DNA of 64,000 bases, from NCBI GenBank assembly GCA_043781375.1, contig JAYWBP010000038.1:40001-104000 (forward strand), given 5' to 3'. This DNA is from Novosphingobium sp. (GTDB lineage: Bacteria > Pseudomonadota > Alphaproteobacteria > Sphingomonadales > Sphingomonadaceae). Below, piece after piece: positions 1-64,000 of this stretch. A program made the position numbers and the translations under genes. How positions within the stretch are numbered: the first letter of the stretch is position 1; the number at the start of each line of letters is the position of its first letter. The notes below the pieces were generated by a model that was not told the origin of the DNA, did no database searches, and saw nothing but the letters and a program-made list of their open reading frames with translations.

Positions 1-146
1 CGGTACAACTCCGGATTAGTCGCCTGCAACAGCCAGAACCGTTGCTGCGCGATGGCTCCCGTGATGCCCTGGACGACGAAGAAGAGTCCAAGCACCAGCG
101 CAAACCGCCTGTGCCAGCGCCGCAGCTTCAAGGTGGATACTGCCAT
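1..146 (-). CDS. PepSY-associated TM helix protein, 5' part (runs off window)
   Basis: Hand translation from ATG at 146 (RBS GGAG): MAVSTLKLRRWHRRFALVLGLFFVVQGITGAIAQQRFWLL; RRWH...G.TG pattern; lies downstream of a TBDR; not in the ORF track. Confidence 0.7.
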   Translation of the reverse strand, partial: MAVSTLKLRRWHRRFALVLGLFFVVQGITGAIAQQRFWLLQATNPELY

Positions 147-228
147 GCTGTGCTCCAAATGGTCTGCGGACCGGTTCGATCCGCAGCGTTAGGCTCCAAC
201 AACCTCAGAAGATTGACCCGAAACGTCG

Positions 229-2658
229 CTAGTATTTGAACGACAAATTCACGCCAAACTGACGTTTGCGGGGTGCCGAAACGAAGAAGTCCCGAAAAAA
301 GGTCGTCTGGTTAAGTCCAGTCAACGGATTGACTCGGGTCAAAAGCCGGTTGAAGTCGAGGATGCGGGTCACCACCAGCGGCGTGCGATCCTGCAACAGG
401 TTGCGGGCGAACAGGCTGACGGACCAGTTGGCCTTCTGAAGGCCGAGACTGGCGTTGAGATTGAAGCTGTCACCCGCCCAGTTGAGGTTATCGACCTGAC
501 TGTATCGCTTCGATTGATAGGAAAGGTCGCCGCGCGCGAGAAACTGTAGATCGCCAGTGACAGGCCGATTGATTTCGGCAGTAAAGATCGCCTGATGCTG
601 CGGGGTCTGCGGCAGTCGGTTGCCGCTGACATCGCCTCCATCCGGACCATCGACGTCAAGCGGATTGCGCATGTCGTTGCTGAGGAACGCCGAGCGGCCG
701 TCAGTGTCGAAAATCTCCTCCGTAGTATCGTCGAAGAAGCGCGTGAACTTTGCGTCGACGTAGGTGTAGGCAAGGCGCAGATACAGCCAGTTGGCTGGCT
801 TGCCCGACACATCGAACTCGAAGCCCTTGATCCTGGACTCGCCAGCGTTTTGAATGAAGACCACGCTGTTCGGTGTGCCCGACAAACGGGTGTAAGCCTC
901 GCCGCGACTGAGCTGCTGTTTCTTCCAGTCGGTGTAGAAAGCTGCGAGCGCAAAAGTGATGCCCTTGGTCCGCCCCTTCACGCCAAGCTCATAGCTCCAC
1001 GCACTTTCCTCGTCGAAGGTCGCAAAACCGGATGCATTAAACGTTGCGATGTCCGCCGCACTCGCATCGGTCGGGAAATTGTTGAATCCCCCAGGCTTGT
1101 TGCCCTTCGCCGCGGCCACATAGACGTTTAGGTCATCGTGAATTTTATAGCGCGCGGTGAAACGCGGAAGAAAAGCACTGAATTTGACTTCTTTGACGTT
1201 AATCGCGGCCGCGGGCGGACCACCTGCCGGACCCAGGACGCGTGTCGATCCAATGATCCGGTCATATTGCTGCCGCGCCTCGGCGCTCACGGTCAGCTGG
1301 GAGGTGACGTCAGCCTCAAGCATTCCAAACACCGATTTGCTGCGCACTCCGTTGGGGCTGTCATAGGGTCGGCGCGTGTTCGTCGCGGCATTGACCTCGA
1401 ACCCAGGCAACACATCTTCATTGTACAAATACGCACCAATGGCACCGCGAACACGCTTGTCCTGCGGGCTGGCGAGACGGATTTCCTGACTGAAATCAGC
1501 GTTCTTCGAGCCATCGATGGCGAACGATGGTGCCGCAGTCACCAAAGTCGCATTGTCTTGGCCGGTGATACTGTAGTTATGATTGTAAGCCGTGTTGGAG
1601 GTCAGCGTGGTGCCCCCCTCTGTGGTGTAGGTCATCGCCAGATTGGTGCGATAAAATTTGCGGTCGAGACCATGATACCCAAGCGCCGCAAGCGCATCGT
1701 TGTTGGCAAAGTAGGACGGCAGCGTCTGGACTTCGCCGCAGTAAAAGCCGCGGCGGCTTGTATTTGTGCGGGGGAACGGCACCGTCGCGATAATCGGCGG
1801 CGCATAGCAGTTGTTTTTCAGCGAACCTTGCGGGTTGTAGGCATAGGCGGTGTCCCGGTCCTTGCTGAACCCGAACGAGGCGATAGCTTCGAATGCGTCG
1901 GTGGGCCTGAACAGCAGGCGCCCGCCGACATTGATGCTGTTCTGACCGCCGATATCTCGCTTTCCACTCGCAGCGTTGTCGTAATCGCCGCCGAAATTAT
2001 AGCTCCGGGCGTTAAGTTCGAACAACAGAACATCTTTGAAAATCGGCCCGGAAATATACCCAGACACCTCTTGATTGTCGAATTGTCCAACAGTGAGTTT
2101 GACCCGGCCGGTAAAATCGTTCGTTGGTTTACGCGTCACATAGTTGATCGCGCCCGCAAAAGTGCCACGCCCAAACAGCGCCGACTGAGGACCCTTGATG
2201 ACTTCGACACGCTCGATATTGTCGAGCTGGTAACTGGAGATGTTGTCCGACACGAACACGCCATCAATGAAAAAGGCTGCATTTGGCGCACCAACGATCG
2301 AAGACATGCCGCGGACAGATGGGCGCACGCCTGCGCCGCCGCCACCGCCGGTGCGCCCGAAACCTTGCTTGAACGAGAAGCCCGGCGTCTGGTTGGCGAT
2401 GTCCGAAATGTTGTCGAGGTTGGCGCGGTCGATGGCCTCAGCCCCGACCACCGAGATGGTAAGTGGCACGTCGACCAGTCGCTCTTCCTTCTTGCGCGCA
2501 GTCACAACGATGACATCACCGTCTTTTTGGACGAGAGCTACGGCGTTCGGCGTTCCCGTCGTCTGACTGACGGGGGCGGTCTGCGCTTCTGACATGGCTG
2601 GAACCGCACACATCGCCGTCGCAGCAAGCCGCAGAGCCTTGCGAGTAACCATTGTCAT
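229..2658 (-). CDS. TonB-dependent receptor
   Basis: Signal peptide, VIVVTARK TonB box, IERVEVIKGPQSALFGR plug motif, C-terminal aromatic residue (FKY). Confidence 0.95.
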   Translation of the reverse strand: MTMVTRKALRLAATAMCAVPAMSEAQTAPVSQTTGTPNAVALVQKDGDVIVVTARKKEERLVDVPLTISVVGAEAIDRANLDNISDIANQTPGFSFKQGFGRTGGGGGAGVRPSVRGMSSIVGAPNAAFFIDGVFVSDNISSYQLDNIERVEVIKGPQSALFGRGTFAGAINYVTRKPTNDFTGRVKLTVGQFDNQEVSGYISGPIFKDVLLFELNARSYNFGGDYDNAASGKRDIGGQNSINVGGRLLFRPTDAFEAIASFGFSKDRDTAYAYNPQGSLKNNCYAPPIIATVPFPRTNTSRRGFYCGEVQTLPSYFANNDALAALGYHGLDRKFYRTNLAMTYTTEGGTTLTSNTAYNHNYSITGQDNATLVTAAPSFAIDGSKNADFSQEIRLASPQDKRVRGAIGAYLYNEDVLPGFEVNAATNTRRPYDSPNGVRSKSVFGMLEADVTSQLTVSAEARQQYDRIIGSTRVLGPAGGPPAAAINVKEVKFSAFLPRFTARYKIHDDLNVYVAAAKGNKPGGFNNFPTDASAADIATFNASGFATFDEESAWSYELGVKGRTKGITFALAAFYTDWKKQQLSRGEAYTRLSGTPNSVVFIQNAGESRIKGFEFDVSGKPANWLYLRLAYTYVDAKFTRFFDDTTEEIFDTDGRSAFLSNDMRNPLDVDGPDGGDVSGNRLPQTPQHQAIFTAEINRPVTGDLQFLARGDLSYQSKRYSQVDNLNWAGDSFNLNASLGLQKANWSVSLFARNLLQDRTPLVVTRILDFNRLLTRVNPLTGLNQTTFFRDFFVSAPRKRQFGVNLSFKY

Positions 2659-2702
2659 CCCCCCGAATTCAATTTCCCCTCCAAAAAGACTACGTGACGA
2701 TA

Positions 2703-2724
2703 AAAATTTGTCCAGACAAATTTT
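2703..2724. promoter_or_regulatory. Palindromic operator AAAATTTGTC-CA-GACAAATTTT (GntR-type)
   Basis: Perfect 10-bp arms 45 bp upstream of the TBDR start; TTGT-N4-ACAA core. Confidence 0.65.
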
Positions 2725-3429
2725 AGATCAGGCCAGCGATGACGGTTAATTACCGTTACATTGGTGCTGTCGGTCCAGCAGCACCGAGAAAGACGTAATG
2801 CTGTGATATCAATTGGTTATGATTCCCCATCGTTGTGGACACGATGGAACAATACATGGTTTGGACTTATGCCACTGAGGCCGGAACATAAGCGAATATG
2901 GCTGCGCCATCCTGTGACTGAATACCTACCGGCTTGCGCCGGTAGGTTCGTTTCGAGCGGCTGAAGCCATATTGACTGGCGCAGTGTGGGTCTGGAGGTA
3001 GCGCGTGATCACAATTGGCTATCCAGACGATATGGTGGCGATCAGGAAATGTCAGGTGGCGGAGGTTGCACGCTATCGTGCGAGTCTGTGGCTGAAGCTA
3101 GTATCCCACTAAAGTCAGAAGGGTTCCTCCCCAAAGAGGAGTCTAAAAATTAGCGGAGTAGGTCTTCGATCTTTGCCGGACAGTTACGAAAATACGCCTT
3201 GGTCAAGTGATCCAGGGTTAGAAGGCTGGAACCGGGAATGAGCGCCGCATCGGTGGCCGCAGCTTCGACTTTCTCTTCATCGAGCACCACTCAGAGCGTC
3301 GGTTGGCTGATCCTGATGAAATTCCCTTCACTGTCATCCGCCAGCGCGGCCACCAAGATAGACGCGAGGGCCGACTTTGTTCGAAATTTCCAGATCATGC
3401 CCGCTGGCTGGCAGCGCCCAGCTCACGAT

Positions 3430-3487
3430 GCCACGTTCGTCTGACAGGACCCTTAGTGGGGACCGCTCCCGTGGTCTGACAGAGCCC
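3430..3487 (-). mobile_element. Two IS6-like terminal repeat scars
   Basis: Reverse strand reads GGGCTCTGTCAGACCACGGG and GGGTCCTGTCAGACGAA, similar to the ends beside IS6 transposase remnants at 28585 and 52650. Confidence 0.45.
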
Positions 3488-4388
3488 TTTTATTGAACGC
3501 TGCGATCACCCGTTCCAGAAAAATTCTGCAGGCAGCAGGCAGTATGCTCCCCGCGCGAGTCACGGCCTTCAGGTCAAGGCTCCAGTCAAAACGCTCGGGA
3601 TGGATGACTGCCAGGCTTCCTGAATCGATGTCGGGACGTGCCATCGAAAGCGGCATGATAGTAAAGAAGTCGGTGTGCATTAACATCGCCCGGACTAACG
3701 TGAGATCACGAACGCGAATCGCCGGATCGGGCGCCGCCACGCCAGCTTGCTGGAAAGCGAAGCGCCAGTGAGGCAAGTTGGCATCAAGGTCACCGATTGC
3801 CAAAAGGGGATAGCAGGCCAGCTCCGCAGCGGTCACGCAGCGACCATCGGCCAAAGGATGGCGGGCTCCAGCTACGACCCGGAGAGGCAGTTTAGCCAGG
3901 GTAGAGATCTCGAGCATCTCATCATCGAAGTCGGGCGAAACAGTGCCCAGGTAAACAGAAAACTCACCGCTCCGAACACGCTCTGCGACGGCAGGAAGAA
4001 CGCCAGTGAACGCTTGTATTTCGGCCGCTGGAAAATCGGCCACCATCGAACTCAGCACGGAGCTGATTTCCACCCCCGCGGCACTTGGGCCTAGGCACAG
4101 GTTGAGACGACCGATGGTGCCGCTGTTGAGAGCGGAGATGGCGTCCCGAGCATTTTCAAGATCGTGCCGGACCTGCTGCGCATAACAATGGAAAATTTCG
4201 CCGAATTCGGTCGGATGCAAAGGGTGCGAGCCACGCTGGAGCAACGGCACGCCGAGCGATTTCTCAAGTTGCGACATCGCGATGCTCAATGCAGGCTGGC
4301 TGATATTCAGCGAAGCGGCGGCCATCGTGAACGACTTGGACTGGACTACCTGCAAAAAGTAAGTGATTTGCTTAAGGCTGATGTCCAT
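3453..4388 (-). CDS. LysR family transcriptional regulator
   Basis: MDISLKQITYF...SFTMAAASLNISQPALS HTH plus substrate-binding domain; start reassigned to ATG 4388. Confidence 0.93.
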   Translation of the reverse strand: MDISLKQITYFLQVVQSKSFTMAAASLNISQPALSIAMSQLEKSLGVPLLQRGSHPLHPTEFGEIFHCYAQQVRHDLENARDAISALNSGTIGRLNLCLGPSAAGVEISSVLSSMVADFPAAEIQAFTGVLPAVAERVRSGEFSVYLGTVSPDFDDEMLEISTLAKLPLRVVAGARHPLADGRCVTAAELACYPLLAIGDLDANLPHWRFAFQQAGVAAPDPAIRVRDLTLVRAMLMHTDFFTIMPLSMARPDIDSGSLAVIHPERFDWSLDLKAVTRAGSILPAACRIFLERVIAAFNKRALSDHGSGPH

Positions 4389-4463
4389 CGTTATCCCTGC
4401 CGAAGAAATGCAACACGCGGTCAACAAAGGGAAGTGGGGATTTTGACCCCTGCGAACGACCGT

Positions 4464-5558
4464 TTATCGACCTTCTTCAGGGAATGTAAATTGATCATGC
4501 GCGCTGTCCAGTGTCGCGATGCGGACCACTTGTTTGCCCGTGTTATCGCGTTCGTATAGCCGGATCAAAGCTTCCGGCATGCGCTCCAGGCCCACGAGCA
4601 TGTCTTCCGCGACCGGCAACAAGCCCGCCCGGAACCACTTCGCCAATTCGGCTTCGGCATCGCCAAAGCGATCCGCATAGTCGTAGATGAAGAAACCCTC
4701 CATCCGTGCGTTTTGCTCACCGATGCGGTAGTAGTTCACAAGCCCGCTGATCGGTCCTTCAACATATTCCGAGATGCGACCGCACATCACTACGCGCCCC
4801 CGCAGCGCGATCTGGCCAACGCAGATATCAAGAAGTTTACCGCCAACGTTGTCGAAATAAATGTCAATTCCGTTCGGGCTTGCTTCACGCAACCGCTGTT
4901 CAAACTGCTCTTCGCGATAGTCGACCGCGATGTCGGCGCCAAGCACCTCAGTTACAAACTTACATTTCGCAGAACCGCCAGCGATTCCAATGACCCGGCA
5001 ACCAGCAATTTTTGCAAGCGGCACGACCACGGACCCCACACCTCCAGCCGCACCGGAAACAACGAGCGTCTCGCCTCGCTTTGGCCGTCCAATATCAAAC
5101 AGACCAAAATATGCGCTCAACCCCGTCATCCCAAGGGCGCCGACCGCAGTCGAAATAGGCGCCTCGCGCTGTTGCACCTCAAAAGTAAGCGATTCAGGAT
5201 ACATCGACAGGACAGCGTAATCTTGCCAGCCGACGGGACCGTGGACGATTGTGCCATCCGCTACCTTCGGTGAACGAGATTTGACAACCATGCCGACACC
5301 GCGCCCACGCATCGTTTCACCCAATTCAAGCCGCTTCGCGCGCCCTGCGTCGCGCAGCATATAATACCGCATGACCGGAGACGCCGAAAGATAGAGTGTG
5401 CGAACGAGAAACTCGTCAGGCCCAGGCTCGGGAACGGGCGCAGTTTCGAGGCGAAAGTCCGACGCCCGCACTGGTCGGCCTTCGGGTCTTTCGGCCAGCA
5501 CCCAGCGCCGGTTTATCCGGCCGTTCACGGCAAAATGCTCGCCGCCGCGTTCAGACAT
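4464..5558 (-). CDS. NADP-dependent alkenal/enone reductase (MDR, CurA/prostaglandin reductase-like)
   Basis: LAERPEG, VSGAAGGVGS, GIDIYFDNVGG, NTGKQVV motifs; start probably ATG 5558. Confidence 0.9.
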   Translation of the reverse strand: MSERGGEHFAVNGRINRRWVLAERPEGRPVRASDFRLETAPVPEPGPDEFLVRTLYLSASPVMRYYMLRDAGRAKRLELGETMRGRGVGMVVKSRSPKVADGTIVHGPVGWQDYAVLSMYPESLTFEVQQREAPISTAVGALGMTGLSAYFGLFDIGRPKRGETLVVSGAAGGVGSVVVPLAKIAGCRVIGIAGGSAKCKFVTEVLGADIAVDYREEQFEQRLREASPNGIDIYFDNVGGKLLDICVGQIALRGRVVMCGRISEYVEGPISGLVNYYRIGEQNARMEGFFIYDYADRFGDAEAELAKWFRAGLLPVAEDMLVGLERMPEALIRLYERDNTGKQVVRIATLDSAHDQFTFPEEGR

Positions 5559-5559
5559 G

Positions 5560-5901
5560 TCAGCGAACGTCAAACCCGAGCACTTGATTGCCTCGGACTG
5601 TGCAAGCTGCCGTTTTCGGTAAGCCAGCAGACGTGCCGTTTATGGCTATATCGAAGCCGTTTGGTGCAGCTGTCGAAACAGGGCTAGCTGTCAAAAATGC
5701 GTTAGGAATCTCGCGTTCGAATTTCGTTCGGCATAAATACACAGCGGTCTGCTGAGGCGAGAATGCACTTTGCGAGGGAGGAGGAAATATCAAACTGTGA
5801 AGGAATACCACAACGGCCGATCCTGCCGCGATGACGACAATCAAAAAGCTGGCCGCCTTGGCCCATTCTCCAAACCTCGTACCCGAACGCGCCGCATCCA
5901 T
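5560..5901 (-). CDS. Small membrane-anchored hypothetical protein
   Basis: 113 aa, one TM segment, two Cys; packed 1 bp from both neighbours. Confidence 0.6.
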   Translation of the reverse strand: MDAARSGTRFGEWAKAASFLIVVIAAGSAVVVFLHSLIFPPPSQSAFSPQQTAVYLCRTKFEREIPNAFLTASPVSTAAPNGFDIAINGTSAGLPKTAACTVRGNQVLGFDVR

Positions 5902-5902
5902 C

Positions 5903-8206
5903 TTAGTAACGGTAAGTTGCGGTAACGCCGAACTGACGATCGGTGCGCAGCCCCGTCAGAAAGGCGCGGGGGGTCTGGAACCCGTTAGCCGGAGTAAACA
6001 GCCGGAAGTCGCGGAAACGCAGAACGGAAAGCACGGCATGTTCGTTGGTGAGGTTTTTTGCAAACACCGTCAGCGAGAAGTGGTCATCTTCGATGCCCAA
6101 GCGAGCGTTGGCAACCAGCGACGATGGTGCATAGTTGAGATTGTCCACTTGCGCATAACGTTTGTCTACAACGCTTAGATCGCCGCGCAGGAATGCCCTG
6201 AATTGGCCCAAAACCGGCTCGGGCGTCTCATAGCCCGCGCGAATCGAAAAGGCGTACTTCGGGACCCTGGGGATCTGTTTGCCAGCGATTGATCCGTCGC
6301 CGACAATAAGAGGCGTCAAACGATCCTGCTCGGCATCGCTGCCTGCGTCTATTTTTGCGTCAATGTAAGTTAAGGTCAATCCGATGTTGAAGCCATCAGT
6401 CGGCACGATTTCCGCTGATATTTCAAAACCCTTGACGCTCGCACTGGGAAAATTGCGAACGTAACTGGTGGTGCGCTCGGGGACATTGTCGGTCAGCTGG
6501 ATATTTTTGATATCGTTATAATATGCGGCAATGTTGAAGCGAAGGCGCCGGTCCAGAAGCGTAGTTTTGGCGCCGACTTCGTACGACCATTGGGTTTCTT
6601 CTTTGAAGGTGCTTAAATCTATCGGGATATAGCGGCGCGCATCGGCCGCAGTGCCTCGCTGGATACCGCCCGGCTTATTGCCTCGGGCAACCACTCCGTA
6701 GAAAAGAATCTCGTCACTCGCCTGATAGTCCAAGGTAAAACGGGGATTGAAGCTGTTGTTCTTAAAACTGTAACTTGTGCCCGCAGCCTCGGGCGGTCGA
6801 AATGTCGGGAGCGCAATGTTCCCGCTGCCTGCCCCGACCACTGTAACTTTGGTTTCCTGAGCGTAGCGCGCCTCGGCAGTCGCGCGCAGCCGGTCAGAAA
6901 TATCGACCCCCAGTAGCCCGAAAACGGCTTTGTTGGTGGTCGTGTTATCTTCACGGCGAATCCCGGTAAAGCCGTCGTCAAGCGAGCCTTTGAACTGATA
7001 ATAATAGCCGCCGATAAGCGCGCGGACAGGCGAAGTCGCATTGGTGGCAAGGCGAAACTCCTGGCTAAAATCCTTCTCGCGATAACGCTGCTGGTTGACG
7101 TTTGAGGTCGTTACAGCCGTACCATCGCCATCGAACCCGTCGTGTCGCTTCTCATCTCCATAACCGGTCAGGGACGAGAACGTTACTGGACCGAGATCGT
7201 AACTTGCCGATAGGATCGCCTGAAATCTGTCGCGTTCGAGCCCGATGAAGTTGGAATTGACATCCCCAGGACGCTTGGCATCATAAGACAATGGGCCCAC
7301 GGGCGGCTGCACTGGGCCGCAAAAGGTGAGAAAACCGTTGGGATTGGAGCGCCTGCGAAATTCGATAGGAACAGTAATGTCCGTGCGATCGACCGCATAA
7401 CAGTTGTTGAACTCTGCGCCCTGAAGATAAAGTGCAAAAGGGCCGTCGCGGTCGGAAGCGAATGACGCCCGCCCGGAAGCCTGGAAGGATCCCAGATCGA
7501 GCGTCAGCGATCCGTTGACCGACTTCGTCCGCTCGTTTCCGATGCGACTGCCGTCGAACGCGTTCCGAAAATTATTGTCGAAATCATAATAGCGGCCCCC
7601 AACCGAGAAAAACACCTTGTCGGCAATTAGGTGGCCTCGAAGCGTCGCACTAACCTCTTTTTCGCCGAGCGTCGCCAGCGTGCCAATTAGCTGCGCGTGC
7701 AGATCGTTGGACGGTTTGGTGGTGACGTAGTTGATCGCACCAGCGTAAGTGTTGCGACCATATAAGGCAGATTGCGGACCCCTGATGATCTCGACCCGCG
7801 CAAGGTCAGTGAGACCAAACGAACTGACCGCGCCCGAAACATATACACCGTCCACAAAAAACGCGACGCCCGATTCAGTCCCGAAGTCCGAGGTGGAGAC
7901 CGCAGCGGAGCCCCGCATGGATGGGCGATCGTCGCGCCTGCCGAACGCTTTTTCGAATGATAGGCCCGGGGTCTGCCTGGCGATATCGTCGATATCCTTA
8001 AGGCCAAAGTCGGTAATGGTCCGCTGGGTAAACACTTCGACGGCAACCGGAGCTTTTTGGAGGCTCTCCTCCTGCTTTCGCGCCGTGACGATAATTTCTT
8101 CCACCCCTTTTACGCGGGTTTCCTCGGCGACAGCCACAACGGGCAAGGCAACGACAGTTGCGGCGGTGGCGATAAGCCAAACCCAACGATGCGCTCGATT
8201 GCTCAT
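5903..8206 (-). CDS. TonB-dependent receptor
   Basis: EEIIVTARK, VEIIRGPQSALYGR, C-terminal YRY; start ATG 8206 with GGGGGA RBS. Confidence 0.95.
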   Translation of the reverse strand: MSNRAHRWVWLIATAATVVALPVVAVAEETRVKGVEEIIVTARKQEESLQKAPVAVEVFTQRTITDFGLKDIDDIARQTPGLSFEKAFGRRDDRPSMRGSAAVSTSDFGTESGVAFFVDGVYVSGAVSSFGLTDLARVEIIRGPQSALYGRNTYAGAINYVTTKPSNDLHAQLIGTLATLGEKEVSATLRGHLIADKVFFSVGGRYYDFDNNFRNAFDGSRIGNERTKSVNGSLTLDLGSFQASGRASFASDRDGPFALYLQGAEFNNCYAVDRTDITVPIEFRRRSNPNGFLTFCGPVQPPVGPLSYDAKRPGDVNSNFIGLERDRFQAILSASYDLGPVTFSSLTGYGDEKRHDGFDGDGTAVTTSNVNQQRYREKDFSQEFRLATNATSPVRALIGGYYYQFKGSLDDGFTGIRREDNTTTNKAVFGLLGVDISDRLRATAEARYAQETKVTVVGAGSGNIALPTFRPPEAAGTSYSFKNNSFNPRFTLDYQASDEILFYGVVARGNKPGGIQRGTAADARRYIPIDLSTFKEETQWSYEVGAKTTLLDRRLRFNIAAYYNDIKNIQLTDNVPERTTSYVRNFPSASVKGFEISAEIVPTDGFNIGLTLTYIDAKIDAGSDAEQDRLTPLIVGDGSIAGKQIPRVPKYAFSIRAGYETPEPVLGQFRAFLRGDLSVVDKRYAQVDNLNYAPSSLVANARLGIEDDHFSLTVFAKNLTNEHAVLSVLRFRDFRLFTPANGFQTPRAFLTGLRTDRQFGVTATYRY

Positions 8207-8282
8207 GTTTCCCCCAAAAACTGCCATTAGCCTCAACGGCTGTAGAGCCCTTAATTCGCGAGCATAAGGGCGAATGCAAGTA

Positions 8283-8301
8283 GATAATAGTTTTTATTAT
8301 A
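8283..8301. promoter_or_regulatory. Possible Fur-like box in a very AT-rich divergent promoter region
   Basis: GATAATAGTTTTTATTATA, 13/19 match to GATAATGATAATCATTATC; between a TBDR and an Fe-binding protein gene. Confidence 0.3.
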
Positions 8302-8482
8302 AAAATAAAACAGTGCACGTAAATCTATAAAAAAAACTTTTAGGGCTATAAATTTAATTAAAATTGTGCATTCACAAAATTAAACGGCTTCAGATATATT
8401 GCAATGGCAAATTTTGGTGTTGCAGAGTCTACATAATAGCAATATGTATGCCGTTGATACTTTGAAAGGTTGCGGAACGCCA

Positions 8483-9538
8483 ATGAGCTTTGTCTTTTGC
8501 AACCAAAGGTCGGGCAAGGGCTCCTTGGTAATTGTGGTCTCGGCAGTCCTGGCGGCGCAGGGCGTTTCAACGCCGGTTGGCGCGGCTGAGCCGCTGACGG
8601 TATATGCTTACCGGCAAATGGCGGTCATGACGCCGCTGCTCGATCAATTCACCCGGGAAACGGGCGTCGCAATATCAGTCGTAAGCGGGCAGCCTGACGT
8701 TCTCTTAGGTCGTTTGGTCGCTGAGGGTCCAAATAGCCCCGCCGATGTTTTGCTGACAATCGACGTCACGAACCTTGAGGCCGCGCGCATTGCGGGGGTA
8801 CTGCGGCCCCTGCAGTCTTTGGAGCTTAACGCACGCGTGCCAGCGTGGCTGCGCGACAGGAATGGATATTGGGTGGCCCAAAGTTTGTGGCCGCGCGCGA
8901 TATTGACTGCAGTGGGGGAGCCTGCCCGCACTTGGTCTTACAGCGACCTTGCTGATCCGGCGCAAAAAGGCCGGGTGTGCGTCCGGTCTTCATCTGACAT
9001 CTACAGCGCAAGCTTCATGGAGTCAGCGGTTGCAAATCTTGGCAAAACGGGAGCGAGCCGCTGGGCCGAAGCGGTCATCGCTAATCTTGCGGCGGCTCCC
9101 TTCAAAACCGGAAAGGCACTCGTCAACGCGTTGGAGGCCGGTTCGTGCCGCATTGCGCTGGATAATGCGTTCTACATCGGACGTATGCGCCGCGATCCTA
9201 ATGCTTCGACTGCAGCGGCTGCGCGGACCATTGGCGTGATCTGGCCAACGGGCTGGACATCCCGGCCGAGCGGTGCGGTTTTTGCCGTAAGCGGCGCGGC
9301 GCTGGCCAAAAACTCTCCACATCCAAACGCGGGCCGCAAGTTAATCGAATTCTTGGCGAGGCCAGACATCCAGCTGCGTTATACCGATCAGACATCGGAA
9401 TTTCCGGCACTAAGTGCGCCAACGCTGCCCCCCTCTTTTGCCAGTATGCCGCTACCGCAGTTTGACCGCACGTCTCTCCGCAACAAGTCACGCACCCGCG
9501 AGGCCGACTCCATCTACCATGCCAGCGGCTGGAATTAG
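8483..9538 (+). CDS. Fe(III) ABC-type periplasmic binding protein (FutA/FbpA-like)
   Basis: LTVYAYRQ, FTRETGV, EGPNSPADVLLTID, YSDLADP..KGRVCVRS, SPHPNAGRKLIEFL; start uncertain. Confidence 0.85.
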   Translation: MSFVFCNQRSGKGSLVIVVSAVLAAQGVSTPVGAAEPLTVYAYRQMAVMTPLLDQFTRETGVAISVVSGQPDVLLGRLVAEGPNSPADVLLTIDVTNLEAARIAGVLRPLQSLELNARVPAWLRDRNGYWVAQSLWPRAILTAVGEPARTWSYSDLADPAQKGRVCVRSSSDIYSASFMESAVANLGKTGASRWAEAVIANLAAAPFKTGKALVNALEAGSCRIALDNAFYIGRMRRDPNASTAAAARTIGVIWPTGWTSRPSGAVFAVSGAALAKNSPHPNAGRKLIEFLARPDIQLRYTDQTSEFPALSAPTLPPSFASMPLPQFDRTSLRNKSRTREADSIYHASGWN

Positions 9539-9548
9539 GATTGTGACC

Positions 9549-10157
9549 ATGAACTCTGGCAAACCCAAAGATTCTTGGGGCTTCGTGTCGAAGTCGTTTC
9601 ACTGGACGATCGGCGTTCTCATAATCATGCAGTTGCTGTTTGGTCTTTTTCTCAGCACGCTCAATCTTTACCTGCCTGCCGATCTCAAAACGTATGTCGC
9701 AATAATTTCGCCCCACAAATCGCTTGGTCTGACGATCATGGCCTTGGCAATCCTGCGCTTGGCCTGGCGGCTCGCCAACGTGCGTCCGGCGATGCCTGAC
9801 TCGAGTACGCCATTTGAGCGCCGGGTAGCAAAATTGTCTCACGGATTGATGTACTTTCTGCTTATCGCCCTTCCGCTGCTTGGTCTGATTCAGTCTTCGG
9901 CATATCGGGCGAAAACGACATTCTGGGGCCTGTTCCAGCTTCCCGACATTGTTCCGGCGGCTTACGCCAGGCCTGGCGCGCGGGGAGTCTGGAAAGTCGC
10001 GCAGAATGGCCATACGGCTTTGGCGGTGATCCTGTTCGTAACGATCGTTCTGCACATTGCAGCTGCGCTTCGCCACCACTTCGTCAAGCACGACGACGTT
10101 CTTATCCGCATGCTGCCGGGCGGCTACCGCGCAAATGGCTCGGCCCCTGTCGCTTAA
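9549..10157 (+). CDS. Cytochrome b561 (YceJ/CybB family)
   Basis: FHW, HKSLGLTI, SHGLMY, LHIAAALRHH heme-ligand motifs; four TM segments. Confidence 0.92.
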   Translation: MNSGKPKDSWGFVSKSFHWTIGVLIIMQLLFGLFLSTLNLYLPADLKTYVAIISPHKSLGLTIMALAILRLAWRLANVRPAMPDSSTPFERRVAKLSHGLMYFLLIALPLLGLIQSSAYRAKTTFWGLFQLPDIVPAAYARPGARGVWKVAQNGHTALAVILFVTIVLHIAAALRHHFVKHDDVLIRMLPGGYRANGSAPVA

Positions 10158-10184
10158 TCTTGCACGTACACTGGAGACCTTACC

Positions 10185-10955
10185 ATGCGTTTTTCGGCAA
10201 CTCTGCTTCTCCTCGCAGGCCTCCTGTGCGCGCCGGTTCAAGCGCACGAGGCGCATCGCAAGATGACCGCACGCGATATCGTTGCGAAGGCTATCGAGCA
10301 GGCGGGGGGGGAAGCCTGGCGCGGTGCCAGGACTATGCACATGAAGGGCATTGCGACGCTCTATCGTGGTGGCACGTATGACAAGGTGACCGAGGCGACG
10401 CGCTATGAAATGTGGCGCGTCTATGCCGCAGCCAACAACAATGCGCATCAGGCCAATGGCAAATTTCGGCTCGATAGCGAAAAAGACGGCCATATCCTTT
10501 TCCAATCCGCTTTCGACGGGCAACAGGCGTATGACGCAAACGGGCCCATCGCCAACGCTGATGACGGCCGGCGCGACGAATCCGGTGCTTACGGATTTGG
10601 GATCATTCGCTTCGCCCTGAACGAAGGCTTCAAGCTTGAGCGATTAGCCGACGACCAGGTTGAAGGTAATCCCGCGCAATTCGTCAAGATTACCGACCCG
10701 ACGGGTGGGGTAACAATTTTCGGTGTCGACATGCGGGATTATTCGATCCGCACTGTCGAGTACGACACGTCGCGCGGCTGGCACCAGCGGATTTATTCGG
10801 ACTTCGAGACCAAAGCCAACCCTGGCTTTCGCCAGGCAACGCGGGTCAGGTTCTACTATAACGGCGTGAAGACTGTCGACGCCAAGTGGCAAACGTGGAC
10901 TGTGAATGAGCCAATATCGGATACGGTTTTCGAGTTGAAGAAGACTGCCAAGTGA
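10185..10955 (+). CDS. Exported hypothetical protein (possibly LolA-like beta fold)
   Basis: Signal peptide, GGAGA RBS, AIEQAGGEAW N-terminal motif, beta-rich; fold is inference. Confidence 0.7.
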   Translation: MRFSATLLLLAGLLCAPVQAHEAHRKMTARDIVAKAIEQAGGEAWRGARTMHMKGIATLYRGGTYDKVTEATRYEMWRVYAAANNNAHQANGKFRLDSEKDGHILFQSAFDGQQAYDANGPIANADDGRRDESGAYGFGIIRFALNEGFKLERLADDQVEGNPAQFVKITDPTGGVTIFGVDMRDYSIRTVEYDTSRGWHQRIYSDFETKANPGFRQATRVRFYYNGVKTVDAKWQTWTVNEPISDTVFELKKTAK

Positions 10956-11004
10956 GCACTTGCGTCGCGGCTGAAACACAGAAAAGACAAACCGAGCCCG
11001 GTTG

Positions 11005-11240
11005 ATACCAAGTCCCTTGGGCTCTGACTCAACACGGGGTTTTCCCAAGCGGCGATGATCTGATTCAACATCGCAAGCTGCAGGAGGTTTGCGCGGGCGG
11101 TGCTTTACGATGGCGGCGCTTTACGATGGCGGCGCGAGACACGAAGCGGCGCGATTCGGCGGCGTTGGCTTGCAGACGGTTCGGGACTGGGTTTTGCGGC
11201 TCAATGCCCAAGGCCCTGACGGCTTGCTGGACGGTAAGTG
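11005..11240 (+). mobile_element. IS630-family transposase remnant
   Basis: AALYDGGARHEAARFGGVGLQTVRDWVLRLNAQGPDGLLDGK matches the IS630 N-terminal HTH; truncated. Confidence 0.8.
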
Positions 11241-11329
11241 GCGCGATAATCATGGCCACCTTCAGGCAGAAACTTCACTCAACAAACTGTTATCCGGTAA
11301 AGTGCGGTCGCGGCGGCACGGCCGCGCTG

Positions 11330-11593
11330 GATGCCATTCGCAGCATAATCTCTGACCCGGCGAGGGGTAAATTCACCGCGCGAGTTGAAGCACATCCTGC
11401 CGTGAATGTTCCTCGTGAACCGGTCGCCCAATATTTCGTCGGCGCGTTCATGGCCGTTGTGGTCTGGTGGCTTGACGGAGGTGCAAAGCGCGCACCCGCT
11501 CAAATCGAAGAAACATTTTGGCGCCTGCGCTCGGGGGCTGGCGTGGGCCAAATGGTTCCGATCGACCTAACCCGGTTCCAAAGGGGCAGCTGA
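11330..11593 (+). pseudogene. TetR/AcrR regulator C-terminal fragment
   Basis: VPREPVAQYFVGAFMAVVVWWLDGG...QIEETFWRL with no N-terminal HTH; next to the IS630 remnant. Confidence 0.5.
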
Positions 11594-11697
11594 GTAGTAT
11601 AACCTTCACGCATAAACTCTTGATCACACGTCAGTTGTCTTTCTAACGTCATCGCCACATCCTCAACTCGACAAAATAGACCTTGGGGAGGTTCGTC

Positions 11698-14349
11698 GTG
11701 GAAAAAAATGCGTATCATAGGTGCCGTCGCACTCAGCTGTTGACCTCGTCGGCGCTCGCGCTTTTGACGATGGCGCCGTTGAGCGCGCACGCCCAGACGG
11801 TTCCACTCCCGCCGCAACCGGCCGTGGAGGCAGTAGACGCTTCGGCCATCGTCGTCACCGGCTCCAGATTTGGGCCACGCGTCGTCACCGATTCGCCGAC
11901 GCCGATCGACTCGATTTCTGGCGAGGAACTGACCAAGACCGGCGGCACTGATCTTCAGACCAAGCTCAAGGTCGTGGTTCCAAGCTTCAGCACACCGCGG
12001 CCGGTTGGCGCGGGGGCCAATGACTTTCTGACGCCGCCGACGCTTCGGGGGCTCTCGACTGGCCAGTTGCTGGTCCTTGTGAACGGCAAGCGACGCCACA
12101 CCAACGCGGAACTCAATGCCAACAACCAGATTGGCCGCGGCGACGTCGCCTATGACTTCACCGCGATTCCGGTCGCCGCGATCGGTCGGGTCGAGGTGCT
12201 GCGCGACGGTGCGGCCGCGCAATATGGCTCCGATGCCATCGCCGGCGTCATCAATCTCCAGCTTGACAGCAGTCTGGGGTTCGCCGCCCAAGCCCGCTAC
12301 GGCATGACGACGCATGGCGACGGCGAAGATACGCAGATATCGCTGTCTGAGGGATTCCGCGTTGGCGCCGACGGCTTTGTCCGGATTACCGGCACTTTCC
12401 AAGACCATAATACGACAAACCGCGCACTGTTCGATACCCGCCAGCAATATTTCGGAAACCCCGGCGGCGTGCTGGTCGCGCCATCGGGCAACTTCGGTTC
12501 GGGAACGGGACTGACGCCTTCCAATGGCACGCTTGACCCACGCGAGGCCACGTTCGACCGGAACACCTGGCTTTATGGCGAGCCGGCCTATCGAAACGCG
12601 GGGTTCTTTGTGAATTCTGAAGGGCCTTTGTCCGACAACATCACCGCCTATGCGTTCGGCGGTTATAACCAGCTGAACGGCGTGAGCTACAATTTCGTCC
12701 GCCGCGCGGGCCAGACCGAAAACGTGCGCGCGATCTACCCCAACGGCTTCCGACCGTTGCAGCTTTCGAGGCTGGAAAATGCCTCGATCGCCGTGGGCCT
12801 GAAGGGCGATGATCTCGGCGGATTCGCTTGGGATTTGTCGACCGAGTTCGGCACGTCGTTCGATCGGCTGCGCGTCGTCAATTCGCTCAACACCTCGTTT
12901 GGCGCGGCCAGCCCGAAAGAGTTCCTTCGCGGCGGCGCGCGGTTTCGCCAATGGACCTCGAACCTCGACGTGACGCGCGAAATCGACCTTGGGTCGGGCT
13001 CGCCGCTGAAAGTCGCGGTCGGGTTCGAATACCGCAGGGAAACCTATACGCTCACGGCCGGAGACGCGCCAAGCTATAGCAATGGGGGGGTACCGATCCT
13101 CGATGGGCCGAGCGCGGGCCAGCCGGCCCCCATTGGCGCCCAATCCGCCATCGGCGTATCACCATTGGATATTATCCCGGGATCGCGCCACAGCACCGCT
13201 GAATATGTCGAACTGGAAAAGAAGTTCGCGGACCGCCTGCTGATTTCTGCGGCCCTGCGCCACGAGAATTTTTCGGACTTCGGCTCGACGACCGATTACA
13301 GATTGGCGGGTCGCCTCGAGCTGTTCGGGGGGCTGGCGCTTCGCGGGTCTTTCGGCACCGGTTTTCGTGCTCCCGCGCTTGCGCAGTCCTTCTATGGCCA
13401 GACTGACTTTCTGTTCATCAGCGGTGTGCCGATTAGGGTCCGGATATTTTCGGTCAACGAACCCGTGGCGAAGCTTATCGGTGCTAGCCCGCTCAAGCCA
13501 GAAAAGGCTAAGAACGTCTCATTGGGTGTGATCTTCGACCGCGGGCCATTCGCGGTTACCGTCGATGCCTACCGGATCAGGCTCAAAGACCGGATCGTGA
13601 TTTCCTCCAATTTCCAAAGCCTCGCTTTGACGAACTACTTGGCTGGGCAAGGATTCCCTGGCATCGGCGCGGCGGCATTCCTGACTAATGCGGTCGATAC
13701 GACGACCAAGGGTCTCGATATTACCGCTCGCTACCGCCAGTCGATAGGCAGCGCGGGAACGCTGACGGCGACCTTCGCGGCGAACTTCAACGACACGAAG
13801 TTCGACCGGATAGTCGGTACACCTCCCCAGCTTGCCGCGCTCGGCTTCACCACCCCACTGGTCGATCTGACGCAGCAGATCCGGCTGAGCCAGAGCACCC
13901 CCAAGGACAAGGAAACGTTCAACCTCAACTGGACCGGGGGCAAATGGTCGGCGAACTTCACCGCCACGCGTTACGGCAAGGTCGCACAGGTGGTGCTTAC
14001 CAATGTCACGCCGGCGCGTGTCGCCGCGCTGCTCCTTCCCGGCTACGATGTCACGCTGGTGCCAAACCCGTCGAACGCGGTCAACTCGGACATCATACAG
14101 CGATTCCGGGCTGATGTCATCGCGGACTTTGATCTCTCCTATGCTGTGACCGATCACTTCACGCTTGGAGTTGGCGCGGCGAACTTATTCGACAAAACTC
14201 CCGAGGGACCGGTAGCCTCGACGCTCGCTAGCGTCGCGGCGGGAACCAACGGTGCCGACAACGCCGGGATTTTTCCCTCGGTCAACATCTCGCCGTACGG
14301 GATCAGCGGCCGGTTCCTTTATGTAAAAGGGACGTTCCGGTTCCGATGA
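11698..14349 (+). CDS. TonB-dependent receptor
   Basis: IVVTGSR, RVEVLRDGAAAQYGSDAIAGVIN plug motif; GTG start after GGGGAGG. Confidence 0.95.
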   Translation: MEKNAYHRCRRTQLLTSSALALLTMAPLSAHAQTVPLPPQPAVEAVDASAIVVTGSRFGPRVVTDSPTPIDSISGEELTKTGGTDLQTKLKVVVPSFSTPRPVGAGANDFLTPPTLRGLSTGQLLVLVNGKRRHTNAELNANNQIGRGDVAYDFTAIPVAAIGRVEVLRDGAAAQYGSDAIAGVINLQLDSSLGFAAQARYGMTTHGDGEDTQISLSEGFRVGADGFVRITGTFQDHNTTNRALFDTRQQYFGNPGGVLVAPSGNFGSGTGLTPSNGTLDPREATFDRNTWLYGEPAYRNAGFFVNSEGPLSDNITAYAFGGYNQLNGVSYNFVRRAGQTENVRAIYPNGFRPLQLSRLENASIAVGLKGDDLGGFAWDLSTEFGTSFDRLRVVNSLNTSFGAASPKEFLRGGARFRQWTSNLDVTREIDLGSGSPLKVAVGFEYRRETYTLTAGDAPSYSNGGVPILDGPSAGQPAPIGAQSAIGVSPLDIIPGSRHSTAEYVELEKKFADRLLISAALRHENFSDFGSTTDYRLAGRLELFGGLALRGSFGTGFRAPALAQSFYGQTDFLFISGVPIRVRIFSVNEPVAKLIGASPLKPEKAKNVSLGVIFDRGPFAVTVDAYRIRLKDRIVISSNFQSLALTNYLAGQGFPGIGAAAFLTNAVDTTTKGLDITARYRQSIGSAGTLTATFAANFNDTKFDRIVGTPPQLAALGFTTPLVDLTQQIRLSQSTPKDKETFNLNWTGGKWSANFTATRYGKVAQVVLTNVTPARVAALLLPGYDVTLVPNPSNAVNSDIIQRFRADVIADFDLSYAVTDHFTLGVGAANLFDKTPEGPVASTLASVAAGTNGADNAGIFPSVNISPYGISGRFLYVKGTFRFR

Positions 14350-14421
14350 AGCGTCCTTTCGCGGCCTCGACAAAGGGCCACGTCTCACGCTCTTGATTCA
14401 CCATCAATCCGGAGTCAGCCA

Positions 14422-15207
14422 TTGACCCATATTCGGCAAAATTCGGCGCACGCGATTTTTCTGGTTACAGTCTGCACCGCGCTGGTTGGCGGCACTGGCT
14501 TTGCGGAAGCGCACGATATCTGGCTGACGGCAGACAAGATTGGCGATCAATATACGGCGCAGGTCGATTTCGGCGAGCTTGAGGCGCGCGAAAATGCTGA
14601 TTTCGGGAAAATCGTCTCGCTCGATCTAGTCACACCTGGCGGCTCGACCGATCTTCGCCATCCGCTCACTGCGGGCGAGCTGAATGGAAAACCGGTGCTC
14701 ACGACCAGACCGTTTTCGGCTCCGGTCGGTTCGGTGCTGGCGGTTTCTTACGACAACGGGTTTTGGATGCAGTTGGGAAAGGACAAGAACGAAACCAACA
14801 CCAGCAAGCTAATGGTTCCGGATGGCGCATCGCCACACTGGACCGTGAAATTTAGCAAGTTATTATTGGGGCCTGGTTCTTTCAATCGCGTGCTTGGTAT
14901 GCGTCTCGAGATCGTTCCGCTGAAGGATCCCTATACGCTGTCGCCGGGCGCGAAGCTGCCCGTTCGCTTATTGCTGAGCGGCAAGCCATACGCCTGGGCG
15001 GACATCGCCTATACCGACGGCTTGATGCCCCTGCCCGACGCGCGGCAGCCGACAGTAAAAACGAACAGCGACGGCGTGGCGGAGATTCCGGTTGCGCGCA
15101 CCGGTCCAGTGCTCCTGACGACGGACCTGCACACCACACCCCTCCACAGCGCGCTTGCCGACGTCGATCATATCTTCGCTTCGCTGACCTACGACACATT
15201 GAAATAA
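14422..15207 (+). CDS. DUF4198 family periplasmic protein (NikM-like)
   Basis: AEA-HDIWL mature N-terminus, LGMRLEIVPLKDPY, KTNSDGVAEIP. Confidence 0.8.
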   Translation: MTHIRQNSAHAIFLVTVCTALVGGTGFAEAHDIWLTADKIGDQYTAQVDFGELEARENADFGKIVSLDLVTPGGSTDLRHPLTAGELNGKPVLTTRPFSAPVGSVLAVSYDNGFWMQLGKDKNETNTSKLMVPDGASPHWTVKFSKLLLGPGSFNRVLGMRLEIVPLKDPYTLSPGAKLPVRLLLSGKPYAWADIAYTDGLMPLPDARQPTVKTNSDGVAEIPVARTGPVLLTTDLHTTPLHSALADVDHIFASLTYDTLK

Positions 15208-15218
15208 ACGGGGGATAC

Positions 15219-16172
15219 TTATTTGGGTTTGGGAAGCGGGAGGGTTCGCCCCGGCGTCCCAAACTGGACGTCGCACTTAGCGGCAAGCGTATTGCGCTCG
15301 GTTTCGAGCTGGCGGACCAGCTCGTCGAGCAGCTTCGACCTGGCTCGTTGGGGCGGCAAGATCATTTGCTGGCGAAATGCGATCCGCGGCTCGAAAGGCT
15401 TGGCCACGAGCCCGAGCGCAGAGAAATTGTCCGAGAGATATGTTAGCGAGTTGGTCAGGCCGATACCGGCGCCTTGGAGTGCCAATTGGCAAATCGTGGC
15501 GGCAAACTGGGTTTCGACGACGGTTTGCGGAGTTGCGCCGCTGGCACTGAAGGCCCGATCCCATTGCTTGCGCGCGGTGTCGTCGGGCGCGAGTGCGATC
15601 ACACGCTGACCGTCGAGCAGTTCGGGCGTGATGACATCATGTGTTTTCAAAGGGTGGTCCGAAAGCATCACGCAGATGCCGCTGGTTTCGATGAACGGGT
15701 TTACGATGAGATTCGAGGGATCGATCTCGTCGCCGCACAGGCCAATGTCATAGGCGCCGCTGGTCACGAGATTGCGCACGGAAACCGAATTACCGATCTC
15801 GAACCGGATCAAGACGCCCGGCCGCGCCGCGCTGAAGCGCGCAAGCACCTTCGGCACGAACGACAGCCCGAGCGCTGCCGAGCTAGCGATGCGGATCGAG
15901 CCGGTGCCGACCGCGCGAATCCGCGCTACGCTCTGGCGGATACGGTCGAGCCCGACGAAAGTGTCCTGGATCTCCTGATAGAGCAGGTGCGCCTCCGGCG
16001 TCGGTGTGAGCCGTGGGCCAGTGCGCTCGAAAAGCTTGAGCTTGGTCGTGTCCTCGAGCCGTTTGAGCGACCGGCTGATGGCCGGCTGCGAGACGCGCAT
16101 CACCGCCGCCGCAGCGGTCGTTGAGCCGGTCTTCATGACCGCGCTAAAGGCTTCAAAAAGCGTCAGGTTCAT
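15219..16172 (-). CDS. LysR family transcriptional regulator
   Basis: TGSTTAAAAVMRVSQPAISRSLKRLE HTH; divergent from metC. Confidence 0.93.
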   Translation of the reverse strand: MNLTLFEAFSAVMKTGSTTAAAAVMRVSQPAISRSLKRLEDTTKLKLFERTGPRLTPTPEAHLLYQEIQDTFVGLDRIRQSVARIRAVGTGSIRIASSAALGLSFVPKVLARFSAARPGVLIRFEIGNSVSVRNLVTSGAYDIGLCGDEIDPSNLIVNPFIETSGICVMLSDHPLKTHDVITPELLDGQRVIALAPDDTARKQWDRAFSASGATPQTVVETQFAATICQLALQGAGIGLTNSLTYLSDNFSALGLVAKPFEPRIAFRQQMILPPQRARSKLLDELVRQLETERNTLAAKCDVQFGTPGRTLPLPKPK

Positions 16173-16278
16173 AGCAGCGGATTATAACACGAATGCATAC
16201 GAACGCGCCAACGATGGATTTGAATCAGTTTCTCCCGCACGCTACTCCTTCGAGCAACAGACCGAAGGGGCGGACTCA

Positions 16279-17499
16279 ATGGAAATGCACGATTCTACCT
16301 TATGCCTCAACGCCATTGCGGACGACGGCGTCGGTTTTGCGAGCCTGACCGTCCCGGTTCACCGCGCTTCGACCGTCGTTTTTCCGACTGTCGAAGAATA
16401 TCAAAAGCGCCGGGGTGCAATCTATGACGGTTATTCCTATGGCCTCTATGGCACACCCACGTCGCGCAATTTGGAGCACCGTATTGCGCTGATCGAGGGC
16501 GCGGCGCGCACTCTCGTGCTGCCTTCCGGATTTGCCGCGATTACGTTGGTCACGCTAGCCTTCGTGCAAACCGGGCAGCGCGTGCTGTTCCCCGATTCGA
16601 TATATGAGACAGTTCGGCCGTTCGCCGAACAGTTCCTCTCCGGCCTCGGCATTCGCTCGACCTATTATGATCCGATGATCGGGGCCGGAATCGCGGACCT
16701 TCTCGAAGAAGATGTGACGCTGGTCTGGGTCGAATCGCCCGGTTCGATGACGCTCGAGGTGCAGGACGTGCCGGCGATCGTGAAGGCAGTGCACGCGCGT
16801 GACATCAAGGTGGCCGCAGATAATACCTGGGCGACCCCGCTACGGTTTAAACCTTTAGCGCATGATGTCGATTTCTCGGTCTATGCGATCTCCAAATATC
16901 TTGGCGGCCATTCCGATGTAGTGATGGGGTCGATTTCGATGAACGATCCAGCGCTCTATCGGCGCTTAAAAGATTTCAGCCGCTATATGGGATACGGCGT
17001 TTCGGCGGATGAGAGCAGTCTCGTCTTACGCGGAATCGAGACCCTGGCGATCCGCCTCGATCGCTGCGAGCAGACCGCGCTCCGCCTTGCCGAATGGGTT
17101 GCTGAGCAGCCGTCCGTGGTCGAAGTCCGCTACCCGGCGTTGCCAAGTAACCCTGGGCACGACATCTGGACCCGCGATTTTTCCGGCGGAACTGGTCTTT
17201 TCTCGATTTTCCTCCAGCCTTGGACGCGGCCATATTTGGCCGAAGCAGTCGAATCCCTCAAGCTCTTCGCGATCGGCGCAAGCTGGGGCGGCACGCGCAG
17301 CGTCGTCGCGGTGCTTGATCGTCCGCCTTTGCGAAGCGCTACCGTCGTCGGTCATGACGGTCCGCTCTTGCGCTTGAGCATCGGGATTGAAGATGCCGAT
17401 GATTTGCATGCTGATTTGAAGCGCGCCTTTGCGCTTATCGACCGGCGGCATGACGAGAGGGCCGACAAGCTGCCGACGTCACGAGTCGCCGCATCGTGA
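16279..17499 (+). CDS. metC: Cystathionine beta-lyase (PLP-dependent Cys/Met metabolism)
   Basis: PVHRASTV, YGLYGTPT, WVESPGS, DNTWATP, SKYLGGHSD (PLP Lys), IGASWGG; start ATG 16279. Confidence 0.88.
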   Translation: MEMHDSTLCLNAIADDGVGFASLTVPVHRASTVVFPTVEEYQKRRGAIYDGYSYGLYGTPTSRNLEHRIALIEGAARTLVLPSGFAAITLVTLAFVQTGQRVLFPDSIYETVRPFAEQFLSGLGIRSTYYDPMIGAGIADLLEEDVTLVWVESPGSMTLEVQDVPAIVKAVHARDIKVAADNTWATPLRFKPLAHDVDFSVYAISKYLGGHSDVVMGSISMNDPALYRRLKDFSRYMGYGVSADESSLVLRGIETLAIRLDRCEQTALRLAEWVAEQPSVVEVRYPALPSNPGHDIWTRDFSGGTGLFSIFLQPWTRPYLAEAVESLKLFAIGASWGGTRSVVAVLDRPPLRSATVVGHDGPLLRLSIGIEDADDLHADLKRAFALIDRRHDERADKLPTSRVAAS

Positions 17500-17563
17500 A
17501 GCAGCCGTACCGCGTTCTCTCAGCTTGCGCGCTTGTGGCGATGGCGGAACCGAAGGGCGTTGA

Positions 17564-18886
17564 ATGAACCAGCCGCTCATTTCTGATGCGCTCCTGCGTC
17601 GCGAGATCGGAAAGTTCGGAATCGCCACGATCGCCATGAACGGGGTCATCGGGTCGGGGATCTTCGCCTTGCCGGCCGTGGCCATTATGAAGGCGGGCTA
17701 TTTTAGCCCCTGGATCTTTGTTCTTTGTGGGATCCTTATATTATCCGTCGCCCTGACTCTTGCACGGGTCGCCAGTTTTTTTGATACGACGGGCGGACCG
17801 ATTGTTTACACAACCCACGCATTCGGACCGTATATCGGCTTTCAGACCGGACTTTTGATCTACATAAGTCGCGTCGCGGCGATTGCCGCGAGCGCAAATC
17901 TTATTGTCAGCCATGCGGCTACCGTTTGGAGCCCCCTCGAGTCGGGTATTGTAAGGGTGGCCGCGATGGCCGCTTTCGTTTCTCTCGCCACGCTGCTGAA
18001 CGCCACCGGGGTGCGTGCGGGAATGGTGGCGGTCTACACGCTCAGTGTCTTGAAGCTGGCGCCGCTGTTCCTGCTGATCCTGGTTGGTTTCCCGTCAGTG
18101 GAGTGGAGGTTAGTGGCGGGCGCGGAGATATTGAAGCCTGAGCCTTTGGGGCAAACTATGCTCATCTTGATGTATGCGTTCATTGGCTTTGAGTTCAGTC
18201 TGATCACTGCGGGCGAGACGCAGAACGCGAGAACTCAGATACCCAAGGTGCTCGTCCGCACCGTGGTCGCCATAGCGGTCTGCTATGCTCTTATTCAGCT
18301 TGTGGCCGTGTCGGTGGGGCCCGATCTGGGGGCGAGCAAAACCCCGCTGATTGAGATTGCAAGAAGGCTCATGGGTTCCTGGGGAGCACTTGCCCTCGGA
18401 ATTGGCGTCGTATTTTCGATGAGCGGATCGACCTTGACGTCATTACTTACAGCGCCGCGCGTTACTTTCGCGCTTTCACGGGATGGCAGTCTGCCGGCTT
18501 GGTTTGGCAAGATAAATGAGAAAAATGGCGCTCCAGTAAATTCGATCTTGTTTTGCGGTTTGCTAAGCATAGGAATGGCAGTTAGCCAAGGTTTCGTTTG
18601 GCTTATAATCCTGAGCACATTTATTCGGCTGTTAACGTATGTGTTGTGTATCGCATCCTTGCCAATAATTGAAAGAACAATACCCACTCAGCCGAAACAG
18701 TTCAAGTTACCCGGTGGCCTTGCAATCCCCATCGTCGGGTTTGTGCTTACGCTCTGGTTGATCAGTCAATCCACGGTCGACAATATTTTGATCACTGGTC
18801 TTTTGATCGCCGCAGGAACCTTGGTGTTCTGGTTCTCCTCGCGCAGAAAAGTCGCTATCTTTCCGAGCGCGCTCATAACGGACTGA
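17564..18886 (+). CDS. APC family amino acid permease
   Basis: NGVIGSGIFALP, YAFIGFE, about 12 TM segments. Confidence 0.92.
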   Translation: MNQPLISDALLRREIGKFGIATIAMNGVIGSGIFALPAVAIMKAGYFSPWIFVLCGILILSVALTLARVASFFDTTGGPIVYTTHAFGPYIGFQTGLLIYISRVAAIAASANLIVSHAATVWSPLESGIVRVAAMAAFVSLATLLNATGVRAGMVAVYTLSVLKLAPLFLLILVGFPSVEWRLVAGAEILKPEPLGQTMLILMYAFIGFEFSLITAGETQNARTQIPKVLVRTVVAIAVCYALIQLVAVSVGPDLGASKTPLIEIARRLMGSWGALALGIGVVFSMSGSTLTSLLTAPRVTFALSRDGSLPAWFGKINEKNGAPVNSILFCGLLSIGMAVSQGFVWLIILSTFIRLLTYVLCIASLPIIERTIPTQPKQFKLPGGLAIPIVGFVLTLWLISQSTVDNILITGLLIAAGTLVFWFSSRRKVAIFPSALITD

Positions 18887-19084
18887 AACTGCGTGGCGGT
18901 GCTGTCAGTCGGACGGCAACAGGTCTCCGCTGAACGCACTGAGGCCGCAAACGGCCTCTCGGCCCGAACCGCTTCCACCAGTGCCACACCATCTCATGAC
19001 ATATGTCGACCCCGACGCCCGATCAGTGTCATTGCAGCCTTGCGCTTCCCAATTGTTATACCGGAACTCGAACACGGCCAGACA

Positions 19085-19352
19085 TGCTCAAACATAGTGC
19101 CAACCTTGCCCGTGAACTGGCCCTTGCAGTGGCCGCAACGGTGCAGGCCAACACGAATGCGCGTGGCCGGGTTCGCTTTAACGGTGGTCAGGCGATCCAC
19201 AGTGCGGACAGACCATGCCGACCCAGATGATCTTTTCCAAGTGGGCGAAGGCCGCTTTTTCGCTCTGGAACTCGGGGCGGGAAAGGGCAGACATTGGCTT
19301 TAATCCTGATAAACGCCATACCGTCACCGTGTTTGCACGGTATATAATCGCC
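19085..19352 (-). mobile_element. Degenerate IS1595-family element (one end plus zinc-ribbon fragment)
   Basis: From ATG 19294: MSALSRPEFQSEKAAFAHLEKIIW..VCPHCG, then frameshifted RVGLHRCGHCKGQFTGKVGTMFE; probable end GGCGATTATATAC at 19352. Confidence 0.8.
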
Positions 19353-19437
19353 AAACCTTTGGGGTGTATCCCCTTAGCATACGTGAATCGGTGGTTCAGG
19401 TTGTGTTAGCGTCGCAGCCGCTAAATCCGGGGGAATT

Positions 19438-20373
19438 ATGGCTACGCTGACGCTCACTGATAGACCCCCGATTGCCCCTAAGGCTGACTTCGGTTTCGAG
19501 ATCGATTTTGTTCGGGGGGTTGGTCCAGCGTCGCGTGTTTTTCTGGCGACCCACGACTTCATAAAGGCTTGCGAGAGGCTCGATGATGAGCTGGTGCTGT
19601 CGATTGATTCGAACATCGAGACGGTGCTTGTCCTTGAAGACATCGAAGCCGGGTCAATCAAAACGTGGCTTCGCAATGGCCTAACCGCTGTCGAAGACGA
19701 TGCCCTGAAAGCGCTCGATTGGAAGCCTCTCGTTGGCAAGTATCTGGTGCGCGCCAAGTATGCCGTCATCCGTTGGATCGATGATGACGCGACGCCGCGA
19801 AGCCTGACGGATTTGCGGCGCGAAATTCAGCAGATCGCGGCGGACACCGATGTGCGCCACCTGCCCGATTACACCGCCCCGTCGCCCGGAGCGTTAATTA
19901 CGGCGATAAAAGACTTCCAGGCAGTGAAGGGCCGGTTGCTCCCCGGCGACACGGCTACCCTGTTAACCGAAGACGGCAATATCCCTTTCGATTTGTCCGT
20001 GATTCTGAACATCGAAGACATTGAGGCACTTGCGGTCGCGCGCACCATCCCAAACCCGCCAGTAGAGATGATCCTGCCCGTCAAGAAGCCCGACTATCTT
20101 GGCGAAAGCATGTGGGAGCTTCGTCACGGCAAGCGGAACATAAGCGCTAGGATCGAACATCAAGATTGGCTTCGCAGGTTTCAGCAGCGCCAAGTGGACG
20201 TTAGGCCCGGCGATGCGTTGCGGTGCGTCGTGGCAATCGAAACTTTATATGGGTTCGACAACGAACTTCTGGCTGAGCGGTTCACCGTCACCGAAGTTCT
20301 CGAAGTGATGATGAATCGCTTTGTGATCCTTGATCTGCCCTTTGAGGAAGGTGCCAATGACAAACCTGCGTAA
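19438..20373 (+). CDS. Hypothetical protein, IS passenger
   Basis: Intact 311-aa ORF with GGGGGAA RBS lying wholly inside the IRs; no family recognised. Confidence 0.85.
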   Translation: MATLTLTDRPPIAPKADFGFEIDFVRGVGPASRVFLATHDFIKACERLDDELVLSIDSNIETVLVLEDIEAGSIKTWLRNGLTAVEDDALKALDWKPLVGKYLVRAKYAVIRWIDDDATPRSLTDLRREIQQIAADTDVRHLPDYTAPSPGALITAIKDFQAVKGRLLPGDTATLLTEDGNIPFDLSVILNIEDIEALAVARTIPNPPVEMILPVKKPDYLGESMWELRHGKRNISARIEHQDWLRRFQQRQVDVRPGDALRCVVAIETLYGFDNELLAERFTVTEVLEVMMNRFVILDLPFEEGANDKPA

Positions 20374-20527
20374 AGCCCGCGAAGAGGGCAAGCTGGACCA
20401 GTTCGCAGCCGACCGGGAAGCCGACGCTCCCGGCGACGAAGAGGCGTTTAACCGCGCTTTGCAGTCAATGTCCGGAACGTCGAAAGCAGTTCCGGAAGCA
20501 TTGTCTCCGCCCGATTGCGACGATTGA
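20357..20527 (+). CDS. Small acidic hypothetical protein inside the IS
   Basis: GAGGAAGG RBS; overlaps the passenger stop and, antisense, the transposase 3' end. Confidence 0.45.
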   Translation: MTNLRKAREEGKLDQFAADREADAPGDEEAFNRALQSMSGTSKAVPEALSPPDCDD

Positions 20528-21358
20528 AGCGATACTCAAATTCCTTGACGTAGCGGCCAAGGTATTTGGGGCTGACGCTGGTGTGGGTGCCGTTGATCGA
20601 GCATTTGAGGTGACGCCAGAAATTCTCGATCCCGTTGACTGAAACGACCTCTGCGAGCCGGTAATCGTAATAGGCATACTCTTCCGCGCCGTGGTTGACG
20701 GTCACATGGCGATAGCCCTCCGCGCCAAGGCTCTTGTAGCTGTTCAGTTCGTCGGTGTGGACGATCCCGCCAGTCTGGACGTTGGCGATCACGAAAGGCT
20801 GTAGCGTCGAGCGGCGCTGATTGGGACAACAGCGGTGATAACGTCGCCGCCGCGCTGTAGCGCCCCGACAACGACCGTCTTGGCGTGTGAGCCGCGATTG
20901 TGGGTTCCCTTCTTGACGCCGCCGAACAGGCTTTCGTCTATCTCGACGTTCGTGCCGGGTCCGCCGATGGGGCGTTCGCCGTCAACATCGGCCATGTGCT
21001 GGCGGATCAAGCCAGTCATGCGCCAAGCCGTCTTGTAGGTGACGCCAAGCTGGCGCTGCAATTCCTTGGCGCTGACACCGTGCCGCGTGGTGGTGAACAG
21101 GTGGATGCCATAGAACCAAAGCTGCAAAGGGGTGCGGGTCTGCTGGAACGGTGTTCCAACCGTGGGGTGCAAATGGTGGCCGCACCACTGGCAGGAATAG
21201 GCCCGCTCCGCCTTGATGCGGAACCATTTGGACGGGCGCTCGCATGACGGGCAAGTGAAGCCCTGCCCAAAGCGAACCTCAAACAGGTGCTGAAGGCAGG
21301 TTTCGTCGTCCGGAAACTTGCGGAAGAAGGCGGTGGTGGTGAAGGGCTTCGTGTCCAT
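20448..21358 (-). pseudogene. IS1595/ISXO2-like transposase, frameshifted
   Basis: CPSC/CQWC zinc ribbon, GVSAKELQRQLGVTYKTAWR HTH, DDE motifs VEIDES, IVHTDE, NGIENFW; one missing base near 20823-20825 splits it. Confidence 0.92.
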
Positions 21359-21630
21359 GCACCATCATATAGGCGCGTGGATTACGTATGTCAAGGGGAT
21401 ACACCCCAAACCTTTGTAAACGCTCTCGATTTAGCGGTTAATCCGTTAATTATATAATTGACGGAAACGTCAAGCACCTAATTACCTTAACTACGATTAA
21501 TCCTGATTGCGAATTTGTCCTTATTTAGGTCAGTTAGAAAATTAACCATGTTTGTATACTGACAAGCTTTTTCGCGTGATCTAGCGCCGTTGTGGGCATC
21601 AGCCTGAAAACGAAAATCCAGGAGAAGAAC

Positions 21631-21810
21631 ATGCGCGATCTCAACATTGATGAACTTGAACAGGTCTACGGCGCTGGCGGAAGCGGAAAGTGCGGTTGCG
21701 GTTCTTCGCCGACACCTCCGTCGGGCGGGAGCAAGTCCAAGTCCAACAAGTCGAAAACCAAGAGCAAGAAGTCCAAGTCGCGCAGCCATGGCTCCAAGGG
21801 CTACTGCTGA
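21631..21810 (+). CDS. Putative RiPP/bacteriocin-type precursor, double-glycine leader plus Lys/Ser-rich core
   Basis: AGGAGA RBS; 59 aa MRDLNIDELEQVYGA|GGSGKCGCGSSPTPPSGGSKSKSNKSKTKSKKSKSRSHGSKGYC; leader fits the L-x-x-x-E-L-x-x-V-x-G-(G/A) pattern; C39 exporter nearby. Confidence 0.85.
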   Translation: MRDLNIDELEQVYGAGGSGKCGCGSSPTPPSGGSKSKSNKSKTKSKKSKSRSHGSKGYC

Positions 21811-21840
21811 ATCTTTTGCGCCAACGCGTAGAAAATATTG

Positions 21841-21862
21841 AGGGCGGGGTAACTCCCGCCCT
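21841..21862 (+). terminator. Stem-loop after the precursor gene
   Basis: AGGGCGGG-GTAACT-CCCGCCCT, followed by only a weak U-tract. Confidence 0.65.
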
Positions 21863-21882
21863 TACTGTTAGGTAAGATACGC

Positions 21883-22890
21883 ATGTTATGTATGCGTCCT
21901 GAAACCCATGGTGGCCAGGAACATAACTTGCAGGAAATCCGACAGCACTCCCAGAAAAGCAGCGGGTTTGCAGACGCAGACCAAGACCATCTGGATATGG
22001 TCTGGCTTCTCGGGCAACCACATCTGCAGGATTTTCTTTCTTTCTGCGAAACCAAGGTGGTTGGTGGCGAGCAAATGGACCCGCGCGGGCTTGCCGAAGA
22101 ATGGCGCGCTGCGAACGATTTTTATGGTGAGCTGGAGAAAACTGAAGCGGGCATTGCCGATACCATTGACTGCCGACCTTTGGATGGCCGACTTGCCCGA
22201 ATGGCATCGGCGTTGGAAGCCAGTAACTGGTTCCGCACTTCATTCGACAATCTGCCCTACTCCATCGAACTCGTCGAACTGGACAAGCTGGTAGTTTCGC
22301 AAATTCAGGTCGAGTGCGGATATGCGCACGGAATTGCGGCCAGGTTGGGTAAATGTCCATCGCCAGCTGAGCTGTTTCGCTTTTGTTTGCCGCTTAAGCG
22401 CGAGCTTCCGCCTGTCGCAATCAAGCGCCTTGCCTCCAATCGCTACCAGTTTACATCGCCCTCCAGCGACTTTCGCCAGCACGACCCCATGTTGCTGCGC
22501 GGGGCGGACATTGCCGATCTCGATCTGCCTGGGGCAGCAGTTGCGTTGCTTGGCATTTCGGTGGGCTTTGGCTCGAATTTGATGAGCGGCATCCGCAGCG
22601 GCAATCGCGTGTTACTGCAGAACGGTTACCACCGGGCCTATGCACTGCGCAGTGCAGGCGTTACGCACGCTTGGTGCGTGATCGAGCTTGTGACCCGAAA
22701 GGACGAATTGCGTCTGACGGCCACCGAGGGTGTGTTGAGCGATCCGGAATTCTATTTTGCCGCAAAGCGACCGCCGATCCTGAGCGACTATTTCACTCCG
22801 CGGATCGCAAAGCGGCTGCGAGCAAAACGCATGGAATGTCTGGTCGAATTGGAGATCAAGGTCCGAACGTCTACCGTCACTTCGGTCTAG
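21883..22890 (+). CDS. Uncharacterised protein with ParB/sulfiredoxin-like motifs; candidate peptide maturase
   Basis: LVELDKLVVSQ and RVLLQNGYHRAYALRSAGVTHAWCVI (GxxRxxA); start uncertain. Confidence 0.75.
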   Translation: MLCMRPETHGGQEHNLQEIRQHSQKSSGFADADQDHLDMVWLLGQPHLQDFLSFCETKVVGGEQMDPRGLAEEWRAANDFYGELEKTEAGIADTIDCRPLDGRLARMASALEASNWFRTSFDNLPYSIELVELDKLVVSQIQVECGYAHGIAARLGKCPSPAELFRFCLPLKRELPPVAIKRLASNRYQFTSPSSDFRQHDPMLLRGADIADLDLPGAAVALLGISVGFGSNLMSGIRSGNRVLLQNGYHRAYALRSAGVTHAWCVIELVTRKDELRLTATEGVLSDPEFYFAAKRPPILSDYFTPRIAKRLRAKRMECLVELEIKVRTSTVTSV

Positions 22891-22900
22891 GGGGAACCGG

Positions 22901-23620
22901 TCACAGTTCGGATGATAGCCAACCTGTAACGCTGAATCGGCGCCTGGGAGCCGCACGTGTTACCATCGATACACTGTGATAACGCGGAATCGAAAACAGA
23001 TCGAGCGTGTTGAACTGGGGTATCAGTCCGGCGCAATCCACGCCGCCGAGTTCATGGAACAATAGTAATCCGCCCCATTCGAGGCGCCATTGCGGAGTAA
23101 GACCCAGGACAAATGCTACCTTGCGACCCGAGCTGGCAAGGTCGTCGTCATGGCCCGTCAGGAAATCACCCGCGCCATAAGCCGTTACCTGGCCGTCGGT
23201 GAAATCCGGCGAGCTCACGCCTGTCACCGCTTGCAGCGCGGCAAGCATCGGCTGGCTGCGCATCAGTGCTGAAATTTCCGCCAGAACAGGATCCTCGCAA
23301 ACCTCCCCAGAAACCGGGATTCGCAGCGCGGCATAACTGTATTGAAAGCCATTGCATGCCCTGGCGAAAATGCCTGGCTCCAATTCACTTCGCGAACGGG
23401 ATCCGGGCAGGTGCCATTCCCTCCACGGGACTTCGTGCGCCCCGGCATCATGATTTGCCAGCTGGACCCAGTATTCGTTGCCCTCCAGATAGTGGTAAAG
23501 TTCCGGCGCGCCGGCTGCGAAAACGTGTTGGATCCGCACCCGGCCGTCACGAAAAAATTGTTCGCGCAGGCTGACAAGGTCGAGCTCCGGATTGAGCGTG
23601 AGAAGACGAAGTTCAGTCAC
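22901..23620 (-). CDS. 2OG-Fe(II) oxygenase (prolyl/lysyl hydroxylase-like)
   Basis: FLTGHDD (HxD), WGGLLLF, YHSVS (distal His), RRFSVTGW (2OG-binding Arg). Confidence 0.9.
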   Translation of the reverse strand: MTELRLLTLNPELDLVSLREQFFRDGRVRIQHVFAAGAPELYHYLEGNEYWVQLANHDAGAHEVPWREWHLPGSRSRSELEPGIFARACNGFQYSYAALRIPVSGEVCEDPVLAEISALMRSQPMLAALQAVTGVSSPDFTDGQVTAYGAGDFLTGHDDDLASSGRKVAFVLGLTPQWRLEWGGLLLFHELGGVDCAGLIPQFNTLDLFSIPRYHSVSMVTRAAPRRRFSVTGWLSSEL

Positions 23621-25776
23621 AGGCGCAGCCTTGTTGCTGCCGGATATTGAAACTGGGCCAGCGGGCTCGGCCGCACTTTGTTTTCGATGCGCTCAACTTT
23701 TCCGCCTTCGACATGCAGAACAATATCAGCCAAATCGACCAGCGCCGGGCGGTGCGAGATGGCGACCCGCGTAATCGGCATCACGGCAATGGCTCGGGCT
23801 ATGATATCCTCCGTCTTCACATCCAGATTGGCAGTGCCTTCGTCGAGCAGAAGGACATCGGGATCGCGATAGAGCGCGCGCGCCAAAAGAATTCTCTGGC
23901 GTTGGCCCGACGAAAGTGCGGCGCCCATGTCGTTCACAAGGGTGTGATAGGACATCGGCATCTTGGCGATGTCGTCATGAACCCGCGCGAACCGAGCGGC
24001 GGCTTCGATGGCTTGGTTGTCAGGTTGAGGATGGAAGAAGCTGATATTGTCCGCGAGCGTGCCGGAGAGCAGGTAATCGTCCTGCAATACCGCCCCGATG
24101 CGCTGTCGCCATGACGCCATGGTTGATCCGTTCAGTGCCAGATCATCGATTTCGATTGTGCCCGATTGCGGGGTCAACAGTCCCAGCAGCAGCCTCATCA
24201 ATGTCGTCTTTCCAGCGCCGGAGGGGCCGACAATGGCGACCAGGCTTCCTGCGGGAATATCGAAATTCACCCGGTCCAGCACTGCTCCGCTGGCGGTGTC
24301 ATAGGCGAAGGTCAGGTTGCTTACCCGAATTGCCGGAGCGATGCGGCTGGGACGATGCTGGGGCGTGACGGTCAGCACTTCCTTTTCTTCGCCGACAATG
24401 TCTGACAACCGTTCGAGATGAACGCTCAGCAGCCGCCACTTCTGCCATTGTTGGACCAGCGAGGTGGCGCTCGTTGCAAAGCTGCCGCGATAGGACAGAA
24501 AGGCCAGCAAAAGTCCCACAGACAACTTTTGGGATATTACGGCAAGTGCACCGAAATAGACTGTGAGCAGGAAGGAAACACTGAAAATTGCATCCTCCGC
24601 AAATGCCAGCTTCACGCCGATCATCCGCGACTTGTAAGTAGCCGAAATGACCTCGGCATAGCGGTTGCGCCATCCGCTTTCGCGCATGGTTTCAAAGCTG
24701 TGCAATTTAATTGCCCGCATCGCGCGTAAGGATTCCATCTGATAGGATTCCTCCTGCGCACGAGCGACGATTTCTTCTTCGGTCCGCGCCCTCATGGCGG
24801 GATACATGACCTGTGCGAGCACCAGATAGGCTAGGGTGCAACAGAACACGATCGCCGTGAGCTGAACGCTGATCACCAGCATCACCAACAGTGTGGCGAC
24901 CAGCAATGAGGTGTCGATTAAGGAATCGACCAGTCCACGCGTCAGCAGTGTCTGAATAGGCTGGATCGAGCCGATGCGCGACAGGATGTCTCCCACGTGC
25001 CTGCGCTCAAAATAGGACATGGGTAATCGCAGCAAATGACGGACAATGTTTCCGCCAAGCTGGAAAGTCAGCGATTCACCAAGGCACAAAGTGACCCAGC
25101 TGCGCAGCATGCGCGTAACGGCCTGCAGCCCATAGATGAAGCCGAACCCGACAAGCAGCAAAGTGAGCAGGCTGGAATCACCCTGATTCACCCCCTCGTC
25201 GATCACCAATTGAATGAAGAAGGGTACGGCCAGTGCCGTGACCTGAACCAAGAGAGAAAGCAGAATTATCTGGCTCAACGCGGAACGGAAATTTGTCAGG
25301 TTGCTCCACAGGTCTGACAATCGTGTCCGCACTTTGGCGTTGATCGGCTTGAAGTCGGACGTGGGCGCAAGTTCGAGCGCTATGCCGGTGAAGTGTTGCC
25401 CCAGTTTGCCAAGCGCCATCCGTCTGCTACCGCGAGCTGGATCGAGGATCGTTGCAACACCGCGTTCGACTTTCTCCAGAATCACGAAATGGTTTAGGTC
25501 CCAGTGGAGGATCGCTGGAAGCTGGAGGCAGTCGAGTTCATCCACTTCGAGCCTCACCGCGCGCGCGGTGAGGTCGAGGTCGGAGGCAACGCCGATCAAC
25601 TGACGTAATGTCGTGCCCTTGATCGAAGAGGGAAAGCGCCGACGCAAACCAGCCAAGTCGAGCCTGTGACCATGGTAGCGTGCGACCATGGTTAGGGCAG
25701 CAAGCCCGCACTCAGCCGCCTCGGACTGCAGAACGCAGCGCATACGCTCGTTCCATGGCCATTCGAAGGATGCCAT
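23617..25776 (-). CDS. Peptidase C39-containing ABC transporter (CvaB/RaxB-like)
   Basis: QSEAAECGLA (catalytic Cys), LHWDLNHFVIL (His), GPSGAGKT, LSSGQRQR, LLLDE; start ATG 25776 overlaps the HlyD stop (TAATG). Confidence 0.96.
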   Translation of the reverse strand: MASFEWPWNERMRCVLQSEAAECGLAALTMVARYHGHRLDLAGLRRRFPSSIKGTTLRQLIGVASDLDLTARAVRLEVDELDCLQLPAILHWDLNHFVILEKVERGVATILDPARGSRRMALGKLGQHFTGIALELAPTSDFKPINAKVRTRLSDLWSNLTNFRSALSQIILLSLLVQVTALAVPFFIQLVIDEGVNQGDSSLLTLLLVGFGFIYGLQAVTRMLRSWVTLCLGESLTFQLGGNIVRHLLRLPMSYFERRHVGDILSRIGSIQPIQTLLTRGLVDSLIDTSLLVATLLVMLVISVQLTAIVFCCTLAYLVLAQVMYPAMRARTEEEIVARAQEESYQMESLRAMRAIKLHSFETMRESGWRNRYAEVISATYKSRMIGVKLAFAEDAIFSVSFLLTVYFGALAVISQKLSVGLLLAFLSYRGSFATSATSLVQQWQKWRLLSVHLERLSDIVGEEKEVLTVTPQHRPSRIAPAIRVSNLTFAYDTASGAVLDRVNFDIPAGSLVAIVGPSGAGKTTLMRLLLGLLTPQSGTIEIDDLALNGSTMASWRQRIGAVLQDDYLLSGTLADNISFFHPQPDNQAIEAAARFARVHDDIAKMPMSYHTLVNDMGAALSSGQRQRILLARALYRDPDVLLLDEGTANLDVKTEDIIARAIAVMPITRVAISHRPALVDLADIVLHVEGGKVERIENKVRPSPLAQFQYPAATRLRL

Positions 25777-27005
25777 TAGCTGAAAGTTTCCAAAATCGGC
25801 CCAAGCAATATCTGCCATAGGTTACGGCGCTCAAGCACCAGCTTGCCGGACAGCGTCATGCCTTGCCGCATCGAACCAATATCGACCTTTGTGCGCGGCG
25901 AGAACTTGACGATGTTGGCCCTGATGCGAAAAACCGGCTCATCGAACTTAAGACCCGGATCAACATTCGACGGTTCAGTTGGCACTTTGGCGATTTCGGT
26001 GACCAAGCCCTCGCTCGTACCGAACTTCTCATACGGGAAGGCATCGAATTGCAGGCGTACCTGCTGTCCCGCGCGCGCGTTGCCGACCGCCCGCGAAGGA
26101 GCATAGAGCCAAATTTCGAGCTTGCTGCCTGAAGGGATAACCGTGGCAGCTGCTCGCGCCGGGGTCGCCTGCTGGCCGACTTCCACGCCGATGTCGCCCA
26201 CGGTTCCTGCCACAGGGGCGGTGAGTACAATGTTCCCGGTGCGCGAAAGCTCAAACTGCTGCTGCGCCAGCACCGCCCGTTGAACGATCAAGACTGATTG
26301 GGTCCGCTGGGCTTCCAGCTGCCGCCGACTTTGGTCTGCTTCATTTGCGCGCAAAGCATTGCGCTGGACGATTACCTGCTCACCCAACCCCTCCAGTTCT
26401 GCCCGTCGGGTAAGCAATGCTGATCGGCTATCCTCGACCTGTCGCTGCGTTCCTGCCCCTTCTTTCGCCAGACGTTCGGCGCGAAGGGCTGCGGATTCTG
26501 CAAGTCGAATCTGGGCAGCAGCAATTGCGTGCTGTCGCTCCAGCGAGGCAATGGCCGCCATTAGCCCGCCATGTTGTTCGGCGAGCGCGGCGACTTCGGA
26601 ACTTGCCTGGTCGGCTGCCAGTCCGACTTGCCGCCCCAGCTCTGAATCCTGGTTGCCCATCTGATTGAGCTGTGGCGAAATTCCGCCCTGGCCTTGCGCG
26701 ATCGCCAACGTGACGAGCGCCTGTCCTGCCTCCACATGCTGTCCACTTCTGACGTGAATGGCACTCACTTCGGCAGCCGATCGCGGGTAGACTCGTGCGA
26801 TTCCGCCATCGTAAGCGACTATCCCGCGCACATCTGCGGTCATCGAAAAATGCCCAAACATCAACAACGCCAGGAGCAACAGTGCAGCCACCGCGACGAG
26901 ACGCGTATAGAGGCGCGACGACGGCGGAACGGCAGCGATCACCGTCCCGGTCAACCGATTACGGCTTGCCTCAATAACCTCGTTTCGGAAAAGTCGATCT
27001 GCCAT
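25776..27005 (-). CDS. HlyD-family membrane fusion protein (CvaA/RaxA-like)
   Basis: LFRNEV N-terminus, TM segment, coiled coil, LTAPVAGTV, FDAFPYEKFG. Confidence 0.95.
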   Translation of the reverse strand: MADRLFRNEVIEASRNRLTGTVIAAVPPSSRLYTRLVAVAALLLLALLMFGHFSMTADVRGIVAYDGGIARVYPRSAAEVSAIHVRSGQHVEAGQALVTLAIAQGQGGISPQLNQMGNQDSELGRQVGLAADQASSEVAALAEQHGGLMAAIASLERQHAIAAAQIRLAESAALRAERLAKEGAGTQRQVEDSRSALLTRRAELEGLGEQVIVQRNALRANEADQSRRQLEAQRTQSVLIVQRAVLAQQQFELSRTGNIVLTAPVAGTVGDIGVEVGQQATPARAAATVIPSGSKLEIWLYAPSRAVGNARAGQQVRLQFDAFPYEKFGTSEGLVTEIAKVPTEPSNVDPGLKFDEPVFRIRANIVKFSPRTKVDIGSMRQGMTLSGKLVLERRNLWQILLGPILETFS

Positions 27006-27155
27006 TTACCCCGACATCGCGCTAAGTGCTGAATTAGAGCAATTAAACGCTAAGCCTGAAAACTAGGTAAAGATCGTGTGAACCATAAGGTTCGACTGCC
27101 AAGGCGTCTCATTGATAGTCAACCAATCTTAACCACTCCGGGCTAATCCCCGGAT

Positions 27156-28541
27156 ATGCAATCAGTCCGCATAGTACCGATGATGGCATTTCTCCTGACG
27201 GTCGGTGCCTGTGCGCCGACCGCACAGGTTACTGGGCCGCCGTCGCTGGCCTCTGCTTCCTGGAGTGGCCAGGTCGAAGCCAGCGGACCGATTAAAGCTC
27301 CGCTTGCCGAATTGTTGAATGCGCCTGAATTGCAAGCGCTGACCGCTCTGTCGTTCAAGAATAACAGCGACATCCGGCTTGCGAGAGCGCGCGTTGAGCA
27401 ATCTCACGCGCTGCTGCGCGCTGCCCGTCAGGCAACCTTGCCGCAAATATCACTAGCCGTCGGCGCCAATAGGCGCTTCGAAAAGGCAGGAAGTAACGCG
27501 CTTGATTTCAGCGATGCGTTCGCGCGCCTGGATGTGGACATCGAGCTGGATATTTTCGGGCGGCTTAGCGCCGGCAAGCGTGGGGCAATCTCCCGGGCAC
27601 GCGCCACCGAACTGCAACGCGATGCTGTTGTTCTTGCCATCGAAACCGATGTTGCATCAGCATTTGTGCAGCGCGCCGCCATTGCCAGGCGGATTGCCAT
27701 TCTGGATAAGAATATTGATCGTGCGGTCGAACTCGAGCGGGTGATCCGCGTTCGTTTGGCACAAGGCGCCGCGACACGCGTGGATCAGGGATTGCAAACG
27801 ATCAGGCTGCTAAATCTGCGCGAAGAAGGATCGCGCATACGTCAGGCGCTGGATCAGACGCGAACGGCATTGGCGATTCTGACCGGAGCGGAAGCGCCGC
27901 AATTCTCTGTGGGCACGGCAAGCGTGGATACGATTGTCGTGCCTCAGCTTTATCCCGCCCCGCCGCGGGATTTGCTGGCAGCCCGCCCCGACGTGCGGGC
28001 ATCGGAAGCGCGGATCCAAGCGGCAAAGGGCGATGTGAGCCAGGCACGAGCCGCCTTCTACCCCCAGATTAGCCTCAATGCGCAGTCTATGCTCAATTCG
28101 GCAGCCTCCGGACCGCTGGGCACCAGCTTAAACCTGAGCTCGGCATTGCTGGTACCTATCTTCAGCCGCGAGCGATTGCTGAGCGCGTTCCAATACGCGT
28201 CAGCCGTGCAGCTCGAAGCCGTTGAACGGTTCCGCCAGACGATCCTAAATGCCCTCGCCGAAGTGGAGGATGCGCAAAGCGCACGACAGCGGTCAGCAGA
28301 ACGGGCGAAGCTGCTTGATGCCATAGTAGAAGAAGCGCACCTCACCGCTCGTCTCGCTAATGTTCAATATATCGAAGGTGAAGAAGATATACAAAATGTC
28401 CTGAATGCAGAAACCGCGATGAGTAATGCTGAGGACGCCCAAGTCATTAGTTGGCAAGAACGCTTGTTTGCACAAATTGCGCTATACCGTGCAATGGGCG
28501 GATATCAAAAGCAAACCCGTTTATCCCCAACACCCATCTAA
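27156..28541 (+). CDS. TolC/NodT outer membrane efflux lipoprotein
   Basis: Lipobox VGAC, ELDIFGR, LLAARPDVRA, ARAAFYPQI, LYRAMGGG. Confidence 0.93.
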   Translation: MQSVRIVPMMAFLLTVGACAPTAQVTGPPSLASASWSGQVEASGPIKAPLAELLNAPELQALTALSFKNNSDIRLARARVEQSHALLRAARQATLPQISLAVGANRRFEKAGSNALDFSDAFARLDVDIELDIFGRLSAGKRGAISRARATELQRDAVVLAIETDVASAFVQRAAIARRIAILDKNIDRAVELERVIRVRLAQGAATRVDQGLQTIRLLNLREEGSRIRQALDQTRTALAILTGAEAPQFSVGTASVDTIVVPQLYPAPPRDLLAARPDVRASEARIQAAKGDVSQARAAFYPQISLNAQSMLNSAASGPLGTSLNLSSALLVPIFSRERLLSAFQYASAVQLEAVERFRQTILNALAEVEDAQSARQRSAERAKLLDAIVEEAHLTARLANVQYIEGEEDIQNVLNAETAMSNAEDAQVISWQERLFAQIALYRAMGGYQKQTRLSPTPI

Positions 28542-28584
28542 CGAGGCGTTTTACCGCTGATGGCTGGACGACATTCCATATGCA

Positions 28585-28745
28585 GGCACTGTCAGACCAA
28601 ATGCACGGGGATGATGATCTGAAGTACCCCCAGAGCCTCAGGAACGCCGAAGATCTTCTCTTTGAACGTGGGATCGACTTCTGCCATGAACCTGTGCGGC
28701 TGTGATGGCACAGGTTCGGTCCGCTGTTCGCGGCGGATAACCTGC
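28585..28745 (+). mobile_element. IS6-family remnant
   Basis: End GGCACTGTCAGACCAAATG followed by KYPQSLRNAEDLLFERGIDFCHEPVRL*WHRFGPLFAA. Confidence 0.85.
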
Positions 28746-28909
28746 GCCACGCCCTAGGGACTGTCTGCGTATCGAAGCGCGGTGGTCTGCATAGAGGCCA
28801 GCAGCTCACCGGACAAACATCGGGACCGGTGGTAAAATCCACCATCAAAGGCCCAAGACATGACCGCACCTGCTCCTCTCCCTAACCCGAGACAAAGTCA
28901 GTACGTTGA

Positions 28910-29362
28910 TCAAAGAAGAGTGAAGCGGGCGCGTGCCCGCTCGACGAAAAATTCGGGCAGGGGGCGGGAGCGTCGGGCTTCCAAGTCAAAGCACACGGTC
29001 CGCCCTGCCAGCGTGGCGCGGGGACGAGTCTCACCAAGTTGATACAGTCGAAAACTAGTGCTCAGAGAAGAGTTGCCCAGCATCGTCACTTTGCCGTCGA
29101 TGGTGACCAGCGCCCCGGACTGCAGTTCGCCTTTGTACTCGATCTCATGACGCACATCGGCCCAGCCGATGCCCTGCCATTCGGCGGCGAGGCTGTCATA
29201 GCCCAACGCGGCAAACAGATGGTAGGACGCATCATCGAACATCGCCAGATAGTGGCGCGTCGTCAGGTGGCCCATGCCGTCGCATAGCCAAGGGTGGACA
29301 ACCGCCAGCCCGCAGGCAATCGCGCCATCGGGCGCTGACTGCTCGTCTTCGACTTCAGCCAT
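28910..29362 (-). CDS. Acyl-CoA thioesterase (4HBT hotdog family)
   Basis: VHPWLCDGMGHL, EIEYKGELQSG; start reassigned to ATG 29362. Confidence 0.88.
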   Translation of the reverse strand: MAEVEDEQSAPDGAIACGLAVVHPWLCDGMGHLTTRHYLAMFDDASYHLFAALGYDSLAAEWQGIGWADVRHEIEYKGELQSGALVTIDGKVTMLGNSSLSTSFRLYQLGETRPRATLAGRTVCFDLEARRSRPLPEFFVERARARFTLL

Positions 29363-29942
29363 GCGCCCCAATCTCCCAGCCATGCGCGCGCAGATTAGTT
29401 TCGGCAAAGCCGCGCGGCGTGGCCTCCAGCGGCATCGCCAGGCTGTCGTTCCAGCGGTTGAAGAAGCCATACATCGCCACCACCGCCAGCAGCTCAACGA
29501 TCTGCGGCACGTCGAAATGGGCCTTGAGCGCCGCCATGTCGGCATCTTCCACGCCCGAAGGCGACTGGCCCGCCAGCATGGCGAAACGCAGTGCGGTGCG
29601 TTCGCGATCGTCGAACAGCGGGCTGGTTTCGTAGCCAAAAACCGCGGCAACCTTGGCATCGTCGCCGCCATGACGGGCGGCATTGCTGGCGGTATGCGCC
29701 GAGCAATAGCGGCACCCCGCTGCCATGCTGGCCATGTAGCCAACAAGATATTTGAGCTGCGGCGTAAGCGTGCCGCCGTCCATCACCGCAGTCCACAACT
29801 GCAGCGTGGCGGCCAGTATGTCGGGCCGGTAGCCGAGCGTCGCGACACTGCCTGGCAGCTCTGCGAAATCCTTGCGGAACGGCGTGACGTCCACCCCGCG
29901 TTCGGTCAGTTCGTCGATCGACAGTAACTTCAAACGTGCCAT
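29355..29942 (-). CDS. Carboxymuconolactone decarboxylase/AhpD-like protein
   Basis: GCRYCSAH CxxC motif, FDDRERTAL, GFFNRWND. Confidence 0.88.
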   Translation of the reverse strand: MARLKLLSIDELTERGVDVTPFRKDFAELPGSVATLGYRPDILAATLQLWTAVMDGGTLTPQLKYLVGYMASMAAGCRYCSAHTASNAARHGGDDAKVAAVFGYETSPLFDDRERTALRFAMLAGQSPSGVEDADMAALKAHFDVPQIVELLAVVAMYGFFNRWNDSLAMPLEATPRGFAETNLRAHGWEIGAHG

Positions 29943-29944
29943 GA

Positions 29945-30694
29945 TCAGCCCTCCCATTCCGCATTTCCGTCAACACCGATGATCTGCCCGGTCACATGGC
30001 GCGCCGCGTCTGAGGCCAGGAACCAGGCGGTTTCGCCGATCTCGTCAGGCTGGATCTTCGTGCGCATCGAAATGTAGCCCAGGGCCTCGGCCTCGACCGC
30101 TTCGGTACTGCGCCCGCTTTCCTCGGAGATGCGCGCCACGATCCCGCGCATCCGCTCAGTATCCATGAAGCCGGGGCGGATCGCGTTGACCCGGATTCCG
30201 TCGGGCCCCAGCTCACGTGCCAAATTGCGGGTCAGACCTTCCAGCGCCCATTTCGACGCGACATAGGCGCTGCGGCCAGGAATGCCGGTGACGGTCGAAG
30301 CGGTGGAGATGTTGATGATCGCGCCGCCGCGCGCCGCGCGCATCGCGGGGACAGCGGCGGCGATGGTATGGAACGCGCCGTGGACGTTGACCGCGAAGCA
30401 GCGCGCCCATTCGCCGGGATCGGTTGTCTCAATCCCGCCGACTGGCCCGGCCACTCCGGCATTGTTGACGAGAACGTCGATCCGCCCGATTTCCGCCACC
30501 AGTGCAGCAACACTCAGCGGATCGGCGACATCGGCCTTGATGGCAGTCAGACCCGGGATTGCCGCGCGAGCCCGGTCCAGCGCCGCGCTATCCACGTCGC
30601 ATACTGTAACTCTGTCGCCCCGGCCGGAGAACATCCCGGCGATGGCCAGGCCGATCCCGGCGGCGCCAGCGGTGACGAGGACCGCGCGGCTCAT
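29945..30694 (-). CDS. SDR family oxidoreductase
   Basis: TAGAAGIG, NNAG, YVASK. Confidence 0.93.
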   Translation of the reverse strand: MSRAVLVTAGAAGIGLAIAGMFSGRGDRVTVCDVDSAALDRARAAIPGLTAIKADVADPLSVAALVAEIGRIDVLVNNAGVAGPVGGIETTDPGEWARCFAVNVHGAFHTIAAAVPAMRAARGGAIINISTASTVTGIPGRSAYVASKWALEGLTRNLARELGPDGIRVNAIRPGFMDTERMRGIVARISEESGRSTEAVEAEALGYISMRTKIQPDEIGETAWFLASDAARHVTGQIIGVDGNAEWEG

Positions 30695-32454
30695 GCCATG
30701 GTCTCGCGCGCAGCGGCAGTCTCAGCGAGCGCGGGGGAACCGTCTGCCGCCAAAGTTACGCCATAGACGTTGCGCGCGCGCTCGGCGCTGAGCAGCCCGG
30801 CCAGGACATCGGCGGCGACCAGTTCCGCCGCGCGCTTGCTGGGCGGACCATAGCCGCCACCGCCACAGGATATGGCAAGGATCCGCTCCCCCTCGGCGAT
30901 GCGCACTTGGGTACAGGCCGGCAGCGCGCTGACCGAGCCGTCGCGCGCAATCAAGTACTGGTCGGCCGGACCGCCAGCGCCGCCACCGCGCACGCCAAGC
31001 GGTGGGTTCTCACGGCCATCGGACAGGTAGCCGATATCGATCGCGCCACCGATTGGTCCGAACTCAACGATGGTGGACGGCGCGCCTGTGGTGGTCCCGG
31101 CGCCTTCGGTATCGGCAAGGAACGCGCGGCGGTGGACCATGATCGGCTGGGCGAGTTCGGCCAGTTCGACGCCGTCGATGCAGCACAGCCCGGCGTTGCC
31201 GACATGGCCGATAGTCCACCAGGCATCGCTGGTTGGGCTGGCAGCGCCGCCACTCATCGCCAGGAAGATCTGGTTGACGAAGGGTTCGGCGGTGCGGGGG
31301 TCGATGCCCGAGATCACCCCGGCCGAAGGTGCGATCACCGATCCGACCTCCGCCATCCCGACCTTGTCGGACAGGCCAGCCAGCGCAGTCTGCACGCTGT
31401 TGGCCACGCGGTCGGCGATGTTGGTTGTCGCTGCCGAACAGGAGAAGGGATGGACCGGGATTCCCGCAATGCAGCCTTCGCGCAGCAGCACCTCGATCCG
31501 CCGGAACGATCCGGCATTCTTGGGCACGCGGTGATCGATGCTGTTGAACACGCCGATCATGGCCGCCGTGCGCGAGCAGGCCTCAGAAAGGTTCATCCCA
31601 CAGGGCAGGCAATCGGGATTGCCGGTCAGATCGACTGTTACCTTGCCCGCGCCAGGATCGACCTCAACGGTCGAGACGATCTTCAACCCTGCTGCCGGGA
31701 GGCCCGGAAAGGCATCGTGAGTGCTGGTGCCGGTGACCGTTCCGGCAGGCAGCGCGCCAATAGCCTCGCTCGCGACGGCTTCGGAATAATCGAACCATTG
31801 CTCCGCAAAGGCATCGAGCCGATCCCAGCCCACTTCGGCGGCAAGCTGGGTCAGCGCACGCTCGCCGATCCGGGCCGCGCCGATGGTGGAGAGGTAGTCA
31901 CCGTGCCACTGATGCGGCACGCGGATCCGCATCAGGCACATGCGGACGATATCGTCGATGTCCTGCCACTCGCGCTGGACCTGCACCGCGGGAAAGATCA
32001 GTGCGCCTTCGTGATACACGTCGCGTGCCTCGGCCATGTAAGTGGTCGGCTGCGAATTGCCGATATCGGCTTGGTGCGCCTTGGCCAGCACGGTGAAGCG
32101 GTGTCGGCCTTCATCGTCCATCACCGGCACAATCACGCTAAGATCGGCGGCGTGCGAACAGCCATGGTAGGGGGAATTGTGGAGGAAGGCATCCCCGGCG
32201 CGCAACTGCGGATGGAACTGCATCATCGAACGGGCCATCAGATCGGGACCTGACAGGACGTGGATTGGCAGGCTGTCGGCCGCGGTTAGCAGATCGCCGG
32301 TCCGGGTCAGCAGACAGCACGAAAAATCTCGCGCCCGATTGAGGACGCCCGAGCGACCGGTGCGCAGCAAGGTGTTGCTCATCTTGCGGACGACACCATC
32401 GAGTCGGCTGTTGAGCACGGCCATCTCGGCGCCGTTGCGGGGAGCTTCGGTCAT
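30691..32454 (-). CDS. Hydantoinase B/oxoprolinase family subunit
   Basis: ARDFSC, GDAFLHNSPYHGCSH, AHQADIG, GGGGYGPP; start 32454 (ATGA overlap). Confidence 0.92.
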   Translation of the reverse strand: MTEAPRNGAEMAVLNSRLDGVVRKMSNTLLRTGRSGVLNRARDFSCCLLTRTGDLLTAADSLPIHVLSGPDLMARSMMQFHPQLRAGDAFLHNSPYHGCSHAADLSVIVPVMDDEGRHRFTVLAKAHQADIGNSQPTTYMAEARDVYHEGALIFPAVQVQREWQDIDDIVRMCLMRIRVPHQWHGDYLSTIGAARIGERALTQLAAEVGWDRLDAFAEQWFDYSEAVASEAIGALPAGTVTGTSTHDAFPGLPAAGLKIVSTVEVDPGAGKVTVDLTGNPDCLPCGMNLSEACSRTAAMIGVFNSIDHRVPKNAGSFRRIEVLLREGCIAGIPVHPFSCSAATTNIADRVANSVQTALAGLSDKVGMAEVGSVIAPSAGVISGIDPRTAEPFVNQIFLAMSGGAASPTSDAWWTIGHVGNAGLCCIDGVELAELAQPIMVHRRAFLADTEGAGTTTGAPSTIVEFGPIGGAIDIGYLSDGRENPPLGVRGGGAGGPADQYLIARDGSVSALPACTQVRIAEGERILAISCGGGGYGPPSKRAAELVAADVLAGLLSAERARNVYGVTLAADGSPALAETAAARETMA

Positions 32455-34511
32455 GGTCGAACCTCGATCAAAAGAGTGCCTCCGTCGGTCCGCCGCATCC
32501 GCGAACCCGGATCGACGACGACGGTAGTGAAGGCCGATTCCACGATCGCCGGGCCTTGCCGATCGGCCCCCTTGGGAATCGCTTCCCATTGCAGCACGGG
32601 AGTTTCGACCCAGCCGCTGCCGGCAAAAAACACTCGGCGTGGCGCTGGATCGGAGCGTTCACCCGCAGCTTCGGCTAGACGGAAACCGGTGTCGGGCCTG
32701 GCGCGGCAGCGAACCCGGGCGCGCAACCCAATCAGTTCCACCAGCGAAGTCTCGTCGCGCACCGCGAACAGCTGCTGGTGGACATCGTCGAAGGTCCGGC
32801 GGAACGCGGCGACTTCGTCGTCGGTGGAGAACCCGGACGAGGCCAGCGGCACGTCGATATCCCAAGCCTGCCCGACATAGCGCGCCTCGGCGACGAATTC
32901 GACAATTCCGGCCAGCCCGGCACGGGCGGCGAAACGCTCAGCCTTGGCCTCAAGCCCCGCCAGCGCGACGTTGACGCGGGCGGTATCGAAAGCACCTGTG
33001 GACGTATGCACGGTCACCGCGAATTCGCTGGTGATGTCAGACAGTAATGCTCCGGCGGCGCTCATCGCCGCGCCAGTCTCGGGTATCAGCAACTGCCGAC
33101 AGCCGAGCCGCCGGGCGACGAATACCGAATTCAGCCCGGCCCCGCCACCACCGCCGATCAGCAACGCCTGAGAAGGGTCGATGCCCTGGTTCAGGGTCTG
33201 CTCCTCGATCGCCTGGACCATGTTCTCGGTCGCCAGGTCGAGTATCGCCCAAGCCGCTTCCTCGAGCGAGATTTCCAGCGGTCCGGCGATGTCATCGAAG
33301 ATCGCCCGGCGGGCCAGCCCAGCGTCCAGCGGCATAGCCCCGCCCAAGAAATAGGCCGGGTCTATATAGCCCAGCACAACCGCCGCATCAGTCACCGTCG
33401 GGCGGTTGCCGCCGCGGCCATAGCAGGCAGGCCCCGGGGTCGATCCGGCGCTATCGGGACCGACATGGAGCAGTCCGGCCTTATCGACCACAGCAATGCT
33501 GCCTCCGCCCGCGCCGACGCTCTTGACGTCGACCGAAGGATATCCTGCCAGGTGCCCGCGATAGGGCTCGCCGATCCACAGGTCGCGGGTCATCGGAATG
33601 CGGCCCTGCGAAACCAGGCTGATGTCATAGGTGGTGCCGCCGGTGTCGGCGATGATCGCGGTGTCCCAGCCGCCCTCCCGGTTGGCATAGTACCGCCCCG
33701 CGACCGGCGCCATGGATGGCCCCGAATTGATCACCCTGATCGGCGAAGCGGCAAGCTCGGCGGCATCGACCATGCCGCCAGCGCTGGTCAGGACCATGAC
33801 CTTGCCAGCATAGCCGGTATCGGCCAACCGCTGCGCCAGCCCATCGAGATAGCGCGTCATCAACGGCTTGAGTGAAGCATCGATCGCGGTGGAAGACGCG
33901 CGGCGGAATTCGCGCAGGGTGGGGTTGACCTGATGCGACAGGCTATAGGGAGTGCCCGGCAACTGCTGCGCGATCAATTCACCAATCCGCAGCTCGTGGC
34001 AAGGATCGAGCGTGGCCCATAGCAGGGTCACAGCCACCGCCTCAACACCCGCCGCACAAGCGGCCTGGAGCGCGGCGATGACCGCATCTTCGTCGAGCGG
34101 GATAGCGATACTGCCGTCCGAGCGAATGCGTTCGGGCACTTCGTAGGTCAGGCGGCGAGGGATATATGGCTTGGGGTAGGGGACGGTGTGGTTGAACGGC
34201 TCGCTGCGCCCGCCCTCGCGGAATAGCAGGATGTCGCGGTGGCCCGCCGAGACGATCAGAGCGGTGGGCGCGGTGCGTCCGGTAATGATCGCGTTGATCG
34301 CATGGGTGGTGCCATGGACGAAGCTGGTTGCGCGGCCCAGCAGTGTTCGCACGTCGATTCCGCGTGCATCGGCCGCTACGCGCAATGCATCGAGCACACC
34401 CGCGACCGGATCGGCCGGCACGGTCGGTGCCTTGTGCAAAGTGATCGAGCCGTCGTCCTCCTCAACGATCAGGTCGGTGAAGGTACCGCCGGTGTCGGTT
34501 GCCAAGCGCAT
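32451..34511 (-). CDS. Hydantoinase A/oxoprolinase family subunit
   Basis: DTGGTFTD, HGTT, DTGGTTYD, GAGGGSIA, GPACYGRGG; start ATG 34511. Confidence 0.93.
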   Translation of the reverse strand: MRLATDTGGTFTDLIVEEDDGSITLHKAPTVPADPVAGVLDALRVAADARGIDVRTLLGRATSFVHGTTHAINAIITGRTAPTALIVSAGHRDILLFREGGRSEPFNHTVPYPKPYIPRRLTYEVPERIRSDGSIAIPLDEDAVIAALQAACAAGVEAVAVTLLWATLDPCHELRIGELIAQQLPGTPYSLSHQVNPTLREFRRASSTAIDASLKPLMTRYLDGLAQRLADTGYAGKVMVLTSAGGMVDAAELAASPIRVINSGPSMAPVAGRYYANREGGWDTAIIADTGGTTYDISLVSQGRIPMTRDLWIGEPYRGHLAGYPSVDVKSVGAGGGSIAVVDKAGLLHVGPDSAGSTPGPACYGRGGNRPTVTDAAVVLGYIDPAYFLGGAMPLDAGLARRAIFDDIAGPLEISLEEAAWAILDLATENMVQAIEEQTLNQGIDPSQALLIGGGGGAGLNSVFVARRLGCRQLLIPETGAAMSAAGALLSDITSEFAVTVHTSTGAFDTARVNVALAGLEAKAERFAARAGLAGIVEFVAEARYVGQAWDIDVPLASSGFSTDDEVAAFRRTFDDVHQQLFAVRDETSLVELIGLRARVRCRARPDTGFRLAEAAGERSDPAPRRVFFAGSGWVETPVLQWEAIPKGADRQGPAIVESAFTTVVVDPGSRMRRTDGGTLLIEVRP

Positions 34512-34513
34512 CG

Positions 34514-35446
34514 TCAGAAGCCCACCGCATCGCCACCCTTGAGACCCAGCATTTCCCGCGCCTCTGCCGGGGAGGCGACTTCGATGTCGAGCGCATCGAG
34601 GATGCCGCGCAATTTGATCACCTGCTGGGCGTTGCTCTGGGCAAGTTCGCCCTTGGAAATGTATAGGCTGTCCTCCAGTCCGCACCGCACGCTGCCGCCG
34701 ATCAGCGCGCATTGCGCCAGAAACTTCATCTGGGGGCGCCCGACGGCAAAGCAGGAGAGCAGGTAATCCTCGCCGAACAGGCGATCTGCGGTCTGCTTGA
34801 AGACCATGAAGTTTTCCAGGTCCGCGCCCATTCCACCCAGGATCCCGAAGATGCCCTGGATCAGGAAGGGCGGCTGGATCAGCCCGGCATCGGCGAAATG
34901 CTTGACCGTGTAGAGGTGGCCCAGATCATAGCATTCATATTCGAAGCGTGTGCCGTGGCCCTGGCCCAGCTCAACCATAATCCGCTCGATCAGCGCAAAA
35001 TTGTGGTTGGCTGGGAATTGCCTGGACCCCACCATCAGCTCGCGCTCCCAGGCGTGCTTCCATTCGAACTTGTCGGCTAGGCCGAAGAAGCCGAAATTCA
35101 TCGATCCCATGTTGAGCGAGGTCATTTCGGGCTTGGCGCGCAGGGGGCCGGCCATGCGGTCGTCCTCGCTGAACCCGGGGGCGCCGCCCGTGGTGATGTT
35201 GATTATCGCGTCAACCGATTGTTTGATGTGCGGCAGGAACTGCATGTACAATTCCGGATCGGGCGAGGGTTTGCCGTCGGCCGGATCTCGCGCGTGGAGG
35301 TGGAGGATCGCTGCCCCCGCCTCAGCCGCGGCGATGGCCTGCTCGGCGATCTGCGCAGGAGTGATCGGGAGGTAGGGCGACATCGAGGGGGTGTGGATCG
35401 ATCCGGTCACCGCACAGGTGATGATCGCCTTGCTGGTCTTGCGCAT
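34514..35446 (-). CDS. Beta-keto acid cleavage enzyme (BKACE/DUF849)
   Basis: IITCAVTGSIHTPSMSPYLP, ILHLHARD, SLNMGSMNFG, VRCGLED; start ATG 35446 with AGGAGA RBS. Confidence 0.93.
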   Translation of the reverse strand: MRKTSKAIITCAVTGSIHTPSMSPYLPITPAQIAEQAIAAAEAGAAILHLHARDPADGKPSPDPELYMQFLPHIKQSVDAIINITTGGAPGFSEDDRMAGPLRAKPEMTSLNMGSMNFGFFGLADKFEWKHAWERELMVGSRQFPANHNFALIERIMVELGQGHGTRFEYECYDLGHLYTVKHFADAGLIQPPFLIQGIFGILGGMGADLENFMVFKQTADRLFGEDYLLSCFAVGRPQMKFLAQCALIGGSVRCGLEDSLYISKGELAQSNAQQVIKLRGILDALDIEVASPAEAREMLGLKGGDAVGF

Positions 35447-35454
35447 GGGTTCTC

Positions 35455-36783
35455 CTAGGATTGCGGGGCGAGCACTGCCTGGGCAGTGCGGGCAAAGGGT
35501 GCACGGCTGACCAGGGCGAGGGCGATGCCCAGGACCGCAACCGTCGGCATGATCAGCGTCAACGCGGCGCGCAAGCCCTCGGCCCCGCCGATGCTGTCGC
35601 TGGCCAGGCCAATTAGCGCCGGTCCAAGGCCGACGCCCACGAAGGTTGTGACCGCCAGAAACATCGAGGTGATCACCCCGCGCAGCCGCTCGGAAGTCAG
35701 CATCTGGACCCCGGCGAGCGAGGCCGGGGCCGACATCGTGCCGAAGAAATTGAGCAGGCCATAGCCCGTAAGCGCGACCGGGAGGCTGCGCGCCTGGGTG
35801 AACAGCAGCGCGGCGGGAATCACGCAAACCAGGCCGAGCGCGATCACTGGCGCCGCCGGAGCGCGGGTGCCGCGCTTTTGGAACAGGTCGGTCAGCAAAC
35901 CTCCGGCAAGATGGCCGAGCGGCGCGGCAAAGAGGATGATCGTGCCCACCGTCACCCCCGATTGCGCCGGGGTCATCGCATAATAGCGCACAAAGAACGA
36001 GACCGCCCACGCCGCCAGACCCTGGATTTCCAGCACCACCAGCGCCGCGGCGGCAGTGTGCAGGCCATAGGCGAGGCGATTGGCGCGGAGGGTTGCCAGG
36101 GCCGTGGCCAAGTTCGGGCGCGCGACGGTCGAAGCGGCACGTTCCGGCTCGCGGACCGTCAGCAGCAGCGCTGCCAGCACCAGCCCGGGCAGCGCCATGA
36201 TGATAAAAGTGCCCTGCCACGGCTTGAACGTATGAGCGCCGAGATGCAGGCCGCCACTCGCGACCAGCAGGGCGAGAACGGTCCCGCCGCCGATCAACGC
36301 GGCGCTTTTGCCCAGCGACGCCCCGGCGGTGAACAGCGATACCGCGCGCCCCAGCTGGCGCCGTGGGAACAGGCTGGCGAGCAGCGACATCGCCGAAGGC
36401 ACCAGCGCCGCCTCGCCGAAGCCCACCCCGATCCGCGCCAGAAACAGGCTGCCGAAGCTGGTCGCCAATCCGCATGCGGCGGTGGCTATGCTCCACAGCA
36501 AGATACCGGCGATGATCAAATTGCGGCGGTTGACCCTGTCGGCCATCAGCCCCAGCGGGATCGCCACCGCCGTATAGAGAATGACGAAGCCGGTGCCCTG
36601 CAGCAACCCGAGCTGCGCGTCGCTGACGCCCAAATCGGCCTTGAGCGGCTCCATCACCAGGCTCATCACGAAACGGTCGACGAAAGAAACCAGATGCCCG
36701 GTCGCCAGCAGGGCTGCCACATACCACGCATAGACTCCGGCCGATGACGGCCGGGACATGACGTGGGACGCGGCGCTGGCCAT
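35455..36783 (-). CDS. MFS transporter (spinster-like)
   Basis: SFVDR, GLMADRVNRRN, RIGVGFGEA; start ATG 36783. Confidence 0.92.
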   Translation of the reverse strand: MASAASHVMSRPSSAGVYAWYVAALLATGHLVSFVDRFVMSLVMEPLKADLGVSDAQLGLLQGTGFVILYTAVAIPLGLMADRVNRRNLIIAGILLWSIATAACGLATSFGSLFLARIGVGFGEAALVPSAMSLLASLFPRRQLGRAVSLFTAGASLGKSAALIGGGTVLALLVASGGLHLGAHTFKPWQGTFIIMALPGLVLAALLLTVREPERAASTVARPNLATALATLRANRLAYGLHTAAAALVVLEIQGLAAWAVSFFVRYYAMTPAQSGVTVGTIILFAAPLGHLAGGLLTDLFQKRGTRAPAAPVIALGLVCVIPAALLFTQARSLPVALTGYGLLNFFGTMSAPASLAGVQMLTSERLRGVITSMFLAVTTFVGVGLGPALIGLASDSIGGAEGLRAALTLIMPTVAVLGIALALVSRAPFARTAQAVLAPQS

Positions 36784-37550
36784 CAGCCGATTACCGCCGA
36801 TATGCCTTCGTCGGCGAGCCACACGGCACCATGCACGGGGCGCGCCTCGTCCGAGAGCAGGAACAATACGATTCGAGCAATGTCCTCGGCGGCACTGAAG
36901 GCGTTGCCGCTGGGGGTCAGGCCGAGCATGTAATCGGCCATCTTCGGGTCGGCGCGGACCGCAGCGTTCATCGGGGTAGCGGTATTGCCAGGGGCGACGG
37001 CGTTGATCGCGATGCCCTGCGGAGCAAGCTCGGCAGCCAGGGTGCGGGTCATCATTACCACGGCTGCCTTGCTTGCGCTGTAGAGGGCAAAGCCCTTGAC
37101 CCCGGTCAGTCCAACGACCGAGGCAAGGTTGACGATGCGCCCCCCGCCGCGCCGCTGCATTGCCGGAACCGTCGCGGAAATGGCGTTCCACAGCCCGCTG
37201 ACATTGATGTCGATCAGCCGCGCGGAATCCTCCACCGAGGTCTCCCCCACCGGTGAGGGGTAGAAGACGCCTGCCGCGTTAACCAGCAGGTCGATCCCGC
37301 CGAAGTGCTGCTCGATCCGAGCGACCGCGGCCGCGATCGCGGCGGCGTCGCGCACGTCGGCGGCCAGGCCTAGCGCCTCGCCGCCGCTTGCGACGATCCT
37401 CTGCGCCACCGCTTCAGCTTTGGCCGCAGAGCTGCTGGCCAGCACTGCGACCCGCGCGCCGCCCGCGCCCAGTGCCTCGGCCACGGCCTGGCCGATGCCT
37501 GAGCTGCCGCCGGTGACGAGTGCGACCTTGCCTGCGAACCCGCCGTTCAT
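36783..37550 (-). CDS. SDR family oxidoreductase
   Basis: TGGSSGIG, NAAG, YSASK; start ATG 37550. Confidence 0.93.
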   Translation of the reverse strand: MNGGFAGKVALVTGGSSGIGQAVAEALGAGGARVAVLASSSAAKAEAVAQRIVASGGEALGLAADVRDAAAIAAAVARIEQHFGGIDLLVNAAGVFYPSPVGETSVEDSARLIDINVSGLWNAISATVPAMQRRGGGRIVNLASVVGLTGVKGFALYSASKAAVVMMTRTLAAELAPQGIAINAVAPGNTATPMNAAVRADPKMADYMLGLTPSGNAFSAAEDIARIVLFLLSDEARPVHGAVWLADEGISAVIG

Positions 37551-38698
37551 ACGTAAGCTGCCGCGACAAGGGCCAAGCAGCGTTCGCCAAGTCCCGCGCC
37601 CCCGCACATCAACGAGGGGCTGTAGGAGAAGGCAATTTCATTCTCCGGGTCCGCAAAGCCCAGCGCACCGCCGGCCCCCGGGTGGCCGAAGGCACGTGGG
37701 TTGCTTCCCATTGGCGACATCAGCGGTTCGCTGAGGAAAAAGCCATGGCCGTAGCGAAACGTGCGGTCGGTCATCGCGCAGCGGCCGAACCAGCTTTCCT
37801 TGCGCATCAGTTCGATAGTTTCGGGCGAGACCACGCTCACCCCGTCGAGCGAACCGCCGCCCGCCAGCACTGCGAAAATCCGCGCCACGGCGCGCGCGTT
37901 GCCATGGCCGTTGGTGGAGGGCATCAGCCCGCTGCGCAGCCGGGCATCGTTGTAGTGATCGGGCGAGTCCGGGCGCATTCGCCAGGCTCGGCCCAGCTTG
38001 GTCGAGCGGTCCCGGGTCTGGACAAAGGTGTGGCTTTCCGGATTGGGCACGATGTCGGCGATGAGGGCCGGATCCGCCCAGTCGGCACCATAGCCGTAGG
38101 ACACGCCGAGCGGGCCGGTGATCTCTTCGCGCAGGAACTGATCGATCGCGCGCCCATCGACCCGGCGGACAAGCTCACCCAGCAGATAGCCGGCAGTCGC
38201 CGAATGGTAGCCATGGTCGGTGCCGGGCTCCCATTCCGGGCACTGGCGCTCCAGCGCCTCAATCATCACCTCCCAGTCGAAGCCAGCGCCGTCGGGTGCG
38301 TGATCGGCGTAGAGCAGCCCGGCTTTGCCAGCGAGCAGCGTGGCAACGGTAATCCCAGCCTTGCCCGCCTGGGCAAAGCCCGGCCAATAGCGTGCGACCG
38401 GTGCATCCAGCGCGATCTGTCCGCGTCCGATCAGCATCCATACGCACAGCGCGGCGATGCCCTTGCCGACCGACATCATGCACACGATCGTATCGCGCTG
38501 CCACGGGCGGCTACGCGTGGCATCGGCCCAGCCGCCCCACAAATCGACCACCGGCTGGCCGTGGCGATAAATGCAGACCGCCGCGCCAAGTTCGTCGCGC
38601 TCAGCGAAATTCTCGGTGAAAACCTTTTCCACCTGGGCGAAGTCCGGATCGCAGAACCCGCCGATGTTCGCGACCGCTTCCTCCTGCCTGTTCGCCAT
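37547..38698 (-). CDS. Serine hydrolase, beta-lactamase-fold esterase/amidase
   Basis: VVDLWGG, MSVGK (SxxK), WEPGTDHGYH, FGHPGAGG. Confidence 0.9.
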   Translation of the reverse strand: MANRQEEAVANIGGFCDPDFAQVEKVFTENFAERDELGAAVCIYRHGQPVVDLWGGWADATRSRPWQRDTIVCMMSVGKGIAALCVWMLIGRGQIALDAPVARYWPGFAQAGKAGITVATLLAGKAGLLYADHAPDGAGFDWEVMIEALERQCPEWEPGTDHGYHSATAGYLLGELVRRVDGRAIDQFLREEITGPLGVSYGYGADWADPALIADIVPNPESHTFVQTRDRSTKLGRAWRMRPDSPDHYNDARLRSGLMPSTNGHGNARAVARIFAVLAGGGSLDGVSVVSPETIELMRKESWFGRCAMTDRTFRYGHGFFLSEPLMSPMGSNPRAFGHPGAGGALGFADPENEIAFSYSPSLMCGGAGLGERCLALVAAAYV

Positions 38699-38702
38699 CA
38701 CC

Positions 38703-40835
38703 TTAGTAGCGGGCGACGACGCGAACGCCGTAGGTCCGCGGCTCACCGACCCGGCCGACGATCCCCGACGCGAAGCTCGCCGTACTGGTGACATAGGCGG
38801 TGTCCTGCAGGTTGCGCCCGAACGCCATGATCTCGAAGTGATCGCCGGGGAAAGTATAACCCGCGCTGGCGTTGATCAGGCTGTACGGCGCTTGCTGGTC
38901 GAGCCCGGAATTCGAGGCGGTGAAGAACTGGCGCGTGCGGTGGCTGTATTCGCCGCGCAGGAAGGCCGATCCTGCCCCGACCGGCGCATCGACCTGGCCC
39001 CACAGCGTGTACGACCATTTCGGCGAAAGGTTCAGCCGGTTGCCCGAGGCGTTGTACGGAATGTTCCCCGGCAACAGCGCCGAGGTGTAGTTCTGATAGC
39101 GCGCGTCCAGGTAGGCAAGGTTGCCGCCCAGCCGCAGCCAAGGTGTCGGCCGCAGCTGGCCCTCGATTTCGACGCCGTCGACCTTGGCGTCGGAGGCGTT
39201 GGTGATGTCGATCACCCCAGGCGAAAGGAACGACTGCACCTGAAGGTTCTTGTAGACATAATGGAAATAGGTCGCGTCCAGGCGCAGGACATGGCCCAGC
39301 AGGTCGAGTTTAAAGCCACCTTCGTAAGACCACAGCGTTTCGGGAGCGAAGCCCTGCGATGTGTTGAGGCTGGAGAAATTGTAGCCGCCCGACTTGAACC
39401 CCTTGGTCGCCGAAGCATAGAGCAGCACGCCCTCGGTCGGCCGGACTTCAATGCCGAACTTGGGGGTCCAGGCATCAAAGGTGGTCTCGCGCTGGTACGT
39501 ACGCGGGTAGGTCGGCCGCAACCCGCCGGAGCTCAAGAAAAATTGGCTGGCGATCTGGTCGAAGCGCTTGTGCTCACGGGTGTAGCGGATGCCTGCGGTC
39601 AGTGAGATCATCGGGGTCAACGCGTAACTCGCCTGGGCAAAGCCAGCCCAGGCCGAGGTGTTGATCGTCGGGTTGAAATTGGCGCGGATGTCGGCGGCGT
39701 AGGTGGTCACGCTGGAATCGACCAAGATTTTCTCCTGGAAGTAATAAGCACCCAGAATATAAGACAAACTGCCGGTTTTCCCGGTGAGGTTGAACTCCTG
39801 CGAAAACTGGTGCTGGTCCTCGAACTGGTCGGTACGCCGCACGTTAAGTGCGGTGCCATCCGTATCGCCGATCTGGATCAGACGGTTGGTCCGATAGGCA
39901 GTCAGCGATTTGAGCTGCACGCCAGCGCCCAGATCGTAATTGATCTCTCCCGAACCACCCCATTGGCGGCGCTTCGAGCTGGAGCGGATGTTGACCGCAA
40001 CCTTGCGGTAATCGCCCAATATGCTGTTCGCTAGCGGATCGGTGGTGGTCTGCAACAGCTTGATATAGCCGGCCAGCGCATCGTCTGAATCCAGGTAGTC
40101 GGCCCGGACCAGGATCTCGAGCTGCGATGACGGGGTGAACCGCAACTGCGCGCGCCCGCCCATGGTCGCTTCGTCGTCGACATCGCCGACGCCCGGGACG
40201 ATGTTCTTGAGGAAGCCGTCGCGGCGCGAGGCAATCAGCGCGATCGAAGCGGAGACCTTGTCGGTGACCAAGGGTGTGCTGAAATAGCCCTCAAGCCGGG
40301 CGGTATTGTAATTGCCATAGGTGGCCTGAAGCTTGGCCTTGATCGTGTCGCCAGGCTTGCGGCTGACCACGTTGATCGTGCCCCCCACCGAATTGCGGCC
40401 ATAGAGCGTGCCTTGCGGACCGCGCAGCACTTCAATCCGTTCAACGTCGAGGAAACCCGTCAGATAACTGGCCGGCCGCGCCAGATAGACCCCGTCGAGG
40501 TGGATTGTCGACGATGGGTCCGATCCGCCGAAGACGTTATTGGAGCCGATCCCGCGGATATATACCTGCGCGAACGATGCATTTTGCGTGACCTGGAGAC
40601 CGGGCGTCAGCGAAGCCAGGTCGCGCACATCCTTGATCCCGGTGCGCGCCAGCGTTTGCGCGCTCACTGCAGTGATCGCCAGCGCGGTGTCCTGCAGTCG
40701 GGTTTCGCCAGTTTTCGTAGCGGTAACGATGATTTCGGAATCGTTGGCGGCGGGGTCTGGCGCTGCTGTTTGGGCGTGGACCGCCGGAGCGACCAGCAAG
40801 GCGATACCGAATTCAACCGAGCGTGAGAAGCGCAT
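38703..40835 (-). CDS. TonB-dependent receptor
   Basis: EIIVTATK, ERIEVLRGPQGTLYGRN, C-terminal ARY. Confidence 0.95.
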   Translation of the reverse strand: MRFSRSVEFGIALLVAPAVHAQTAAPDPAANDSEIIVTATKTGETRLQDTALAITAVSAQTLARTGIKDVRDLASLTPGLQVTQNASFAQVYIRGIGSNNVFGGSDPSSTIHLDGVYLARPASYLTGFLDVERIEVLRGPQGTLYGRNSVGGTINVVSRKPGDTIKAKLQATYGNYNTARLEGYFSTPLVTDKVSASIALIASRRDGFLKNIVPGVGDVDDEATMGGRAQLRFTPSSQLEILVRADYLDSDDALAGYIKLLQTTTDPLANSILGDYRKVAVNIRSSSKRRQWGGSGEINYDLGAGVQLKSLTAYRTNRLIQIGDTDGTALNVRRTDQFEDQHQFSQEFNLTGKTGSLSYILGAYYFQEKILVDSSVTTYAADIRANFNPTINTSAWAGFAQASYALTPMISLTAGIRYTREHKRFDQIASQFFLSSGGLRPTYPRTYQRETTFDAWTPKFGIEVRPTEGVLLYASATKGFKSGGYNFSSLNTSQGFAPETLWSYEGGFKLDLLGHVLRLDATYFHYVYKNLQVQSFLSPGVIDITNASDAKVDGVEIEGQLRPTPWLRLGGNLAYLDARYQNYTSALLPGNIPYNASGNRLNLSPKWSYTLWGQVDAPVGAGSAFLRGEYSHRTRQFFTASNSGLDQQAPYSLINASAGYTFPGDHFEIMAFGRNLQDTAYVTSTASFASGIVGRVGEPRTYGVRVVARY

Positions 40836-40914
40836 GATCTGGTCCCCTGTACCTCAGCGGATCGAAAGCCGCCGTTGGATTAGAGGAACATGGAATCATG
40901 CTGGATGCAAGCAT

Positions 40915-40978
40915 ATTGTCGACGATTTATCAAATATATGCCAGAAGGAAGACCTATTTGTGATCTATCGTCGACGAT
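40915..40978. promoter_or_regulatory. Two GntR-type operator copies, ATTGTCGACGAT and ATCGTCGACGAT
   Basis: At 40915-40926 and 40967-40978, upstream of the TBDR operon; the same motif recurs at 41762. Confidence 0.65.
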
Positions 40979-41733
40979 CCTTGATCGCGAATCATGCTGA
41001 TTTTGAGAAGCGTGATGCACCAGTCGGCATGATAGCGCATAATTTCCCCGGCCGAGCGGCCATCACCGTCGAGCACCGCATCGGCAATGCGCTGGTAGTT
41101 GCGGACGTAGTGGGCAGCGTGCTGACGTAGATCAATTGTGGCCACCAGCAGGCGGTTCCAATATTCGATGTTGATCGAACGCAGCACGCTGGTGACGTAA
41201 GGTTTCTCGCCGATCAGATTGAGCAGATAGTGAAAATCATTGAGCACCAGATAGAAGCCGATGCCCGGATCCGGACTGTCGCCGGCCTCACGGATCGCCG
41301 CCATCGCCGCGGTGACGCGGGCTGCGTTTTCGCCCTCGCCGATCCGCCCGGCAGCGGCGCGTAAGCCTACGGCAGCGACCGGGGCGCTGACCTCGTAGAT
41401 CTGGACCAGGTCGTTGGCATTCATCAGGCGCAAAATCGCTCCGCGGTCGGGTAGCAGCTCGACCAAGCCCTGGCCCGCCAGCACACCCAGCGCCTCGCGC
41501 ACAGGGGCGCGGCTCACCCCCAGCTGCTGCGCCAGTTCGGCTGCGATGATGCGGCTGCCCGGCGCGATTGCGCCGCTATCGAGCGAGGCCATGATCGTCT
41601 CGTACACGCGCTGCACCAGCGAGGTCTTCTGACCCCCGTCCGACATCGGTTTGGGCGAACCGAACGGCAGGCTCCCGCCCCCCGCCTCCAGTTTGCGGCC
41701 GGTGCCTGACACGCCCTTGCGTGATGCCATCAT
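40954..41733 (-). CDS. GntR (FadR-like, FCD) transcriptional regulator
   Basis: ELAQQLGVSRAPVREAL wHTH. Confidence 0.92.
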   Translation of the reverse strand: MMASRKGVSGTGRKLEAGGGSLPFGSPKPMSDGGQKTSLVQRVYETIMASLDSGAIAPGSRIIAAELAQQLGVSRAPVREALGVLAGQGLVELLPDRGAILRLMNANDLVQIYEVSAPVAAVGLRAAAGRIGEGENAARVTAAMAAIREAGDSPDPGIGFYLVLNDFHYLLNLIGEKPYVTSVLRSINIEYWNRLLVATIDLRQHAAHYVRNYQRIADAVLDGDGRSAGEIMRYHADWCITLLKISMIRDQGSSTIDHK

Positions 41734-41760
41734 AATTTTTCAATCCCCGAATTGATTACC

Positions 41761-41774
41761 GATCGTCGACGATC
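41761..41774. promoter_or_regulatory. Perfect palindrome GATCGTCGACGATC, putative GntR operator
   Basis: In the divergent gntR / acyl-CoA ligase intergenic region. Confidence 0.65.
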
Positions 41775-41849
41775 CTATACGCAAGCCAGCGCAGACGCGA
41801 ATTGCAAACTTCCTCGCCGGCGACGGTGGGGCCAGCCAGGGCAGGTGCG

Positions 41850-43349
41850 ATGAACCAGCAGAACGATGCTTTTACTCCTGCACTTTTCGCCGCGCTGGCC
41901 GATGCTGGCGATCGTGTCGTGATCGAAATCGGGCAGCGGGTTCTGAGTGGGCACGAACTGGCCAAGGCGGTCGAGCGCTGGGCTGCCGCGCTCGCCGCAG
42001 TGGGGATCGTTCAGGGCGACCGGATCGCCGTACAGGCAGAGAAATCCCTCGAATTGGTGCTTCTGTACTTGGCCACGCTGCGGTTGGGCGCGGTTTATCT
42101 GCCGCTGAACACCGGCTACCGCCGCGACGAGATCGCCTATTTCATCGCCGATGCCGAACCTCGGCTGTTGATCTGCGATCCCTCAGCGGCCGAGGCCTGC
42201 GCGGGCTTGGGGCCGATCGTCCTTACGCTTAGCAGCGATGGGTCCGGCACCATTGCCGACCGCGTTACGCAGGGCCATCCGCCGGCTCCCCCGCATATTC
42301 CCCAAGGATCCGATCTGGCGGCGATTGTCTACACTTCAGGTACGACCGGGCGGCCCAAGGGGGCGATGATCAGTCAGCACAATCTTCTGGCCAATGCCCG
42401 TGCGCTGATCGCCGGCTGGGGCCTGTGTGCCCAGGATGTGCTGCTCCACGCCTTGCCGCTCTACCATATTCACGGGCTGTTTGTGGCGTTGAACACGCTA
42501 CTGCTGGCGGGCGGGCGGATCGTCTTGTTGCCCGCATTCGACACGGCTGCGGTGTTTGATCGGCTGGCGGGTGCAACCGTGTTCATGGGTGTGCCGACCT
42601 ATTACACCCGGCTGCTCGCGGATCCGGCCCTCAATGTCCAAAGCGCGCAAAATGTGCGGCTATTCGTTTGCGGCTCCGCGCCGCTAAACGTGGCGACTTT
42701 CGCGGATTTCGAACTGCGCACCGGGCACCGCATCCTTGAGCGCTACGGTATGTCGGAATGCGGGATCATCTGCTCCAACCCGCTAAACGGGCTCCGAATT
42801 CCCGGCGCGGTCGGTCGCCCGGTGCCCGGCTGCCGGGTTCGGATTGCCGACGGACTGGCGTTGGGCGTCCTTGAGGTCGCCGGCGACAGTGTGTTCGCCG
42901 GTTATTGGCGCAACCCGGAAAAGACCCGTCAGGAGTTTCGCGACGACGGCTATTTCATCACAGGCGACATCGCCCGGATCGACGGCGACGGGGTCGTGTG
43001 GATCGTCGGCCGCGACAAAGACATGATCATCTCGGGCGGGCTAAACGTCTATCCCAAAGAGATCGAAGTGCTGATCGACGCGTTGGACGGCGTGGAAGAA
43101 TCGGCGGTCATTGGCCTGCCGCATGACGACTTTGGCGAAGCCGTCGCTGCTGTGGTCTGCTTGCGTGATGGCGCGGAGTTTACTGCCGAGGCGATCATCG
43201 CGGCGCTGCGCGGCCAACTGGCCGGTTTCAAGCTGCCCAAGGCAGTGTTCGTGGTTGACGAACTCCCGCGCAATGCCATGGGGAAGGTTCAGAAGGTTGA
43301 ACTTCGCAAGCGCCACTCAGACTATTTTGGCACCTCAGGGCTCGCTTAA
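41850..43349 (+). CDS. matB: Malonyl-CoA synthetase-like acyl-CoA ligase
   Basis: YTSGTTGRPKG, LPLYHIHGLFVA, FMGVPTYYTRLL, ILERYGMSE, LPRNAMGKVQK; substrate inferred. Confidence 0.8.
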   Translation: MNQQNDAFTPALFAALADAGDRVVIEIGQRVLSGHELAKAVERWAAALAAVGIVQGDRIAVQAEKSLELVLLYLATLRLGAVYLPLNTGYRRDEIAYFIADAEPRLLICDPSAAEACAGLGPIVLTLSSDGSGTIADRVTQGHPPAPPHIPQGSDLAAIVYTSGTTGRPKGAMISQHNLLANARALIAGWGLCAQDVLLHALPLYHIHGLFVALNTLLLAGGRIVLLPAFDTAAVFDRLAGATVFMGVPTYYTRLLADPALNVQSAQNVRLFVCGSAPLNVATFADFELRTGHRILERYGMSECGIICSNPLNGLRIPGAVGRPVPGCRVRIADGLALGVLEVAGDSVFAGYWRNPEKTRQEFRDDGYFITGDIARIDGDGVVWIVGRDKDMIISGGLNVYPKEIEVLIDALDGVEESAVIGLPHDDFGEAVAAVVCLRDGAEFTAEAIIAALRGQLAGFKLPKAVFVVDELPRNAMGKVQKVELRKRHSDYFGTSGLA

Positions 43350-43397
43350 CAGCTCAGTTCCGGAGGCGGCGAGAACCAAGATATTCGCCATAATAAG

Positions 43398-43415
43398 GGC
43401 ACTGTCAGGCCAATG
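43398..43415 (+). mobile_element. Solo IS6-like terminal repeat
   Basis: GGCACTGTCAGGCCAATG, nearly identical to the end at 28585. Confidence 0.55.
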
Positions 43416-43666
43416 TGGCAGGTGAAACTCTGCTTTGCGACGGGACGCCGATGAACCGCAAAAGCCTTGTCAAAGTCACTGGCAGTGGACTTTGCAGGGC
43501 AGCTAGCCTGGCGCGGCCGCACGCGCCGATCAAAGCCTCGCAATTCGTTTCTCTACTTCAACTCGCCACTTGAGGTGATCCGGCTGTGGCAAGGATGATG
43601 TAGGCTTTTCAAACGCGGGATCAATAATTGCCACGAGAATGGCTGACATCATTCCATGATTCAGTT

Positions 43667-44584
43667 TCACGCCAAGTCGCGATTTTCAAGCAGGTAACCC
43701 AGCAACGCGCGATACTTTTGGCTGACCGGGATGATGAGTCCGTTGCGCATCTGGAGGCGCAAGCCACTGGCATCATGCTGGACGTCAGCAATACATTCCC
43801 GGCGCACCCAGAACGAGCGATGGACTTGCAAGCCGTCTGTGCCGCGCACTTCGGACAGGATGTCGGCAAACCGAAAGAAAACAAGACGGCTACCCTGCGC
43901 GAGATGGAGGCGTACATAGTGATCTTCCGCCTCGATGACCTCGATCGCCCCAAGTTCGCTAATTCCATTCTTCCTGAGCTGCACCAGCAACCGGTCGGAT
44001 GGAGCCGCTGCAACACTCATGGCGACCGGCGAGGCGGCGTCACCAAATTCCTGACGGGTTTGGGCGGAGAACCGGATTTTTGATTGGCTGTCTTTGTATC
44101 GCTCATAAGCCCAGCGCAAACTGCACCAGCTGAATAGACCATAGCTTCCGGACACCAACAGTCCGGAGAGATAGCTTGGGTCGGCAAGATCGATCTGTTG
44201 GCTCAATACCGAGGGAGGAACATCAATACCACCGATCTTGAAGCAGATTCTGCTGATCATACCGACATAGAATGGAGAGATCAGAATCGCTCCGATACCG
44301 GCGATCAGAAGAAGGGGGAGCAGACGTGGCTGCCATGGCTGGAGCAAGACCCGTGCCACCCTGAAGAAAATCTCGGACACGAACCAGGTTGCCAGCCAGG
44401 CTGCCGACCACAACAAGTAGGCGGCGGGCGCTGTCATGTAACGACCCAGCCCGGCGTGAAATATCCCCAGGGGAATGCTGATGATGATCGGACAGCCGAC
44501 ATAGAAGGCCACCGCGAGCCAATGCCGGTCAAACAAGGCCCGCGCACTTTTCAAACTCAAAAACCTCCGTGTTGATCTAAGCAT
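43667..44584 (-). CDS. Membrane-anchored LytTR DNA-binding protein
   Basis: About four N-terminal TM segments; IEAEDHYVRLH...GLQVHRSFWV...IPVSQKY LytTR domain. Confidence 0.9.
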   Translation of the reverse strand: MLRSTRRFLSLKSARALFDRHWLAVAFYVGCPIIISIPLGIFHAGLGRYMTAPAAYLLWSAAWLATWFVSEIFFRVARVLLQPWQPRLLPLLLIAGIGAILISPFYVGMISRICFKIGGIDVPPSVLSQQIDLADPSYLSGLLVSGSYGLFSWCSLRWAYERYKDSQSKIRFSAQTRQEFGDAASPVAMSVAAAPSDRLLVQLRKNGISELGAIEVIEAEDHYVRLHLAQGSRLVFFRFADILSEVRGTDGLQVHRSFWVRRECIADVQHDASGLRLQMRNGLIIPVSQKYRALLGYLLENRDLA

Positions 44585-44666
44585 ATCTTATCGAAAGTGG
44601 AAAGGCGACGGCCGGGATGGCAGAGCAGTCGGCTCGATCGGCCATACGGCAAAGATCGTTTACGGA

Positions 44667-44704
44667 TTTCGCGCTTCGCGAACGGTCATTCGCGAAGCGC
44701 GAAA
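44667..44704. promoter_or_regulatory. Perfect 16-bp inverted repeat, putative LytTR operator
   Basis: TTTCGCGCTTCGCGAA-CGGTCA-TTCGCGAAGCGCGAAA between the divergent LytTR and TBDR genes. Confidence 0.65.
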
Positions 44705-44793
44705 CAACCGGCACGTTTTCTCCTTAGCGGCCGCAACAATCACCTGCCATCAATTGTCCCAGCAAATCGATCGCGCAACCAGGGGAAATTGAA

Positions 44794-47304
44794 ATGCGCT
44801 CATCATCTATCCGCGCCGTTTTGGCGGCTTCAAGTGCTGGCTTTGCGCTCATTGGCGCGCTCACACCCTCCTTGGCATCGGCGCAGAGCACGCGGTCGGC
44901 AAGCACGCCGGACGCTGCCGTTGATGGCGCCGATCAGGGAGAGATTATCGTTACCGCACGCAATCGCAAGGAACGTCTCTCCGACGTCCCGATCTCCATC
45001 ACTGCAGTTGATTCCGGTCAGATCGCGCGACAGAAAATTGAGACGTTTGCGGACATCGTCCGGCTCGATTCCAGTCTGGTGTTCGATAAGGGATCGGGCC
45101 TGCAGGATACTCGGCCCGTCATCCGCGGCCTGCCTTCGTCGCGCGGGCGCCCCCCAGTCGGCATCTTGATTGACGGCGTCGATGCTTCCACCGAGTCGAT
45201 GGGCGCCTCGGCTGGTGGTTCGACGTTGTTGAATGCTCGGGCGGTCGAAGTGGAGCGCATTGAGGTGGTCAAGGGCCCACAATCGGCATTGTACGGACGG
45301 GTCGCGTTCGGCGGCGCCATCAACTTCGTGACCAAAAAGCCTTCGAGCACGTTCGGCGGCGAAGTCAGTGCCGAAGTCGGCAATTATGGCACTTATGAAG
45401 GCCGCGCCGCGTTAACGGGTCCGTTGGCCGATGGGCTTTCGGTGCGGGTCCACGGTTATTACAGCAGGTCTGACGGTTATTATCGCAACCAGATTTCCGG
45501 ACAACGGATCGGCGGCTACAAAAGTTATGGTGGTGGGGGCTCGCTCCTGTTTGAGCGTGGCATCGGCGATGCTTTGCTGAGCGTGAACTACAGCCATGAC
45601 AATATTGCACCCGCAGCACAGGAATATGCCGGACCGGTTGTCGTACCAAACGTGACCATTGCCCTTGCCCCTGGGGTTGCCGGGGCGCAAGTCGGCACGG
45701 TTGGCAACACGACAGCCTTGCCATTCAGCGTACAGGCCATTCCGTTTGGCCTGATCAAAGACCCCAAAAACGGCGTGCTTCTGAGCCTCGATCCCCGTAC
45801 CGGGAAGGATTATCCTGGTGCGGTCGTCAACACCCTGCGGACGGCGCTTACGGTCAATCTCCAGGTCTCTGACCAGGTCAAGTTGACGTCGATCACCGCC
45901 TATACCCACTCCACGTTCAACGAGCGCGAGGATATCGATTTCTATGCGTTTCCGCAGGCGACTGTCGCGGGGCCAGGAGGCGCCGGGCAGGGCGAGAACT
46001 TCAACAGGTTCTTCGAGCTTAACATTTTCAACGGCGACGTCAGGCAGTTGAACCAGGAGGTTCGTATTGGCCATCTTGACGGAGCCGGCTTCCGCTGGGC
46101 GATTGGCGGCCTGTTCTGGTATGAAAAATATCAGCAGGACAATACCTCCGCGGCCTATGTCGTCCCAGTCGGCTTCAGCGGTCAGAAGGACGTCACTCTG
46201 GTCCAGGGCAATTTGCCCTACACCCATGGCAGCCGGACGACCGACCACGTTTCGGGCTATGCCGTGGCAGATTATGACATCACCCCCCAACTAACGTTGA
46301 GTGCAGAAGCGCGGTATGCACACGAGAGCTACAATTATGTCTTCAACCCGTTTCTGACGACATCGGCAGTGCCATTGGCGAATGGCGGATATCCCATCGT
46401 CGTTCTGGTACAACCCGTTCCTCAACAATCATCGACAAACTATTTTGTGCCCAAAGCTTCGCTTCGCTTCAAGCCGAGCGACAATTTAATGGTTTACGCA
46501 TCTGTGGCCAAAGGCGTGAAACCGGCGGGTTACTCTACCGTAGCCGTATTCGATTCATCTTTGGCAGGATTTGGTACAGAGAAACTCTATAATTATGAAA
46601 TCGGCATGAAGGCGAATGCGTTGGACCGCCGTGTTATATTCAGCGCGGCGGCCTTTTACATGAAATATGACGGCAAGCAGGTCAGCGTTGCGCAACCTAA
46701 TCCGCTGACGCCGTCCGGCTTCTCGAACTTTATCCGTAACGCAGGCTCGGCACGAGTTTACGGAATTGAAGCTAATCTAACGGTAGTACCGATCAGAGAC
46801 CTCACGCTTAACGTCGGCTACACTTACCTCGACGCTAAATATACTGACTTTGAGGTTAATGTGAACAATCCGCTCACTGGATCCTTCGTGTCGAGTTGCG
46901 TGCCCAACACGATCATCGGAAACGGCGTGTTCTGTCGCGCAAATCTTGGCGGCAACCGGCTAGAGCGAACCCCGAAGCACTCTATCACGGGATCAGCGCG
47001 CTATAATGTCCCGTTGGGGAACCGTCAGAATCTTTTTGCGGAAGGCGACGTTCGCTACACCAGCAATCGTGCCACTGACGAGTTTAATGTGCGGTTCATT
47101 CCGGCATTCACCACCGTAAATGTCAGGGTTGGTCTCGAGACGCCAAAATACAGCCTTCTGGCATATTTGGACAACGCGTTCGATAGCGACACGATCCAAG
47201 GTGCGGTCGGCGTTGGAGACCAGAACAAGCCGGGCAACCTGGCCCTTATCCTGCAGCTGCCCGACAGGCGCCATTTCGGCGTTCGTGCGTCATACAAATT
47301 TTGA
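44794..47304 (+). CDS. TonB-dependent receptor
   Basis: EIIVTARN, ERIEVVKGPQSALYGR, C-terminal YKF. Confidence 0.95.
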   Translation: MRSSSIRAVLAASSAGFALIGALTPSLASAQSTRSASTPDAAVDGADQGEIIVTARNRKERLSDVPISITAVDSGQIARQKIETFADIVRLDSSLVFDKGSGLQDTRPVIRGLPSSRGRPPVGILIDGVDASTESMGASAGGSTLLNARAVEVERIEVVKGPQSALYGRVAFGGAINFVTKKPSSTFGGEVSAEVGNYGTYEGRAALTGPLADGLSVRVHGYYSRSDGYYRNQISGQRIGGYKSYGGGGSLLFERGIGDALLSVNYSHDNIAPAAQEYAGPVVVPNVTIALAPGVAGAQVGTVGNTTALPFSVQAIPFGLIKDPKNGVLLSLDPRTGKDYPGAVVNTLRTALTVNLQVSDQVKLTSITAYTHSTFNEREDIDFYAFPQATVAGPGGAGQGENFNRFFELNIFNGDVRQLNQEVRIGHLDGAGFRWAIGGLFWYEKYQQDNTSAAYVVPVGFSGQKDVTLVQGNLPYTHGSRTTDHVSGYAVADYDITPQLTLSAEARYAHESYNYVFNPFLTTSAVPLANGGYPIVVLVQPVPQQSSTNYFVPKASLRFKPSDNLMVYASVAKGVKPAGYSTVAVFDSSLAGFGTEKLYNYEIGMKANALDRRVIFSAAAFYMKYDGKQVSVAQPNPLTPSGFSNFIRNAGSARVYGIEANLTVVPIRDLTLNVGYTYLDAKYTDFEVNVNNPLTGSFVSSCVPNTIIGNGVFCRANLGGNRLERTPKHSITGSARYNVPLGNRQNLFAEGDVRYTSNRATDEFNVRFIPAFTTVNVRVGLETPKYSLLAYLDNAFDSDTIQGAVGVGDQNKPGNLALILQLPDRRHFGVRASYKF

Positions 47305-47310
47305 AGCGGT

Positions 47311-47338
47311 GGTCGCCATTCCGGAAGGAATGGCGACC
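47311..47338 (+). terminator. Intergenic stem-loop after the TBDR
   Basis: GGTCGCCATTCC-GGAA-GGAATGGCGACC, perfect 12-bp stem; weak U-tract. Confidence 0.7.
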
Positions 47339-47368
47339 TTGCTGCGCCTGATCTGACAGGAGTGAGCC

Positions 47369-48664
47369 ATGCTGCAGCGATGGTTTATCACATTGTTATT
47401 ATTGAGTATTGCACAACCTGCCTGTGCGAGCACAAGCCGGTCTTCCGTTGCTCCGGCGCAGGCACTTTCCACGGTGCGGGCCGCTGACGGAACTGACCTG
47501 CTGGTCGCGCAGGAAGGAGATGTCGATGCACCGGGGATATTGATGATCCACGGTTTTGCGCAAAGCTATCTGGCGTTTCGCCGTCAGTTCGGTTCGGATT
47601 TGGCCAGGCATTTTCATCTCGTTTCGTTTGATCTGCGTGGACATGGTGGATCAGCCAAGCCGAGCGACCCCGCAGCCTATACCGACGTGGGACGCTCGGC
47701 CGACGATGTTGCTGCGGTTATAAAGGCAACCGGGCTGCATCGCCCAGTCATCGTCGCGTGGTCCTATGGTGGCATTGTCGTGGGTGACTATGTCCGCAAA
47801 TATGGCGTCTCGAATGTTGCTGCGGTGGTATTCGCGGGGACCCTGGGCGGCCTGGTAAAGCCGGTCGCGGCCACGTCACCAGACGCTGGTGCGAAGGTGA
47901 ACAATGCCCTGCCAGTGGTGATCAAGATGGCGTCGGCTCAGTCCCGCTCGCTTGATCTGGCCCAGAACATTGCCGGAGGCGACGCGATCAGCCGCGCCTA
48001 TTTGGCGCCGACGATGAACGAGGGCGACCTGCGCATCTTCTTCGCAACCGAAATGATGCTTCCCGCCTACGCCCGTCGCGCCTTGCTGCAGCGAAGCAAT
48101 GACAATTCCGATCTGATCGGCGCCTTTGCGACGCTGCCTTCACTGTTCGTTCGCGGCGATTACGATCTGGGGATGGCCGAAGCAGAACTGGCTGTCCTGA
48201 CCGCACGCCTGCCGCAGATGAAGCTTTCGCGGTATTCGGGCATGGGCCATGCAACTTTTCTTGAGGCTCCGACGCGGTTCAACGCCGAACTTGCCGCCTT
48301 CGCCGCCGCTGCGCCAGCGCGCTCAGGCGACCCCGCTGCGACGATCCCGCGACCGACCCTGCCGATGTCGGCCGCCGCGCACCGCGCCTTTCGCGACCTT
48401 GAATTCGCGGCGCGGGATACGAATGGCGACGGGGTTCTGCAACCACCCGAAATCGAGGCGGCCAGCGGAGGCCCGCTTCCGCCCGAAGCCATCGCCCGCG
48501 CTATCCGCGTCAATTGCGGGGCCGATCTGCCGAACTGTCCTTTGTTGCGGTTCCGCGCGCAGGGCGACGCCGAGTTCAGTCGGGTGGATCGCAATCATGA
48601 CCGAATCGTGACACTGGACGAACTGAAGGCAGCTGGCGGCAGCTTCCACACTGAAACGCCGTGA
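47369..48664 (+). CDS. Exported alpha/beta hydrolase fused to an EF-hand domain
   Basis: IHGF, FDLRGHGGS, AWSYG nucleophile elbow, GMGHA; DTNGDGVLQPPE and DRNHDRIVTLDE loops. Confidence 0.85.
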   Translation: MLQRWFITLLLLSIAQPACASTSRSSVAPAQALSTVRAADGTDLLVAQEGDVDAPGILMIHGFAQSYLAFRRQFGSDLARHFHLVSFDLRGHGGSAKPSDPAAYTDVGRSADDVAAVIKATGLHRPVIVAWSYGGIVVGDYVRKYGVSNVAAVVFAGTLGGLVKPVAATSPDAGAKVNNALPVVIKMASAQSRSLDLAQNIAGGDAISRAYLAPTMNEGDLRIFFATEMMLPAYARRALLQRSNDNSDLIGAFATLPSLFVRGDYDLGMAEAELAVLTARLPQMKLSRYSGMGHATFLEAPTRFNAELAAFAAAAPARSGDPAATIPRPTLPMSAAAHRAFRDLEFAARDTNGDGVLQPPEIEAASGGPLPPEAIARAIRVNCGADLPNCPLLRFRAQGDAEFSRVDRNHDRIVTLDELKAAGGSFHTETP

Positions 48665-48708
48665 CTACTCGAGCGATGCGCAAGAAGCCCGCCCATGAGG
48701 TGCTACTG

Positions 48709-49698
48709 ATGACCGAACAATCTTTCCGATCACCCGCCATGTCGCGGCGCATGGCGCTGGGCGCTGTTCCAATTGCGGCAACCGCATTGCTGGTGCCGAA
48801 CGCGCTGGCCGCTGCAGGACCGAGACGGGCTGTCTTCGACTGGCAGAACCCGGCGGACAATCTGAAGGCTTACATCAAGTTGCAGTACAGCCTGGTGAAG
48901 GAGCCGGTCTGGAGCTATTTCGGCGGCACGATCTATGCGCTGGAGGGCGACCTTCCGCCTCGCCGGTTGCTGGAGGTCGACGGGATGGGCCAGGGCTGGG
49001 TAGATCGCCAGCCGGATGGGAGCTATCATCTGGCGTGGAAGGAGCTTGGCCTCCTCAAGGATCCGCTGACCGGCGAGGTGGTTGATCGCTGGCACAATCC
49101 GTTGATCGACGAAACCGTCGATGTCCGTCATATCATGAACCCCGCCGCAAACGCGACACTGCGCAGCAGCGAGCCTGAACTTGACCCCTCGTTTGTGACT
49201 GCGGAAGTCGATATGCCGCCGCGCAATTATCGGCATCCGGAGCGCCCGACCGACTTCATCCTGCCGTGGCAGACGATCGGGGACTACACCTCGGTGTGGA
49301 ACGACACGACGCTGGCGATGAAGCACACCCTCGAACCAAAGATCTGGGTCCGTGAATCGAGCGGCCCCCGGATCAGCATCGGCGAGTTCTTCCAACTCGT
49401 CACGCGAACCGATGATCTGCTTGATGCGCGGCGTAACCAGGTCCCCTATACCGGCTCATGGGCCCGGATCGCCTCATGGCATCCGTGGATGCTGATGGGC
49501 CAGCGGCCGGGCAAACTGTTTTACCGGTGCACGACCCAGCGATTGACCGGTCCGGAGCAGCTTCCGCCCAAATTCCTGGCAACGATCAAGGAACGCTTCC
49601 CAACCTATCTCCAGCAACCGACCACCTGGGGACCGCGATTTTCGACGTGGAAAGACTTTTTCGCGACGCACAAACCCATGCCGGTGGCAAAGCCGTGA
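48709..49698 (+). CDS. DUF1838-like protein, Tat-exported
   Basis: SRRMAL Tat-like signal; KDPLTGEVVDRWHNP and WHPWMLMGQRPG patterns; start uncertain (48661-48739). Confidence 0.7.
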   Translation: MTEQSFRSPAMSRRMALGAVPIAATALLVPNALAAAGPRRAVFDWQNPADNLKAYIKLQYSLVKEPVWSYFGGTIYALEGDLPPRRLLEVDGMGQGWVDRQPDGSYHLAWKELGLLKDPLTGEVVDRWHNPLIDETVDVRHIMNPAANATLRSSEPELDPSFVTAEVDMPPRNYRHPERPTDFILPWQTIGDYTSVWNDTTLAMKHTLEPKIWVRESSGPRISIGEFFQLVTRTDDLLDARRNQVPYTGSWARIASWHPWMLMGQRPGKLFYRCTTQRLTGPEQLPPKFLATIKERFPTYLQQPTTWGPRFSTWKDFFATHKPMPVAKP

Positions 49699-50282
49699 CG
49701 GCAAAGACCACAGGCTCGCTTGTCGCTCTGATCGCCGGGGGAGCACTTCTGTCGGTTGGGCTTGTAAGCCAGATAGCGGCTGCTGCTGCCCCCGTCCCCC
49801 CCGCGCCCCGAACGGACCCGCTTGCCGGACTGGCGATCCATCATGTCCAGATTTCGGTGAAAGACGCGGATTCGCTTGCCGCCTGGTATGTCGAAACGCT
49901 CGGCTTTCGCATCACGAAACGGATCGCAGGCGCTAGCTTTAAGATCGTGTGGATCGATATTCCCGGCTTTCGTCTAGGGCTGGCACAGATTTCCGGCTCG
50001 ACGCGGGAGGCAAGCGCATCGATCGCACCGCCAGCCGACGTCATGAAGCAGGGCTATCGGCAGATTCATTTTTCTGTCGCGAACGTGGACACCGCCTATC
50101 GCGCGCTGATCGACAAGGGCGTGAAGTTTGCCATTGCGCCGACCAGCTACACGATTAGCGGTATCAGACTGGCGACGCTGTGCGATCCGGAGGGAAACGT
50201 AATCAGCCTTTACCAAGACGTGGATCCAGCCAATCCGCCAGTGGGCAAAGCAACTTTGCGCAGTTCGGGAGACAAACGGTGA
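49695..50282 (+). CDS. Exported VOC/glyoxalase family protein
   Basis: IHHVQISV, WYVETLGF, QIHFSVANVD, DPEGNVI; GTGA overlap with the upstream gene. Confidence 0.85.
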   Translation: MTAKTTGSLVALIAGGALLSVGLVSQIAAAAAPVPPAPRTDPLAGLAIHHVQISVKDADSLAAWYVETLGFRITKRIAGASFKIVWIDIPGFRLGLAQISGSTREASASIAPPADVMKQGYRQIHFSVANVDTAYRALIDKGVKFAIAPTSYTISGIRLATLCDPEGNVISLYQDVDPANPPVGKATLRSSGDKR

Positions 50283-51127
50283 CAGCCCATCTGCTTAGTC
50301 GGCGCGGGAGCATGACGCTGATGGGGCTGGGAGCCGGCGCGCTTCTCGCGCCGACGACCACCATAGGCGCAATTTCAGGTGCCAACGACGACCTGCGCGC
50401 TTACTTGCGCATCCGGTCCCGTCTCGACGGTAAGCCCGTCTTCTACCCCTACCAAGGCACCATTTTTGGAAAACCATTTGGCAAGGTGGCGGTCCCGCTG
50501 TTCGACGTCGAAGGGTTTAGCTGGGACTACCTGACCAAGGTTGGAAACGGTCATTACCGCATCGATACGTCAGAAGCCGGTTATTTTCTCGACCGGAAGA
50601 CAGGACTTCCCTTGGCCAATTGGGTCAATCCGATGAACGGCGTCACGACCGAGGTGAAACATTACCGATCGTCGGCGCATATCGTAGTTTCAAGCGGCAA
50701 GCTCGAACCGATCATGTCGACCTCGGCTCCGCACAGCCTTGAATTCTCTGCCTCGATGTCGGCCATAACCCGGATGAACGGCAAAATTTGGGTGCACGAA
50801 GACATCATCGCGCAAATCCCCAACAAGCCGCAGTCATCGTTTACCGATTTGAGGGAATATGTCGGCCCCACGCTGGAAGCGACTTCGCTGGCGACCTGGT
50901 CGGCCGATCTTGCGCACCTTGCAGACGCGCGACGACAGTTCGTACCAGCCCTTTTTTCATATCAGACGCTGGGGAGCTGGCGGCCGTTCATGCGCATGGG
51001 GAACACGCCCGGTGTGATCAGTTGGCGGTTAATTGGCACCAAGGAGCCGGTTATCGAACGAGTGCCCGCTAAATTGCGCGCCCGCGTCATGCAGGAATAT
51101 CCCGATTTCCTTGCTCGCCCGGCTTGA
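50279..51127 (+). CDS. DUF1838-like protein, Tat-exported (second copy)
   Basis: LSRRG signal, PLFDVEGFS, FLDRKTG...WVNP, WRPFMRMGNTPG; parallels the ORF at 48709. Confidence 0.7.
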   Translation: MTAHLLSRRGSMTLMGLGAGALLAPTTTIGAISGANDDLRAYLRIRSRLDGKPVFYPYQGTIFGKPFGKVAVPLFDVEGFSWDYLTKVGNGHYRIDTSEAGYFLDRKTGLPLANWVNPMNGVTTEVKHYRSSAHIVVSSGKLEPIMSTSAPHSLEFSASMSAITRMNGKIWVHEDIIAQIPNKPQSSFTDLREYVGPTLEATSLATWSADLAHLADARRQFVPALFSYQTLGSWRPFMRMGNTPGVISWRLIGTKEPVIERVPAKLRARVMQEYPDFLARPA

Positions 51128-51666
51128 AACTACAACCTGAATCGTGTGGCAGTTGATCCATATCGTGACGGCGCGCAGCGCGCCGCCAAGCCGATGGCGA
51201 GGTGATCCGCCTGGTGATGATCGAATGGACACTCCCGACGGCATTTTGTGTGAACGTAGGTCTTGAAGGGCACCTAAGGACGGGAGCCATCTGTCGAACA
51301 AGTTAGCCCGATTGGTCTGAATCTCGCGATGGCTGTTTGTCACGCGCAAGGTGCAGATGCTGCCGGGCGCCGATTGTTCAGTCGCCGGATCACGAGAGGG
51401 AACATCGTTGCTCGAGGTGGCGATTCAAGCATTCAGTGCGGCTCATCACTGCGCGCGCGGGTTCACCCGGATTAGCCATGAGGTTCGGCTCAGACGATCT
51501 ATCCTCCAGGCTGCCGATCAGCCGCATGAATGATGTCCCGCGAGTCCGTACAGTCCTGCAGTGGCGCGCATGACCGCAGGGAATTGCGCAGCGGTTCGCT
51601 GAACGGCGGCGGATGGTGCGCTCGCTGCGCAGGCGCTTGACAGACGGGCCTGAATAACGGCTCTGG

Positions 51667-52626
51667 GTGCTATCGGCGGGAGACAATCGCTTGACCTTGA
51701 TCCGTTTCTTGATCGCCATAATTGCCGTTTTGACACTCGCTACCGGCGCTCTATATGCCTATTCGCCCGCTCGTTTGCTGGATGTGTTGAACGACCTGTA
51801 TCCGGGTGATGGCGGGGTCCAGCGGGTGGCGAGTGCGGTTCAGTTCGAACCCGGTCCGCGCGGCCTGCTCGATGTGTGGACGCAACCGGCCAACATTCAG
51901 GATAGGGCCCAAGGTGCGCCGGGCAAGCCAGTGCTGGTGTTCTTTTATGGCGGCGGCTGGGCCAACGGCAGTCGGCTCGACTATGGCTTTGTGGCCAAGG
52001 CCTACGCAGCGCGTGGGTTTGTCGTGGTGCTGCCCGACTATCGCCTGGTGCCTCAGGTGCGGTTCCCTTTGTTCCTCGAAGACGCCGCAGCGGCGGTGCG
52101 CTGGACGCATGACAACATCGCCCGTTTTGGCGGCGATCCGGACCGGATCGCCGTCGCCGGTCATTCGGCCGGGGGCTACCTGGCAGTCATGCTCGCACTC
52201 GACAGTCGCTATCTGAGGGCTGCCGGGGCCGACCCCTCTGTAATCAAGGCAGCGCTGGGGCTGGCCGGTCCCTATGACTTTTATCCATTCGACAAGCTCC
52301 GCTCGATCGATGCCATGGGTCGAGCGCCCGATCCGCTGGCGACCCAGCCGATCACATTCGCCCGGGCCGATGCACCGCCGTTGTTGCTGATGACTGGAAC
52401 CGCCGACACCGAGGTCCGGCCGCGCAACGCGATCAACCTGGCGGCGCGCGAAAAGGCGCTGGGCAGCACCACCACTCGGCTGCAACAATATCCGGGGCTT
52501 GATCACAACGATTTGATCATGGCGTTATCCAAGCCATTCCGCGGCAAGGCCCCGCTGGTTGAGCAAAGCGTGGCATTCCTTAGCGAAAGTCTGCAAGGTT
52601 CGCTGCCCGGCAAACCGGTCCGATAG
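51667..52626 (+). CDS. Alpha/beta hydrolase (HSL-like carboxylesterase)
   Basis: VFFYGGGW, PDYRL, GHSAGG, GTADTEV, LDHND; start uncertain. Confidence 0.9.
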   Translation: MLSAGDNRLTLIRFLIAIIAVLTLATGALYAYSPARLLDVLNDLYPGDGGVQRVASAVQFEPGPRGLLDVWTQPANIQDRAQGAPGKPVLVFFYGGGWANGSRLDYGFVAKAYAARGFVVVLPDYRLVPQVRFPLFLEDAAAAVRWTHDNIARFGGDPDRIAVAGHSAGGYLAVMLALDSRYLRAAGADPSVIKAALGLAGPYDFYPFDKLRSIDAMGRAPDPLATQPITFARADAPPLLLMTGTADTEVRPRNAINLAAREKALGSTTTRLQQYPGLDHNDLIMALSKPFRGKAPLVEQSVAFLSESLQGSLPGKPVR

Positions 52627-52649
52627 CGCTTTGTCGCAAAAGCCGAGAT

Positions 52650-52885
52650 GATACTGTCAGACCCACGGGGCAGGCGGGACTTCGCGTTGCTAGTTTTGAT
52701 GAATGACCCGCAAATCTCGAGCTAAGCCAACCGCGACTTTCCGCTATTTCAACGCGTCGCCCGAGGAAGAAGGCGCTGAAGCGCTACGGCTCACCTGACG
52801 CGATTATTACCGACGGTTTTCGCTCCAACCTTGCGGCAATGCGCGCGTTGGGCAATTCCGATAGGCATGAGGTCGGCCGCTGGAT
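52650..52885 (+). mobile_element. Internally deleted IS6-family remnant
   Basis: End GATACTGTCAGACCCACGGGG; FRYFNASPE joined directly to KKALKRYGSPDAIITDGFRS..AMRALGNSDRHEVGRW. Confidence 0.8.
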
Positions 52886-53011
52886 TTCGCGCATCCGCTG
52901 CCCGCCCTGACCATGCGCTATCCGTCTTGCGGGACCGAACAGGGCGATCTTATGGGGCTGCCTGGCCTAGGCGGAACGGTTTGGATAGAACTCGGTAAGT
53001 CGGGCAGTCTG

Positions 53012-53893
53012 CTATGCGCAAATCTGTCGCTGCATTTCTGAGCGAATCCAGTCTTGCAGAAGCTGGGCAGAGGCGTTTGCTGCATCCCCTGTCCTTCGAA
53101 CCAGGTAATATCCGTTCGTATCGGCGATTGTTATACGGAAAGGGCGCACCAGACGCTTTTCGAGTAGCGCATTTTCAGCGAACCGTTCCCGGACTAGCGC
53201 TACCCCCAACCCTGCTGCTGCTGCCTCAACAAGCATGGCAGAATCAGAAACAACCAAGCCGTCGGTTGGTTCGCGCAAGGCAACTCTTGCTGTGCGAAGC
53301 CACGGTGCCCAAGGCTGCCATGCGTGACGCAGCAGTTTGCACTGCATCAGGTCGCCGGGCTCCGTGAGACGCATCAGGTCGCGATATTGGGGCGAGCAGA
53401 CCGGAAACAGAGTCTCGTCGCCGACATGCTCACTGGCGGTATTCGGCCACGTGCCAAGCCCGTAACGGATGGCAAAGTCGATCCCGGAAGCCAGGAAATC
53501 TCCGAGATCGGCCGTCGATTTTATTTCAACGTCAATCTCCGGATTGGCATGGAGAAACGTCGCAATGCGTGGCAACAACCAGCAAGTTGCCAAACTTGGG
53601 TGAATCCCCAGTACGACTCTGCTGAAACTCGCAGACTTTACGGGAAAGGCGTGATGAAGAACGCCAAGCGCCTGTCGCACGAGTGCAAGCAGCGTTGTGG
53701 CTTCGCGCGTGGGAAGCATCGAACGGCCCGAGCGATGGAATAAAGAGACGCCAAGCCTTTGTTCCATGTCCCTGATCTGATGACTTATCGCGCCGTGCGT
53801 CAGGCCCAATTCGTCAGCTGCGGACGAGTAATTTCCATGACGCGCAGCAGCATCGAGCGCTTGCAACATCTGCATGGAGGGGAGTCTGCTCAC
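53012..53893 (-). CDS. LysR family regulator (GcvA-like)
   Basis: LPSMQMLQALDAAARHGNYSSAADELGLTHGAISHQIR; WLLPRI; DFAIRYG. Confidence 0.93.
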   Translation of the reverse strand: MSRLPSMQMLQALDAAARHGNYSSAADELGLTHGAISHQIRDMEQRLGVSLFHRSGRSMLPTREATTLLALVRQALGVLHHAFPVKSASFSRVVLGIHPSLATCWLLPRIATFLHANPEIDVEIKSTADLGDFLASGIDFAIRYGLGTWPNTASEHVGDETLFPVCSPQYRDLMRLTEPGDLMQCKLLRHAWQPWAPWLRTARVALREPTDGLVVSDSAMLVEAAAAGLGVALVRERFAENALLEKRLVRPFRITIADTNGYYLVRRTGDAANASAQLLQDWIRSEMQRQICA

Positions 53894-53901
53894 GGCTCAA
53901 G

Positions 53902-53918
53902 TGTGAGCGCGGCTCACA
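53902..53918. promoter_or_regulatory. LysR recognition palindrome TGTGAGC-GCG-GCTCACA
   Basis: Contains T-N11-A; lies just upstream of the LysR start in the divergent promoter. Confidence 0.6.
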
Positions 53919-53991
53919 ACAAGAGTCAATTCTTATCGTTTGTCATACGCGGGCCTGTCTTGCAACCTTGACCATCGATTTCAGGATAACC

Positions 53992-55356
53992 ATGGACCGA
54001 TCTCAGGCATCTTCGGTTGACGACGATCAAGCGGCCCGTCGCTATGCCTGGTACGTTGTGGCCCTACTGACGCTGGTTCAGATCACGTCCTATGTCGATC
54101 GCTTCCTGCCCAGCCTGCTTATCGATCCGATTAAACATGATCTGGCGCTTACCGATTTCCAGATTGGACTGTTGATCGGCCCTGCATTCGGCGTGTTTTA
54201 CGTCCTCATGGGCGTTCCGCTGGGATGGCTCGCGGACCGGTTGAACCGGCGATCCATGCTGGCGGGCGGGATCGCGGTGTGGAGTCTGATGACTGCGGCA
54301 GGAAGCCTGGCGACAAGCTTTGCTGCGTTGTTCGGGGCCCGACTTGGCGTGGGGCTCGGCGAAGCGACAGTGGCACCGTGTGCGATATCGATGATCAGCG
54401 ATTACTTTCCTCGGGCGCGACGAAGCCGAGCGATGAGCCTGTTTATGTCCGGCACGTTCCTGGGCGCCGGGCTCGCATTTCTCGTGGGTGGGCCCTTCGT
54501 CCACATGATGAGCGCCTGGCCCGACACCGTTGTCCCTGGCATTGGCAAACTGCGCCCATGGCAGCTGACTTTCCTGATCATGGGTTTACCCGGATTGGTG
54601 CTTGCCCTGCTGATGTTCACCATCCGCGAGCCGAGGCGGCTGGAGCGGACCACCGCTGGAGTTGCGGGGACTTTGCGCGAAGCGGGAGGCTACGTTGCCT
54701 TGCGCTGGCGCGCATTCGGCACCTTGTTTCTGGCATCTGCCTGTACCGTCACGTTGGGATCGCTTAGCTTTTGGAACATCACGCTGTTTTCCCGAAACTT
54801 CGGGTGGAATGTGCGGGAAGTTGGAATCGCGACCGGCGCTCTGTTCCTTGCTGGGGGCCTTACGGGAACGCTGCTCGGCATCCGCCTGACGAACCGCGCG
54901 GTCGCTGCCAGACGGCCCGATGCAACCTTGCGGGCATTATGGTTTGGGCTGTTGATCGCGGTTCCCGGGTTCGCTCTTTATCCCGCAATGCCCAGCGCCC
55001 AGCTGGCATTGGTTCCGATGTTCTTCGGCTTTGTCGGTCAGGCGATGGCCGCCGCTGCGGGCCCTGCTTCGATCAGCCTCATCGCCCCTGGGCAAATCCG
55101 TTCTCAGGCGATTGCGATCTACTACCTCGTTATCAGCGTCAGCGGGCAACTGCTCGGCCCGCCCCCGGTTGGTGCGATGACCGACTTGTTCGGCGATCCT
55201 GCGAAGTTGCACATCGCGATGACAATCGAGGCCTTGGTGATCGGGTTGCCAGGATTGATCCTGGTCCGGCTCGGCATGCCCGCGTTTGCGCGCCAGGTCA
55301 CAAAGCTTGAAAGCGAGATTGCAACGCATCAAAAACTGGCGGCACCGCATGGGTGA
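53992..55356 (+). CDS. MFS transporter (spinster-like)
   Basis: SYVDR, GWLADRLNRR, RLGVGLGEA; start ATG 53992. Confidence 0.92.
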   Translation: MDRSQASSVDDDQAARRYAWYVVALLTLVQITSYVDRFLPSLLIDPIKHDLALTDFQIGLLIGPAFGVFYVLMGVPLGWLADRLNRRSMLAGGIAVWSLMTAAGSLATSFAALFGARLGVGLGEATVAPCAISMISDYFPRARRSRAMSLFMSGTFLGAGLAFLVGGPFVHMMSAWPDTVVPGIGKLRPWQLTFLIMGLPGLVLALLMFTIREPRRLERTTAGVAGTLREAGGYVALRWRAFGTLFLASACTVTLGSLSFWNITLFSRNFGWNVREVGIATGALFLAGGLTGTLLGIRLTNRAVAARRPDATLRALWFGLLIAVPGFALYPAMPSAQLALVPMFFGFVGQAMAAAAGPASISLIAPGQIRSQAIAIYYLVISVSGQLLGPPPVGAMTDLFGDPAKLHIAMTIEALVIGLPGLILVRLGMPAFARQVTKLESEIATHQKLAAPHG

Positions 55357-56221
55357 CGCGGATAAGCCGACGATCTGCGCAATCGAGTGCGTGGTCCACC
55401 TCGTCCCGGATCTTGCGGCGATCGAACGTGCCTATGTCGAGTGGCTCGGATACCGGGTTATCGACCGAAGTCCGGTCGGCGAATTTGACGCAGGCGGTTG
55501 GCACGCCCCGGCGTTGGCTGGCCGCCCATCGATCGCGCTGCGCCCGGAAAGTGGCGAACCCTGCACCTTGCGCTTCATTCTATCACCATCGGCGGCACAA
55601 TACCGTGCGCTGACGACACATGGCTGGAACGCGACAGAGATTGTGGTGCAGGACGTTGATGCGCTTGCCCAACTGTTTGGCCAACCGGCTTCGCCATTTA
55701 AGATCATAGGCGGCCCGGCCGGGCTGACCCGTTTCCCGATGATCCGCGCCATGCAGGTCATCGGGCCTGCTGGCGAGTGCCTCTACCTGACCGAGGTCGG
55801 AGCAGGCAGCGGCCTGTCGCTGGCTCCTGCGCTGTCATTCGTCGGAAAGGTATTCATCGTCGTCGCCGCCGGGCCCGATGCCGATGCAATGTTCGAGCCC
55901 TATCGCCCTTTCGGCAATGTTATCGACCCGCCGGTCGGCACACCGGTCGGGGTCATATCTGCTGCAAATGGACTTCCGGCCGACACGCTGCATCGCCATG
56001 GACTTGTCCGCCTGGGCGGCGGCACGATGATCGAGCTGGACGGCTATCCGGCGGTAACCGTTCCGCGCGAAGCTGCCCCCGGCGAACTGCCGCCGGGTAT
56101 GGCCCTGGTCCGGTTTTCCGTTCGCGGACTGACTGCACCGAAGATCACTATCGGGAGCGGCGGCGAAGCGATCGAATTCTTCCCGGCGACGACCGGGGCG
56201 GAGCATGACTATGACGCTTGA
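55349..56221 (+). CDS. VOC-like hypothetical protein
   Basis: PDLAAIERAYVEWLGY, HGWNATEIVVQDVD, GPAGECLYLT; overlaps both neighbours. Confidence 0.7.
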   Translation: MGDADKPTICAIECVVHLVPDLAAIERAYVEWLGYRVIDRSPVGEFDAGGWHAPALAGRPSIALRPESGEPCTLRFILSPSAAQYRALTTHGWNATEIVVQDVDALAQLFGQPASPFKIIGGPAGLTRFPMIRAMQVIGPAGECLYLTEVGAGSGLSLAPALSFVGKVFIVVAAGPDADAMFEPYRPFGNVIDPPVGTPVGVISAANGLPADTLHRHGLVRLGGGTMIELDGYPAVTVPREAAPGELPPGMALVRFSVRGLTAPKITIGSGGEAIEFFPATTGAEHDYDA

Positions 56222-57239
56222 AAATCGTGCCGAGCTGGACTTCGTCCTGACCCTCCGTCGGCTTTGGGCGAACACGGTATATCCCACATTGCGGCGTGAG
56301 TTCGATGCGCAGTCGCCAACAGCCAAAATGGGTGAAGAGATCGCGACCATCCGCGATCTGCCCAGCTACCGCTTGTTTTCCTGGCTCGAACGCGGGTCGC
56401 AGAAAATGCTGTGGCGCGCGGTCACTGGGGCGGTGGACGCGTCACCTCCTGCGGCACAAGTCGACTGCGCCTCCACACTTACTCTCGACCCAGCACTTCA
56501 ACTTCCCGACTGGTACACCCGGTGCGACATACACATTCAGCCAGGCGGGGTCTGGTCGAGTGACCGTAACGCCCGGATCTATGAGCTTGGGGCTAAGCTC
56601 GTCATGCTGGGCGAAAACGATGATTATGCCTTCCACCGGCTGTTCGTCGACACCGCCATACCCAAGCGCGACTATGCCCGGATGGTCGATCTTGGTTGCG
56701 GCTTCGGTAAATCGACTTGGCCGCTCAAGCAGAGGTTTCCCGACGCGGAGGTCATCGGGGTTGATCTGTCCGCGCCCTGCCTCACTCTGGCGAAGGAGCG
56801 CGCGGACGAACGCCAACTTGGCATCGCCTTCATCCAGGCCGACGCCACCGCAACCCCGATCCCCGCGAATTCGGTCGATCTGGTAACGGCGACGATGCTG
56901 ATCCACGAGTTGCCAATCGATGAGCTTGGACGACTGTTCGCCGAGGCTGCGCGGTTTCTCGCTCCGGGTGGTCTGGTCCGCATCCTCGACTTCCAGCGCA
57001 CTGGTGACGCATTTCGCGATTATGCCATGGTCGAACATGGCACACGCAATAATGAGCCCTTCCTGCCTCCGATGATGGCAGCAAATCTTGCCCAAATGGC
57101 TGCTGCGGCTGGGCTTGAAAACGTGCGCTGGCGCGCTTTCGACGAGCGCGGCGTGGGCCTGCTTCCCTCGGATCAGTGGCCTCAACGTTCCGAGTGGCAC
57201 TTCCCCTGGGCAGTGCTCGAAGCGGAAAAGCCGGCATGA
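56205..57239 (+). CDS. Class I SAM-dependent methyltransferase
   Basis: VDLGCGFGKST, IGVDLSAP, DLVTATMLIHE, LAPGG. Confidence 0.9.
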   Translation: MTMTLENRAELDFVLTLRRLWANTVYPTLRREFDAQSPTAKMGEEIATIRDLPSYRLFSWLERGSQKMLWRAVTGAVDASPPAAQVDCASTLTLDPALQLPDWYTRCDIHIQPGGVWSSDRNARIYELGAKLVMLGENDDYAFHRLFVDTAIPKRDYARMVDLGCGFGKSTWPLKQRFPDAEVIGVDLSAPCLTLAKERADERQLGIAFIQADATATPIPANSVDLVTATMLIHELPIDELGRLFAEAARFLAPGGLVRILDFQRTGDAFRDYAMVEHGTRNNEPFLPPMMAANLAQMAAAAGLENVRWRAFDERGVGLLPSDQWPQRSEWHFPWAVLEAEKPA

Positions 57240-57535
57240 CAATGAGCCCGACGCCTGTGGTTGCGCTCGATTGCGACCAGCTGACTACTCTGGTTTTCGA
57301 GCTTGCCTCGCAGCTTCATGTCGAACGCACCCGCCGCCTCGCGCTTGAGCTGGCCCTCGAACGGGCAGGAGTCTTGGGCCGGGAGACCATCGCTGAAGTT
57401 GGCCAGCTGGCGCAGCTTCGCGATGCAAGCCTTGTCGCTGCTGATCACGCATTGGGCAAGCTCTTGCAAGCAGTGGCTGAAGCAGACTCTGCCGCCCCGG
57501 ATTTGGGTCGCAGTAATTCGTCCATCAAGGAGTAA
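57236..57535 (+). CDS. Small helical hypothetical protein
   Basis: ATGA overlap with the methyltransferase; LASQLHVERTRRLALE. Confidence 0.65.
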   Translation: MTMSPTPVVALDCDQLTTLVFELASQLHVERTRRLALELALERAGVLGRETIAEVGQLAQLRDASLVAADHALGKLLQAVAEADSAAPDLGRSNSSIKE

Positions 57536-57539
57536 GGCT

Positions 57540-58364
57540 TTGGCGCGTCAATGGGTGGAGTTTGTTCAATCCCAGCACATTGTCTGGGCGGAGGATGGCA
57601 TGGCCGGTATCCGCCCCGGCATCGAGGTGAAGATTCTCAGTCGCGACGCCACTAGCGGAGCCGTCAGCATGCTGACGCGCTACCCGGCAGGTTACTCGGC
57701 AGCTGCTGCAACCCTGGCCGTGGACGAAGAGTTTCTGGTCCTTGAAGGGTCCGTCCATTTCGGCGAACTGCGCTACGATCGATACGCCTATGCCCATTGG
57801 CCTGCGGGCTATCGGGGTGGTGCCGTCCGTTCTGAGGAAGGTGCAGTCTTGCTGCATTTTCTATCGGGAGCACCGCAAGCGATGCAGGGTTCTGTAAGCT
57901 ATGATGCGCGTCGAACCGTAGAACGGCTCGACGCGCTCGAAGTGCCTTATACCGGCAATTTCCATCCCGAATTCCCGTTCGGCGCGGGGCGCAAGGTCCT
58001 CTTCACCGATCCCGAAACCGGCGACACGACCTGGATTCTGGGCACAATGCCGCTGCGCTGGGCAGCGCGCCCCGAAGTGCATCCCGTGGTCGAGGAAATG
58101 TATCTTCTGAGCGGTGAGGTGCACGGCAATTGTGGGGTGATGCGGCCGGGCGCCTATTTCTGGAGACCACCGGGCAAGACCCACGGGCCTTACGGCTCGC
58201 TGACCGGCAACGTCTATCTCTTCCGAACCAAGGGCGGCCCGTTGTCGACCGAATACGTCGACCACGGATCAGCGTTCAAATGGTGGCCGGCCTATACGCC
58301 GATCCTGCCGGCAGACCTTGAATATGCACGCGGTGAAACGCCGCCGACTGTGAATAACTGGTGA
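57540..58364 (+). CDS. Bicupin protein (ChrR/DUF4437-like)
   Basis: TTG start after AAGGAG; EEFLVLEG and EVHPVVEEMYLLSG...YFWRPPGKTHGP cupin repeats. Confidence 0.8.
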   Translation: MARQWVEFVQSQHIVWAEDGMAGIRPGIEVKILSRDATSGAVSMLTRYPAGYSAAAATLAVDEEFLVLEGSVHFGELRYDRYAYAHWPAGYRGGAVRSEEGAVLLHFLSGAPQAMQGSVSYDARRTVERLDALEVPYTGNFHPEFPFGAGRKVLFTDPETGDTTWILGTMPLRWAARPEVHPVVEEMYLLSGEVHGNCGVMRPGAYFWRPPGKTHGPYGSLTGNVYLFRTKGGPLSTEYVDHGSAFKWWPAYTPILPADLEYARGETPPTVNNW

Positions 58365-58393
58365 AATCAACACAATTTACAAAAGGGCAAGTC

Positions 58394-60676
58394 ATGAATA
58401 GGAAGATTTTGGCATCCGCATCGCTTCTGGCCTTCTACATGGCCAGTCCGGTTATGGCCCAGACAGCGTCGGCGGTAACTGCAAAGCCGACGGACAGCGC
58501 TGTCGGCGATATCATCGTGACAGCACAGCGTCGCGAGCAATCGCTGCAACGTGTACCCTTGGCCGTTACCGCTTTTGGCTCGACCGATCTTGCACAAAAG
58601 CAGATCCGCGACACGGCCGACCTGATCCGATTCATCCCGAACCTTGTCGGCAACAACAATGTCGGTCTGGGCAGTTCAAACACTTATTACATCCGCGGGA
58701 TCGGCAACACCGAATCAATCGCCACCCAGGACGTGCCCGTCGGTACCTACGTCGACGACGTGTTCATCGCCCGCCAAAACGCCAACAATTTCGGTCTTTT
58801 CGACGTCGAACGGATCGAAGTGCTGCGCGGGCCTCAAGGGACGCTGTTCGGTCGCAACACGACCGGCGGCGCGATCAACGTTATCCTGCGCAAACCTTCC
58901 GATCATGTCACGGGCTATGTCGAGGGTGCCTATGGAAGCTTCGAACGCCGCGAACTGCGCGGATCCATCGACGTGCCGCTATCTGCGCAAGTCCTCACCA
59001 AGTTCTCCGGATTCTATCGCGCAGACAACGGCTATGTCCGCCAGCTTTCCACTGGCAATAGGCTCAACAAGCTGGACAGTCTCGGCGTCCGCGGAGCGAT
59101 ACGCTTGCTTCCCTCGGACACGGTGACTGTCGACCTCAGCGCGGATTACATTGACGAGACCAACTCCAACCTCAACAATTCGGTCGCGGCAGATGGGCAT
59201 AGCCGGGTGACCACGCTCGGCATCGTCCAAGGCGCGCTCACGCCGTTCTTCGTCGGTCAGAAACGGCTCAACGAGCCCGGTAACAAAACGAAGAGCTGGT
59301 CGGCAACGGCCAACATCAAGCTGGATCTGGGCGGGGCAACGATCAATTCGATTACCGGCTATCGCCACTTGATCCAGACCTATTTCATCGACTCGACGCT
59401 CGCTGCACCCAATCCCGTGCCTTACGGCGTTTCGCCGATCCTCGACTACGGTGTCCACCGCCAGTTTTCGCAGGAGTTCAAGGCGAGCGGGACCATATTC
59501 GACGGTCGGCTCGATTATGTCGCCGGCCTTTTCTATCTCCATGAGGACAACAATACGGACTTGGGAACAGGCGCGGGAACCGCGACCAGTTTCCGCCTGA
59601 CTGGCGATCGCACAGTCACGAATACGCTGGCCACTTACGCTGGCTATGCCCAGGTCGACTATAAGCTGTCGGACGCGCTTACGGCGACCGTTGGATTGCG
59701 TTACACGCATGAAACCAAGCAACTCAGCGTTGCCACCAATCCAGGCGCTGCCGGTCCGCTTTTTTCCACCGCGCTGATCGAAGCTGCAGGCATCCCGACG
59801 ACATTGAAGCGCAATTTTCTGACTCCGCGCTTTGCCCTGACGTATCAGGCCAATCCTGACCTGATGTTTTACGCCTCGGCCACGCGTGGGGCAAAATCAG
59901 GCGGTTGGAACGGTCGGGCGCTCGCCAACAATCTGTTTCTTCCGTTCAGTCCCGAACTCGTCTGGTCCGAAGAAGCTGGCATGCGTGCGCAACTCTTTGA
60001 TCGCAAGCTTCGGCTGAACGTCACCGGTTTTTATGTCTATGACAAAGACGTTCAGATTTCGGCGGCATTCTTCAACAATGGAGCCCGCATTTTCACGACG
60101 ACTAACCCGGCCGATCTGAGAAATTATGGTCTTGAAGCCGAATTAAACGCCGAACCGGTCCACAATCTGAACATCGGCATCGGGCTGGGCCTGCAGCATG
60201 CTCGCTACACCAACGTGTCAAGCGAGGTGCAACTGCAGATCGGCCAGTGCCAGACTGCGCTTGCAACCAGCAATGCAACCGCAATCACGGCGAACTGCAA
60301 TCGCGGTTTCGTCGATTTCAAGGGCCAGATCGCGCGCCCGGTCCGCACACCCGGGCTCACCTTGACGACTTCAGTGAGCTACCGTGCCGAGCTGGGTGCT
60401 CTCGCGCTGACTCCCGCGATAAATGTCAGCCACAACTCGTCCTACGCGATCGGCAATGTGGGAAGCCCCGAGAGTACCGATGGATCTTGGACGCCCGAAC
60501 AGACGTTCGTCGATGCGAGCCTGGCGATCCAGCCCCTTGCGTTCGACGGACTGGCCCTGACCGTGGATTGCAAGAATTGCTTCGACAAGGCCTATCGCGT
60601 GTCCTTCCTTTCGCCGACCGCTATCTACATCAATCCGCCGCGGACATGGTCCGTTCGGGCGAGCTACAAGTTCTGA
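58394..60676 (+). CDS. TonB-dependent receptor
   Basis: DIIVTAQRR, ERIEVLRGPQGTLFGRN, C-terminal YKF. Confidence 0.95.
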   Translation: MNRKILASASLLAFYMASPVMAQTASAVTAKPTDSAVGDIIVTAQRREQSLQRVPLAVTAFGSTDLAQKQIRDTADLIRFIPNLVGNNNVGLGSSNTYYIRGIGNTESIATQDVPVGTYVDDVFIARQNANNFGLFDVERIEVLRGPQGTLFGRNTTGGAINVILRKPSDHVTGYVEGAYGSFERRELRGSIDVPLSAQVLTKFSGFYRADNGYVRQLSTGNRLNKLDSLGVRGAIRLLPSDTVTVDLSADYIDETNSNLNNSVAADGHSRVTTLGIVQGALTPFFVGQKRLNEPGNKTKSWSATANIKLDLGGATINSITGYRHLIQTYFIDSTLAAPNPVPYGVSPILDYGVHRQFSQEFKASGTIFDGRLDYVAGLFYLHEDNNTDLGTGAGTATSFRLTGDRTVTNTLATYAGYAQVDYKLSDALTATVGLRYTHETKQLSVATNPGAAGPLFSTALIEAAGIPTTLKRNFLTPRFALTYQANPDLMFYASATRGAKSGGWNGRALANNLFLPFSPELVWSEEAGMRAQLFDRKLRLNVTGFYVYDKDVQISAAFFNNGARIFTTTNPADLRNYGLEAELNAEPVHNLNIGIGLGLQHARYTNVSSEVQLQIGQCQTALATSNATAITANCNRGFVDFKGQIARPVRTPGLTLTTSVSYRAELGALALTPAINVSHNSSYAIGNVGSPESTDGSWTPEQTFVDASLAIQPLAFDGLALTVDCKNCFDKAYRVSFLSPTAIYINPPRTWSVRASYKF

Positions 60677-60714
60677 TGTTGGGAACAACCCGCGACGGCG
60701 TTGTTAAAGTAACT

Positions 60715-60890
60715 GGCACTGGCCCAGGCAGTCTTGTCAGAGGGGCGTGGCTGTCCGCCCGGGAGGGTAATAATCGGCGAAGATGAGACGGACAAAGCCC
60801 GGAAACCCGTCCCGGAATTTCCATTGTCGCCGGAGATAATCCGGCTTGTGGTGATGATGTATGTGCCATTTCCACTGTGGCTGCGCCCGC
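60715..60890 (+). mobile_element. IS6-family N-terminal remnant
   Basis: SPEIIRLVVMMYVPFPLWLR matches the IS6 transposase N-terminus. Confidence 0.75.
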
Positions 60891-60992
60891 TCCGCAAGGT
60901 GTTGATCGGGGGTGGAGCGACGAGCCTGGTCATGAGTATTGCCGACTTTAGGGTGGCAATCGCCCGTCTGGGGGGAACTTCTCTGGCCAGCC

Positions 60993-62258
60993 TCAATCGC
61001 CTTGCGCTTGTGCCAGTGTTTCCACGGGCCCTGAGCCAGGACGACGCTCGCCGGGTTTTGTGCGTCGGAAAATCAGCAGGACAGCGGTGAGCGCTGCAAA
61101 TCCGCCACCTGCGATGAAGGTGGCCGATGGCCCTGCGCGATCCCATAATAATCCAGCCACCACGCTTGCGGCAAGCATTGTCAAGCCCGTCGCAAGGTTG
61201 AACACTCCGAAAGCCGAACCGCGCATGGCCGCCGGCGCTCGTTCCGCCACGAGCTGGGCCAGCAGCCCTTGCGTCAGCGCCATATGCCCGCCCCACAGCG
61301 CGATCCCGACGAAGGTGCCGATCAATCCCTGCCCGAATGCCAAGCATAGATCTGCGGCGATGAGGCACGCAAGCCCAAGCACCAGCGGACGGTGCGCGCC
61401 GCGGGCATCCGCAAAGACGCCTGCGGGGTAGGCACCGACCGAATAAACAAGGTTCATGACCACCAGCACTATCGGCGTGAGTGCCAGCGGCAGGCCATCG
61501 GCGTTGGCTTTGAGGACCAGAAACGCCTCGCTGAACCGAGCCATTGTGAACAGGACCCCGATCCCGACCACCGCCCAGAAGTCTTTGCTCAAGCCGCGAA
61601 GATCGCGCAGACGAAGCGGCACCTGCGTCTTGCGGATCGTCGATCCCTGCGAGCGGTCCTCAATCCCGAAGATAACCAGTGCGACCGCGATAAATCCTGG
61701 GATTACCGCAAACCAGAAGACCGAGCGCATGTCATTGGCGAAGACAAGCATGAGCCCGATAGCAGCAAGCGGCCCGGCAAAGGCACCGACGGTATCCAGC
61801 GACTGGCGCAAGCCATAGGCGCGCCCGCGAATTTCCAGCGGTGTCACATCGGCGACCAGCGCATCGCGCGGCGCACCACGCAGTCCCTTGCCGATCCGAT
61901 CGACGAAGCGTGCGCCAAACACGAGGCCGGGACTGCCCGCGAGCGCAAACAAGGGTTTGGAGAAGGCACCAAAGCCATAGCCCAGCAAAATCAGCGGCTT
62001 ACGCCGTCCGATCCGATCGGACAGGTAACCAGAAAACGCTTTGGAAATAGATGCAGTCGCCTCTGCAACACCGTCGATCACGCCAACAAGTGCCACGCTC
62101 GCGCCAAGCGTCACCGTGAGAAACACCGGGAGCAAAGCATGGATGATCTCGGACGAAATATCCATGAACATGCTTACCAGGCCCAGGACCCAGACCGTAC
62201 GCGGTATCAATGGCCTTTGGCCGACGGGCCAAATTGGGAAGCCGCCGTCTTTTTTCAA
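60993..62258 (-). CDS. MFS transporter
   Basis: SMFMDISSEI, GYLSDRIGRRK, DRIGKGLRGAPRDAL. Confidence 0.92.
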   Translation of the reverse strand: MKKDGGFPIWPVGQRPLIPRTVWVLGLVSMFMDISSEIIHALLPVFLTVTLGASVALVGVIDGVAEATASISKAFSGYLSDRIGRRKPLILLGYGFGAFSKPLFALAGSPGLVFGARFVDRIGKGLRGAPRDALVADVTPLEIRGRAYGLRQSLDTVGAFAGPLAAIGLMLVFANDMRSVFWFAVIPGFIAVALVIFGIEDRSQGSTIRKTQVPLRLRDLRGLSKDFWAVVGIGVLFTMARFSEAFLVLKANADGLPLALTPIVLVVMNLVYSVGAYPAGVFADARGAHRPLVLGLACLIAADLCLAFGQGLIGTFVGIALWGGHMALTQGLLAQLVAERAPAAMRGSAFGVFNLATGLTMLAASVVAGLLWDRAGPSATFIAGGGFAALTAVLLIFRRTKPGERRPGSGPVETLAQAQGD

Positions 62259-62395
62259 AGCCAGTCTCCAAAGACACGCGGCACAGTAACAATCGAGCCA
62301 ACCATTTAGTGGGCGATACTACTCAGGTTAAAGACGTTCGCGCTTAGCCGAGCACGAAGGGAATCAGACAGGCCGCGTTCGACCCTTTGCTGATT

Positions 62396-63220
62396 TTACA
62401 CCCCCATCAAACGAGGCGCCATCCCATGCCACCACTCCGTGCCCCACAATCCATGAACCACCAGCGCGAACGGCAAATTGACACCCAGCCAAATCAGATA
62501 AGCAGGATGCACACTCCGATTTCGCACAATATCCCAAAGGAACATCGGGGTCACGGCGAGCAGCGTGTAGAGATCGGTAGCCATCGGGCTTTCCGGAAAT
62601 GTAGTTGGCAGCCACGCGATCCGATCAATCGCTGCGGGCAGGGCCATAGCGGTTGCAAGGATCATCATTCGCTTGTGAAGCCCGGCGTTGCGTCCACGCG
62701 CTCGCAGGCCGATCAGAAGGAACAGCGGGAACAAGACGCCGATCCGCAATTGTATCAGCATGATGTCGTCGCGCTTGAGAACGATCTGCTGCAGTTTCTC
62801 GCGGGCCTCGGGTGAGGCAACTTGCGCTGCATTCCAACTTTGATGGTACATCGTGGGCACCAGGACGAGTCCCACCAGCACCAGAGCCGATGCAACCCCG
62901 AAGGCTGCAATTCCAAGGCGCTGATGCATCTGGCGCCGGCCTGTTGCCATCAGTGTCGTCTGGGCAAGCAACAACACCAGGAATGAACCCATGAGGACCG
63001 CGTGCATGTGCAGGACGAGCGGGAACGGCGACCTCTCTCCCGCTTGGACCGCCGCGATCTTCATCAGCGAGTCGGGAATGAACCCGGTTAGCGTAATCAC
63101 GATGAAGCTCGCCGCCGTGAAAACGAAGATCCAACGATCTATCGTGCCGGCACGCGGCGTCCCCGATAGCTGGTCTGAGCGTCGGCTATCGTCCGAAAGT
63201 GTCTCGGCTATAGTGGGCAC
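62396..63220 (-). CDS. Multi-pass membrane hypothetical protein
   Basis: About seven TM segments with several His residues (LHMHA, MHQRLG, HKRMM, VHP); GTG start with GAGGGG RBS. Confidence 0.8.
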   Translation of the reverse strand: MPTIAETLSDDSRRSDQLSGTPRAGTIDRWIFVFTAASFIVITLTGFIPDSLMKIAAVQAGERSPFPLVLHMHAVLMGSFLVLLLAQTTLMATGRRQMHQRLGIAAFGVASALVLVGLVLVPTMYHQSWNAAQVASPEAREKLQQIVLKRDDIMLIQLRIGVLFPLFLLIGLRARGRNAGLHKRMMILATAMALPAAIDRIAWLPTTFPESPMATDLYTLLAVTPMFLWDIVRNRSVHPAYLIWLGVNLPFALVVHGLWGTEWWHGMAPRLMGV

Positions 63221-63460
63221 AGCGCTTCCCCTCGCTCTACGACTCGGCGAATGGATATCATTCCTTGTGACCAAAGTGAAATTGCGATGACGCCAGTCAG
63301 AACGGCTTGGCCGCGAGCTCGCGACGCGCGATGGAGAAGAGCGGCAGTACGCTGAGCGCCGATGCGGGCACGCGCACGATGGCTGGGGAAACCAGGCAGC
63401 ATGTCGTTTACAAGATCACCCGCGTGGGATTTGCAGGTGGGCCGTTGGTGCGGTTTGAAA

Positions 63461-64000
63461 TCAGCCCCTGAGGCTCTGCATCCGCTGGAGATAGCGCGCC
63501 AGAACATCAATCTCGAGATTGACCTTATCGCCTTGCGCCAGCGCACCCAAGGTGGTGACTTCGGCGGTATGAGGAATGATGTTGAGCGTGAAATGGGTGG
63601 TGCCGCCGGGCTGGTCGATCACTTCGTTGACGGTCAGCGAAACCCCGTCGACCGTGATCGAGCCCTTGGCCGCGAGATAGGGTGCGAGTTCGGGGCCGAT
63701 CGCGATCCCGATCCGTAGCGAATCGCCTTGGGGGGTGACGTCCAGCACCTCGCCGACTCCATCGACGTGGCCCGTCACGATATGCCCGCCCAGCTCGTCG
63801 CCCAGCCGCAGCGCGGGTTCCAGGTTGAGGCCGCGGCCTGACTGCCACATGCCGGGCACGCTGCACGAAACGGTCTCGCCCGAGATATCGACCGCGAACC
63901 ATGCTTCGCCCGCCACGCCGCCGCGCTCAACCACGGTAAGGCACACGCCCGAACAGGCGATTGACGCTCCTATCGCGATGGTCGCGGGATCGAACGAACA
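63461..64000 (-). CDS. ribE: Riboflavin synthase (5' end outside window)
   Basis: IGASIACSGVCLTV, LNLEPALRLGDELGGHIVTGHVDG, KGSITVDGVSLTVN, VNLEIDVLARY. Confidence 0.95.
   Translation of the reverse strand, partial: CSFDPATIAIGASIACSGVCLTVVERGGVAGEAWFAVDISGETVSCSVPGMWQSGRGLNLEPALRLGDELGGHIVTGHVDGVGEVLDVTPQGDSLRIGIAIGPELAPYLAAKGSITVDGVSLTVNEVIDQPGGTTHFTLNIIPHTAEVTTLGALAQGDKVNLEIDVLARYLQRMQSLRG

Follow-up and report, generated by a model that had tools for sequence, protein, structure and literature searches.

The 64,000-nucleotide stretch of Novosphingobium sp. DNA analysed here (the window) contains a six-gene cassette that likely makes an undescribed kind of modified peptide. The best explanation, with an estimated probability of about 0.45, is an undescribed RiPP family in which a Ser/Lys-rich precursor is acted on by a ParB-fold maturase, likely by phosphotransfer to serine, together with an optional prolyl hydroxylase. 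The cassette is more than a chance assembly, with a leader pattern that occurs only once in the 3.05-Mb genome, at the gene for the 59-aa precursor, and a gene set that recurs in more than 100 loci.

Organization of the Cassette

All six open reading frames of the cassette outlined in the first-pass annotation are present at the locus. They are not organized as a single operon, but form three units over two strands, and neighbouring genes lie at most 150 nt apart, with no space for another gene. The cassette and its neighbours are as follows.

19361..21407, minus strand: IS1595 element, a neighbour outside the system, with inverted repeats, an 8-bp target duplication, a split transposase and a passenger open reading frame
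21631..21810, plus strand: precursor of 59 aa, comprising a 15-aa Gly-Ala leader and a 44-aa core in which an SPTPP motif and Ser-Lys repeats are accompanied by a C-terminal Cys
21841..21862, plus strand: G+C-rich stem-loop between the precursor gene and the gene for the 335-aa protein
21883..22890, plus strand: unnamed 335-aa protein with a predicted ParB/sulfiredoxin fold and NGYHR at residues 247-251, a candidate maturase
22901..23620, minus strand: 2OG-Fe(II) oxygenase (PF13661 above cut-off) with H157-x-D159, H215 and R228, a candidate prolyl hydroxylase
23617..25818, minus strand: ABC transporter with a C39 peptidase domain, in which C37/H110/D126 and the Walker motifs are intact
25776..27005, minus strand: HlyD-family periplasmic adaptor, identified by domain searches
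27156..28541, plus strand: outer-membrane factor of the OEP family, NodT-like by family model scores
28580..28750, plus strand: IS6 transposase remnant (E = 0.068), a neighbour outside the system, about 170 nt long and interrupted by a stop codon

IS1595 and IS6 sequences do flank the cassette, as first described, but a composite transposon was rejected: IS1595 is a self-contained insertion with its own inverted repeats, a transposase divided between two frames and the 8-bp duplication at both element ends, and IS6 is present only as a remnant.

The C39 transporter retains the catalytic Cys and His originally reported for it within a complete C37/H110/D126 triad, and all three catalytic residues are kept in 64/64 covered C39 domains of the related loci. 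The gene initially called TolC does encode an outer-membrane factor, but one that scores nearer to the NodT type (TIGR01845, E = 2e-54) than to TolC (TIGR01844, E = 2e-19), both under cut-off. A strong ribosome-binding site precedes the precursor gene; a search for a sigma-70-type promoter at the cassette gave no match, and a look-up listed no RNA holder. The 70 nt following the precursor stop codon fold at z < -2 (against mononucleotide shuffles) in 50 of 76 loci, and the stem-loop likely raises the level of the precursor mRNA relative to that of the enzyme.

The Precursor Peptide

The leader of the window precursor ends in Gly-Ala, and not in the Gly-Gly first assigned to it, and includes Leu-12, Leu-7, Val-4, Gly-2 and Ala-1. 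It satisfies the rule given for PCAT leaders in PMC10885120, namely a GG, GA or GS end and hydrophobic residues at -4, -7 and -12. Val-4, Glu-8 and Gly-2 were fixed by the pattern used to search for leaders; Leu-12 was not, yet it is present in 84/84 precursors, as is Arg-14, which lies outside the -4/-7/-12 PCAT determinants.

The 44-aa core comprises 13 Ser, 2 Thr, 10 Lys, 9 Gly, 3 Pro and 3 Cys. The earlier description of a Lys/Ser-rich peptide holds for this composition, but the modifiable residue kept in all cores is Ser, not Lys: 0/84 cores lack Ser, with 3 lacking Lys, 11 lacking Cys and 31 lacking Pro. Gly is also present in 84/84 cores, so the universal Ser may reflect composition alone. 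The Ser-Lys dipeptide was observed 381 times in the 84 cores versus 166 ± 10 in shuffles, a count inflated by repeats and by kinship among the cores. A Cys is found within the last three residues of 58/84 cores, the median net core charge is +12, and Leu, Ile, Val, Phe and Met together make up only ∼1% of core residues. Collagen and His-Xaa-Ser matches obtained with one relative's precursor were taken as low-complexity matches. The conserved leader, variable core and linked enzyme genes correspond to the general RiPP arrangement.

Recurrence across Genomes

The family of the 335-aa protein comprises 1412 clusters, and neighbourhoods were examined for a set of 112 loci found by homology to this protein, the metagenome part of which consists of the best 80 of 527. 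The suggestion that homologs would sit beside C39 exporters and short leader peptides rich in K and S was borne out, with a precursor in 77/82 loci that have enough upstream DNA and C39 or HlyD in 71/75 that have enough downstream DNA. Of the 43 loci for which long stretches of DNA are available to either side, 41 have a C39 gene and 42 a precursor, and the linkage holds over several gene orders. A search of 400 genomes with the precursor only recovered two precursors, both adjoining the enzyme gene at loci already in the set. What stays constant in the system is the precursor, the ParB-fold protein and C39/HlyD. A lone homolog (L120, 36% identity) was found without precursor or exporter. A further homolog of 29-33% identity is encoded head-to-head with a lasso peptide operon (A-B-C), the lasso core of which ends Thr-Thr-Ser-Pro, in four genomes of one genus, so that this link rests on one lineage.

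Predicted Fold of the 335-aa Protein

No family in Pfam, NCBIfam or PADLOC accounts for the 335-aa protein, its 107 relatives have no common Pfam family, and PDB sequence searches returned zero and two rows, the latter being chance matches. The start of the gene is unsure, because the model leaves residues 1-30 disordered and the start lies near Met39 in several homologs. A ParB/sulfiredoxin (Srx) fold, guessed at the outset, is predicted by both structure comparison and motif, with weak scores (Z under 6). The top eight VIA rows for the model are all ParB/Srx proteins with Z = 5.9-3.9, and the next, unrelated row has Z = 2.6; sulfiredoxin matches with Z = 5.9 (rmsd 2.7, 94 aligned), SerK with Z = 4.7 (rmsd 4.1, 102 aligned) and SbnI with Z = 3.9. 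Foldseek gave no match to the model at E ≤ 0.001, and its rows for DNA polymerase beta were rejected (TM ∼0.1). The named ESM Atlas matches (ParB-CE, PFIN and ParB_N) score <0.8 and serve as leads only. The N-terminal helical part, folded separately, had no match above Z 4.6; this domain is acidic, with 17 Asp/Glu versus 8 Lys/Arg.

A sequence profile aligns the same motif with Noc, Spo0J, SbnI and SerK (E = 0.14-1.5), and G248 and R251 of the GxxR phosphate-binding motif are found in 105/107 diverse members. The first motif position is Asn (NGxHR) in 102/107 members and Asp in 3/107, compared with DGxHR in SerK and SbnI. Gln140, which presumably occupies the position of the SerK/SbnI catalytic Glu, is present in 103/107, and further family-specific residues are kept at W74, D196, R198, R242, R296 and D302. 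Since the kinase Asp of SerK and SbnI is Asn here, a different chemistry or an immunity role was also considered. No helix-turn-helix DNA-binding family is listed for the 107 members, parA is absent among the six genes and the recurrent neighbour families scanned, and neither Pfam/NCBIfam nor fold searches revealed a RiPP recognition element.

The protein resembles SerK, SbnI and sulfiredoxin in its predicted fold, its GxHR motif and the lack of a detected DNA-binding domain, and differs from them in having NGxHR, not DGxHR, and extra helical and β-sheet parts. The SerK family model does not match the window protein, and the best of six distant relatives reaches only 17.7 against a 380-bit cut-off. 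According to PMC12704722, the ParB/Srx fold of SerK, SbnI and Srx is an enzymatic nucleotide module. SerK phosphorylates Ser but has no action on peptide serines (PMC5120207), a further difference from the role considered here.

An Optional Oxygenase Tied to the SPxxP Motif

The window oxygenase carries the HxD...H iron triad and the 2OG-binding Arg of prolyl hydroxylases, and its nearest solved relative is OGFOD1 (E = 9e-7), which is, like EGLN, a prolyl hydroxylase. It shares the PF13661 domain and these residues with OGFOD1/EGLN, but belongs to a dedicated clade (SH-aLRT 99) of a sphingomonad oxygenase family, and this clade travels with SPxxP leader peptides. A 2OG hydroxylase had been counted as part of the enzyme set, which is correct for the window; across loci, however, it is an optional add-on, present in 17/27 GTDB loci and tied to the SPxxP motif. 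This motif, picked after inspection of the data, occurs in 19/19 loci with the oxygenase versus 3/51 without, and 3/3 loci fetched later agree with the pairing. Only three phylogenetically independent contrasts were available, all of them concordant (p = 0.25), from trees that leave out L002, L003 and L042 and, for the contrasts, also L020 (frameshifted gene). Pro is also found in the cores of 29/51 loci without the oxygenase. The sole extra member of the cluster-oxygenase clade has its own SPxPP leader peptide, compared with 0/27 of the other stand-alone oxygenase loci having such a peptide within 1.5 kb. The oxygenase family is widespread in sphingomonads (46/151 genomes).

Comparison with Known Systems

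None of LanB/C/M, YcaO, ATP-grasp, radical SAM or lasso B/C was found among the six genes or 30 neighbour proteins scanned, in line with the original statement, upheld by Pfam and NCBIfam for the six genes, that no known class-defining enzyme is present. RaxX/RaxSTAB, the sulfatyrotide system of Xanthomonas, is similar in its ∼60-aa leader peptide, single modifying enzyme, C39 transporter, adaptor, outer-membrane factor and Gram-negative host; the present cassette differs in having no sulfotransferase among its six genes, a ParB/Srx-fold enzyme, a Ser/Lys repeat core, a linked outer-membrane factor and an optional oxygenase (PMC8872720). PCAT-exported peptides and class II microcins, as described in PMC10885120, share the GA/GG leader, the hydrophobic residues and the intact C39 triad, whereas the system described here has a core that is polybasic and not hydrophobic, is always accompanied by an enzyme-like partner and shows no recognisable small gene for immunity. 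The enzyme set had been thought unlike those of described classes, and no description of the system was found in the literature searched, although the family may be covered in large datasets, bioRxiv supplements or papers behind subscription.

Proposed Pathway and Alternative Explanations

In the preferred reading, the leader-bearing Ser/Lys precursor would be made, the ParB-fold protein would phosphorylate serines of the Ser-Lys repeats and the oxygenase would hydroxylate a proline in SPTPP, after which the C39 transporter would cut after Gly14-Ala15 and the core would be secreted through HlyD and the outer-membrane factor. Knowledge of the transporter family makes the cleavage site and export very probable as predicted. 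The linkage and the fold suggest that the ParB-fold protein probably modifies the core with a nucleotide, with phosphoserine as the product having a little under an even chance; co-variation points, somewhat better than evenly, to proline hydroxylation by the oxygenase. The product is tentatively seen as an abundant extracellular polyampholyte that might bind surfaces, metals or matrix, because the cores are of low complexity, vary in repeat number, length and order, have no hydrophobics and contain about one Ser/Thr per basic residue. The silaffins of diatoms likewise have Ser/Lys repeats and are polyampholytes once phosphorylated; being eukaryotic and unrelated in sequence, they are an analogy for the product only.

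The replacement of the SerK/SbnI motif Asp by Asn, together with the family's own conserved residues, would also suit a ParB-fold maturase with another nucleotide-driven chemistry: activated Ser could undergo elimination to give dehydroalanine, which would be cross-linked to Lys or Cys, or the enzyme could transfer a nucleotide monophosphate. Lys directly following Ser far above chance and the frequent Cys near the C terminus favour such a chemistry, but the cores without Lys or Cys, the solved enzymatic relatives of the fold, which transfer phosphate, and the lack of any lyase or cyclase family among the six genes or scanned recurrent neighbours make it a minority possibility. Immunity genes of class II microcins are usually found at the position held here by the ParB-fold gene, and the short gaps leave no other place for one. 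The peptide could accordingly be a cationic microcin-like toxin, unmodified or only hydroxylated, with the ParB-fold protein as an immunity factor or as a chaperone whose acidic N-terminal helical domain shields the highly charged core until export. This is unlikely given that the phosphate-binding motif is conserved over 107 members at 25-45% identity, that the cores are nearly devoid of the hydrophobic residues of membrane-active microcins and that one homolog is found beside a lasso precursor, which is unrelated and not cationic.

Irrespective of the chemistry, the product might be a secreted signal for a sensor kinase and not a structural or surface-binding peptide, as genes for a histidine kinase and a response regulator lie after the exporter genes on two plasmids and histidine kinases also occur in loci L026 and L099. 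However, the window cassette has no sensor, a recurring sensor is found in only a few of the 112 loci, and the free variation of core repeat number and order is easier to reconcile with a bulk property than with a receptor ligand; a signalling role is quite improbable. Chance assembly in an insertion-rich island, with the ParB-fold protein an unrelated DNA-partition or regulatory protein, might be argued from the insertion sequences on both sides, the homolog found alone and the phage ParB-like activators of DNA dioxygenases described in PMC13229309. It is largely refuted by the linkage over several gene orders, has against it the absence of ParA among recurrent neighbours, and is very improbable; most loci have no oxygenase, so the ParB-fold protein is not an obligatory oxygenase activator, and an activator of the phage type was rejected on this ground.

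Significance

RiPP classes are named by their maturases, and no report of a ParB/Srx-fold RiPP maturase was found in the literature searched. It is put forward tentatively that the cassette represents a new RiPP class with the first ParB/Srx-fold enzyme acting on peptides. This enzyme would be a poly-serine phosphotransferase guided by the leader, or else a cross-linker that activates Ser, from a family of more than 1000 clusters that would also tailor lasso peptides; together with a plug-in prolyl hydroxylase it would yield secreted bacterial silaffin-like phospho-Ser/Lys polyampholytes. If the enzyme does modify peptides, the ParB/Srx fold would gain a new activity, a role could be assigned to about 1400 unannotated clusters, and designed peptides could be phosphorylated at multiple sites by a compact enzyme tolerant of different cores. 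Cultured carriers of the system include Novosphingobium aquae, Sphingomonas psychrolutea, Blastomonas RAC04 and Methylobacterium nodulans, and the modular logic, pairing the ParB-fold protein with Ser-Lys repeats and the oxygenase with SPxxP, yields sharp mass predictions.

Organization and Origin of the Cassette

The cassette of six genes spans 21631 to 28541 of the window, with the precursor (MRDLNIDELEQVYGAGGSGKCGCGSSPTPPSGGSKSKSNKSKTKSKKSKSRSHGSKGYC) and the 335-aa protein encoded on the plus strand, separated by a stem-loop, and the oxygenase, C39 transporter, and HlyD on the minus strand, the gene for the outer-membrane factor being divergent from that for HlyD. The C39 domain retains C37, H110, and D126.

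21883-22890, plus strand, 335-aa protein, predicted ParB/sulfiredoxin (Srx) fold, candidate maturase
22901-23620, minus strand, 2OG-Fe(II) oxygenase, candidate prolyl hydroxylase

The G+C content of the cassette genes is 56-60%, as compared with 63.6% for the genome, and the 335-aa protein is present in 5 of the 301 genomes searched from the host's taxonomic family (window genome counted); lateral acquisition is therefore likely. Its closest relatives on the tree are Novosphingobium and Croceibacterium records, which makes a sphingomonad host likely. The left-hand IS1595 element carries its own 33-nt inverted arms with an identical 8 bases at each side and thus inserted by itself; the right-hand IS6 is a broken short remnant. 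The intact-ended IS1595 sits within older IS1595 transposase fragments (18994-19354), and an IS1595 passenger gene (19438-20373) exceeds the cut-off of NF053583 (LAPAL motif) and gives a weak match to PADLOC PDC-S42. The window also holds a hydantoinase/oxoprolinase pair (30691-34712) and at least six TonB-dependent receptor genes (229-14349 and 38703-60676).

Conservation of the Peptide System

Loci anchored on the 335-aa protein were gathered (112 in total: 27 from GTDB, the top 80 of 527 matches from metagenomes, four plasmids, and the window). The set contains near-duplicates, and its loci are not independent. A leader peptide that fits the pattern E-[LIMW]-x-x-V-[YS]-G-[AG] was found within 3.5 kb in 77 of the 82 with at least 600 nt of upstream DNA, and C39 or HlyD in 71 of the 75 with at least 1500 nt of downstream DNA. 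Of the five loci lacking a pattern match, visual inspection showed a Gly-rich variant in one; in the other four, the upstream stretch read contains none. The pattern occurs once in the window's 3.05-Mb genome, at this precursor gene. When 400 genomes were searched with just the precursor alignment, and 15 candidates per genome were scored, two matches resulted; each lies next to the enzyme gene and duplicates a locus of the set. Gene order differs among loci, with Steroidobacter, Paracoccus, Rhodobacter, and Methylobacterium among the carriers. We regard the peptide system as real and conserved.

On Paracoccus and Rhodobacter plasmids, a histidine kinase and response regulator lie immediately behind the exporter (L123:11335-13591 and L125:11442-13549, in locus coordinates). 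Frameshifts, reflecting decay or assembly error, affect the ParB-fold gene in L020 (8001-8895) and C39 and HlyD in L004 (4886-8247).

Leader and Core of the Precursor

Leaders of peptides exported by PCATs carry hydrophobic residues at -4, -7, and -12 (PMC10885120), and the leaders found here obey this rule. Counting back from the cleavage site, we find Arg-14 in all 84 distinct precursors and Tyr-3 in 80 of them; a maturase may read both residues. The cores consist of 24% Gly, 22% Ser, 20% Lys, and 7% Arg, and Ser-Lys dipeptides number 381, compared with 166 ± 10 after shuffling, with Lys-Lys and Ser-Ser rarer than in shuffles, values that are inflated by repeats and kinship. Median net charge is +12, and the median ratio of Ser/Thr to basic residues is 0.9. 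No core lacks Ser or Gly (0/84 each), and 3, 11, and 31 of the 84 lack Lys, Cys, and Pro, respectively. Very Gly-rich variants with Tyr and few Ser occur at L094:5300-6000 and L091:1016-1357. Because of core composition alone, a surface-, metal-, or matrix-binding polyampholyte is the favored product role over a toxin or signal.

Fold and Predicted Activity of the 335-aa Protein

No family model for the 335-aa protein was found in Pfam, NCBIfam, or PADLOC, and its relatives number 1412 at the 50% cluster level. The structure model is confident (pLDDT 87.7); when it was compared with 48,161 chains, the top eight matches were without exception ParB/Srx proteins (Z 5.9 to 3.9, individually weak), the next unrelated match having Z 2.6, and Foldseek returned no match at E ≤ 0.001. 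The NGxHR motif is where the sequence profile meets Noc, Spo0J, SbnI, and SerK; of the six distant relatives that were scanned, one matched the SerK model (E 0.0015). Since these weak structural and sequence signals agree, the predicted ParB/Srx fold was accepted. In SerK, SbnI, and sulfiredoxin, this fold serves as an enzymatic nucleotide module (PMC12704722). A 36% homolog stands alone on a viral contig. In two relatives (P0201 and P0191) the ParB-fold domain is fused behind a methyltransferase-like domain, P0201 also having a GT25 glycosyltransferase.

We tentatively propose, with a probability of roughly 45%, that the ParB-fold protein phosphorylates precursor serines. The precursor would be produced in excess, phosphorylated on Ser in the cytoplasm, cut behind Gly14-Ala15, and its 44-aa core exported. 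A plain kinase is argued against by an Asn, in 102 of 107 members, where SerK and SbnI carry Asp, and by Gln140 at the position of their catalytic Glu. SerK, moreover, does not act on peptide serines (PMC5120207). Some other nucleotide-driven chemistry on the precursor is a less likely alternative. The main non-catalytic rival, an immunity or chaperone factor, seems unlikely.

Proposed Modular Tailoring of the Precursor

Beyond the proposed Ser phosphorylation, the oxygenase would turn a precursor proline into hydroxyproline, likewise in the cytoplasm, which we consider probable. It has the iron triad, and OGFOD1 is its closest solved structure. Although optional (17 of 27 GTDB loci), it accompanies an SPxxP core in 19 of 19 distinct assessable loci, versus 3 of 51 without it, for a motif picked after the data were seen; three loci fetched after that choice all fit the pairing. 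The phylogenetic test had three independent pairs only, all concordant (p 0.25). The cluster oxygenases group in a single clade (25 rows), whose sole member from outside the locus set adjoins an SPxPP leader peptide; 27 other stand-alone oxygenase loci have no such peptide within 1.5 kb.

In five loci the oxygenase adjoins a precursor of a second type, whose leader ends in VSGA or VSGG and which carries SPxxP and a KGNNGFGNG motif but no Ser-Lys repeats.

Second precursor type, mostly beside the oxygenase (locus coordinates)
L011:8981-9175
L126:3516-3698
L133
L170:13889-14110
L176
L177

In L170, neither a ParB-fold gene nor a C39 gene lies within 15 kb. Because this precursor type occurs beside the oxygenase, once without a ParB-fold gene, the two enzymes look like separate modules; both target motifs, SPxxP and Ser-Lys repeats, are present in the peptide of the window. 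A FemAB/FemX-like aminoacyl transferase, found in 12 of 112 loci (L027, L067, L074, L075, L081-L085, L091, L103, and L124) and accompanied in four by an unnamed 220-aa partner, is possibly a third tailoring option, aminoacylating core lysines.

A Distant Homolog beside a Lasso Operon

In 4 of 13 genomes from a single gammaproteobacterial genus (L116:7788-11699, L117:7921-11845, L137, and L138), a lasso operon stands head-to-head with the gene for a ParB-fold homolog of 29-33% identity that has the same motifs. The operon encodes a precursor with a repeated leader segment, a fused B protein, and a cyclase; the B2 model scores above cut-off and the cyclase models below, and the predicted core ends Thr-Thr-Ser-Pro. 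This homolog is a candidate new lasso tailoring enzyme, and ties the ParB-fold family, in a single lineage, to a second, unrelated peptide class.

Relation to Known Systems

The cassette architecture works like that of RaxX/RaxSTAB (PMC8872720), and its predicted export step is standard for PCAT systems. The cassette differs from sulfatyrotides, lanthipeptides, lasso peptides, and other named classes in its enzymes, and the 335-aa protein is not a member of the SerK/SbnI family. The system is apparently undescribed, no description having been found in the literature searched; subscription papers and supplements may contain one. It appears to be a new variant of PCAT-exported RiPPs and, if the ParB-fold protein proves catalytic, would constitute a new RiPP class.

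Follow-up and report, generated by a model that had tools for sequence, protein, structure and literature searches.

What does a protein with the predicted fold of ParB and sulfiredoxin (Srx) do beside the gene for a small Ser-rich peptide? This question is raised by one gene of the window, the 64,000-nucleotide stretch of DNA analyzed here. A first-pass annotation had proposed that its product is an NTP-dependent enzyme that tailors Ser/Thr (or Cys/Lys) in the core of the adjacent precursor. We analyzed the gene, its neighbors, the predicted structure of its product and its relatives in other genomes.

The gene and its cluster

The open reading frame comprises 335 codons (Table 1). The two motifs taken as ParB/Srx-like are both present: LVELDKLVVSQ was located at residues 130-140, and RVLLQNGYHRAYAL..AGVTHAWCVI at residues 242-267, where it contains G248-x-x-R251-x-x-A254. 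A beta-rich insertion of ~60 residues (about 170-232) lies between the two motifs, and the protein also has an N-terminal helical region. The true start is probably the TTG at 21928, because the Atlas record begins at residue 16, AGGA is positioned 7 nt upstream, and residues 1-28 have a pLDDT below 50.

Table 1. Features of the gene cluster in the window.
Feature	Position	Strand	Description
Precursor peptide, 59 aa	21631..21810	+	15-residue double-glycine-type leader and 44-residue core with SPTPP segment and terminal Cys
Two RNA hairpins in the precursor-enzyme spacer	21814..21869	+	-29.6 kcal/mol, z -4.0
ParB/Srx-fold protein gene (predicted fold)	21883..22890	+	N-terminal helices, split core ~126-168 and ~233-300, beta-rich insertion with SxSxDxR, NGxHR P-motif, RPP..D motif
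2OG-Fe(II) oxygenase, PF13661, optional cluster member	22901..23620	-	in 26/71 genome loci
Peptidase-containing ABC transporter (PCAT; C39 peptidase, ABC membrane and ATPase domains)	23617..25818	-	in 58/71 loci, one of them a generic ABC match
HlyD-family adaptor	25776..27005	-	Pfam/NCBIfam; in 55/71 loci
TolC/NodT-like outer-membrane channel	27156..28541	+	Pfam/NCBIfam; in 38/71 loci

No Pfam or NCBIfam family was matched by the protein at E<=1. Over 111 family members the best Pfam match had an E-value of 0.066, and neither an HTH nor a ParB family was detected. The reported lack of an HTH is in agreement with this result and with the model, in which residues 309-324 form strands. The lack of a nearby ParA was also confirmed: ParA-family matches in the genome occur only on other contigs, and the canonical parA-parB pair is on contig C127. 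A sequence search of the PDB with the single window protein gave 0 matches at E<=10, and PADLOC gave no match for 13 proteins. The relatives of the protein number 675 in the 90% collection and form 815 clusters at 50% identity, nearly all of them named hypothetical.

The precursor possesses L-12, E-8, L-7, V-4, G-2 and A-1. We take L-12/E-8/L-7/V-4/G-2/[GA]-1 to be the double-glycine leader consensus for PCAT export, and from this sequence the leader would be cleaved after Ala15. The leader pattern was found once in the 3.05-Mb genome, at this precursor. The core contains 13 Ser, 10 Lys, 9 Gly, 3 Cys and 2 Thr. Thus, the statement that the gene follows a Ser-rich precursor is correct for the gene order, with the precursor ending 72 nt upstream, and too narrow for the composition, which is Ser/Lys/Gly-rich. 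Hairpins in the spacer had z<-2 against mononucleotide shuffles in 86 of 119 related loci; they possibly act as an mRNA stabilizer or attenuator.

The oxygenase, ABC transporter and HlyD genes converge on the ParB/Srx gene from the opposite strand, and the TolC-like gene lies beyond them in divergent orientation. Just upstream of the precursor, positions 19438-21358 encode a LAPAL-motif protein (NF053583) and, after it, the two ORFs of a split IS1595-family transposase. The GC content of the cluster (56-58%; genome, 63.6%) does not set it apart from the left flank, since this flank has 57%.

Predicted fold and conserved residues

An AlphaFold2 model (pLDDT 89, pTM 0.83) was built on 111 sequences, for which 110 of the 120 listed relatives were combined with the window protein. 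Foldseek with this model gave nothing at E<=0.001 (E>=0.16), and PadC ranked first. In a wide structure search independent of Foldseek, ParB/Srx-type chains occupied the top 8 rows, from Srx (Z 5.8) to SbnI (Z 3.6), and the next row had a Z of 3.0. In a second structure comparison, rows 1-28 of 31 were ParB/Srx-type chains, 26 of them by title; Atu1540 and 1vk1, which are among these rows, are presumably chains of this type. The best match was human Srx (Z 6.2, rmsd 2.9, 97 residues aligned), with SerK at 4.8, SbnI and ParB at 4.7 and the next unrelated row at 2.2; all structural Z were below 8, the caution level of the tool, the ranking was uniform, and the ~60-residue insertion splits a core of ~100 residues. 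A fold search with the N-terminal 93 residues alone gave generic helical matches only (best Z 5.2), and the 50 rows listed included no RiPP recognition element.

Sequence profiles were consistent with the structural ranking in the GxxR region. With a family HMM, for which 101 of the 150 listed distant matches were aligned with the window protein, weak matches (E 0.22-1.5) to Spo0J, SerK and SbnI were obtained at the GxxR motif. The profile alignment to the genome's own ParB covered the GxxR region only (E 0.007). None of the known RiPP-kinase families (HPrK-like, LanM-like, PKc-like) was matched in Pfam/NCBIfam, and the core of the model goes to ParB/Srx. UniRef/JGI labels already name three relatives of the lasso branch (described below) ParB/Sulfiredoxin or ParB-like; thus, the fold call is not wholly new. 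The proposal of a ParB/Srx fold is supported by the AlphaFold2 model and by structure searches that rank Srx, SerK, SbnI and ParB first at modest Z, and we predict that the window protein has this nucleotide-binding fold.

Residue conservation was counted in 102 diverse sequences. The near-invariant residues were W74, P297 and D302 (102 each), R242 and R296 (101 each) and G248 (100). R251 (99), Q140 and N247 (98 each) and H250 (95) were also conserved, as were S192, D196, R198 and N232 of the insertion region (92 each). In both the double-glycine branch (40 proteins) and the lasso branch (68 proteins), which have ~30% mutual identity, at least 90% conservation was observed for Q140, S192, S194, D196, R198, N232, R242, N247, G248, H250, R251, R296, P297 and D302. 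Judged from these patterns, the conserved set looks like an active site formed by the P-motif together with the insertion.

The GxxR phosphate motif (Box II) is present and aligns to Spo0J and SerK. Asp69 in the DGHHR motif of SerK aligns to N247, which is Asn in 98/102 sequences and Asp in 2/102. Residue 249, which we take to be the position of the catalytic Cys of Srx, is Tyr in the window protein; it is Ser/Thr/Tyr/His in 94/102 sequences, and S, T, Y, H, M and L together account for 99/102. Q140 is, on our assumption, the probable counterpart of the catalytic Glu30 of SerK. The Box I/C-motif strand lies within the structurally matched ranges, with Gln at this position in 98/102 sequences, whereas in the Box I region the profile and single-sequence searches did not retrieve SerK or ParB and did not reproduce the mapping of Q140 to E30. 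As judged by the PDB titles among the structure matches, SerK was crystallized as E30A and E30Q mutants. SbnI reportedly requires Glu20 and Asp58 (PMC9641203). Thus, the known serine-kinase apparatus looks absent from the family. One member, at locus L058, retains DGHHR as in SerK. Because the motif residues differ and HTH and ParA are absent, the window protein falls outside SerK/SbnI, Srx and the partitioning ParB proteins. According to a survey of the fold, nucleotide preference is not predictable from sequence (PMC12704722).

Precursors linked to the family

The pooled loci were 71 genome loci, the best 80 of 507 metagenome loci, four plasmids and one viral locus. A precursor was found in 62 of the 71 genome loci. 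With the leader-only pattern, which itself partly fixes the leader residues E, V and G, it was detected in 120 of the 125 loci with at least 500 bp of upstream DNA, or 121 counting one found by eye; these counts are not independent events, because the loci are related and were retrieved by similarity to the query, and they do not extend to most of the distant branches (54 of 120 distant representatives, outside the two clades linked to RiPPs). No precursor was in view, by the leader pattern and by eye, at L077, L090, L117 and L160. In loci with shorter upstream DNA, a precursor was detected in 6 of 31. Rearrangement has not broken the link: Burkholderiales loci place the precursor in divergent orientation, downstream or on the opposite strand. 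In Novosphingobium aquae (L015, 3074-5920), an IS66-like element is inserted between the precursor and enzyme genes.

The cluster occurs in many proteobacteria, and its cultured, non-pathogenic carriers include Methylobacterium nodulans ORS 2060, Blastomonas sp. RAC04, Novosphingobium aquae and Sphingomonas parva. The distribution is sporadic and IS-flanked, with the family in 1 of 36 same-genus genomes. Searches of 301 Myxococcota-level genomes and of 321 genomes in the class of G151 each gave one carrier, the centre genome of the search itself. No member was found in phage records, and three distant queries gave no further plasmids.

Double-glycine precursors: core statistics were taken from 120 distinct cores obtained by the leader-only search with no composition filter, and four cores of a second class were set aside. 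Ser was present in 120/120 cores (minimum 2), and S+T was at least 4 in all; in Ser-poor cores, Thr takes the place of Ser in the same repeats. Lys was absent in 4/120 and Cys in 12/120. This composition ruled out Cys and Lys as obligatory acceptors, so that of the acceptors suggested earlier, Ser/Thr stands and the bracketed Cys/Lys falls away as a general requirement. In the alphaproteobacterial cores a terminal Cys was near-invariant. The median net charge of the 120 cores was +12. S/T was followed by K/R at a frequency of 0.50, compared with 0.265+-0.010 in shuffles, a statistic that is inflated by repeats and concerns low-complexity polar peptides that are Ser-rich anyway.

The second precursor class has the same leader and shares the exporter, and possesses an Asn/Gly core (NNG[FYW]GNG ... 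PGNS). It was observed at L013 (6981-7175, minus strand), L021 (4804-4986), L066 (4226-4474) and L159 (3516-3698), and adjoins a 2OG oxygenase in L013 and L159.

The 2OG oxygenase was found only with S-P-containing cores (27/27 vs 11/54, and 24/24 vs 6/53 after four loci were dropped), a co-occurrence that amounts to three independent pairs after phylogeny (p 0.25) and concerns a motif picked after viewing the data. It is a candidate prolyl hydroxylase for the S-P segment. FemAB-family genes were detected in 8 metagenome loci and on pMNOD02 of M. nodulans. At L113, L114, L121-L124, L130, L142 and L156, these aminoacyl-transferase genes are beside or inside the cluster, and three FemAB loci also have a neighbor of ~225 aa with no Pfam match. 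The FemAB-family enzymes are candidates for aminoacylation of core lysines. Genes for TPR-PhyH oxygenases adjoin the cluster at L058 (6987-9224), L120 and L129, and the L058 oxygenase carries an N-terminal APH phosphotransferase domain. Together, the optional neighbors (FemAB, TPR-PhyH oxygenases and 2OG oxygenase) point to a tailored scaffold.

Sensor kinase/response regulator pairs adjoin the cluster at L157, L158, L045 and L138 (Rhodobacterales and others), where the cores are rich in Arg, Ser and Asn and contain little or no Lys; a signaling use is possible at such loci. In a betaproteobacterial sub-clade, the family members P0192 and P0205 are fused to glycosyltransferase 25 and/or methyltransferase-like domains.

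Lasso precursors: in a sample of 401 genomes, two distant family members had no double-glycine precursor and were located beside lasso genes. Both are transcribed divergently from a lasso gene set that comprises the precursor, a B2 gene scoring above the cut-off of NF033537, a cyclase gene with E 3e-17 that stays below the cut-off of NF033561, and genes for an ABC exporter and a TonB receptor. In one bacterial family, the ParB/Srx gene was detected in 5/250 genomes and the lasso cyclase in 5/251; these were the same five genomes, in three genera, and the two genes were adjacent. These five clusters are close to one another and may go back to a single recruitment. Every one of the five lasso precursors has TTSP at its end, also in cases where the remaining tail differs; their cores have no Cys, and they are not polycationic. 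Named relatives in this branch are from Stenotrophomonas, Xanthomonas, Steroidobacter and Microbulbifer. A FastTree of 197 sequences separated a lasso-linked clade of 36 tips (support 0.995) from the double-glycine clade (106 tips, 0.998). The lasso recruitment is independent of the double-glycine recruitment, and Ser/Thr is the chemistry common to the two kinds of substrate. In the available text of PMC9266682, known lasso kinases act on the C-terminal Ser.

The lasso clusters at L165 (7788-17713 of G151:C138), L166 and L167-L169 encode a His-rich ring, with a core that begins A-H-N/S-H-G, and the TTSP tail. In L165 and L166 a palindrome between the precursor and the divergent ParB/Srx gene resembles what we take to be a Zur box. 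The product of L165-L169 is possibly a zinc-regulated metal-binding lasso peptide, and our literature search found no paper on a cluster with a His-rich ring and TTSP tail.

Standalone member: the L160 protein (36% identity) is encoded near an integrase on a prophage-like contig, where it stands by itself; neither precursor nor exporter accompanies it, and the conserved residues are retained. In this region (2886-7654) its gene lies between the integrase and another ORF, which is reminiscent of AbiU2/HEPN proteins (no PADLOC match). A ParB-methyltransferase-like gene was also seen in this phage, at 10548-11822.

Proposed function and comparison with known systems

Because of the precursor pairing in 121 of 125 loci and the lasso-peptide branch besides, the family probably consists of RiPP tailoring enzymes. 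The conserved linkage in two RiPP classes supports the tailoring role that had been suggested for the adjacent precursor, as far as sequence comparison goes, and we consider a covalent tailoring role of some kind likely. The more specific reading, that the protein would bind a nucleotide and phosphorylate Ser/Thr of the precursor core before leader removal and export, stands in our judgment at about an even chance; a kinase role is plausible. The ParB/Srx-fold enzymes that do not bind DNA (Srx, SerK and SbnI; PMC12704722) carry out phosphoryl transfer. Since the SerK-type acids appear to be absent, this reading would need a catalytic set other than that of SerK. Furthermore, the gene with an APH kinase domain next door in L058 means that the ParB/Srx fold may accompany, rather than be, the kinase.

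The proposed sequence of events is as follows. NTP or NDP would bind at N247-G248-x-H250-R251, and the role of SerK's catalytic acids may fall to a conserved Asp that is not part of the classical motif (D196 of SxSxDxR, or D302). The leader-bearing precursor would be the substrate, and Ser/Thr next to basic residues the putative phosphate acceptors. The optional 2OG oxygenase and FemAB-type aminoacyl transferase may add further modifications. The PCAT would then cut the leader after Ala15 and export the core via HlyD-TolC. We speculate that phosphates on many of the 15 Ser/Thr could roughly cancel the 11 Lys/Arg, and that this cancellation might mask a nucleic-acid-binding polycation inside the cell. 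Outside, the product might be a zwitterionic, metal- or mineral-binding, or signaling peptide.

Apart from the kinase reading, NTP-dependent tailoring of Ser/Thr with no phosphate in the end product, by dehydration via a transient phosphate (Dha/Dhb, Cys/Lys cross-links) or by nucleotide transfer, would draw on the same precursor linkage. It would suit the amides where SerK has acids, the Cys in 108/120 cores with its near-invariant terminal position in the alphaproteobacterial set, and the Ser/Thr/Tyr/His found in 94/102 sequences at the putative position of the Srx Cys. However, no cyclase or lyase recurs among the neighbors, 12 cores have no Cys and 4 no Lys, and the lasso cores lack Cys; we regard such chemistry as unlikely. 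A non-covalent function is less probable still: a nucleotide-switched chaperone or immunity factor would shield the polycationic precursor from nucleic acids and pass it to the exporter. The median net charge of the cores, the absence of a recurrent dedicated immunity gene among the neighbors, the behavior of canonical ParB proteins as nucleotide switches and the apparent loss of the SerK catalytic acids are all consistent with it. Against it, the lasso precursors are not polycationic, yet their partner has the same conserved residues, and the proteins of the double-glycine branch are only mildly acidic (median net -5).

Two readings that separate the protein from the peptide were also weighed. 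The structural matches to SerK and SbnI would fit a free-serine kinase, and the ParB/SbnI-like protein EdeB belongs to a biosynthetic cluster (PMC9641203), which would fit a ParB-like cluster regulator as reported for EdeB. Either is very unlikely here: no recurrent neighbor would use O-phosphoserine, the motif Asp is missing, no HTH family was found in 111 members, and the model's C-terminal part consists of strands. If the protein were a standalone effector in conflict or defence that consumes nucleotides and shares mobile islands with peptide clusters, this would explain the solitary L160 member in its prophage-like contig and the sporadic, IS-flanked distribution. Among named Atlas clusters, ParB-CE and PFIN are two of the nearest (0.75-0.76, lead level only), and ToxB is a toxin with a ParB/Srx fold in the available part of a preprint (bioRxiv 10.64898/2026.05.05.722872). 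This origin is nevertheless highly improbable, as the precursor is linked in 121/125 loci through rearrangements, a second peptide class is involved, and PADLOC gave no match.

Returning to the kinase reading, we tentatively propose a bolder form of it, to which we give somewhat less than an even chance. The family would be the first ParB/Srx-fold polypeptide kinase, with an amide-for-acid site completed by the inserted domain, and would have been recruited twice: for polyphosphorylating silaffin-/protamine-like Ser/Lys(Arg) peptides in Alpha- and Betaproteobacteria, a new RiPP class, and for phosphorylating a lasso peptide, possibly under zinc control, at its TTSP tail. For standalone members, host proteins may be the substrates.

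The window thus holds a conserved and apparently undescribed system of RiPP type, in which the probable tailoring enzyme has a predicted fold for which this role is not known. The literature search, which placed most subscription journals outside its scope, found neither a ParB/Srx-fold RiPP enzyme nor these precursors, in agreement with the earlier remark that no such role is known to be described for the fold. In its main text, a 2025 survey of the ParB/Srx fold mentions no RiPP, peptide or bacteriocin, and its supplementary datasets could list members (PMC12704722); the available text of PMC12639078 does not mention ParB. The unannotated family (815 clusters at 50% identity) and its undescribed precursor class are invisible to Pfam/NCBIfam-based mining. 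An enzyme that modifies many sites of highly varied cores could be a useful tool, whatever its chemistry.

SerK of Thermococcus, SbnI of Staphylococcus and the proposed SerBK/DUF1015 possess, like the window family, a ParB/Srx core with no HTH, GxHR and an extra domain, and Ser is a candidate acceptor in common. In SerK/SbnI the substrate is free serine and the motif is DGxHR with a catalytic Glu, whereas the window family has NGxHR and probably Gln. In addition, the beta insertion is a feature of the window family, as is its tie to ribosomal precursors. Sulfiredoxin, the closest structural match (Z 6.2), transfers a phosphoryl group onto a protein side chain. It acts on the cysteine sulfinate of peroxiredoxin via its own motif Cys, in contrast to the window family with Tyr/Ser/Thr/His there, and the window protein is three times its size.

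RaxX/RaxSTAB of Xanthomonas and other double-glycine peptides combine a precursor and one small tailoring enzyme with a PCAT, an adaptor and TolC. As in RaxX/RaxSTAB-type systems, some loci of the window family have an adjacent two-component pair, whereas RaxST is a tyrosine sulfotransferase, and its enzyme and cores are unrelated to those of the window cluster. Diatom silaffins and protamine/SR-type peptides possess Ser/Lys/Gly or Ser/Arg repeats with phosphorylated serines; they are eukaryotic and depend on other kinases, and their likeness to the cores is an analogy of composition only.

Phosphorylated RiPPs are described, in the available texts, for paeninodin/pseudomycoidin (PadeK, HPrK-like), LPP (LppK), phospeptin (EmbM, LanM-like) and cyanobactin DolG (protein-kinase-like) (PMC9266682, PMC13381572, PMC9259500, PMC12639078). 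These texts share with our proposal the phosphorylation of precursor Ser/Thr as a tailoring step, lasso tails and linear products included. They differ in that other kinase folds are used, and none of the systems has the precursor family or the exporter layout of the window. If the kinase reading is true, ParB/Srx would be a fifth fold for RiPP peptide phosphorylation, beside the HPrK-like, LanM-like, protein-kinase-like and APH-like enzymes, and the range of the fold, with DNA clamps, free serine and peroxiredoxin, would come to include ribosomal peptides.
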